IMG/VR virus record: IMGVR_UViG_3300045988_092498
Coordinates: 1 to 17,265 of that record
Reading direction: 5' to 3' (one strand)
Length of the DNA: 17,265 bases
Source: a virus
Taxonomy: Duplodnaviria > Heunggongvirae > Uroviricota > Caudoviricetes
Part shown: positions 1 through 17,265 of the stretch, in pieces
Position numbering within the stretch: the stretch's first letter is position 1
How the letters are laid out: every line of letters starts with the position of its first letter
The notes under the pieces: model-generated
What the model was told of the DNA's origin: nothing
The model's input: the letters and a program-made list of their open reading frames with translations, nothing else
Database searches by the model: none
Translations under genes and position numbers: made by a program

Positions 1-1
1 A

Positions 2-769
2 TGCGACCAGATTAACTTCGATTTTTATATCCGCTACAAAACGCTGGACCTGTGGGCGCGTTATCAGGATTTCCAGCTCCGTATCCGTAACGCCATTATC
101 AAACGCCAGTCCCTTGATTTCATCATGGCCGGTTTTAACGGCGTGAAGCGTGCCGAAACCTCTGACCGCAGCAGCAATCCGATGCTGCAGGATGTGGCGG
201 TCGGCTGGCTGCAGAAATACCGCAATGAAGCCCCGGCGCGCGTGATGAGCAAGGTCACTGACGAGGAAGGGCACACCACCTCTGAGGTCATCCGCGTGGG
301 CAAGGGCGGTGATTATGCCAGCCTTGACGCACTGGTGATGGATGCGACCAACAACCTGATTGAGCCGTGGTATCAGGAAGACCCTGACCTTGTGGTGATT
401 GTGGGTCGCCAGCTACTGGCGGACAAGTATTTCCCCATCGTCAACAGGGAGCAGGACAACAGCGAAATGCTGGCCGCTGACGTCATCATCAGCCAGAAAC
501 GCATCGGTAACCTGCCGGCGGTGCGCGTCCCGTACTTCCCGGCGGATGCGATGCTCATCACGAAGCTGGAAAACCTGTCCATCTACTACATGGATGACAG
601 CCATCGCCGCGTGATTGTGGAAAACCCGAAACTCGACCGCGTGGAGAACTACGAGTCAATGAACATTGATTACGTGGTGGAAGACTACGCCGCCGGTTGT
701 CTGGTGGAAAAAATTAAGGTCGGTGATTTCTCCACACCGGCTAAGGCGACCGCAGAGCCGGGAGCGTAA
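2..769 (+). CDS. N: Major capsid protein, C-terminal part (5' end lies outside the window)
   Basis: The reading frame is open from position 2 with no upstream stop, so the listed ORF 125..769 is only the part after an internal Met. The sequence matches my recollection of P2 gpN C-terminus and the gene sits directly upstream of the M homolog, as in P2. Not search-verified. Confidence 0.85.
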   Translation, partial: CDQINFDFYIRYKTLDLWARYQDFQLRIRNAIIKRQSLDFIMAGFNGVKRAETSDRSSNPMLQDVAVGWLQKYRNEAPARVMSKVTDEEGHTTSEVIRVGKGGDYASLDALVMDATNNLIEPWYQEDPDLVVIVGRQLLADKYFPIVNREQDNSEMLAADVIISQKRIGNLPAVRVPYFPADAMLITKLENLSIYYMDDSHRRVIVENPKLDRVENYESMNIDYVVEDYAAGCLVEKIKVGDFSTPAKATAEPGA

Positions 770-772
770 CCG

Positions 773-1516
773 ATGACGAGTCCCGCACAGCGCCACATGA
801 TGCGGGTCTCGGCAGCGATGACCGCGCAGCGGGAAGCCGCCCCGCTGCGACATGCAACTGTCTATGAGCAGATGCTGGTTAAGCTCGCCGCAGACCAGCG
901 CACACTGAAAGCGATTTATTCAAAAGAGCTGAAGGCCGCGAAAAAACGCGAACTGCTGCCGTTCTGGTTGCCGTGGGTGAACGGCGTGCTGGAGCAGGGC
1001 AAAGGTGCACAGGATGACATTCTGATGACGGTAATGCTGTGGCGTCTGGATACCGGCGATATTGCCGGTGCGCTGGAGATTGCCCGTTATGCCCTGAAGT
1101 ACGGTCTGACCATGCCGGGTAAACACCGCCGCACCCCGCCGTACATGTTCACCGAGGAGGTGGCGCTTGCGGCCATGCGTGCCCACGCTGCCGGTGAGTC
1201 TGTGGATACCCGCCTGCTGACGGACACCCTTGAACTGACCGCCACGGCTGACATGCCTGATGAAGTGCGCGCAAAGCTGCACAAAATCACCGGTCTGTTT
1301 CTGCGTGACGGTGGTGATGCCGCCGGTGCGCTGGCGCACCTGCAACGTGCGACACAGCTCGACTGTCAGGCAGGCGTCAAAAAAGAGATTGAACGACTGG
1401 AGCGGGAGCTGAAACCGAAGCCGGAGCCGCAGCCCAAAGCGTCCCCCCGCGCCCCGCGTAAGACCCGGAGCGTGACACCGGCAAAACGTGGACGCCCGAA
1501 AAAGAAAGCCAGTTAA
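773..1516 (+). CDS. M: Terminase small (endonuclease) subunit
   Basis: 247-aa ORF, the same length as P2 gpM, starting 4 nt after the N stop. Basic Lys/Arg/Pro-rich C-terminal tail. Synteny N-M-L. Confidence 0.85.
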   Translation: MTSPAQRHMMRVSAAMTAQREAAPLRHATVYEQMLVKLAADQRTLKAIYSKELKAAKKRELLPFWLPWVNGVLEQGKGAQDDILMTVMLWRLDTGDIAGALEIARYALKYGLTMPGKHRRTPPYMFTEEVALAAMRAHAAGESVDTRLLTDTLELTATADMPDEVRAKLHKITGLFLRDGGDAAGALAHLQRATQLDCQAGVKKEIERLERELKPKPEPQPKASPRAPRKTRSVTPAKRGRPKKKAS

Positions 1517-1615
1517 CAACCGAATGCGCCCCGCGCCAGGGCGGCACGCCGGTCAGTGAGGGTGAATCACCTGACACTGCACCGGCGTCCACCGCCCGAC
1601 TTTTCAGAGGTAGTC

Positions 1616-2125
1616 ATGATGACGCTGATTATTCCGCGAAAGGAGGCTCCCGTGTCCGGTGAGGGTACGGTGGTCATCCCGCAACCGGCAGGCGACGAGC
1701 CGGTGATTAAAAACACGTTCTTTTTTCCCGATATCGACCCGAAGCACGTCCGGGAACGTATGCGCCTTGAGCAGACCGTCGCCCCCGCCCGTCTGCGTGA
1801 GGCCATCAAGTCAGGCATGGCGGAAACAAATGCGGAGCTGTACGAGTACCGCGAACAGAAAATTGCCGCCGGTTTTACGCGTCTGGCGGACGTTCCGGCG
1901 GACGACATCGACGGTGAAAGCATCAAAGTTTTTTACTACGAGCGCGCCGTGTGTGCGATGGCGACCGCATCGCTTTATGAGCGTTATCGCGGCGTGGATG
2001 CCAGTGCGAAAGGCGACAAAAAGGCCGACAGCATAGACAGCACCATTGATGAGCTGTGGCGGGATATGCGCTGGGCGGTGGCGCGTATCCAGGACAAGCC
2101 GCGCTGCATCGTGAGTCAAATCTGA
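1616..2125 (+). CDS. L: Head completion/stabilization protein
   Basis: The ORF track starts at GTG 1556, but the ATG at 1616 gives a 169-aa product (MMTLIIPRKEAP...) matching P2 gpL length and remembered N-terminus. The stop overlaps the X start (ATGA at 2123-2127). Confidence 0.8.
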   Translation: MMTLIIPRKEAPVSGEGTVVIPQPAGDEPVIKNTFFFPDIDPKHVRERMRLEQTVAPARLREAIKSGMAETNAELYEYREQKIAAGFTRLADVPADDIDGESIKVFYYERAVCAMATASLYERYRGVDASAKGDKKADSIDSTIDELWRDMRWAVARIQDKPRCIVSQI

Positions 2126-2328
2126 TGAAGACTTTTGCGCTACAGGGCGACACGCTTGACGCCATTTGTGTCCGGTATTACGGGCGCACTGAGGGCGTGG
2201 TCGAGGCCGTGCTCGCCGCAAATCCGGGACTGGCTGAACTGGGTGCGGTGCTGCCACATGGCACCGCCGTCGAACTGCCCGACGTTCAGACCGCGCCCGT
2301 GGCTGAAACTGTCAATCTGTGGGAGTAA
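2125..2328 (+). CDS. X: Small tail protein X
   Basis: Internal ATG at 2125 within ORF 2056..2328 gives a 67-aa product (MKTFALQGDTLDAICVRYYG...), the P2 gpX length. Translationally coupled to L. Confidence 0.75.
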   Translation: MKTFALQGDTLDAICVRYYGRTEGVVEAVLAANPGLAELGAVLPHGTAVELPDVQTAPVAETVNLWE

Positions 2329-2331
2329 CGC

Positions 2332-2613
2332 ATGACAGCAGAAGAAAAAAGCGTCCTGTCGCTTTTCATGATTGGGGTGCTGATTGTTGTCGGCAAGGTG
2401 CTTGCCGGTGGTGAACCCATCACCCCGCGTCTGTTTATCGGGCGCATGTTGCTCGGTGGTTTTGTCTCGATGGTTGCCGGTGTTGTTCTGGTGCAGTTTC
2501 CTGACCTGTCACTGCCTGCGGTGTGCGGCATCGGCTCCATGCTGGGTATCGTCGGTTATCAGGTGATTGAGATTGCCATTCAGCGCCGCTTTAAGGGCAG
2601 GGGGAAACCGTAA
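2332..2613 (+). CDS. Y: Holin
   Basis: 93-aa ORF with two or three hydrophobic helices and a charged C-terminus (RRFKGRGKP). Position immediately upstream of the endolysin; same length as P2 gpY. Confidence 0.8.
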   Translation: MTAEEKSVLSLFMIGVLIVVGKVLAGGEPITPRLFIGRMLLGGFVSMVAGVVLVQFPDLSLPAVCGIGSMLGIVGYQVIEIAIQRRFKGRGKP

Positions 2614-3110
2614 TGCCGGTAATTAACACGCATCAGAATATCGCCGCCTTTCTCGACATGCTGGCGGTATCCGAAGGGACGGCGAATCATCCGCTGACGA
2701 AAAACCGGGGCTATGACGTGATAGTCACCGGACTGGACGGGAAGCCGGAAATTTTCACCGACTACAGTGACCACCCGTTCGCGCATGGCCGACCGGCGAA
2801 GGTGTTTAACCGTCGCGGTGAAAAATCCACGGCCTCCGGTCGCTATCAGCAGCTTTACCTGTTCTGGCCGCATTACCGCAAACAGCTTGCCCTGCCGGAT
2901 TTCAGTCCGCTGTCACAGGACAGACTTGCCATTCAGTTGATCCGCGAACGCGGTGCACTGGATGACATCCGGGCGGGACGCATTGAGCGCGCCATTTCAC
3001 GCTGCCGCAATATCTGGGCGTCCCTGCCGGGTGCCGGTTACGGTCAGCGTGAGCATTCACTGGAAAAACTGGTCACCGTCTGGCGTACCGCTGGCGGCGT
3101 ACCGGCTTAA
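2613..3110 (+). CDS. K: Endolysin (lysozyme-type)
   Basis: 165-aa ORF, same length as P2 gpK, with TAATG stop/start overlap with Y and a GGGGGAAA Shine-Dalgarno. Follows the holin as expected. Confidence 0.85.
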   Translation: MPVINTHQNIAAFLDMLAVSEGTANHPLTKNRGYDVIVTGLDGKPEIFTDYSDHPFAHGRPAKVFNRRGEKSTASGRYQQLYLFWPHYRKQLALPDFSPLSQDRLAIQLIRERGALDDIRAGRIERAISRCRNIWASLPGAGYGQREHSLEKLVTVWRTAGGVPA

Positions 3111-3124
3111 ACGGAGTAAACACC

Positions 3125-3550
3125 ATGAAGAAATTATCCCTTTCACTGATGCTGAACGTGTCGCTGGCGCTGATGCTGGCACTGTCCCTGATTTACCCGC
3201 AGAGCTTGGCCGTCAGTTTTGTCGCCGACTGGGCGATTCTGGCGACAGTTATCTGTGTGGTTGCCGGTGGTGTCGGCGTGTATGCCACTGAGTATGTACT
3301 GGAGCGTTACGGGCGGGAGCTGCCGCCGGAATCGCTGGACGTGCAGATTGTCACGTCGCTGTTTTTGCAGCCGGTGCCGTGGCGCAGACGGGCGGCGGCT
3401 CTGGTGGTGATGGTGGCGACATTTATCTCGCTGGTCGCCGCCGGGTGGATTTTTACCGCGCTGATTTATCTCGTGGCATCGGTGTTCTTCCGGCTGATAC
3501 GTACGGCCTGCCGTCAGCGTTTTGAGGGGCGGGAACTATGTCAAGGCTGA
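3125..3550 (+). CDS. lysA: Lysis accessory membrane protein LysA
   Basis: 141-aa ORF with four predicted hydrophobic helices, located between endolysin and the spanin genes, same length as P2 LysA. Confidence 0.7.
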   Translation: MKKLSLSLMLNVSLALMLALSLIYPQSLAVSFVADWAILATVICVVAGGVGVYATEYVLERYGRELPPESLDVQIVTSLFLQPVPWRRRAAALVVMVATFISLVAAGWIFTALIYLVASVFFRLIRTACRQRFEGRELCQG

Positions 3551-3981
3551 TGATTGTGCTGGTCGTGTTGTTATCGCTGGCGGTGGCCGGTCTGTTTCTG
3601 GTGAAGCATGAAAACGCCAGCCTGCGCGCCTCGCTGGACAGGGTGAACAACGTCGCCAGTGAACAGCAGACGACCATCACTATGCTGAAAAATCAGCTTC
3701 ATGTTGCCCTCACCAGGGCAGACAAAAACGAGCTGGCGCAGGTGGCACTGCGTCAGGAACTGGAGAACGCCGCGAAGCGTGAAGCACAGCGCGAGAAAAC
3801 CATCACGAGGTTACTTAATGAAAACGAAGATTTTCGCCGCTGGTACGGCGCTGACCTGCCTGATGCTGTGCGCCGGTTGCACCAGCGCCCCGCCTGCACC
3901 GATGCCAGTGATTGTCCACAACGCCTGCCCGAAAGTGAGTCTTTGCCCGATGCCGGGCAGCGACCCGGAGACGAACGGTGA
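3538..3981 (+). CDS. lysB: Inner-membrane spanin (Rz-like) LysB
   Basis: 147-aa ORF with an N-terminal transmembrane helix (LMIVLVVLLSLAVAGLFLV) followed by a charged, coiled-coil-like periplasmic part. Overlaps the lysA end. Confidence 0.75.
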   Translation: MSRLMIVLVVLLSLAVAGLFLVKHENASLRASLDRVNNVASEQQTTITMLKNQLHVALTRADKNELAQVALRQELENAAKREAQREKTITRLLNENEDFRRWYGADLPDAVRRLHQRPACTDASDCPQRLPESESLPDAGQRPGDER

Positions 3982-4108
3982 TTTAAGTGCCGATATCCGG
4001 CAGCTTGAGAACGCGCTGGCGCGCTGTGCCAGCCAGGTAAAAATGATTAAACACTGTCAGGACGAAAACGATGCTCAAACCCGACAGCCTGCGCAGGGCG
4101 CTGACTGA
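3818..4108 (+). CDS. lysC: Outer-membrane lipoprotein spanin (Rz1-like) LysC, overlapping lysB in another frame
   Basis: ATG at 3818 inside the longer ORF 3701..4108 gives a 96-aa product, MKTKIFAAGTALTCLMLCAGC..., with a signal peptide and lipobox-like LCAGC. It begins inside lysB in a different frame and runs past its stop, then overlaps the R start. Confidence 0.7.
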   Translation: MKTKIFAAGTALTCLMLCAGCTSAPPAPMPVIVHNACPKVSLCPMPGSDPETNGDLSADIRQLENALARCASQVKMIKHCQDENDAQTRQPAQGAD

Positions 4109-4538
4109 TGCCGTCACGGTGCTGAAAACTAACCCCGATATGCTGCGGATATTCGTGGATAACGGGAGTATTGCCTCCACACTGGCGACGTCGCTGTCAT
4201 TCGAAAAGCGTTACACGCTCAACGTGATTGTGACCGACTTTACCGGTGATTTTGACCTGCTCATCGTGCCGGTGCTGGCGTGGCTGCGGGAAAATCAGCC
4301 AGACATCATGACCACCGACGCAGGCCAGAAAAAGGGCTTCACGTTTTATGCAGACATCAACAATGACAGCAGCTTTGATATCAGCATCAGTCTGATGCTG
4401 ACCGAGCGCACGCTGGTCAGTGAGGTGGACGGCGCACTGCATGTGAAGAATGTCCCGGAACCTCCGCCGCCGGAGCCGGTCACCCGCCCGGTGGAGCTTT
4501 ATATCAATGGTGAACTGGTGAGCAAGTGGGATGAATGA
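4071..4538 (+). CDS. R: Tail completion protein R
   Basis: 155-aa ORF, P2 gpR length, in the expected position after the lysis cassette. Confidence 0.8.
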   Translation: MLKPDSLRRALTDAVTVLKTNPDMLRIFVDNGSIASTLATSLSFEKRYTLNVIVTDFTGDFDLLIVPVLAWLRENQPDIMTTDAGQKKGFTFYADINNDSSFDISISLMLTERTLVSEVDGALHVKNVPEPPPPEPVTRPVELYINGELVSKWDE

Positions 4539-4983
4539 GTTTAAGCGTTTTGAAGACCGGCTGGCCGGACTGACTGAATCGCTGTCACCGTCAGGGCGTC
4601 GGCGACTGAGTGCCGAACTGGCGAAACGTCTGCGGCAGAGTCAGCAGCGTCGGGTGATGGCACAGAAAGCCCCGGACGGCACACCCTACGTGCCACGCCA
4701 GCAGCAGAGCGCCAGAAAAAAGACCGGTCGCGTTAAGCGAAAAATGTTTGCGAAACTTATCACCAGTCGTTTTTTGCATATCCGCGCCAGCCCGGAACAG
4801 GCATCAATGGAGTTTTACGGCGGGAAGTCACCGAAAATCGCCAGTGTGCATCAGTTCGGTCTGTCGGAAGAAAACCGGAAAGACGGTAAGAAAATTGATT
4901 ATCCGGCGCGTCCTCTGCTCGGCTTTACCGGTGAGGATGTGCAGATGATTGAAGAGATTATCCTGGCTCACCTTGAGCGTTAG
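4531..4983 (+). CDS. S: Tail completion protein S
   Basis: 150-aa ORF, P2 gpS length, overlapping the R stop by 8 nt (translational coupling). Confidence 0.8.
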   Translation: MNEFKRFEDRLAGLTESLSPSGRRRLSAELAKRLRQSQQRRVMAQKAPDGTPYVPRQQQSARKKTGRVKRKMFAKLITSRFLHIRASPEQASMEFYGGKSPKIASVHQFGLSEENRKDGKKIDYPARPLLGFTGEDVQMIEEIILAHLER

Positions 4984-5013
4984 TTTTATCCAGGCAGAGG
5001 CTGATGCGCAATT

Positions 5014-5048
5014 AAACATTGAGCGGCCGTGCTGGTCGCTCAATGTTT
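5014..5048. terminator. Perfect 12-bp inverted repeat (aaacattgagcg / cgctcaatgttt) with an 11-nt loop, between convergent genes; putative terminator
   Basis: Read directly from the sequence. Lies 30 nt after the S stop (+) and 7 nt after the stop of the reverse-strand cargo gene. A T-run (ggtttttattt) occurs about 15 nt downstream on the + strand, not immediately adjacent. Confidence 0.4.
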
Positions 5049-5054
5049 AGAGGT

Positions 5055-5840
5055 TTATGAGTGGTTTTTATTTGATGCTTTGTATTCTAAAACCTTCTTA
5101 TTGGCGTAAAGGAATTTTGCATATGACAGGAATATAAGCAGACCTGAAATGAAATAAGTTAGGGATATTATTAATAATGTTTTTCTGTGGCTGTTATTAT
5201 CTTTAATCTCCTGACTTAACCATTCGGAGTCCTCCTCGTTTAGCTGTAAGAGCTTATTGCAGGCGATCTCAGGAAGTGTGTCTTTTATAAATACGTTTTG
5301 CAGACTCTTGCAATCGGCAAGGCTATAAGTTTTATTAAATTCAACTGTTTTATTTTTGAAGGATAAAAGAACTTTGTCACTATAAACATAGTACATCATA
5401 TTTTTATATGGTATACCTATGGCATCCCTTACTATAGCGGATTGTTCATTGTGTATGTAACATGCGAAGATAATATAAAGAATTCCGGCCAGGACTGCAC
5501 TCATTGTTTTTGTGATGCATAGCGGTTCTGTTATGTCTCCCCAGAAGCGAGTAAGGAAAAAATCCGATGTTTTTAGTTTTCCATCAATCAGCCCCTGCTG
5601 TATCATTCTCACATCTTCGATGCCTGATACATTGATTCCGTTAAGTGTTTTAAATAGTTGAATGTCGCGCCACTCGCGGTCCAGTCTTTTTAATTTTTTG
5701 TCTGAATATCCAAATTTGAAATAATGTGCAATAAGCCTCATAAGGTTACTTTTACCAAAGCTAAAAAATGCTAATACTGCAAAGACCAAAAGATACAAAA
5801 CGATTAGCTCCCACACATTAGTCACATTATAGCTGACCAT
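5055..5840 (-). CDS. Hypothetical membrane protein, three predicted TM helices; AT-rich cargo gene at the S/V junction (P2 orf30 position)
   Basis: 261-aa reverse-strand ORF, ATG at 5838-5840 preceded by AAGGAGA with a 5-nt spacer. Markedly AT-rich relative to flanking genes. Hydrophobic segments WELIVLYLLVFAVLAFFSF, MSAVLAGILYIIFACYI and TLLIISLTYFISGLLIFLSYA. No recognisable catalytic motif. Confidence 0.65.
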   Translation of the reverse strand: MVSYNVTNVWELIVLYLLVFAVLAFFSFGKSNLMRLIAHYFKFGYSDKKLKRLDREWRDIQLFKTLNGINVSGIEDVRMIQQGLIDGKLKTSDFFLTRFWGDITEPLCITKTMSAVLAGILYIIFACYIHNEQSAIVRDAIGIPYKNMMYYVYSDKVLLSFKNKTVEFNKTYSLADCKSLQNVFIKDTLPEIACNKLLQLNEEDSEWLSQEIKDNNSHRKTLLIISLTYFISGLLIFLSYAKFLYANKKVLEYKASNKNHS

Positions 5841-5855
5841 TACGCTCTCCTTGAA

Positions 5856-5905
5856 TGTTGTCTGGTGGTTCTACAAATGAATCCAGATAGCATAACTTTT
5901 ATATA
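5856..5905 (+). promoter_or_regulatory. Candidate late promoter for the V operon (TGTTGT activator-site-like motif plus TATATT -10-like element)
   Basis: TGTTGTCTGGTGGTTCTACA at 5856-5875, 68 bp upstream of the V start, shares the TGTTGT motif found upstream of FI. P2 late promoters are Ogr-dependent with a TGT-N12-ACA-type element near -55; the match here is partial only. Confidence 0.3.
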
Positions 5906-5923
5906 TTGTGCAATCTCACATGC

Positions 5924-6559
5924 ATGAACACTCTCGCAAATATTCAGGAACTCGCGCGCGCACTGCGCAACATGATCCGCACCGGCATTATCGTCGAAAC
6001 CGACCTTAACGCCGGTCGCTGCCGTGTGCAGACCGGCGGCATGTGCACCGACTGGCTTCAGTGGCTGACCCATCGTGCCGGGCGTTCGCGCACATGGTGG
6101 GCACCTTCCGTGGGGGAACAGGTGCTGATTCTGTCCGTGGGCGGTGAACTCGACACGGCGTTCGTTCTGCCGGGGATTTATTCCGGCGATAACCCTGCGC
6201 CGTCTGCGTCGGCGGATGCCCTGCATATCCGTTTCCCTGACGGGGCGGTGATTGAGTATGAACCCGAAACCAGTGCACTCACGGTAAGCGGAATTAAAAC
6301 GGCCAGCGTGACGGCTTCTGATTCTGTTACTGCCACGGTGCCGGTGGTCATAGTGAAAGCGTCAACCCGCATCACCCTGGACACCCCGGAGGTGGTCTGC
6401 ACCAACAGGCTGATTACCGGCACGCTGGAAGTGCAGAAGGGCGGGACGATGCGCGGCAACATTGAACACACCGGCGGTGAACTCTCATCAAACGGTAAGG
6501 TACTGCATACCCATAAACACCCCGGTGACAGTGGCGGCACAACAGGGGGACCTCTATGA
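5924..6559 (+). CDS. V: Baseplate spike/assembly protein V
   Basis: ATG at 5924 within ORF 5906..6559 gives a 211-aa product (MNTLANIQELARALRNM...), the P2 gpV length. First gene of the baseplate block; stop overlaps the W start (ATGA). Confidence 0.85.
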   Translation: MNTLANIQELARALRNMIRTGIIVETDLNAGRCRVQTGGMCTDWLQWLTHRAGRSRTWWAPSVGEQVLILSVGGELDTAFVLPGIYSGDNPAPSASADALHIRFPDGAVIEYEPETSALTVSGIKTASVTASDSVTATVPVVIVKASTRITLDTPEVVCTNRLITGTLEVQKGGTMRGNIEHTGGELSSNGKVLHTHKHPGDSGGTTGGPL

Positions 6560-6903
6560 CTGCGCGTTATCTCGGAATGAATCGCAGTGATGGCCTGACT
6601 GTCACTGACCTTGAGCATATCAGCCAAAGTATCGGCGATATCCTGCGCACACCGGTCGGCTCGCGGGTGATGCGTCGTGATTACGGCTCGTTGCTGGCGT
6701 CAATGATTGACCAGCCGCAGACCCCGGCGCTTGAGTTGCAGATTAAGGTCGCCTGTTACATGGCGGTGCTGAAATGGGAACCCCGCGTCACCCTGTCATC
6801 CGTCACCACTGAGCGCAGTTTTGACGGGCGAATGACGGTCACGTTAACCGGCCAGCACAACGACACCGGCCAGCCACTTTCGTTAACCATCCCTGTGAGT
6901 TGA
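6556..6903 (+). CDS. W: Baseplate protein W (gp25-like)
   Basis: 115-aa ORF, P2 gpW length, coupled to V, with a GGGGGA Shine-Dalgarno. Confidence 0.85.
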   Translation: MTARYLGMNRSDGLTVTDLEHISQSIGDILRTPVGSRVMRRDYGSLLASMIDQPQTPALELQIKVACYMAVLKWEPRVTLSSVTTERSFDGRMTVTLTGQHNDTGQPLSLTIPVS

Positions 6904-6907
6904 AACC

Positions 6908-7816
6908 ATGCCGATTATCGACCTGAACCAGCTACCCGCACCGGATGTGGTCGAGGAGCTGGACTTTGAAACCATTCTCGCCGAACGCAAGGCGACACTG
7001 ATTTCCCTTTACCCGGAAGACCAGCAGGAGGCGGTCGCCCGTACCCTGACGCTGGAATCCGAGCCTCTCGTCAAATTGCTGGAGGAAAATGCTTATCGTG
7101 AGCTTATCTGGCGTCAGCGTGTGAATGAGGCCGCACGGGCGGTGATGCTGGCCTGTGCCGCGGGTAATGACCTTGATGTGATTGGTGCCAATTACAACAC
7201 CACGCGTCTGACTATCACCCCGGCAGATGATTCGACCATCCCGCCGACACCGGCAGTGATGGAATCTGATACCGATTATCGTCTGCGTATTCAGCAGGCG
7301 TTTGAAGGTTTAAGCGTCGCCGGGTCGGTGGGTGCCTATCAGTATCATGGTCGCAGTGCTGACGGGCGTGTCGCGGATATCTCTGTCACCAGTCCGTCTC
7401 CGGCCTGCGTCACCATCTCTGTGCTGTCACGTGAGAATAACGGTGTCGCATCCGAAGACCTGCTGGCGGTGGTGCGTAACGCCCTTAATGGCGAGGACGT
7501 CAGACCGGTGGCCGACCGCGTGACCGTGCAGTCTGCCGCCATTGTTGAATACCAGATAAACGCCACGCTTTTCCTTTACCCTGGTCCCGAAAGTGAACCC
7601 ATCCGCGCGGCTGCCGTGAAAAAACTGGAAGCATACATCACGGCACAGCACCGGCTGGGGCGCGACATCCGTTTGTCTGCCATTTATGCCGCTTTGCATG
7701 TGGAAGGCGTGCAGCGTGTTGAACTGGCTGCACCGCTGGCCGACATCGTGCTTAACAATACGCAGGCGTCTTTCTGTACCGAATACAGCGTCGTGACCGG
7801 AGGCTCGGATGAGTGA
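6908..7816 (+). CDS. J: Baseplate wedge protein J
   Basis: 302-aa ORF, P2 gpJ length, in the expected position. Confidence 0.85.
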   Translation: MPIIDLNQLPAPDVVEELDFETILAERKATLISLYPEDQQEAVARTLTLESEPLVKLLEENAYRELIWRQRVNEAARAVMLACAAGNDLDVIGANYNTTRLTITPADDSTIPPTPAVMESDTDYRLRIQQAFEGLSVAGSVGAYQYHGRSADGRVADISVTSPSPACVTISVLSRENNGVASEDLLAVVRNALNGEDVRPVADRVTVQSAAIVEYQINATLFLYPGPESEPIRAAAVKKLEAYITAQHRLGRDIRLSAIYAALHVEGVQRVELAAPLADIVLNNTQASFCTEYSVVTGGSDE

Positions 7817-8339
7817 TTCGCGACTGCTGCCGACCGGCTCATCACCGCTTGAGGTCGCCGCCGCAAAAGCCTGTGCGGAAATTGAAAAAACGCCGGTCAG
7901 TATTCGTGAGCTGTGGAACCCAGACACCTGTCCGGCAAATCTGCTGCCGTGGCTGGCGTGGGCGTTTTCGGTCGACAGGTGGGATGAAAAGTGGCCGGAA
8001 GCGACAAAACGCGCCGTTATCCGCGATGCCTATTTCATCCACTGTCATAAGGGCACGATAGGTGCAATCCGGCGTGTGGTGGAGCCGCTCGGCTATCTCA
8101 TCAACGTGACGGAGTGGTGGGAAAACAGTGACCCGCCCGGCACCTTCCGGCTTGATATTGGTGTACTGGAAAGCGGTATCACAGAGGCAATGTATCAGGA
8201 AATGGAACGGCTGATTGCTGATGCCAAACCTGCAAGCCGCCACCTTATTGGCCTGAACATTACCCGGGACATTCCCGGCTATCTGTTCGCCGGTGGTGTG
8301 GCTTATGACGGCGATGTAATTACGGTTTACCCCGGATAA
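7809..8339 (+). CDS. I: Baseplate protein I
   Basis: 176-aa ORF, P2 gpI length, overlapping the J stop by 8 nt. Confidence 0.85.
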   Translation: MSDSRLLPTGSSPLEVAAAKACAEIEKTPVSIRELWNPDTCPANLLPWLAWAFSVDRWDEKWPEATKRAVIRDAYFIHCHKGTIGAIRRVVEPLGYLINVTEWWENSDPPGTFRLDIGVLESGITEAMYQEMERLIADAKPASRHLIGLNITRDIPGYLFAGGVAYDGDVITVYPG

Positions 8340-8349
8340 GTGAGGAATA

Positions 8350-10560
8350 ATGAGCACAAAATTCAAAACCGTTATCACCACTGCCGGTGCAGCAAAGCTG
8401 GCAGCGGCAACCGCGCCGGGAGGGCGAAAGGTCAACATTACCACGATGGCCGTCGGGGATGGCGGTGGTAAATTGCCTGTCCCGGATGCCGGACAGACCG
8501 GGCTTATCCATGAAGTCTGGCGACATGCGCTGAACAAAATCAGCCAGGACAAACGAAACAGTAATTATATTATCGCAGAGCTGGTTATTCCGCCGGAGGT
8601 GGGCGGTTTCTGGATGCGTGAGCTTGGCCTGTACGATGATGCGGGAACGTTAATTGCCGTGGCGAACATGGCCGAAAGTTATAAGCCAGCTCTTGCCGAA
8701 GGCTCAGGGCGTTCGCAGACCTGCCGCATGGTCATCATCGTCAGCAGTGTGGCCTCAGTGGAGCTGACCATTGACACCACAACGGTGATGGCGACGCAGG
8801 ATTACGTTGATGACAAAATTGCAGAGCATGAACAGTCACGACGTCACCCTGACGCCTCGCTGACCGCAAAAGGTTTTACTCAGTTAAGCAGTGCGACCAA
8901 CAGCACGTCTGAAACACTGGCTGCAACGCCGAAAGCGGTAAAGACCGCCTATGACCTTGCTAATGGGAAATATACTGCACAGGACGCCACCACCGCGCGA
9001 AAAGGCCTTGTTCAGCTCAGTAGTGCGACTAACAGCACGTCTGAAACGCTCGCCGCAACGCCAAAAGCGGTAAAAGCAGCATATGACCTGGCTAACGGGA
9101 AATATACCGCACAGGACGCCACCACCGCGCGAAAAGGCCTTGTCCAGCTAAGTAGCGTCACCAACAGCGATTCTGAAACGCTCGCCGCAACACCAAAAGC
9201 GGTAAAGGCCGCGTATGACCTTGCTAACGGGAAATACACTGCACAGGACGCCACCACAGCGCGAAAAGGTCTTGTCCAGCTAAGTAGCGTCACCAACAGC
9301 GATTCTGAAACGCTTGCGGCAACGCCAAAGGCAGTGAAGTCTGCCTATGACAATGCTGAAAAACGTCTTCAGAAAGATCAGAACGGTGCGGATATTCCGG
9401 GAAAGGATACCTTCACGAAAAATATCGGTGCCTGTCGTGCTTATAGCGGCGCTTTGAGCACTGAAGCCGGAAACTGGACAACCGCGCAGTTTATTGACTG
9501 GCTGGAGTCTCAGGGAGCCTTTAATCATCCCTACTGGATGTGCAAGTGTTCCTGGTCATACGGTAATAACAAAATTATTACCGATACTGACTGTGGGACG
9601 ATTCATCTTGCAGGTTGCGTGATTGAGGTTATGGGCGTTAAAGCAGCAATGACCATTCGTGTGACCACTCCGAGTACATCAAGCGGTGGTGGTACCACCA
9701 GTGCGCAATTCACGTATATCAATCACGGAGCTGATTATGCGCCGGGCTGGCGACGCGACTACAATACGAAAAATAAGCAACCGGCTTTTGCATTAGGGAA
9801 AACAGGAAATACGGTTGCAAATAATAAAGCGGTAGGATGGAACTGGGACAGTGGTGCTTATTGTGCACAGGATGGCGGAGCATCAAAAATGGTGTTGCAT
9901 TTTTACACGGGTGAGGGAAGTTGTCCGGCAATGCAGTTTCTTGTGGATTATAAAAACAGGGGGATTTTTTACAGGTCGGCACGTGATGGGTATGGATTTG
10001 AGGCTGACTGGTCAGAGTTTTATACCACATCACGAAAGCCAACACCTGCGGATATTCTTGCTCTTGCATTATCAGGCGGAAGCATGTCAGGCAGCATAAA
10101 ATTTATCAATGATGCCTTCCTGATTTGGGAAAGAAACACTGACTGGGCGAAAATTGGATTTAAAAATGATTCAGATGCTGATTCTGACTCATACATGTGG
10201 TTTGAAACTGGTGATAATGGCAATGAATATTTTAAATGGCGCATCAGGTCTGGCAGCACAACAAAAGATCTGATGACGCTTAAGTCTGATGCACTACGGG
10301 TTACCGGGCAGGTGATACCATCAAATTTCAGCAATTTTGACTCCCGCTATGTCCGGGATATCCGACTTGGTGGTGCCGCCACATACAAACCTGCGAACAA
10401 TGGCATGACATGGACACATCAGGCACCGTCCGGGTGTGTATATACCGGCATTATTGTTCAGGATACCGGCTCAAACTCTGCCGATAACATTGGTGGCGTA
10501 TATTACAGACCGGTTCAGAAATACATTAACGGGACATGGTACAACGTGGCGCAGGTATAA
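8350..10560 (+). CDS. H: Tail fibre protein H
   Basis: 736-aa ORF after the baseplate genes with a GAGG Shine-Dalgarno. The N-terminal roughly 170 aa resemble P2 gpH as I recall it, and the ORF ends ...RPVQKYINGTWYNVAQV like P2 gpH. It contains tandem 44-aa repeats and an AT-richer, divergent C-terminal region. Confidence 0.85.
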   Translation: MSTKFKTVITTAGAAKLAAATAPGGRKVNITTMAVGDGGGKLPVPDAGQTGLIHEVWRHALNKISQDKRNSNYIIAELVIPPEVGGFWMRELGLYDDAGTLIAVANMAESYKPALAEGSGRSQTCRMVIIVSSVASVELTIDTTTVMATQDYVDDKIAEHEQSRRHPDASLTAKGFTQLSSATNSTSETLAATPKAVKTAYDLANGKYTAQDATTARKGLVQLSSATNSTSETLAATPKAVKAAYDLANGKYTAQDATTARKGLVQLSSVTNSDSETLAATPKAVKAAYDLANGKYTAQDATTARKGLVQLSSVTNSDSETLAATPKAVKSAYDNAEKRLQKDQNGADIPGKDTFTKNIGACRAYSGALSTEAGNWTTAQFIDWLESQGAFNHPYWMCKCSWSYGNNKIITDTDCGTIHLAGCVIEVMGVKAAMTIRVTTPSTSSGGGTTSAQFTYINHGADYAPGWRRDYNTKNKQPAFALGKTGNTVANNKAVGWNWDSGAYCAQDGGASKMVLHFYTGEGSCPAMQFLVDYKNRGIFYRSARDGYGFEADWSEFYTTSRKPTPADILALALSGGSMSGSIKFINDAFLIWERNTDWAKIGFKNDSDADSDSYMWFETGDNGNEYFKWRIRSGSTTKDLMTLKSDALRVTGQVIPSNFSNFDSRYVRDIRLGGAATYKPANNGMTWTHQAPSGCVYTGIIVQDTGSNSADNIGGVYYRPVQKYINGTWYNVAQV
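8868..9395 (+). repeat. Four tandem copies (last partial) of a 132-bp in-frame repeat inside H
   Basis: Landmark cgcgaAAAAGG recurs with a 132-bp period, at 8868 (variant caAAAAGG), 9000, 9132 and 9264. Encoded unit is KG[FL][TV]QLSS[AV]TNS[TD]SETLAATPKAVK[TAS]AYDLANGKYTAQDATTAR. Confidence 0.85.
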
Positions 10561-10563
10561 TTT

Positions 10564-11091
10564 ATGCAGCATTTGATAAATATAACGGCAGGTAATCCAA
10601 AAACGGTTGAACAATATCAATTGACAAAGAACTTTGATGTCGTCTGGTTTTTTACAGAAGATGGTAAGAACTGGTACGAAGAACAAAAGTATTTTGCTGA
10701 TGACACGATAAAAATAGCGTACGACAAAGATAATATCATCCGCTATGTGGAAAAGGATGTGACAGCTATCAGACCGGATGGATTAAGTGTGGTTGAAGTG
10801 GCGGATATTACTGCTAACCGACGGGCGGACATTTCAGGGAACTGGATGTTTAAGGACGGCACAGTGACTAAACGAATTTATACGGCAGAGGAATTGCAGC
10901 AGCAGGCAGAAATTCGGAAAGCCAGACTTCTTGCAGATGCTGAATCCGTGATTTTGCCGCTGGAGCGTGCTGTCAGGCTGAATATGGCAACAGATGAGGA
11001 GCGTAGCCGACTGGATGCATGGGAACGCTACAGCGTTCTGGTCAGTCGTGTGGAGCCTGCACATCCTGAATGGCCGGAAATGCCGCAATAA
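10564..11091 (+). CDS. G: Tail fibre assembly chaperone G
   Basis: 175-aa ORF starting 4 nt after the H stop, P2 gpG length, with the conserved C-terminal ...[21 protein letters not shown]. Confidence 0.8.
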
Positions 11092-11368
11092 GTTGTTTGA
11101 GCTCTGGTGGGAGCTTACATATCTATGGCACAGAGTAAAGCCTAATCTGACAGTCCGCTCTGTGCCAAAAGTAGACGATCATTGCAATACTGATGTTAAG
11201 GAAAGAAATTGTTTGAAAGTAATGAATGCATAAAGAACTGAATAAAAATTTTTCATCAAAAGCACTTTAGTTCCAGCAATTATATTGCTGTGCTCAATGT
11301 TATATGCTTATTTTATAAATGAAATTAATTTCCACAATGCCACCACTAAAGATGGCATCAATTAATCC

Positions 11369-12412
11369 TCAACTATCACTCAATAACTCGAGATAATTTG
11401 AGCAATACGACTTTGGAATAAGGTACATAGGTTTCAGTTTATTGAAGGTGCCAATGCTATCGTTTATTCCGAATTGAGCTCCAAAAAAGAAGTCAGGATC
11501 AAGTGACTCTCTGACCGCTAAAGAAAAAAGATTTAATGCATGAGCTAAATTATAGTGCAGTCGAAATAATTCTTTTCTCCAGTGCTCATACATATCATAT
11601 TTCTCATGATATTTATCTTGGTCCATTCTGATTTTCTTCCAACTCATGTCTCTCTTCCAAAAACCATTTATGTTACTTGCAAAGTTCATATTAGTTATAT
11701 GTTCGCAAAGGTAATACGCATGGTTAGCAAGCTCAACCATTGATAAGTCAAGGTTGGGAAGTCGGCCTGGCATTTGGGTCGTTAGAACGGTCTGGCAGGC
11801 CTCATAAAATCCATCAACAACTTCAGATTGCATTGCATTAGCGATAAGATTATCGCTAATGTTATCCCAGGCATGAAGATACATCTTACTTGTGAGGCGA
11901 TCTACAAGGTAGCGCTCTGTTTTGAACTGGTTACGAGTCGATTGCCCACATATATAATTTTTTTGTTCATTGCTCAGCGTTGCAAAAAAACTCTCAAGAA
12001 CCGTAGCACCAATCACCATCGCTTCATTTAAGTTATATTTATTTTTAATTTCGGCGATGGCATTGTTTAGATGTGGTGGGATGCCGCAATATTTATCATT
12101 GACAACATAATAAAACTCTCTGACTGTGGAAATAGAATTCCAATATGAGAAAAGTTTTTCGAAATCAGCCTTCATTTTATCTAGCGATTTCTTTTCATTA
12201 CTAGGCAGGTCCTCTGGAGCGTATACCTGATAGTAAATTCCTGCATCATATACCCATCCATCATTACCTCTGTCACCTATGTTACCATGAGGTTTTACTT
12301 TATCGAATCCGGGACGATAATATGACATAACTTTCGAAAATAAATTTTCATATTCTATTCCGTTACTTTCATGAACTTTAAGTTTAAAGCTCTGGATATA
12401 TCCATCTGACAC
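11369..12412 (-). CDS. Hypothetical protein of unknown family; AT-rich cargo gene at the G/FI junction (P2 Z/fun position); candidate anti-phage determinant
   Basis: 347-aa reverse-strand ORF with GTG start at 12410-12412 preceded by AGGAGG with a 6-nt spacer. Strongly AT-rich and flanked by AT-rich non-coding DNA (277 bp and 458 bp). No TM segments. Motifs noted by eye: GDRGNDG...YYQVY near the N-terminus and RKELFRLH near the C-terminus. Confidence 0.65.
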   Translation of the reverse strand: MSDGYIQSFKLKVHESNGIEYENLFSKVMSYYRPGFDKVKPHGNIGDRGNDGWVYDAGIYYQVYAPEDLPSNEKKSLDKMKADFEKLFSYWNSISTVREFYYVVNDKYCGIPPHLNNAIAEIKNKYNLNEAMVIGATVLESFFATLSNEQKNYICGQSTRNQFKTERYLVDRLTSKMYLHAWDNISDNLIANAMQSEVVDGFYEACQTVLTTQMPGRLPNLDLSMVELANHAYYLCEHITNMNFASNINGFWKRDMSWKKIRMDQDKYHEKYDMYEHWRKELFRLHYNLAHALNLFSLAVRESLDPDFFFGAQFGINDSIGTFNKLKPMYLIPKSYCSNYLELLSDS

Positions 12413-12748
12413 TTTTGGCCTCCTAACTGAAATTTATTTTTATAACTAAATAAGTGAAGACTTGAGTTAAAAATACTCTCCATTTATTTTGTTTTTTACC
12501 TTCAGTACAGCTTAAGCTGTGCCTAGCTTTGACACTATATCTTTACTAAGCAGTTTTTGGAAACAGATTTTTTGTGACAGTCTATACAATAAATGGTGCT
12601 GCATATGGCTGATAAGAATCTATATATCCACCTGAGCTATAGAGTACCATTAACGACCATTTATCGCTCAAAGCAGGCTGTCAGATTTGATAGCGTTTTG
12701 GCTATGTAAATTGTCAGTCGGAAAATGAGTGTGTACAAATCAGGACAG

Positions 12749-12774
12749 GCGGGCGAATTGCCCGCATTTTCTTT
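12749..12774 (+). terminator. Intrinsic-terminator-like GC hairpin (gcgggc-gaatt-gcccgc) followed by ATTTTCTTTAT
   Basis: Perfect 6-bp GC stem with a 5-nt loop and a T-rich tract on the + strand, about 100 bp upstream of the FI start and just upstream of the candidate FI promoter motif. Confidence 0.55.
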
Positions 12775-12777
12775 ATC

Positions 12778-12840
12778 TGTTGTTTCATCCACTGACCAGC
12801 CAGGTCAAATAGCGTCTCATGCTCTGCACAACAGAAAATA
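12778..12840 (+). promoter_or_regulatory. Candidate late promoter for the FI operon (TGTTGT motif)
   Basis: TGTTGTTTCATCCACTGACCA at 12778-12798, 93 bp upstream of the FI ATG, shares TGTTGT with the region upstream of V. Position agrees with the known P2 P_F late promoter; the dyad match is imperfect. Confidence 0.3.
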
Positions 12841-12870
12841 GTTGCACCCATTAACCACGGAGTTAAACGG

Positions 12871-14061
12871 ATGAGTGACTATCATCACGGCGTGCAGGTG
12901 CTGGAGATTAACGACGGCACCCGCGTCATTTCCACCGTATCCACTGCCATTGTCGGCATGGTCTGCACGGCCAGCGATGCGGATGCGGAAACCTTCCCCC
13001 TCAATAAACCTGTGCTGATTACCAATGTGCAGAGCGCAATTGCAAAGGCCGGTAAAAAAGGCACGCTGGCGGCGTCGTTGCAGGCCATCGCTGACCAGTC
13101 AAAACCGGTCACCGTTGTCGTGCGTGTGGAAGACGGCACCGGCGACGACGAAGAAACGAAACTCGCGCAGACCGTTTCCAATATCATCGGCACCACTGAC
13201 GAAAACGGTCAGTACACCGGACTGAAAGCCCTGCTGGCGGCGGAGTCGGTAACCGGTGTTAAACCGCGTATTCTTGGTGTGCCGGGGCTGGATACCAAAG
13301 AGGTGGCTGTTGCACTGGCATCAGTCTGTCAGAAGCTGCGCGCTTTCGGATATATCAGCGCATGGGGCTGTAAGACCATTTCCGAGGTGAAAGCCTACCG
13401 TCAGAATTTCAGCCAGCGTGAGCTGATGGTCATCTGGCCGGATTTCCTCGCATGGGATACGGTTGCCAGTACCACCGCCACCGCGTATGCCACCGCCCGT
13501 GCGCTGGGTCTGCGTGCCAGAATCGACCAGGAGCAGGGCTGGCATAAAACGCTGTCCAACGTCGGGGTGAACGGTGTTACCGGCATCAGCGCATCTGTAT
13601 TCTGGGATTTGCAGGAGTCCGGCACCGATGCTGACCTGCTGAATGAGTCAGGCGTCACAACGCTGATTCGCCGTGACGGTTTCCGCTTCTGGGGTAACCG
13701 TACCTGCTCTGATGACCCGCTGTTCCTCTTTGAAAACTACACCCGCACCGCGCAGGTGCTGGCCGACACGATGGCTGAGGCGCACATGTGGGCGGTGGAC
13801 AAGCCCATCACCGCAACGCTGATTCGCGACATCGTTGACGGCATCAATGCCAAATTCCGTGAGCTGAAAACAAACGGCTATATCGTGGATGCGACCTGCT
13901 GGTTCAGCGAAGAATCCAACGATGCGGAAACCCTCAAGGCCGGAAAACTGTATATCGACTACGACTATACACCGGTGCCTCCTCTCGAAAACCTGACCCT
14001 GCGCCAGCGTATTACCGATAAATACCTGGCAAATCTGGTCACTTCGGTTAACAGCAATTAA
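12871..14061 (+). CDS. FI: Tail sheath protein FI
   Basis: 396-aa ORF, P2 gpFI length, with a GGAG Shine-Dalgarno; followed by the tube gene. Confidence 0.9.
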   Translation: MSDYHHGVQVLEINDGTRVISTVSTAIVGMVCTASDADAETFPLNKPVLITNVQSAIAKAGKKGTLAASLQAIADQSKPVTVVVRVEDGTGDDEETKLAQTVSNIIGTTDENGQYTGLKALLAAESVTGVKPRILGVPGLDTKEVAVALASVCQKLRAFGYISAWGCKTISEVKAYRQNFSQRELMVIWPDFLAWDTVASTTATAYATARALGLRARIDQEQGWHKTLSNVGVNGVTGISASVFWDLQESGTDADLLNESGVTTLIRRDGFRFWGNRTCSDDPLFLFENYTRTAQVLADTMAEAHMWAVDKPITATLIRDIVDGINAKFRELKTNGYIVDATCWFSEESNDAETLKAGKLYIDYDYTPVPPLENLTLRQRITDKYLANLVTSVNSN

Positions 14062-14073
14062 GGAGCCTGACCG

Positions 14074-14592
14074 ATGGCAATGCCGCGCAAACTCAAGTTA
14101 ATGAACGTCTTTCTGAACGGCTACAGCTATCAGGGCGTTGCAAAGTCCGTCACGCTGCCAAAACTGACCCGTAAGCTCGAAAACTATCGCGGTGCGGGGA
14201 TGAACGGCAGCGCACCGGTAGACCTCGGCCTTGATGACGATGCGCTGTCAATGGAGTGGTCGCTCGGGGGCTTCCCGGATTCGGTTATCTGGGAGCTTTA
14301 CGCCGCAACCGGCGTGGATGCCGTACCGATTCGTTTTGCTGGCTCTTACCAGCGCGACGATACCGGCGAAACGGTGGCCGTCGAGGTGGTCATGCGTGGC
14401 CGTCAGAAAGAAATCGACACCGGCGAGGGTAAACAGGGAGAAGACACCGAGTCGAAAATCTCCGTGGTCTGCACCTATTTCCGGCTGACGATGGACGGTA
14501 AGGAGCTGGTCGAAATCGATACCATCAACATGATTGAGAAGGTGAACGGCGTCGACCGGCTGGAGCAACACCGCCGCAATATCGGCCTGTGA
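14074..14592 (+). CDS. FII: Tail tube protein FII
   Basis: 172-aa ORF, P2 gpFII length, with an AAGGAG Shine-Dalgarno (14060-14065). Confidence 0.9.
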   Translation: MAMPRKLKLMNVFLNGYSYQGVAKSVTLPKLTRKLENYRGAGMNGSAPVDLGLDDDALSMEWSLGGFPDSVIWELYAATGVDAVPIRFAGSYQRDDTGETVAVEVVMRGRQKEIDTGEGKQGEDTESKISVVCTYFRLTMDGKELVEIDTINMIEKVNGVDRLEQHRRNIGL

Positions 14593-14599
14593 TTTTCAT

Positions 14600-14620
14600 C
14601 CGGTCAGCCAGGCTGACCGG
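14600..14620. other. Perfect 21-bp palindrome ccggtcagcc-a-ggctgaccgg in the FII-E intergenic spacer
   Basis: Read directly from the sequence. Could form a GC-rich RNA hairpin with an 8-bp stem, or act as a symmetric protein-binding site. No adjacent U-tract. Confidence 0.5.
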
Positions 14621-14648
14621 TTAACCCCGATTCAGAAGTGAGAAAACC

Positions 14649-14924
14649 ATGAACAAAGAAAATGTCATTACCCTGGAAAATCCGGTCAAGCGTGGTGAGC
14701 AGGTCATCGAACAGGTCACGCTGATGAAACCCAGTGCCGGGACGCTGCGCGGTGTCAGTCTGGCTGCGGTTGCAAACTCCGAAGTCGATGCACTGATTAA
14801 GGTACTGCCGCGCATGACGGCACCGATGCTGACCGAGCAGGAGGTCGCCGCGCTGGAGCTGCCTGACCTTGTGGCGCTGGCCGGTAAGGTGGTCGGTTTT
14901 TTGTCGCCGAACTCGGTGCAGTGA
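14649..14924 (+). CDS. E: Tail assembly chaperone E
   Basis: 91-aa ORF, P2 gpE length, located between the tube and tape measure genes; contains the T6G slippery site near its 3' end. Confidence 0.8.
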   Translation: MNKENVITLENPVKRGEQVIEQVTLMKPSAGTLRGVSLAAVANSEVDALIKVLPRMTAPMLTEQEVAALELPDLVALAGKVVGFLSPNSVQ

Positions 14925-15076
14925 CGTTTCCGAAAAATCTGTCGGTCGATGACCTGATGGCAGATGTGGCAGTGATATTTCACTGGCCGCCATCAGAACT
15001 GTATCCCATGAGCCTGACCGAACTCATCACATGGCGCGAAAAGGCGCTCCGGCGAAGCGGAAACACGAATGAGTAA
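14649..15076 (+). CDS. E': Tail assembly chaperone E+E' (-1 frameshift fusion product, about 142 aa)
   Basis: Translating the -1 frame after the slippery site gives VAELGAVTFPKNLSVDDLMADVAVIFHWPPSELYPMSLTELITWREKALRRSGNTNE*. The stop at 15074-15076 overlaps the T start at 15069. The 85 + 57 aa total matches P2 E+E'. Confidence 0.65.
14897..14903 (+). other. Programmed -1 ribosomal frameshift slippery site TTTTTTG
   Basis: T6G at 14897-14903 lies inside the last codons of E (…GFLSPNSVQ*). The -1 frame is open from here to TAA at 15074-15076. Confidence 0.7.
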
Positions 15077-17265
15077 CAATGTAAAATTACAGGTATTGCT
15101 CAGGGCTGTTGACCAGGCATCCCGCCCGTTTAAATCCATCCGCACAGCGAGTAAGTCGCTGTCGGGGGATATCCGGGAAACACAAAAATCACTGCGCGAG
15201 CTGAACGGTCAGGCATCCCGTATTGAGGGATTTCGCAAGACCAGTGCACAGCTCGCCGTGACTGGTCATGCACTTGAAAAGGCACGGCAGGAGGCCGAAG
15301 CCCTTGCCACACAGTTTAAAAACACCGAACGTCCGACCCGTGCTCAGGCGAAAGTGCTGGAATCCGCAAAGCGTGCGGCGGAGGACTTACAGGCGAAATA
15401 TAACCGCCTGACGGATTCCGTTAAACGCCAGCAGCGGGAACTGGCCGCTGTGGGAATTAATACCCGCAATCTTGCACATGATGAGCAGGGACTGAAAAAC
15501 CGTATCAGTGAAACCACCGCACAGCTTAACCGTCAGCGCGACGCGCTGGCGCGTGTCAGTGCGCAACAGGCAAAACTTAACGCAGTCAAACAGCGTTATC
15601 AGGCCGGAAAGGAACTGGCCGGAAATATGGCCTCGGTGGGCGCTGCCGGTGTGGGGATTGCGGCGGCGGGAACGATGGCCGGAGTTAAGTTGCTGATGCC
15701 CGGTTATGAGTTTGCGCAGAAAAACTCAGAATTGCAGGCTGTGCTCGGTGTGGCAAAAGACTCCGCCGAAATGGCCGCGCTACGCAAGCAGGCGCGCCAG
15801 CTCGGCGACAATACCGCAGCCTCGGCAGATGATGCAGCCGGTGCGCAGATTATTATTGCGAAAGCCGGTGGGGATGTTGATGCCATTCAGGCGGCAACGC
15901 CGGTCACGCTGAATATGGCGCTGGCGAACCGTCGCACGATGGAAGAAAACGCCGCCCTGCTGATGGGGATGAAATCCGCCTTTCAGCTTTCAAACGATAA
16001 GGTCGCTCATATCGGGGATGTTCTCTCCATGACGATGAACAAAACCGCCGCCGATTTTGATGGCATGAGCGATGCGCTGACCTATGCCGCACCTGTGGCA
16101 AAAAATGCCGGTGTCAGCATTGAAGAAACCGCCGCAATGGTCGGGGCACTGCATGATGCAAAAATTACCGGTTCAATGGCGGGGACGGGAAGCCGTGCCG
16201 TGTTAAGCCGCCTGCAGGCACCGACGGGAAAAGCATGGGATGCACTGAAAGAGCTTGGCGTGAAAACCTCAGACAGTAAAGGGAATACCCGACCAGTATT
16301 TACCATTCTGAAAGAAATGCAGGCCAGTTTTGAGAAAAACCGGCTCGGTACTGCCCAGCAGGCTGAATACATGAAAACTATTTTCGGGGAGGAGGCCAGC
16401 TCAGCCGCCGCCGTGCTGATGACTGCCGCCTCAACCGGAAAGCTGGACAAACTGACCGTTGCGTTTAAAGCCTCAGACGGGAAGACCGCCGAGCTGGTAA
16501 ATATCATGCAGGACAACCTCGGCGGTGACTTTAAGGAGTTTCAGTCCGCTTATGAGGCGGTGGGGACTGACCTGTTTGACCAGCAGGAAGGCGCGCTGCG
16601 TAAGCTCACGCAGACGGCCACAAAGTATGTGTTAAAACTCGACGGCTGGATACAGAAAAACAAATCACTGGCGTCAACCATCGGCCTCATTGTCGGTGGC
16701 GCACTGGCGCTTACTGGCATCATCGGTGCCATTGGTCTTGTAGCCTGGCCGGTTATCACCGGCATTAATGCCATCATCGCGGCAGCAGGCGCAATGGGGG
16801 CAATTTTCACGACGGTTGGCAGTGCTGTTATGACCGCCATCGGGGCGATTAGCTGGCCGGTTGTGGCTGTGGTGGCCGCTATTGTCGCCGGGGCGTTACT
16901 TATCCGTAAATACTGGGAGCCTGTCAGCGCATTCTTTGGCGGTGTGGTTGAAGGGCTGAAAGCGGCATTTGCGCCGGTGGGGGAGCTGTTCACGCCACTT
17001 AAGCCGGTGTTTGACTGGCTGGGCGAAAAGTTACAGGCCGCGTGGCAGTGGTTTAAAAACCTGATTGCCCCGGTCAAAGCCACCCGGGACACCCTGAACC
17101 GTTGCCGTGACACGGGCGTCATGTTCGGGCAGGCACTGGCTGACGCGCTGATGCTGCCGCTTAATGCGTTCAACAAACTGCGCAGCGGTATTGACTGGGT
17201 ACTGGAAAAACTCGGCGTCATCAACAAAGAGTCAGGCACGCTTGACCAGACCGCCGCCAGAACTC
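15069..17265 (+). CDS. T: Tail tape measure protein T, N-terminal about 730 aa (3' end outside the window)
   Basis: ATG at 15069 (MSNNVKLQVLLRAVDQASRPF...). The frame appears open to the window end, which is why it is absent from the stop-delimited ORF track. Coiled-coil-rich N-terminus and Gly/Ala-rich hydrophobic stretches typical of tape measure proteins. Follows E/E' as in P2. Confidence 0.85.
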   Translation, partial: MSNNVKLQVLLRAVDQASRPFKSIRTASKSLSGDIRETQKSLRELNGQASRIEGFRKTSAQLAVTGHALEKARQEAEALATQFKNTERPTRAQAKVLESAKRAAEDLQAKYNRLTDSVKRQQRELAAVGINTRNLAHDEQGLKNRISETTAQLNRQRDALARVSAQQAKLNAVKQRYQAGKELAGNMASVGAAGVGIAAAGTMAGVKLLMPGYEFAQKNSELQAVLGVAKDSAEMAALRKQARQLGDNTAASADDAAGAQIIIAKAGGDVDAIQAATPVTLNMALANRRTMEENAALLMGMKSAFQLSNDKVAHIGDVLSMTMNKTAADFDGMSDALTYAAPVAKNAGVSIEETAAMVGALHDAKITGSMAGTGSRAVLSRLQAPTGKAWDALKELGVKTSDSKGNTRPVFTILKEMQASFEKNRLGTAQQAEYMKTIFGEEASSAAAVLMTAASTGKLDKLTVAFKASDGKTAELVNIMQDNLGGDFKEFQSAYEAVGTDLFDQQEGALRKLTQTATKYVLKLDGWIQKNKSLASTIGLIVGGALALTGIIGAIGLVAWPVITGINAIIAAAGAMGAIFTTVGSAVMTAIGAISWPVVAVVAAIVAGALLIRKYWEPVSAFFGGVVEGLKAAFAPVGELFTPLKPVFDWLGEKLQAAWQWFKNLIAPVKATRDTLNRCRDTGVMFGQALADALMLPLNAFNKLRSGIDWVLEKLGVINKESGTLDQTAART

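What the first reader, a model, noticed from the sequence alone, without database searches (positions are those of the whole stretch)
5055..5840. AT-rich 261-aa three-helix membrane protein inserted between S and V (orf30-equivalent site)
Seen in sequence: a reverse-strand ORF with strikingly low GC and a strong ribosome-binding site (AAGGAGA). It is convergent with the late operon ending at S and divergent from V. The product has three hydrophobic helices (N-terminal, central, C-terminal) separated by two soluble segments of roughly 80-90 aa, and no recognisable enzymatic motif. Established knowledge: P2 carries a non-essential low-GC gene (orf30) at this junction. Inference: a single-gene membrane-acting superinfection-exclusion or abortive-infection protein; the function is unknown.
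Basis: partly seen in the sequence, partly recalled or inferred. Interest (0 to 1): 0.7.

Follow-up and report, generated by a model that had tools for sequence, protein, structure and literature searches.

The report
Phage P2 orf30 membrane-protein gene
This is an allele of orf30, a dispensable gene of phage P2 known since the 1990s; it encodes a three-pass inner-membrane protein whose function is still untested but may be to protect the lysogen from other phages.

Summary
ORF 5055-5840 (-) is real: 261 aa, GC 0.35 against 0.56, a strong RBS and three hydrophobic helices.

It is not merely at the "orf30-equivalent site". It is P2 orf30 itself: 86.6% aa identity to P2 Orf30 (annotated "nonessential"), 100% to other P2 isolates, and a full-length match to PHROG 2407 (unknown function).

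What this analysis adds:
- **Family.** About 25 diverged representatives (18-35% identity, Enterobacterales) keep the same length, three-helix layout and low GC. They are a remote branch of Pfam DUF6216.
- **Position.** Most members with informative context sit in the same S|V slot on the opposite strand.
- **Selection.** All 70 IMG/VR alleles are intact. The soluble loops are under purifying selection (omega 0.24-0.32); the helices evolve near-neutrally.
- **Topology.** Predicted N-out/C-in, with a periplasmic domain carrying a conserved cysteine pair.
- **Retention.** A lone copy survives at a decayed P2 site in Enterobacter cloacae.
- **No known relatives.** No match to defence profiles, SieA, SLATT or any solved fold.

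The best guess is SieA-like exclusion of heterologous phages at the envelope. This rests on analogy only (about 0.35). The gene is already known, so interest is modest.

The parts
5055..5840 (-). orf30 coding sequence (261 aa plus stop); an allele of phage P2 orf30 and a member of PHROG 2407
   Evidence: ORF listing. 86.6% aa identity to P2 Orf30 and 100% to OU784750. phrog_2407 E=4e-140 over the full length.
5846..5852 (-). Shine-Dalgarno sequence AAGGAGA, six nt upstream of the ATG
   Evidence: Read directly from the sequence.
5757..5816 (-). TM1 (aa 9-28), preceded by an uncharged 8-aa N-terminal tail predicted to be periplasmic
   Evidence: Hydropathy peak 2.41. No K or R in the N-tail in any of 26 relatives. 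Most variable segment of the protein, omega about 1.2 with a CI that includes 1.
5523..5756 (-). Loop 1 (aa 29-106): predicted cytoplasmic helical domain with the family motif D-x-Q-L-F-[KR]-x-x-N-G-[IV]-N-V...D-A...G...F-G-x-[IV]-G
   Evidence: Net charge +4.9 across the family. Motif seen in alignment A3. omega 0.32, CI 0.15-0.66. AF2 helices 48-67, 74-86 and 91-94 with pLDDT 85-94.
5457..5522 (-). TM2 (aa 107-128)
   Evidence: Hydropathy peak 1.93. AF2 helix 109-134. 77% of sites vary among alleles.
5181..5456 (-). Loop 2 (aa 129-220): predicted periplasmic alpha/beta domain of four beta-strands and two helices, with the conserved cysteine pair C177 and C194
   Evidence: Net charge -0.3 and a mean of 2.04 Cys per protein. 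C194 invariant and C177 near-invariant. omega 0.24, CI 0.15-0.40. AF2 strands 141-173 and helices 174-179 and 189-198.
5058..5180 (-). TM3 (aa 221-242) and a Lys-rich cytoplasmic tail (aa 243-261) with conserved N247 and K254
   Evidence: Hydropathy peak 2.15. The tail has net charge +1.9 across the family. AF2 shows one continuous helix 202-260.
5014..5048 (.). Bidirectional terminator hairpin between the S stop and the orf30 stop (12-16 bp stem)
   Evidence: RNA fold gives -25.4 kcal/mol on the plus strand and -22.0 on the minus strand. It corresponds to P2's annotated 'putative rho-independent terminator for O operon'.
5855..5882 (+). Late-promoter PV activator (Ogr) binding site, lying inside the 83-bp orf30-V spacer; TGT...ACA at 5856/5859-5875
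   Evidence: Position transferred from the P2 annotation. TGT..ACA match. The CACAACA element is conserved upstream of the orf30 homologue in all eight loci compared. It leaves no room for a canonical orf30 promoter.
4984..5923 (.). The whole 940-bp low-GC cassette (terminator, orf30 and its own version of PV). It replaces a 66-bp S-V spacer found in 'empty-slot' P2-like phages, with breakpoints at the S stop codon and the V start codon.
   Evidence: Alignments to the APEC O1 prophage. GC 0.36.

Best explanation
Identity (about 0.95, shown): this is an allele of phage P2 orf30. It is a functional but dispensable accessory gene carried in a 940-bp AT-rich cassette at the boundary between the O and V late operons.

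Protein architecture (predicted): a three-pass inner-membrane protein.
- A short N-terminal tail in the periplasm.
- A conserved helical domain of about 78 aa in the cytoplasm.
- An alpha/beta domain of about 92 aa in the periplasm, probably stabilised by a disulfide.
- A Lys-rich C-terminal tail in the cytoplasm.

Mechanism (inferred; the confidence of 0.35 refers to this part): the protein is made in the lysogen and acts at the inner membrane as a superinfection-exclusion factor. It would block the passage of incoming phage genomes, or the function of the injection machinery, probably for heterologous phages rather than P2 itself. This is how P22 SieA works from an equivalent genomic position.

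The helices serve mainly as anchors. Specificity would lie in the two conserved soluble domains, which probably bind a conserved host or phage partner.
For: Identity and anatomy:
- Identity to P2 orf30.
- Three-helix layout and topology; conserved cysteine pair in loop 2.
- Confident AF2 model, pLDDT 83 and pTM 0.72.

The gene is maintained by selection:
- 70 of 70 alleles are intact, with 47 distinct proteins.
- omega is 0.24-0.32 in the loops, with confidence intervals below 1.
- The family persists in the same S|V slot and orientation in P2-like phages of E. coli, Yersinia, Sodalis, Gibbsiella and others, at 18-35% identity, while V stays 61-84% identical.

It is not needed for lytic growth:
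- P2's record says 'nonessential'.
- Viable isolates such as pro483 and P24B2, and roughly 950 E. coli prophages, have an empty slot.

It benefits the host rather than the virion:
- A lone intact copy sits beside cyaR at a P2 remnant site in E. cloacae, seen on more than 200 contigs.
- Another copy survives beside a gpR fragment in a degraded prophage.

The analogy to SieA:
- P22 SieA has three predicted transmembrane segments and is an inner-membrane protein.
- Its gene is on the opposite strand, convergent with the last late structural gene.
- SieA exists as three types about 25% identical that share one slot.

Context:
- P2's other two AT-rich moron slots carry anti-phage genes.
- In Gibbsiella the slot also holds a 445-aa DUF4062 protein.
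Against: - No experimental phenotype was found in the searchable literature.
- No homology to SieA (hhalign probability 0.2%).
- No hit to PADLOC models, to solved structures or to viral models.
- No sigma-70-like promoter scoring at least 8/12 upstream. The 83-bp spacer is filled by the Ogr-dependent PV promoter, so expression in the lysogen is unproven.
- E. coli genomes with two orf30 copies (18) match the number expected by chance (about 17.6). This argues against strong exclusion of orf30-bearing P2-like phages.
- From my own knowledge, not checked here: P2 vir mutants plate on P2 lysogens.
- The conserved loops and near-neutral helices are not the signature of an arms race with phage proteins.
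- P2 moron slots can also hold non-defence genes, such as neaT.
Confidence: 0.35

Rival explanations
1. Abortive-infection effector. Orf30 is a dormant membrane-disrupting protein, holin-like or pore-like, that is triggered by infection, depolarises the membrane and kills the cell before the invading phage matures.
For: It is a single-gene membrane protein with the three-helix N-out/C-in topology and charged C-tail of class I holins. Weak promoter signals would suit a toxic product kept at a low level. A UniRef name for one homologue (P0052) reads 'SMODS and SLOG-associating 2TM effector'. P2's other morons include abortive-infection-type systems.
Against: The SLATT name could not be reproduced: no SLATT model matched any of eight members at E<=10. 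The helices are the least conserved part and evolve near-neutrally with no conserved polar face, which is unlike a pore lining. The loops of 78 and 92 aa are far larger than in holins. No sensor or partner gene is consistently adjacent. There is no PADLOC hit.
Confidence: 0.15
2. Lysogenic-conversion or host-fitness factor unrelated to phage defence. Orf30 would be an envelope protein that changes cell-surface or envelope physiology, for example stress tolerance, colonisation, or resistance to colicins or host factors.
For: Retention as a domesticated orphan across E. cloacae. A conserved periplasmic domain with a probable disulfide. Precedent in neaT, an AT-rich opposite-strand gene in a P2-like moron slot that promotes bacteraemia fitness. 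No similarity to any defence family.
Against: The family is tied almost exclusively to one slot of P2-like phages over deep divergence. That fits a function linked to phage biology better than a general fitness gene. There is no enzymatic motif or transporter-like architecture.
Confidence: 0.2
3. Non-essential lytic-cycle helper. Orf30 would be made during P2 development, for example to modulate lysis timing, to stop progeny adsorbing to or injecting into already infected cells, or to assist genome entry or exit at the membrane.
For: It is embedded among the lysis, tail-completion and baseplate genes. Its upstream region overlaps the Ogr-activated PV promoter, so late-phase co-regulation is conceivable. 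Positional conservation across P2-like phages is deep.
Against: It lies on the opposite strand with its own terminator. It is absent from most P2-like prophages and from viable isolates. Lone copies persist after the rest of the prophage has decayed, which a virion- or lysis-linked function would not explain.
Confidence: 0.08
4. No current function. Orf30 would be a selfish or decaying AT-rich insert that merely hitch-hikes in a permissive operon boundary.
For: Overall omega is elevated (0.46) compared with the flanking genes (0.04-0.2). The gene is dispensable. No promoter is detectable.
Against: All 70 of 70 alleles are intact despite 103 variable sites. The loops have omega 0.24-0.32 with confidence intervals below 1. 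Length, architecture and the cysteine pair are kept down to 18% identity. An open frame of this length is very unlikely at this GC (P about 2e-9).
Confidence: 0.03

Closest known systems
Phage P2 Orf30 (AAD03281.1; AF063097 9439-10224) / PHROG 2407
   Same: The same gene: 261 aa, 86.6% aa identity (100% to other P2 isolates), the same S|V slot, the same orientation, the same terminator and PV arrangement, and the same GC of 0.34.
   Different: It is an allelic variant. There are 40 non-synonymous differences from the P2 reference, concentrated in TM1 and TM2. The function of the reference gene is itself unknown; its record says only 'nonessential'.
Pfam PF19723 (DUF6216), a family of unknown function
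   Same: This is a full-length family of about 270 positions. The Sodalis slot-homologue P0023 passes its gathering score (28.9 against 27.3 bits, residues 10-255), and 10 of 26 relatives give sub-threshold hits.
   Different: The window protein itself gives no hit even at E<=10. The link is transitive only. The family carries no functional information, and only one paper mentions it, in passing.
Phage P22 SieA (inner-membrane superinfection-exclusion protein)
   Same: Three predicted transmembrane segments. An opposite-strand gene convergent with the end of the late structural operon and flanked by virion genes. It is expressed independently of the late operon. Several types about 25% identical share one slot. 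This is the best working analogy.
   Different: No detectable homology (hhalign probability 0.2%). SieA is 162 aa with short loops, whereas Orf30 has two folded soluble domains of 78 and 92 aa. sieA has an annotated promoter and orf30 has none recognisable. No exclusion phenotype has been shown for orf30.
P2 lysogenic-conversion morons old, tin and fun(Z), and the defence hotspots of P2-like phages
   Same: AT-rich, dispensable genes transcribed against or apart from the late genes, located at operon or genome-module boundaries of the same phage, with presence/absence polymorphism.
   Different: Those two hotspots turn over hundreds of unrelated cargo genes. The S|V slot is empty, or holds one deep family, or holds two rarer alternatives in E. 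coli (phrog_9373 in 60 genomes and phrog_10503 in 77). Recent hotspot surveys do not list it.
Class I holins (for example lambda S105; topology recalled from my own knowledge)
   Same: Three transmembrane helices, N-out/C-in, and a basic cytoplasmic C-tail.
   Different: Orf30 is 261 aa with large folded loops. It is not in the lysis cassette, which lies upstream on the other strand. Its helix sequences are unconstrained.

Membership tests
P2 Orf30 / PHROG 2407 | Full-length sequence similarity to P2 Orf30 and to the PHROG profile | tested here: met
   86.6% aa identity over 261 of 261 residues to AF063097 orf30. phrog_2407 E=4e-140 covering positions 1-261 of 261.
P2 Orf30 / PHROG 2407 | Located between tail-completion gene S and spike gene V, on the opposite strand, in a low-GC cassette | tested here: met
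   In IMG/VR loci the commonest gene order, W- V- orf30+ S- R-, is seen in 60 of 79 loci, and most of the others are cut by contig ends.
Pfam DUF6216 (PF19723) | HMM score at or above the gathering threshold (27.3 bits) | tested here: not met
   No hit for the window protein at E<=10. The homologue P0023 scores 28.9 bits over its full length, and 10 of 26 relatives hit weakly. The relationship is therefore remote and transitive, not direct membership.
P22 SieA-type superinfection exclusion proteins | Sequence or profile homology to SieA | tested here: not met
   hhalign of the family profile A3 against P22 SieA gave probability 0.2% with 10 aligned columns.
P22 SieA-type superinfection exclusion proteins | Small multi-pass inner-membrane protein encoded on the opposite strand within the virion gene cluster | tested here: met
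   Three predicted transmembrane helices. The gene arrangement compares directly with P22 gene 16 | sieA. Membrane localisation is predicted only.
P22 SieA-type superinfection exclusion proteins | Blocks DNA injection by superinfecting phage | not testable with these tools
   This needs plating, K+ efflux and DNA-entry assays. The only indirect datum is that double-orf30 genomes occur at the chance expectation (18 observed, about 17.6 expected).
Known anti-phage defence systems (PADLOC-DB v2) | Match to any defence-protein HMM | tested here: not met
   No families at E<=10.
SLATT (SMODS and SLOG-associating 2TM effector) | Match to the Pfam or NCBIfam SLATT models | tested here: not met
   The name appears only as a UniRef label on homologue P0052. 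No SLATT model hit P0052, the window protein or six other members at E<=10.
Moron (autonomous accessory cassette in a phage late region) | Composition different from the flanks, lying between operons, with presence/absence polymorphism | tested here: met
   GC 0.36 against 0.56. Exact replacement of a 66-bp spacer. Present in 464 of about 1557 E. coli genomes that carry the junction.
Moron (autonomous accessory cassette in a phage late region) | Own terminator | tested here: met
   Hairpin at 5014-5048, -22 to -25 kcal/mol, six nt after the stop codon. It is annotated as a terminator in P2.
Moron (autonomous accessory cassette in a phage late region) | Own promoter active in the lysogen | tested here: inconclusive
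   No sigma-70-like site on the orf30 strand within about 260 nt upstream, and none scoring at least 8/12 in the spacer. Consensus scans cannot exclude a weak or activator-dependent promoter.
Class I holin | Small (about 70-150 aa), three transmembrane helices with short loops, encoded in the lysis cassette | tested here: not met
   The topology is similar, but the protein is 261 aa with loops of 78 and 92 aa and lies outside the lysis cassette on the opposite strand.

The most novel reading that the evidence does not exclude
PHROG 2407 (remote DUF6216) could be a new, structurally novel family of prophage-encoded inner-membrane exclusion or defence proteins, the P2-lineage counterpart of P22 SieA. 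It would have been resident in one slot of P2-like phages across Enterobacterales. It would be valuable enough to the host to be kept as a lone domesticated gene in Enterobacter cloacae after the prophage decayed.
Probability: 0.3. Interest if true: 0.55.

Novelty: already known. Interest (0 to 1): 0.3.

Why it matters
orf30 is one of the last unassigned genes of the model phage P2. It is carried by about 8.5% of complete E. coli genomes (464 of 5426).

If it is an exclusion or defence protein, it would add a third defence-related locus to P2-like phages. That locus is not listed in current hotspot surveys. It would also add a new membrane-protein fold to the anti-phage repertoire.

The family alignment, the topology model, the conserved cysteine pair and motifs, and the E. 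cloacae orphan give concrete handles for a quick experimental test.

As a genome-scan finding, though, it is a re-discovery of an annotated gene.

Tried and rejected
Searches that found nothing:
- Pfam, NCBIfam and PADLOC scans of the window protein gave no hit.
- The k-mer-indexed homologue search found only relatives at 81% identity or more. Exhaustive HMMER was needed to find the diverged family.
- The first AF2 model, built from a shallow alignment, was unusable (pLDDT 50). The second, built from 26 sequences, was good.
- Rfam found no RNA family in the window.
- Literature searches on orf30, P2 hotspots, DUF6216, PF19723 and Peduoviridae found no functional data.

Ideas tested and dropped:
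- Loop 1 as a membrane-tethered helix-turn-helix. Domain-only profiles for loop 1 and loop 2 against PDB sequences found nothing, with best E values of 0.25 and 0.06 to unrelated proteins.
- Homology to P22 SieA.
- The SLATT label on one homologue could not be reproduced.
- Positive selection in the helices. omega is about 1.2-1.6, but the confidence intervals span 1, so this is better read as near-neutral anchor evolution.

Attempts that failed technically:
A 9-sequence subset worked.
- DNA for further E. cloacae alleles could not be fetched, so dN/dS of the orphan copy was not computed.

Not run:
- The genome contigs and metagenome-contig scans. The context evidence already seemed sufficient for their cost.
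Full report
**1. Observation.**
Its GC is 0.351 (GC3 0.37), against 0.557 for the rest of the window and 0.55-0.59 for the neighbouring genes. The neighbours are P2 tail genes. gpR is at 4071-4538 and gpS at 4531-4983, both upstream and convergent. The spike gene gpV is downstream and divergent (Pfam). By alignment to P2, the true V start is 5924, not the TTG at 5906. An AAGGAGA Shine-Dalgarno sequence lies six nt before the ATG. Hydropathy shows three peaks, at aa 9-27, 107-125 and 221-239, separated by soluble segments of 78 and 92 aa. At this composition an open frame of 261 codons has P of about 2e-9. In 2000 shuffles of the cassette the longest open run was 166 aa, against 271 observed.

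**2. Identity.**
The region is 94.3% identical in DNA to the phage P2 reference (AF063097), where the ORF is annotated 'orf30, Orf30, nonessential'. It is 99.8% identical to other Peduovirus P2 isolates. The protein is 86.6% identical to P2 Orf30, 100% identical to OU784750 and NC_070905, and matches PHROG 2407 ('unknown function') end to end at E=4e-140. So this is orf30 itself, not another gene occupying the 'orf30-equivalent site'. The hairpin at 5014-5048 folds at -25.4 kcal/mol on the plus strand and -22.0 on the minus strand. It corresponds to P2's annotated O-operon terminator, and 5855-5882 corresponds to P2's annotated Ogr-binding site of the PV promoter.

**3. The slot.**
In 5426 complete E. 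coli genomes, 1557 carry the S-V junction and 464 of them carry orf30. All copies are chromosomal and all are annotated 'hypothetical protein'. Most of the rest have an 'empty' 66-bp S-V spacer. Homology between the two forms breaks exactly at the S stop codon and the V start codon. The 940-bp cassette therefore brings its own terminator and its own version of PV. Two rarer alternative cargos occupy the slot in E. coli:
- a 347-aa protein (phrog_9373) in 60 genomes;
- a 246-aa protein (phrog_10503, the type reported in phage R18C) in 77 genomes.

Viable isolates such as pro483 and P24B2 lack the gene, so it is dispensable for lytic growth.

**4. A deeper family.**
The word-indexed protein search found only relatives at 81% identity or more. 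An exhaustive HMMER search of 1.84 billion cluster representatives found 42 hits, 20 of them below 1e-10. About 25 are full-length proteins of 250-270 aa at 18-35% identity. All seven that I tested fall in PHROG 2407. They come from Yersinia, Enterobacter, Pectobacterium, Cronobacter, Gibbsiella, Sodalis, Rahnella and an unnamed Enterobacteriaceae strain, and every source calls them 'hypothetical'. Ten of the 26 aligned members give weak hits to Pfam DUF6216. One, the Sodalis protein P0023, passes the gathering threshold over its full length (28.9 against 27.3 bits). The window protein gives no hit. The family is therefore a remote branch of DUF6216, which has no known function.

**5. Positional conservation.**
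Wherever enough context was available, the diverged homologues lie in the same place.
- Between V and S, on the opposite strand, in P2-like phages: L007, L009, L013-15, L025, L097-99 and L104.
- In the slot with extra cargo: Gibbsiella L023, with a 445-aa DUF4062 protein, and L102.
- As a tandem pair of diverged copies: L022.
- Just upstream of R: L101 and L103.

Against the window, V is 61-84% identical, R 51-78%, S 38-48% and the orf30 homologue 24-35%. Every homologue has GC 0.30-0.38 in loci of GC 0.40-0.57.

Two copies sit outside intact phages. One lies beside a gpR fragment in a decayed prophage (L005). The other is a lone gene between yegQ and yegS in Enterobacter cloacae, seen on more than 200 contigs and mostly intact. 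From its sequence I recognise the upstream gap as the cyaR sRNA, next to which the K-12 P2 remnant lies; this rests on my own knowledge and was not checked against Rfam. Retention after the prophage has decayed points to a benefit for the host.

**6. Selection.**
Seventy of 70 close alleles in IMG/VR are intact 261-codon frames. They give 47 distinct proteins and 103 variable sites. Variation concentrates in TM1 (68% of sites) and TM2 (77%), against 24% in loop 1 and 39% in loop 2. Pairwise Nei-Gojobori estimates over 55 unique alleles, with bootstrap 95% intervals, are:

| Region | omega | 95% interval |
|---|---|---|
| Whole gene | 0.46 | 0.34-0.64 |
| Loop 1 | 0.32 | 0.15-0.66 |
| Loop 2 | 0.24 | 0.15-0.40 |
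| TM1 | 1.19 | spans 1 |
| TM2 | 0.58 | spans 1 |
| TM3 | 1.58 | spans 1 |

The flanking genes have omega 0.04-0.2 at similar dS. The gene is therefore functional. Its soluble domains are constrained, and its helices behave as loosely constrained anchors. There is no significant signal of positive selection.

**7. Architecture.**
Across the 26 members, charge and cysteine content by segment are:

| Segment | Net charge | Other |
|---|---|---|
| N-tail | -0.8 | no K or R |
| Loop 1 | +4.9 | |
| Loop 2 | -0.3 | mean 2.04 Cys |
| C-tail | +1.9 | |

By the positive-inside rule this gives N-out, loop 1 cytoplasmic, loop 2 periplasmic and C-in. C194 is invariant and C177 nearly so, which fits a periplasmic disulfide.

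AF2 with the 26-sequence alignment gives pLDDT 83 and pTM 0.72. The model shows:
- three long helices;
- a small helical cytoplasmic domain carrying the motif D-x-Q-L-F-[KR]-x-x-N-G-[IV]-N-V...D-A...G;
- a periplasmic domain with a four-stranded beta-meander and two helices that carry the two cysteines.

No invariant His, Ser or Glu pattern suggests catalysis.

No solved or predicted structure matches specifically. Profiles of the whole protein or of either loop find nothing among PDB sequences.

**8. Expression signals.**
The RBS is strong. No sigma-70-like site was found on the orf30 strand within about 260 nt upstream, and none scoring at least 8/12 in the spacer. The 83-bp spacer is essentially the PV promoter. 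Its Ogr-site core, CACAACA, is conserved upstream of the homologue in all eight loci compared. Whether orf30 is expressed in lysogens is therefore open. The P2 record annotates no promoter for it.

**9. Mechanism.**
The closest functional analogy is P22 SieA.
- It is an inner-membrane protein with three predicted transmembrane segments.
- Its gene is on the opposite strand, convergent with the last late gene.
- It exists as three types about 25% identical in one slot.
- It blocks DNA injection.

Orf30 shares these anatomical and population features but no sequence homology (hhalign probability 0.2%). P2's two other AT-rich slots hold anti-phage genes. On this basis I favour an envelope-level exclusion function at a confidence of about 0.35. 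The target is probably heterologous phages, for two reasons. First, genomes with two orf30 copies (18) occur at the frequency expected by chance (about 247 x 0.267^2 = 17.6). Second, from my own knowledge, P2 vir plates on P2 lysogens.

The rivals are:
- an abortive-infection membrane effector (0.15). A UniRef 'SLATT' label on one homologue could not be reproduced, and the unconstrained helices argue against a pore;
- a host-fitness envelope factor like neaT (0.2);
- a dispensable lytic-cycle helper (0.08);
- no function (0.03).

**10. Novelty and verdict.**
The entity is already known as P2 orf30, PHROG 2407. The literature I could search holds no functional study. The recent surveys of P2 hotspots that I read discuss the old/tin and Z/fun loci, and one adds a tail-cI locus, but none mentions the S|V slot. 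As far as I can tell, the new elements here are:
- the deep positional conservation of the family;
- the topology and disulfide model;
- the domain-specific purifying selection;
- the tandem and orphan copies.

These sharpen a testable hypothesis but do not establish function. Interest is modest (0.3).

Noticed in passing
window 11369-12412 (-): A second low-GC island (GC about 0.34) lies in the G|FI slot, the equivalent of P2's Z/fun locus. It holds a 347-aa ORF whose N-terminus (aa 16-110) matches the PADLOC LmuA model, the Lamassu effector, at E=3e-8. The protein is 79% identical to hypothetical proteins of Klebsiella P2-like phages. It is a likely defence gene.
   Followed up: partly
L024 5001-5765 (Enterobacter cloacae chromosome): A lone orf30-family gene (P0031, GC 0.36 in a locus of GC 0.56) sits between yegQ and yegS with no other phage genes nearby. 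I recognised the adjacent sequence as cyaR by eye, and the link to the K-12 P2-remnant locus is from my own knowledge. The gene is seen on more than 200 contigs and is mostly intact, which looks like domestication.
   Followed up: partly
L022 5001-5771 and 5900-6658: Two diverged orf30-family genes (P0027 and P0046) lie in tandem in the V|S slot of a truncated P2-like prophage.
   Followed up: no
L023 5877-7214: In a Gibbsiella P2-like prophage the slot holds the orf30 homologue plus a 445-aa DUF4062 protein (phrog_9489). That protein gave no PADLOC hit.
   Followed up: partly
L003 2687-3730 (-) and L004 1683-2423 (+): Two alternative cargos occupy the same S|V slot in E. coli. One is a 347-aa protein (phrog_9373, 60 genomes). 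The other is a 246-aa protein (phrog_10503, 77 genomes) with weak sub-threshold HNH and Endonuclease I hints. Both are of unknown function.
   Followed up: partly
window 4984-5923 compared with L002 685-750: The S-V intergenic region exists as two forms whose homology breaks exactly at the S stop codon and the V ATG. The PV promoter sequence therefore differs completely between phages with and without orf30.
   Followed up: partly
L010 66-752: In a short metagenomic contig, an orf30-family gene (P0017) lies divergently next to a DsbA-family gene. This is notable given the conserved periplasmic cysteine pair, but it may be coincidence.
   Followed up: no
all orf30-family loci (L005-L025): Every family member has GC 0.30-0.38 whatever the GC of its locus (0.40-0.57), even at 18-35% protein identity. 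The AT-richness has not drifted towards the host value, which suggests it is itself maintained or that alleles are re-imported from an AT-rich pool.
   Followed up: no

Follow-up and report, generated by a model that had tools for sequence, protein, structure and literature searches.

In this P2-like prophage, a gene that faces backward lies between the end of one late operon and the start of the next. The locus thus raises the question of where the polymerases that transcribe the late genes stop, and whether they run antisense across that gene before they do. An earlier note on the same DNA had proposed that late transcripts from V through G cross the gene antisense, silencing it in lytic growth while leaving it expressed in lysogens, and that they end at a terminator that insulates FI. 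We analyzed a window of 17,265 nucleotides (positions 1 to 17,265 of record IMGVR_UViG_3300045988_092498); its relevant features are listed in Table 1.

The G-FI interval of this P2-like prophage corresponds to the Z/fun cargo hotspot. The tail-fibre assembly gene lies on one side and the sheath gene on the other, left and right inverted repeats stand on both sides, and the content between the conserved flanks is variable and compositionally foreign. G is the final gene of the V-W-J-I-H-G late operon, with its stop at 11091. The cargo has a GC content of 0.31-0.42, compared with 0.55-0.60 in the backbone. Among 5426 E. coli genomes, 2 carry this cargo and 1717 carry the flanks. The locus is an ordinary representative of an already known hotspot. 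The cargo is the only gene of at least 50 amino acids that fits between the arms. Two other open frames, a small one at 12726-12842 that spans the terminator and pF and one that traverses the left arm, were dismissed as chance. Because Rfam searches of 10900-13000 (E <= 10) returned only chance-level matches, we recognize no known RNA family there.

Table 1. Features of the window discussed in the text (window coordinates)
Feature	Position	Strand	Basis
Gene G, tail-fibre assembly	10564..11091	+	ORF; Pfam Caudo_TAP, E = 6.9e-32; homologous to P2 G
Left inverted repeat (IR-L), P2 Z/fun region	11064..11176		Aligns to AJ512676 'left inverted repeat' 3-115
Hairpin inside IR-L	11127..11166		9-bp stem, 22-nt loop, U-tract on neither strand
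C>G (rut-like) stretches of the predicted read-through RNA	11292..11410, 11572..11690, 12212..12330	+	C/G 1.9-2.7, 78-nt windows
Candidate cargo terminator hairpin	11336..11359	-	10 nt past cargo stop; interrupted U-rich tail
Cargo gene, 347 aa, AT-rich	11369..12412	-	ORF; GTG start behind GGAGG
Promoter-like site for cargo	12534..12563	-	TTTCCA-18-TATAGT; 9/12 consensus match only
Right inverted repeat (IR-R), Z/fun region	12655..12745		Aligns to AJ512676 right repeat 1942-2032
Intrinsic terminator of V operon (t_V), judged by conservation	12749..12774	+	GCGGGC-GAATT-GCCCGC + ATTTTCTTTA; conservation in relatives
pF activator (Ogr-type) binding region, by homology	12776..12803	+	Aligned to P2 features 17555-17583, 17626-17628
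Gene FI, tail sheath, opens F operon	12871..14061	+	ORF; Pfam Phage_sheath_1, Phage_sheath_1C, Gp18_domIII_N

The cargo protein had no match in Pfam, NCBIfam or PHROG. Its residues 16-110 match LmuA in PADLOC (E = 3e-8), and it shares 41% identity over 159 amino acids with a CTD10 (PF20275) protein. Its N-terminal ~155 amino acids share homology with the effector domain found in ABC-3C/Lamassu-type effectors, and we regard it as a putative defence-like gene. Because the homology covers the effector domain only, the CTD10 domain of Pfam was not found in the cargo and no other gene lies between the arms, we rejected its assignment as a Lamassu system: it comes without an SMC/ABC ATPase (LmuB) partner and without the CTD. 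Tested as a moron, the cargo offers one promoter match (9/12) and one hairpin with an interrupted U-tail, both of them candidates. The 73-nt stretch with this hairpin folds at -17 kcal/mol (z = -2.6). Both the promoter-like region and the hairpin are conserved in the copy of the cassette carried by a Klebsiella phage. The inserted foreign DNA consists of the inverted-repeat arms and a backward, AT-rich, defence-like gene with a putative promoter of its own, and it is placed between the G stop codon and the original terminator of the V operon.

The hairpin at 11127-11166 has the 9-bp stem without a U-run that had been described before, as folding and sequence both confirm. In the stem, GGCACAGAG (11127-11135) pairs with CTCTGTGCC (11158-11166), and the hairpin folds at -18.7 kcal/mol (z = -4.2 relative to shuffles). 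On the + strand the stem is followed by AAAAGTAG, which holds no U-run, and on the - strand by AUAGAUAUG, the U-run being located 5' of the stem instead. The hairpin is therefore noncanonical in both directions, and we ruled it out as a canonical intrinsic terminator, since both strands lack a U-tract 3' of the stem. Its loop of 22 nt falls outside the range of short loops (3-8 nt) and is conserved in sequence as strongly as the stem; the A-run beside the hairpin is also kept in relatives. Although 95% of the cells are paired among relatives, only one compensatory pair was observed, which is not above shuffles.

Instead of being a failed terminator, the hairpin belongs to an inverted repeat already known to be associated with recombination. 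The left arm begins within the 3' end of G, stops at the cargo boundary and is conserved in 41 distinct occupied loci. Over ~95 nt, the consensus left arm aligns with the reverse-complemented right arm, with a score of 52 vs 21.1 +/- 3.7 in shuffles. The innermost repeat has the consensus AAAAGCGGAC / GTCCGCTTTT and is degenerate in the window (AAAAGTAGAC / GACCATTTAT). A search for cargo-less elements made of arms only (pattern AAAAGCGGAC-N0-30-GTCCGCTTTT) returned 63 generic terminators from unrelated phages, and arm flanks were found in 0 of the 63.

We consider it probable that the hairpin and its partner arm are DNA sites for the exchange of Z-region cassettes, through recombination that takes place between phages and bacteria, and have no transcriptional role. 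The records AJ512676 and AJ512681 label the arms left and right inverted repeats. Empty sites lack them, every cargo is surrounded by them, and Stx phages and other hotspots have the same arms. Their nucleotide similarity is ~80%, as opposed to ~42% amino acid similarity for the flanking structural proteins. A review that summarizes Nilsson et al. 2004 states that the repeats enable site-specific recombination (PMC8987985). However, no recombinase is tied to the arms here, and at one locus (L167) the cassette is duplicated along with the 3' end of G, which points to homologous rather than site-specific exchange. A role in cassette exchange concerns the hairpin alone and is compatible with either of the transcription models considered below. 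For transcription, the hairpin would at most be a pause site or a structure that protects the 3' end of the G mRNA.

The site at 12749-12774 had been put forward as the first convincing + strand intrinsic terminator, just before the FI promoter motif, and both its scan rank and its conservation bear this out. It is the best-ranked terminator-like site of the whole window in a consensus scan. The stem has 7 pairs, 6 of them G-C (one G-T is counted), the loop has 3-5 nt, ATTTTCTTTA follows directly 3' of the stem, and the stem-loop alone folds at -11.6 kcal/mol in an RNAfold-based calculation. Overall, this generic consensus scan gave 21 sites, which is the chance level (19.7 +/- 6.5 in shuffles). 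In 43 distinct relatives the hairpin occupies the corresponding position; 94.7% of the stem cells are paired in them, and the columns of the T-tract are invariant or nearly so. Judged by this conservation and not by the scan count, we take 12749-12774 to be a real site. As in the hairpin of the left arm, covariation amounted to one compensatory pair, not above shuffles and too sparse to show selection; the covariation tests are uninformative for both hairpins because the sequences are too similar.

We compared the layout of ~60 P2-like loci. At empty sites, with several types of G, the G stop is followed after ~5 nt by GGCGGGC-NNATT-GCCCGCC-TTTTCTTTA and then by the pF site, all within a G-FI gap of 131-135 nt; the hairpin thus stands at the end of the transcription unit in these relatives. 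All occupied sites retain t_V beside pF, with the arms and cargo upstream of the terminator. Because the same hairpin and T-tract trail the G stop in the empty-hotspot relatives, 12749-12774 is, on comparative grounds, the original V-operon terminator, pushed 1.66 kb from G by the insertion. Maintenance of t_V does not differ with cargo orientation: its mean energy is -13.8 kcal/mol at loci with all-antisense cargo (n = 17) vs -13.9 kcal/mol at loci with all-sense cargo (n = 20). The upkeep of t_V in antisense-cargo loci may simply reflect recent recombination among very similar phages.

Downstream, t_V ends 2-4 nt ahead of the pF activator site and abuts a stretch homologous to the annotated pF activator-binding site of P2. 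The sequence there is TGT-N12-CCA (12781-12798), whose deviation from the TGT-N12-ACA-type dyad is identical to that of P2 pF. The dyad is located ~55 nt upstream of the predicted transcription start (12845-12847), a spacing consistent with an Ogr-dependent late promoter. For the proposal that the terminator insulates FI, the element and its position hold, and its role would be to insulate pF.

Two scans agreed that the + strand has no hairpin with a U-tract from the G stop (11091) to 12749, as the earlier note had stated. The consensus scan of 11092-12748 found only two weak sites, 12072-12088 and 12677-12694, in both of which the stem has 3 G-C pairs and the T-tract is poor, and the RNAfold-based scan found nothing convincing on this strand between G and 12749. 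Because the insertion displaced the V-operon terminator, a polymerase leaving G would have no intrinsic stop before the cargo, and because the gene sits backward between G and the original terminator, late transcription probably enters it antisense. At loci where the G-proximal cargo gene is backward, 20 of 25 are likewise without such a + strand element.

The read-through is probably attenuated, since the RNA would be untranslated and contain rut-like C>G stretches, and Rho acts on P2 late transcripts. Rho-dependent polarity has been described in P2 late genes, where it is suppressed by Psu of P4 (PMC3821671). The rut-like stretches begin ~200 nt past G; they were measured by composition alone, against a window-wide median C/G of 0.91 with only 5% of windows above 1.5. 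Over the cargo as a whole, the + strand has C 0.196 vs G 0.170, a modest rut-like signal. The architecture thus allows the antisense read-through that had been proposed, with no intrinsic stop in its way, but Rho polarity probably reduces its extent.

The best explanation of the locus as a whole, to which we assign a probability of about 0.55, is that late transcripts enter the cargo antisense, that t_V is the original stop of the V operon and that Rho trims the read-through. Ogr-type activation would fire pV, and polymerases past G would meet no intrinsic terminator and enter the cargo antisense. Rho would probably remove a large share of the untranslated read-through RNA inside the cargo. 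Polymerases that escape would be halted at 12749-12774 and kept out of the pF activator site and promoter.

Some considerations run against this explanation. At the long, stable hairpin 36 nt past G, polymerase could pause, which would favor early termination by Rho or some other factor. H-NS bound to the AT-rich cargo might also stop polymerases, as might collisions with transcription of the cargo. The literature searched held no published RNA-seq or mapping of 3' ends for the late operons of P2.

Read-through may instead be negligible, a possibility that we hold to be rather unlikely. Rho-dependent ends would then fall ~100-300 nt past G, helped by pausing at IR-L, by H-NS or by head-on collisions, and the RNA would be trimmed back to the 11127-11166 hairpin, which would protect the 3' end of the G mRNA. 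t_V would be a relic that only shields pF from stray or cargo-derived transcription. The first rut-like window, starting at ~11292, fits such early ends, as does the action of Rho on untranslated P2 late RNA, and the hairpin, stable at -18.7 kcal/mol, lies, in several hotspot types, 27-39 nt past the gene that ends an operon. For most sense-oriented cargos (~15 of 20), no intrinsic terminator lies downstream other than the pF-proximal one, which therefore has a job unrelated to read-through from G. However, the rut-like signal is modest, and a hairpin without a U-tract whose loop is conserved like its stem suggests recognition as DNA or by protein rather than a role at an RNA end. Backward-facing cargos with a + strand shielding terminator of their own (~20%, P2 fun(Z) among them) are also easier to understand if read-through is real.

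Assuming that late transcription does enter the cargo antisense, it could be an evolved switch that silences the cargo in lytic growth and leaves it on in lysogens, as the earlier note had it. The geometry permits antisense entry, and the cargo resembles the toxic effector domain of Lamassu/ABC-3C, a protein that a phage might want off during replication. We surveyed orientation in 53 distinct cargo types at 109 loci: 20 types were all-antisense, 20 all-sense and 13 mixed. This distribution is ~50:50, with no orientation bias, and silencing as a design finds no support in the comparison. Moreover, the homologous cassette in Klebsiella phage ST147-VIM1phi7.1 is co-directional with the late genes, some antisense cargos are shielded by their own terminator (again including P2 fun(Z)), and there is no sign that the cargo harms its own phage. 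We therefore consider an evolved switch quite improbable. Any lytic damping of the cargo would be a by-product of its position in the hotspot and not a conserved design. A single cargo in both orientations, which would amount to inversion between the arms, was looked for and not found.

These results provide a correct transcription-unit map for a much-used source of anti-phage genes. In this map, the terminator assigned to the V operon is the conserved hairpin with its T-tract ahead of pF rather than the hairpin of IR-L, and the majority of Z/fun cargos are located upstream of that terminator. The map is relevant when hotspot systems are cloned 'with native context' and when prophage RNA-seq, in which antisense signal over the cargo would be expected, is read. 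It also bears on a possible modulation of defence genes as the helper phage, or a Psu-carrying P4 satellite, enters lytic growth. Specialists on P2 will not find the layout surprising, and the regulatory claim is a prediction from sequence. A far-reaching and very unlikely extension is that P2-type cargo hotspots sit by design inside late units, so that late transcription invades the cargo antisense or sense according to its orientation, with Rho setting the read-through and P4 Psu raising the invasion. If this were true, Psu would alter the expression of the helper prophage's defence cargo and link helper-satellite conflict to the control of hotspot genes.

The fun(Z) locus of P2 (NC_001895, 15275-17651) resembles the window in its G-FI position, its left and right arms, its backward, AT-rich gene for lysogenic conversion or defence, and a hairpin with a T-tract directly ahead of the annotated pF activator site. 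The cargo of the window and fun(Z) are unrelated genes, however, and the pF-proximal hairpin of P2 is degraded (-6.3 vs -13.0 kcal/mol in the window). Of the two, only P2 has a + strand hairpin with a long T-run (15639-15666) that separates G from the 3' end of fun(Z). The P2 record annotates it as 'putative rho-independent terminator for V operon'; since it stands before fun(Z), there are cassettes that block read-through. In P2-like coliphages, the inverted repeats of the Z region were reportedly described by Nilsson, Karlsson and Haggard-Ljungquist in 2004. Positions 11064-11176 and ~12655-12745 of the window align to the repeats annotated in these phages (AJ512676-AJ512681).

Late-operon morons, in the concept of Juhala and Hendrix, are likewise foreign genes of different base composition at an operon boundary. 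They have their own promoter, of which the cargo has a candidate; the prophage expresses them and they lie in the path of late transcription, as would hold for the cargo. Unlike them, the insertion in the window separates an operon's last gene from the terminator of that operon. In lambda, transcription of bor runs against the late transcript, and Q-modified polymerase reads through. Antitermination is not known for P2 late transcription, which leaves Rho free to act. Read-through RNA from the window is predicted to be AT-rich, antisense and untranslated and to have C>G stretches, like the untranslated or antisense RNA that Rho suppresses in known systems, although the rut-like stretches of the window are predicted from composition alone. 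PeSL cassettes of T4-type phages (PMC2839356) are built of direct repeats with a strong promoter and a working terminator, whereas the P2 arms are inverted repeats without a promoter or U-tract terminator. Both have short conserved intergenic stem-loop motifs around variable, non-essential genes, and the PeSL motifs have been proposed to mediate modular shuffling (PMC2839356).

The window comprises the late region of a P2-like (Peduovirus) prophage, with the lysis genes, R, S, an Orf30 homologue on the minus strand, the late genes V-W-J-I-H-G, the backward-facing cargo gene, FI, FII and further tail genes in that order. The interval between G and FI spans 1.78 kb and is AT-rich (GC 0.31-0.42, versus ~0.57 elsewhere), and its single long ORF is the cargo gene (11369-12412, minus strand). 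In P2 terms this interval is the Z/fun hotspot, known as a reservoir of anti-phage genes (PMC9122126; bioRxiv 10.1101/2024.10.15.618418). GC dips to 0.38-0.48 over 9300-10800 (the 3' half of H and 5' half of G), and G proteins among related phages share 34% to 95% identity, which fits horizontal exchange of the tail-fibre tip together with its chaperone.

Features of the window with their coordinates
Feature	Coordinates	Strand	Description
Orf30 homologue	5055-5840	-	phrog_2407, AT-rich, backward-facing
G	10564-11091	+	Caudo_TAP, tail-fibre assembly protein
Left inverted repeat	11064-11176		Alignment to annotated GenBank repeats
Candidate cargo terminator hairpin	11336-11359	-
Promoter-like match for the cargo	12563-12534	-	Predicted
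Right inverted repeat	~12655-12745		Alignment to annotated GenBank repeats
FI	12871-14061	+	Tail sheath

The cargo protein has no match in Pfam, NCBIfam or PHROG. Over its first ~155 residues it shares 41% identity with the N-terminal effector domain of CTD10 proteins (ABC-three-component, Lamassu-like), and the PADLOC LmuA model matches it weakly. Assignment to a Lamassu system was rejected, as the locus has no partner ATPase gene and the protein no CTD10; by sequence it is a candidate stand-alone effector. The gene is rare: of 5426 complete E. coli genomes, 2 carry it, against 1717 with the flanks, and in one of the two it appears to be split by a frameshift. The annotation of the copy in E. 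coli E308 (NZ_CP030281, locus L203, 970-2018; 98.6% nucleotide identity) gives two overlapping hypothetical proteins; the prophage is truncated downstream, where FI and D are partial pseudogenes.

The earlier note had placed the first convincing plus-strand terminator at 12749-12774, just before an FI promoter motif, and the relatives of the window agree with it. This site (GCGGGC-GAATT-GCCCGC followed by ATTTTCTTTA) has every sequence feature of an intrinsic terminator and ranks first in a consensus scan of the entire window. Because that scan is overall not above chance (21 sites versus 19.7 +/- 6.5 expected), the case for 12749-12774 rests on relatives. We measured the G-FI interval in 80 loci encoding close FI relatives. 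Six loci are empty (131-135 nt) and carry differing G types (36-80% identity to that of the window); in these, GGCGGGC-NNATT-GCCCGCC-TTTTCTTTA comes ~5 nt after the G stop codon and leads directly into the region of pF, the Ogr-type promoter of FI. All occupied loci keep the hairpin and T-tract beside pF, with the foreign DNA upstream of the terminator. An alignment of 43 distinct sequences keeps pairing in 94.7% of stem cells and shows little or no variation in the T-tract; one sequence has a compensatory change from G-C to A-U. Given the empty-site layout and the conserved position beside pF, these alignments identify 12749-12774 as the predicted intrinsic terminator with which the V operon originally ended, and the cargo is inserted between G and this site.

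The promoter motif is supported by homology to P2: the annotated pF activator-binding site (P2 17555-17583) aligns to 12776-12803, with its TGT-N12-CCA at 12781-12798, and the mapped start site (17626-17628) aligns to 12845-12847, so that an Ogr-type pF adjoins the cassette. In the P2 record the pF-proximal hairpin carries no annotation; a 'putative rho-independent terminator for V operon' is annotated instead at 15639-15666, within the fun(Z) cassette and adjoining the fun(Z) 3' end. A 38-codon ORF (MSVYKSGQAGELPAF..., 12726-12842) spans the terminator and pF region of the window and has an in-frame 31-codon counterpart in P2; it is probably due to chance, because its ATG falls within the right arm and empty sites lack it.

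The hairpin at 11127-11166 was described in the earlier note as a 9-bp stem with no U-run, which is correct: GGCACAGAG (11127-11135) forms nine pairs with CTCTGTGCC (11158-11166) around a 22-nt loop (-18.7 kcal/mol, z = -4.2). On the plus strand AAAAGTAG directly follows the stem, and on the minus strand the U-run precedes it. With no U-run after the stem on either strand, the hairpin is not a canonical terminator either way, departing from the intrinsic form on two counts, the U-tract and the loop length. Two conserved arms are common to all occupied loci, and empty sites have neither. The left arm (~110 nt) begins within the final 28 nt of G and includes the 9-bp hairpin, and the right arm (~90 nt) ends 3 nt upstream of the terminator stem. 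Over ~95 nt, the left-arm consensus can be aligned with the right arm in reverse complement (score 52; shuffles 21.1 +/- 3.7, maximum 33). The loop is as conserved as the stem and covariation is minimal, suggesting a sequence that is recognised as such, not simply an RNA fold. A BLAST search with the arm retrieved AJ512676, AJ512677 and AJ512681 (the 'proviral Z-region' of P2-EC30, P2-EC31 and P2-EC48, respectively), in which the same stretch is annotated 'left inverted repeat' and is paired with a matching repeat on the right. In a passage of one review (PMC8987985), these repeats are said, after Nilsson et al., to enable site-specific recombination. The 11127-11166 hairpin is this known cassette-boundary repeat, and the window is an occupied Z/fun hotspot with the known inverted repeats. 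A weak terminator at this position was rejected, since it coincides with the annotated left repeat. The innermost repeat halves of the consensus arms, AAAAGCGGAC ... GTCCGCTTTT, resemble a bidirectional intrinsic terminator that the cargo has split in two; they are degenerate in the window (11167-11176 and 12655-12670), and a search for a cargo-less version of the joined halves found none.

The left repeat also occurs beyond the G-FI hotspot. In other phages and prophages, its hairpin with the conserved loop and then AAAAGCGGAC, with or without a detectable matching right arm, brackets cargo after S (L186, L187, L162, L164 and L196). It also lies after the portal gene Q (L087 and L177), after D and before ogr (L151), and beside a Gabija-like gene pair (L133). 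S, Q and D each close one of the other P2 late operons at its 3' end. In those phages the arms are ~80% identical in DNA, versus only ~42% identity to the window for the flanking proteins. In lambdoid Stx1a- and Stx2c-converting phages, the same arm pair brackets a 517-aa gene that has yfdR/yfdS-like early-left genes on one side and the integrase on the other; an example is LC727877 (L389, Stx2c; left arm 2995-3050, right arm 4869-4951), and the arm pair recurs in this setting in L098, L115, L125, L184, L195 and L198; the repeat family therefore crosses phage types. In L167 (10201-11464), two tandem left arms, each after a copy of the G 3' end (residues 119-175), bracket two successive cargos ahead of one right arm, which looks like cassette stacking via homologous exchange.

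From G to 12748 the plus strand has no convincing terminator, as the earlier note had reported; all its sequence statements are correct. Only two weak matches occur in 11092-12748 (12072 and 12677, three G-C pairs each), and an independent RNAfold-based scan of this stretch found nothing better. Because no form resembling an intrinsic terminator separates G from the cargo, some read-through is the default expectation. Ogr activation of P2 late genes acts at initiation, and no antitermination is known for P2 late transcription. Rho-dependent polarity is established in these genes and is suppressed by P4 Psu (PMC3821671). C exceeds G on the plus strand at 11292-11410 (C/G 1.9-2.3), 11572-11690 (2.7) and 12212-12330 (2.3), against a window-wide median of 0.91 with values >1.5 in only 5% of scanned segments; these are candidate Rho loading sites. 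In our best reading, polymerases passing G would meet no intrinsic terminator and would partially read through into the cargo; the RNA would be untranslated after the G stop codon, limiting read-through, Rho would attenuate it within the cargo, and the remainder would be halted at 12749-12774.

The earlier note further suggested that such antisense transcripts silence the cargo during lytic growth. A survey of 109 G-FI loci gave 53 distinct occupied cargo types, with orientation judged by long ORFs: 20 are all backward, as in the window, 20 all co-directional with the late genes and 13 mixed. The G-proximal gene is backward in 25 types; five of these, including P2 fun(Z), have a plus-strand hairpin with a T-tract in the stretch from the left arm to the 3' end of the cargo, and no such shield was found in the other 20, the window included. 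The pF-proximal terminator has the same strength in loci where all cargo is backward (mean -13.8 kcal/mol, n = 17) as in those where all is forward (-13.9, n = 20); among the 17 scored backward-only loci, its hairpin is weakest in P2 (-6.3), which has its own shielding terminator. For ~15 of 20 forward-oriented cargos the pF-proximal site is the sole intrinsic terminator downstream of the cargo. A homologous cassette in Klebsiella phage ST147-VIM1phi7.1 (L003 2501-4046; 81% nucleotide identity over 11117-12668) occupies the other hotspot, between S and V, where the cargo is co-directional with the late genes. Because orientation is unbiased, the homologous cassette is co-directional elsewhere and some backward cargos are self-shielded, these comparisons argue against a conserved silencing design; a by-product effect of read-through on the cargo of the window is possible.

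The L003 cassette includes the left-arm hairpin, runs inverted with respect to the late genes, and its hairpin adjoins the annotated V start. In the window, this second hotspot (4983-5925) has a hairpin after S (~5013-5047, 12-bp stem, -26 kcal/mol) without a good U-tract, corresponding to the 'putative terminator for O operon' annotated in P2. Only 85 nt separate the start codon of the Orf30 homologue from the V start; the promoter of this homologue must therefore overlap pV, the V operon promoter.

The window adds a new cargo to a known hotspot and shows the configuration of the majority; its novelty is low, and the useful corrections are the identities of the true V operon terminator and of the first hairpin. 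Its arrangement works like that of a moron exposed to late transcription, of which lambda bor is an example, but differs from such morons in two respects: the insertion precedes the terminator of the operon, and Rho can act freely.

Follow-up and report, generated by a model that had tools for sequence, protein, structure and literature searches.

A putative single-protein anti-phage sensor-effector encoded by a mobile cassette in the fun(Z) hotspot of a P2-like phage

The G-FI interval and its cargo gene

The DNA analysed here is a stretch of 17,265 nt from a viral genome (IMG/VR record IMGVR_UViG_3300045988_092498), which is called the window below. It is 95.6% identical to phage P2 over 85% of its length, and apart from the segment considered in this work it consists of P2 structural genes. 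The segment without P2 homology, as delimited by blastn against P2, extends over positions 11172..12660, and its counterpart in P2 is 2.08 kb long and contains fun(Z). On one side it is bordered by gene G for tail-fibre assembly (10564..11091, plus strand; phrog_136, E 1e-76), which is preceded by the tail fibre gene H (8350-10560), and on the other side by gene FI for the tail sheath (12871..14061, plus strand; phrog_23, E 2e-159). Elsewhere in the window, a 128-aa minus-strand ORF (5840-6226), which shares sequence with the GC-rich beginning of gene V, was taken as spurious.

The G-FI interval carries a cargo gene on the minus strand (11369..12412), which encodes a protein of 347 aa, starts with GTG at 12412-12410 and ends with TGA at 11369-11371. 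A ribosome-binding site AGGAGG (12419..12424, minus strand) is separated from the GTG by a 6-nt spacer. An earlier sequence-only reading of the window had proposed the same ORF, start codon and ribosome-binding site, and our analysis agrees with it in each of these points. In the alignment of homologous cassettes, the start column is occupied by GTG or ATG in all six and is preceded by a conserved TAGGAGG/TAGGGG. The gene is surrounded by long non-coding flanks of 277 bp (11092-11368) and 458 bp (12413-12870). GC content stays at 0.32-0.39 in every 400-nt segment between 11201 and 12800, while it is about 0.55-0.60 in FI and the genes downstream of it and 0.41-0.50 in G and the 3' region of H; the AT-richness pointed out earlier is confirmed.

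The ORF represents a real gene, since 1044 nt of open frame in DNA of 35% GC cannot be attributed to chance. Its product has 45 full-length homologues (39-90% identity), which are annotated as hypothetical in every source. In comparisons with the Proteus and Klebsiella-phage copies, dN/dS is 0.15-0.16 for the whole CDS, 0.09-0.12 for the part encoding the N-terminal domain and 0.18-0.20 for the part encoding the C-terminal domain; judging from these ratios, both domains are constrained by purifying selection. Pfam, NCBIfam and PHROGs hold no family for the protein, a Pfam search with 41 family members at E<=10 returned zero matches, and a literature search found no publication on this family.

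In the P2 record, the equivalent G-FI interval is occupied by fun(Z), which coincides with the cargo gene in position and in minus-strand orientation; no sequence similarity between the cargo protein and Fun(Z) was found. The fun(Z) gene of P2 blocks phage T5. Placement of the cargo gene in the Z/fun hotspot between G and FI, suggested by the sequence-only reading, is borne out both by the P2 annotation and by the published description of this hotspot (bioRxiv 10.1101/2024.10.15.618418).

The content of the hotspot is highly variable. Its flanks are present in 1019 complete E. coli genomes and the cargo in two, both of which have a frameshifted copy of the cassette, and only one of the 37 sampled P2-like viral contigs contains the gene. 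These counts contradict an invariance of the gene among P2-like phages, which the sequence-only reading had named beforehand as a finding that would speak against its interpretation. Among the 37 contigs, the G/FI cargo varies from 0.76 to 5.9 kb in length and from 0.31 to 0.45 in GC content, and forms about 30 arrangements located on either strand. The expectation that anti-phage systems alternate at this locus was also justified: 8 of the 10 representatives of the alternative cargo proteins match PADLOC models, including PARIS AriAB (1.9e-187), AbiGi, TIR and DpdB-like ones, the candidate systems PDC-S51, PDC-S15 and PDC-S64, and a weak Hp1.

The gene has the features of a lysogenic-conversion cargo of the P2 hotspot: its locus is variable, its composition is foreign, it has putative expression signals of its own and most related phages do without it. 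It is similar to fun(Z), old, tin and the defence systems of the P2 hotspots in AT-richness, possession of its own expression signals and variability between related phages. Unlike the hotspot-borne defence systems, it is not recognised by PADLOC as a system.

Structure and mobility of the cassette

According to blastn against the Proteus, Klebsiella-phage and E. coli E308 loci, the block that the window shares with foreign copies covers positions 11111-12669 (~1.55 kb). At 81-84% identity this block is found in four kinds of place: in a Proteus chromosome, in the S/V hotspot of a Klebsiella P2-like phage, at the ogr-side end of a Morganella P2-like prophage and, with reversed orientation, at the G/FI site of a Serratia P2-like prophage. 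An Enterobacter lambdoid-type prophage has a further homologous copy at its edge. P2-like phages carry the cassette at three positions, copies occur also in other prophages and islands, and plasmids are essentially free of it. The gene moves as a unit together with conserved flanking DNA of its own on either side, and neither a conserved neighbour gene nor an ABC ATPase was found in the 10 homologous contexts examined.

The conserved leader and promoter region travelling with the gene (12413..12669, minus strand) is 79-80% identical to that of the Proteus and Klebsiella-phage cassettes despite a dS of 0.48-0.72 for these copies, and it includes blocks that are invariant across six contexts. 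Within the leader, a candidate promoter-like site can be distinguished on the minus strand (-35 TTTCCA at 12563-12558 and -10 TATAGT at 12539-12534); the promoter scan of the flanks produced only two hits, which did not exceed the shuffled controls. A regulatory RNA in the leader was considered and rejected: the RNAalifold consensus is weak with three compensatory pairs, the MFE z-score is -0.94, and Rfam has nothing in this region. Transcription from the gene's own promoter and leader would run antiparallel to that of the late tail operons, and such an arrangement suggests that the product is made in the lysogen. Directly past the stop codon there is a hairpin ATGCCA-10 nt-TGGCAT (11337..11358, minus strand), kept in all six cassettes, which may act as a weak terminator; it was not called by the terminator scan.

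Both ends of the cassette are marked by inverted repeats. On the G side, the hotspot edge and the cassette's 3' end are marked by a terminal hairpin (11126..11167; inverted repeat I14), which reads TGGCACAGAG-22 nt-CTCTGTGCCA and has CCTAATCTGACAG as its loop. This hairpin was found in P2, in phage 12474III and in every foreign copy of the cassette, and its pattern is present in at least 119 viral contigs. The second repeat (I1) is composed of two 39-nt arms, 72% complementary and separated by 1466 nt: the left arm lies at 11144..11182 (core AATCTGACAG) and the right arm at 12649..12687 (plus-strand core CTGTCAGATT), about 194 bp upstream of the FI start codon. The core of this repeat occurs in the window only twice, and the spacing between its right arm and FI is the same in most of the 37 P2-like contigs. 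An integron attC reading of the cassette ends was dropped, as no RYYYAAC/GTTRRRY pair was seen in the terminal hairpin. The conserved ends hint at the route by which the hotspot exchanges its cargo.

One role that could be ascribed to a protein encoded within such ends is that of a selfish nuclease, moving or homing its own inverted-repeat-bounded cassette between hotspots. The imperfect 39-nt repeat and the conserved terminal hairpin bounding the cassette, as well as its several insertion points in both orientations, are consistent with this role, for which the known PD-(D/E)xK homing endonucleases and TnsA-type enzymes provide a precedent. However, in other P2-like phages the hairpin and the repeat core also flank unrelated cargo, for example fun(Z), an SMEK protein and PARIS, and hence they belong to the hotspot and not to the cargo gene. 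In addition, the distant family members from Pseudomonas, Shewanella and Vibrio resemble the window only within the coding region, and the other architectures in which the N-terminal domain of the protein occurs (see below) are immune ones. We consider the mobility role very improbable.

The two domains of the cargo protein

The N-terminal domain, or head (aa 1-~150; 11963..12412, minus strand), possesses a PD-(D/E)xK-type restriction-endonuclease fold with the order alpha-beta-beta-beta-alpha-beta, and its best matches among solved structures are FokI, N.BspD6I, EcoT38I and EcoO109I. A Foldseek search against PDB and BFVD gave nothing at E<=1e-3, and sequence searches of solved structures, with a single sequence or with a profile, gave nothing either. 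The motifs of the head are GDRGNDG (46-52), YYQVYAPE (60-67), K79..D83F and VVNDK (103-107). Relatives of the head were collected by an exhaustive search of representative sequences, in which it proved to be conserved in 876 clusters at 50% identity, having no Pfam, NCBIfam or PHROG model. Across 222 relatives, D47, D51, Q62, K79 and N105 never vary, and D106 is retained in 221.

The sequence-only reading had pointed to the GDRGNDG and QVY stretch as similar to the core of Mrr-like nucleases but devoid of the lysine. Its residue positions (D47 and D51, QVY at 62-64) are correct, the stretch indeed belongs to a conserved domain of the restriction-endonuclease fold in which D47, D51 and Q62 are strictly conserved, and the absence of lysine extends to the whole superfamily. 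The beta-3 position that bears the catalytic Lys in Mrr and FokI is occupied by Tyr in 195, Phe in 23 and His in 4 of the 222 relatives, so the head departs from the D...(D/E/Q)xK signature in every one of them. For this reason nuclease activity of the head is not assured, and the fold lacking its canonical Lys may point either to a rearranged active site (D47, D51, Q62, K79, N105, D106) or to a non-standard chemistry. The place of the missing Lys may be taken by K79, or by N105/D106/K107.

The resemblance to Mrr stands at the level of fold and motifs: GDGGIDG...YVQAK of Mrr aligns with GDRGNDG...YYQVY of the cargo protein (YYQ on YVQ), QxK of Mrr being replaced by QxY, QxF or QxH in the cargo relatives. 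It does not extend to the profile comparison, where hhalign against 120 Mrr homologues aligned the motifs with a probability of 1.9% (E 0.026), the Mrr profile being shallow since its members are all at least 70% identical. Membership in Mrr_cat (PF04471) is not supported: the motif alignment is without significance and Pfam detects no domain. The cargo protein also differs from Mrr and FokI by the absence of an N-terminal DNA-recognition domain. A canonical Mrr-like cargo protein of another phage, with the QCK motif, has no detectable relation to it.

The C-terminal domain (aa ~151-347, ~195 aa; 11372..11962, minus strand) is a helical bundle specific to the family and also contains two small beta-hairpins; its structural matches are generic helical bundles only. 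Its conserved residues include W182, S186, D255, W258, W278, H286, N288, N294, R301, D318, G321, Y323 and N324. No match to the Pfam CTD families was obtained for the cargo protein, and CTD10 or another known C-terminal adaptor was rejected after hhalign of the domain with CTD10 gave a probability of 4.7% over the tail of the N-terminal domain only. An HEPN RNase (Rx4-6H), which the sequence-only reading had seen in RKELFRLH (correctly placed at 279-286), is not upheld: Arg occupies position 279 in no more than some two thirds of the 31 family members, and the listed structural matches of the domain include no HEPN proteins. Given that the C-terminal domain has no informative homologue, a sensor role can be proposed for it by analogy only.

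Kinship with immune effectors and the proposed function

The PADLOC model of LmuA (PDLC03852) matches the head at 3e-8 (aa 16-110, 98 of the 336 profile positions), and the head is 41-52% identical to effectors bearing CTD10 (E 1e-22 to 1e-33). The operons that encode these effectors also contain genes for an MC6 middle component and a DUF2326 ABC ATPase; such operons correspond to the PADLOC candidate PDC-M68 and give weak LmuB hits. The same head is present on NACHT, nSTAND3, TPR-PIN and HD-CE/HATPase proteins. On the strength of these alignments, the head is homologous to the effector heads of immune systems, which brings the suggestion of a defence function well past the basis available to the sequence-only reading. 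Lamassu effectors are known to include Mrr and PDDEXK endonuclease domains (bioRxiv 10.1101/2022.05.11.491447).

The ABC-3C/Lamassu effector (CTD10, PDC-M68) and the cargo head have the same motif set, the missing Lys included, and both proteins follow a two-part design in which an effector head is joined to a regulatory C-terminal domain. However, the cargo protein is without CTD10, its C-terminal domain being unique to the cargo family. Moreover, Lamassu and ABC-3C consist of three genes, whereas the cargo consists of one, and neither the cassette nor the rest of the window nor the homologous loci encode a middle component or an ABC/SMC ATPase. The NACHT/nSTAND3 proteins P0206, P0171 and P0161 have the same head at the N-terminus, but they are 611-830 aa long, while the 347-aa cargo protein has neither an NTPase nor a repeat sensor.

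The Lys-less head may alternatively belong to a defence or conflict protein in which the N-terminal domain is not a DNase and serves for DNA binding, sensing or some other catalysis, and the polar residues of the C-terminal domain (D255, H286, N288, N294, R301, D318) form the effector or ligand site. The loss of the canonical Lys in all 222 relatives agrees with this, as does purifying selection on a C-terminal domain rich in invariant polar and aromatic residues. Nevertheless, exactly this head holds the effector position in the ABC-3C operons, where CTD10 is the adaptor, and the N-terminus of NACHT/STAND proteins, and its nearly complete conservation at D47, D51, Q62, K79, N105 and D106 resembles an active site more than a binding surface. 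For the C-terminal domain, the generic character of its structural matches and the variability of the putative HEPN arginine also speak against an effector role. This alternative seems rather unlikely.

Since the gene is phage-encoded and its head is homologous to that of host immune effectors, one can also think of counter-defence, with the product mimicking the host ABC-3C/Lamassu-type effectors and interfering with such systems. Several observations disagree with this, and we regard it as the least probable of the alternatives. The C-terminal domain is unrelated to CTD10, so the protein would not compete for the ATPase, and motifs identical to those of the system-embedded effectors do not suggest a degraded decoy. 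Family members occur also in chromosomal defence islands and apparent integron-type cassette arrays, and the minus-strand layout with its own promoter fits lysogenic-conversion genes.

A benefit of lysogenic conversion apart from phage defence, or a toxin/addiction function stabilising the prophage, should be considered because the role of the cargo is deduced from its context alone, and among the cargo of the P2 hotspots there are non-defence genes as well, for example those for partition systems and cytolethal distending toxin (PMC9122126). Against this, the head occurs in immune architectures, and the neighbours of the Pseudomonas homologue are defence systems (Septu PtuA/PtuB, PDC-S39 at 6e-206 and a PD-T7-4-like gene). 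A partner gene or antitoxin in the flanks was looked for and rejected, as the small ORFs are not kept intact in the Proteus and Klebsiella-phage cassettes and Rfam is empty there, and domain searches revealed no secretion signal or virulence-type domain in the cargo protein. A function outside phage defence is improbable, although slightly less so than the mobility role.

We lean, with moderate confidence, towards a lysogenic-conversion (moron) cassette in the Z/fun hotspot that encodes a putative single-protein anti-phage sensor-effector. Its best reading, held with the same reserve, is an "orphan" Lamassu-type effector, predicted to be a nuclease that is expressed in the lysogen and acts as a single protein. 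The N-terminal 150 residues would constitute the toxic or DNA-cleaving head, and the family-specific C-terminal helical domain would stand in for the SMC/ABC sensor and the adaptor domain, holding the head inactive until a cue from an infecting phage switches it on. LmuA is a monomer while held by LmuB/C, forms the active tetramer via its C-terminal domain, and auto-activates when over-expressed alone (PMC12663957). By analogy with LmuA, the switch probably consists in oligomerisation, after which the activated head would cut DNA and halt the infection, its mode of action being abortive infection or a direct attack on phage DNA. More tentatively, and with the balance tilted somewhat against it, the protein may found a single-gene defence family not described before, in which a head controlled elsewhere by SMC/ABC (Lamassu-type) or STAND sensors became an orphan and was coupled to a novel helical sensor domain, with a rearranged active site or a non-standard chemistry.

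Should the protein prove to be protective, it would be a compact one-gene addition to the defences of P2-like prophages in Enterobacterales, Vibrio, Shewanella and Pseudomonas, and it would mean that the effector heads of Lamassu/ABC-3C and NLR-like systems are able to work without their usual ATPase sensors. The activation step, including the cue for the C-terminal domain and oligomerisation, could then be studied in a protein of 347 aa instead of a multi-subunit complex. Biochemistry of a head with the non-canonical active site would annotate many immune proteins together.

Escherichia phage vB_EcoM-12474III has a solo SMEK-domain protein of similar size (360 aa) in the same hotspot and orientation, with undetectable similarity to the cargo protein. 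As SMEK is a listed effector type of Lamassu LmuA, this protein represents a second effector-like gene located alone at the G/FI site.

The cargo gene and its place at a variable hotspot

The window represents a P2-like phage; 85% of its length aligns with P2, at 95.6% identity. Homology to P2 ends at 11171, 80 bp past the tail-fibre assembly gene G, and restarts at 12661, so that about 1.49 kb stand in place of the 2.08 kb of P2 that contain fun(Z). PHROG profiles identify G (10564-11091) and the sheath gene FI (12871-14061) as the neighbours of the cargo gene, together with the tail fibre gene H, in agreement with the placement made from the sequence alone. The cargo ORF (11369-12412, minus strand, 347 codons) has a GTG start with the ribosome-binding site AGGAGG (12424-12419, minus strand) six bases ahead of it, and is flanked by 277 bp and 458 bp of non-coding DNA; GC content is 0.32-0.39 over 11201-12800 versus 0.55-0.60 in most of the window, the sheath gene included. 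Direct reading and GC windows thus reproduce the AT-rich minus-strand ORF of the sequence-only reading, and its equation of the locus with Z/fun is borne out by the P2 record, where fun(Z), annotated as blocking T5, lies on the minus strand of the same G-FI interval.

This ORF is a genuine gene under purifying selection. Forty-five full-length homologues (39-90% identity, every one annotated as hypothetical) occur in Klebsiella, Proteus, Enterobacter, Morganella, Serratia, Shewanella, Vibrio and Pseudomonas. Comparison with the Proteus and Klebsiella-phage copies gives a dN/dS of 0.15-0.16 for the gene, with 0.09-0.12 for the N-terminal and 0.18-0.20 for the C-terminal domain, and in an alignment of six cassettes the ribosome-binding site is kept and the start codon, always GTG or ATG, falls in one column. 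Some family members of 444-446 aa (P0016, P0017 and P0022; positions 3989-5323 of locus L023) are about 100 aa longer at the C-terminus; P0016 comes from Vibrio, and the other long members from metagenomes or viral contigs.

The gene is clearly not invariant at its locus: among complete E. coli genomes the flanks are found in 1019 and the cargo gene in two. Both E. coli copies (strain E308, NZ_CP030281.1, L001 14270-15318; strain PSS-10) lie in a degraded P2 remnant adjoining ogrK/yegQ and are frameshifted by a 5-bp insertion, AATGC, near window position 11840, with truncation past approximately residue 195. In 37 P2-like viral contigs, sampled by way of a conserved hairpin, the G-FI interval ranges from 0.76 to 5.9 kb with a GC content of 0.31-0.45, and carries about 30 different gene arrangements on either strand. 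PADLOC models match eight of ten representative cargo proteins from this interval, as had been expected of a locus with varying anti-phage cargo; these alternatives include a fused PARIS AriAB (1.9e-187), AbiGi (1e-41), a TIR protein, a DpdB-like protein, the candidate systems PDC-S51, PDC-S15 and PDC-S64, and, with a weak match, Hp1. The G/FI locus is also named among the P2 hotspots (bioRxiv 10.1101/2024.10.15.618418). The location is thus a strong argument for a defence role, and by position the cargo gene is typical of the P2 hotspot morons; that it confers a non-defence benefit, or has an addiction function, appears unlikely.

Other observations concern the same and the neighbouring intervals. 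Escherichia phage vB_EcoM-12474III (NC_049457.1, L018 4975-6057), a sister phage, has a solo gene for a SMEK-domain protein of 360 aa (NF033859, E 2e-24) at the G/FI spot, in the orientation of the 347-aa gene; the two proteins are unrelated in sequence. SMEK is listed as an LmuA effector type of Lamassu (PMC12663957), so this is a second Lamassu-type effector domain that stands solo at the G/FI site. A second AT-rich island of the window (5055-5840, minus strand, GC 0.35-0.39) lies between S and V and encodes a minus-strand ORF of 261 aa, P2 orf30 (phrog_2407, E 4e-140), a PHROG family without assigned function; PADLOC gave no match to this ORF. A 128-aa ORF (5840-6226, minus strand) overlapping the GC-rich start of V looks spurious. 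The segment of approximately 9400-11000, comprising the 3' half of H and G, has a GC content of 0.41-0.50, G is only 77% identical to its P2 counterpart, and at locus L021 a near-identical cassette is joined to a different tail-fibre sequence, which suggests mosaic exchange of the receptor-binding region adjoining the hotspot.

A solo and mobile cassette

The gene is kept as a unit with about 256 bp upstream and 250 bp downstream (cassette block 11111-12669). As one unit, this block is 84% identical to a chromosomal locus of Proteus mirabilis; the copy in Klebsiella phage ST147-VIM1phi7.1 (81% identity) occupies the other P2 hotspot, the S/V interval that holds the 261-aa ORF in the window, on the strand of the late genes. 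An intact copy with 97.8% identity is present at the G/FI site of a second P2-like phage, and a Serratia P2-like prophage has its copy at G/FI oriented with the tail genes. In a Morganella P2-like prophage the copy lies past D and ogr at the prophage end, in an Enterobacter lambdoid-type prophage at the edge, adjoining umuDC, SRAP and DinI genes, and in a Pseudomonas monteilii island next to Septu (PtuA/PtuB), PDC-S39 (6e-206) and a PD-T7-4-like gene. No conserved neighbour gene was found across the contexts compared, so the 347-aa protein acts either by itself or together with factors of the host. The cargo gene is thus solo and mobile, and sits at a defence hotspot.

The edges of the cassette and of the hotspot are marked by a 42-nt hairpin (11126-11167; TGGCACAGAG-N22-CTCTGTGCCA, loop CCTAATCTGACAG) and an imperfect inverted repeat of 39 nt (11144-11182 and 12649-12687) with the exact 10-nt core AATCTGACAG. 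Irrespective of cargo, P2 and 12474III have the hairpin after G; it is also found at the cassette end in the Proteus, Klebsiella-phage, Morganella and Serratia copies, is degraded in Enterobacter, and recurs as a pattern in at least 119 viral contigs. In most P2-like contigs, about 194 bp separate the right-hand repeat core from the FI ATG downstream. Since it lacks a T-run, the hairpin is not a canonical terminator, and hairpin and repeat may represent a recombination joint for cargo exchange. A cassette bounded by repeats could also be served by the 347-aa protein itself as a mobility nuclease; this is quite improbable because the same repeats flank unrelated cargos.

The head as a shared effector-type module

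Pfam, NCBIfam and PHROG families gave no match to the 347-aa protein, and the sole library match was the PADLOC model of LmuA, the Lamassu effector (3e-8, aa 16-110, 98 of 336 profile positions); we found no description of the family in the literature or profile libraries searched. A confident AlphaFold2 model based on 31 family members (pLDDT 88.6, pTM 0.79) has two domains. The N-terminal domain, or head (aa 1 to ~150), shows an alpha-alpha-beta-beta-beta-alpha-beta-alpha-beta topology; its Foldseek matches, none at E<=1e-3, are weak and share one common fold (restriction enzymes, Mus81/XPF, Cap4 and Rpb5-N). The C-domain (aa ~151-347) is a helical bundle with two small hairpins and matches only generic four-helix bundles. 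The HEPN-type Rx4-6H pattern proposed at RKELFRLH did not survive comparison: its Arg column holds Arg in only about two thirds of the 31 members, with S, T, A, D, I or M in the rest, H286 hardly varies, and there is no HEPN structure among the matches listed, so that chance is the most likely source of the fit.

An exhaustive search with aa 2-150 returned 876 clusters (50% identity) at E<=1e-3, and this lysine-less head is not covered by a dedicated Pfam, NCBIfam or PHROG model. It occurs in proteins of about 312 aa with Pfam CTD10 ("C-terminal domain 10 of ABC-3C systems"), in the 347-aa family, in a 295-aa Vibrio/Shewanella family whose genes stand singly in apparent cassette arrays of integron type, in NACHT and nSTAND3 fusions, in 1270-aa TPR proteins with a terminal PIN-TPR-GreABC domain, and in a 1372-aa HD-CE + HATPase_c_3 + TPR protein (P0175, P0197, P0153, P0206, P0171 and P0161 are such large proteins). 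In Bacillus, the gene for the CTD10 protein leads an operon that also encodes an MC6 middle component and a DUF2326 ABC ATPase; this operon is the PADLOC candidate PDC-M68 and has weak LmuB matches. In ABC-3C/Lamassu systems the N-terminal domain of the corresponding subunit is the toxic effector and its C-terminal domain docks on the ATPase (PMC12663957; bioRxiv 10.1101/2022.05.11.491447), and the head is therefore, by position, an effector. BLAST clustering divides the C-terminal regions of head proteins into 19 groups, singletons counted, and profile-profile comparison of the 347-aa family C-domain with CTD10 and the seven next largest groups gave no match. The head is thus an effector-type module joined to a private helical C-domain. 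A protein that shares only its head with such systems might instead be a counter-defence mimic, which we hold to be very improbable because the C-domain is unrelated and chromosomal defence-island contexts occur.

Within 222 head sequences, G43, G46, D47, D51, G52, Q62, K79 and N105 are invariant, and D106 (221), P66 (221) and N50 (218) nearly so. The resemblance to Mrr that had been noted by eye holds for the motifs, as GDRGNDG...YYQVY aligns with GDGGIDG...YVQAK of E. coli Mrr. When profiles are compared, the motifs also align with those of 120 Mrr homologues, but at a probability of 1.9%, which is not significant, and for this reason the head is not filed under Mrr_cat. The reported absence of the lysine proved general, its column holding Tyr in 195 heads, Phe in 23, His in four and Lys in none, with system-embedded effectors alike. 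The head thus has the fold of Mrr-like nucleases without their catalytic signature, and we describe it as a domain of restriction-endonuclease fold that has an Mrr-like loop and a putative active site of non-canonical type, where the invariant K79 (in the helix past beta-3) or K107 may stand in for the lysine. A head with different chemistry, or a C-domain acting as the effector, seems rather unlikely.

Expression and predicted action

Between cassettes with a synonymous divergence of 0.48-0.72, the upstream 256 bp (12413-12669, minus strand) keep an identity of 79-80%. Neutral sites at such divergence would by calculation retain only some 54-65%, and the large excess indicates constraint on leader and promoter; between distant cassettes, conservation of this segment matches that of the coding sequence. 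Its invariant blocks include TTTATTGTAT, GATATAGT, GAAGGTAAA and ATAAATGGAG, and a promoter-like site (-35 at 12563-12558, -10 at 12539-12534, minus strand) is recognised by consensus match only. A uORF-like ATG at 12483 opens a frame of varying length among cassettes, the Rfam search of the leader gave no match, its consensus RNA fold is weak, the MFE z-score is -0.94, and no convincing structure emerged.

We suppose that a promoter of its own would drive transcription of the cargo gene during lysogeny, against the direction of the late operons, an arrangement that it would share with the P2 genes fun(Z), old and tin. The C-domain would keep the head inactive and answer a phage cue, and activation would proceed through oligomerisation, by analogy with LmuA, which is sequestered as a monomer, gains nuclease activity on assembling into a tetramer via its C-terminal domain, and auto-activates when over-expressed (PMC12663957). 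DNA cleavage and arrest of the infection would follow. This scheme as a whole, a lysogen-expressed head controlled by the C-domain, activated by oligomerisation and arresting infection by cleaving DNA, we consider slightly favoured. The 347-aa protein is predicted to act like an LmuA-type effector, although two of the three features of Lamassu/ABC-3C membership, the ATPase operon and the CTD adaptor, are missing. According to a 2026 preprint, unannotated and "minimised" hotspot systems, a lone ThsA for instance, are frequently functional, which makes the defence prediction plausible, yet less surprising.

No terminator-like site was found by a scan in the stretch that separates G from the 3' end of the cargo gene, so late V-operon transcription may run antisense through the gene. 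On the other side, GCGGGCGAATTGCCCGC makes up a strong terminator-like hairpin with a T-rich tail behind it (12749-12765, plus strand), which lies within a P2-conserved segment directly upstream of the pF activator site.
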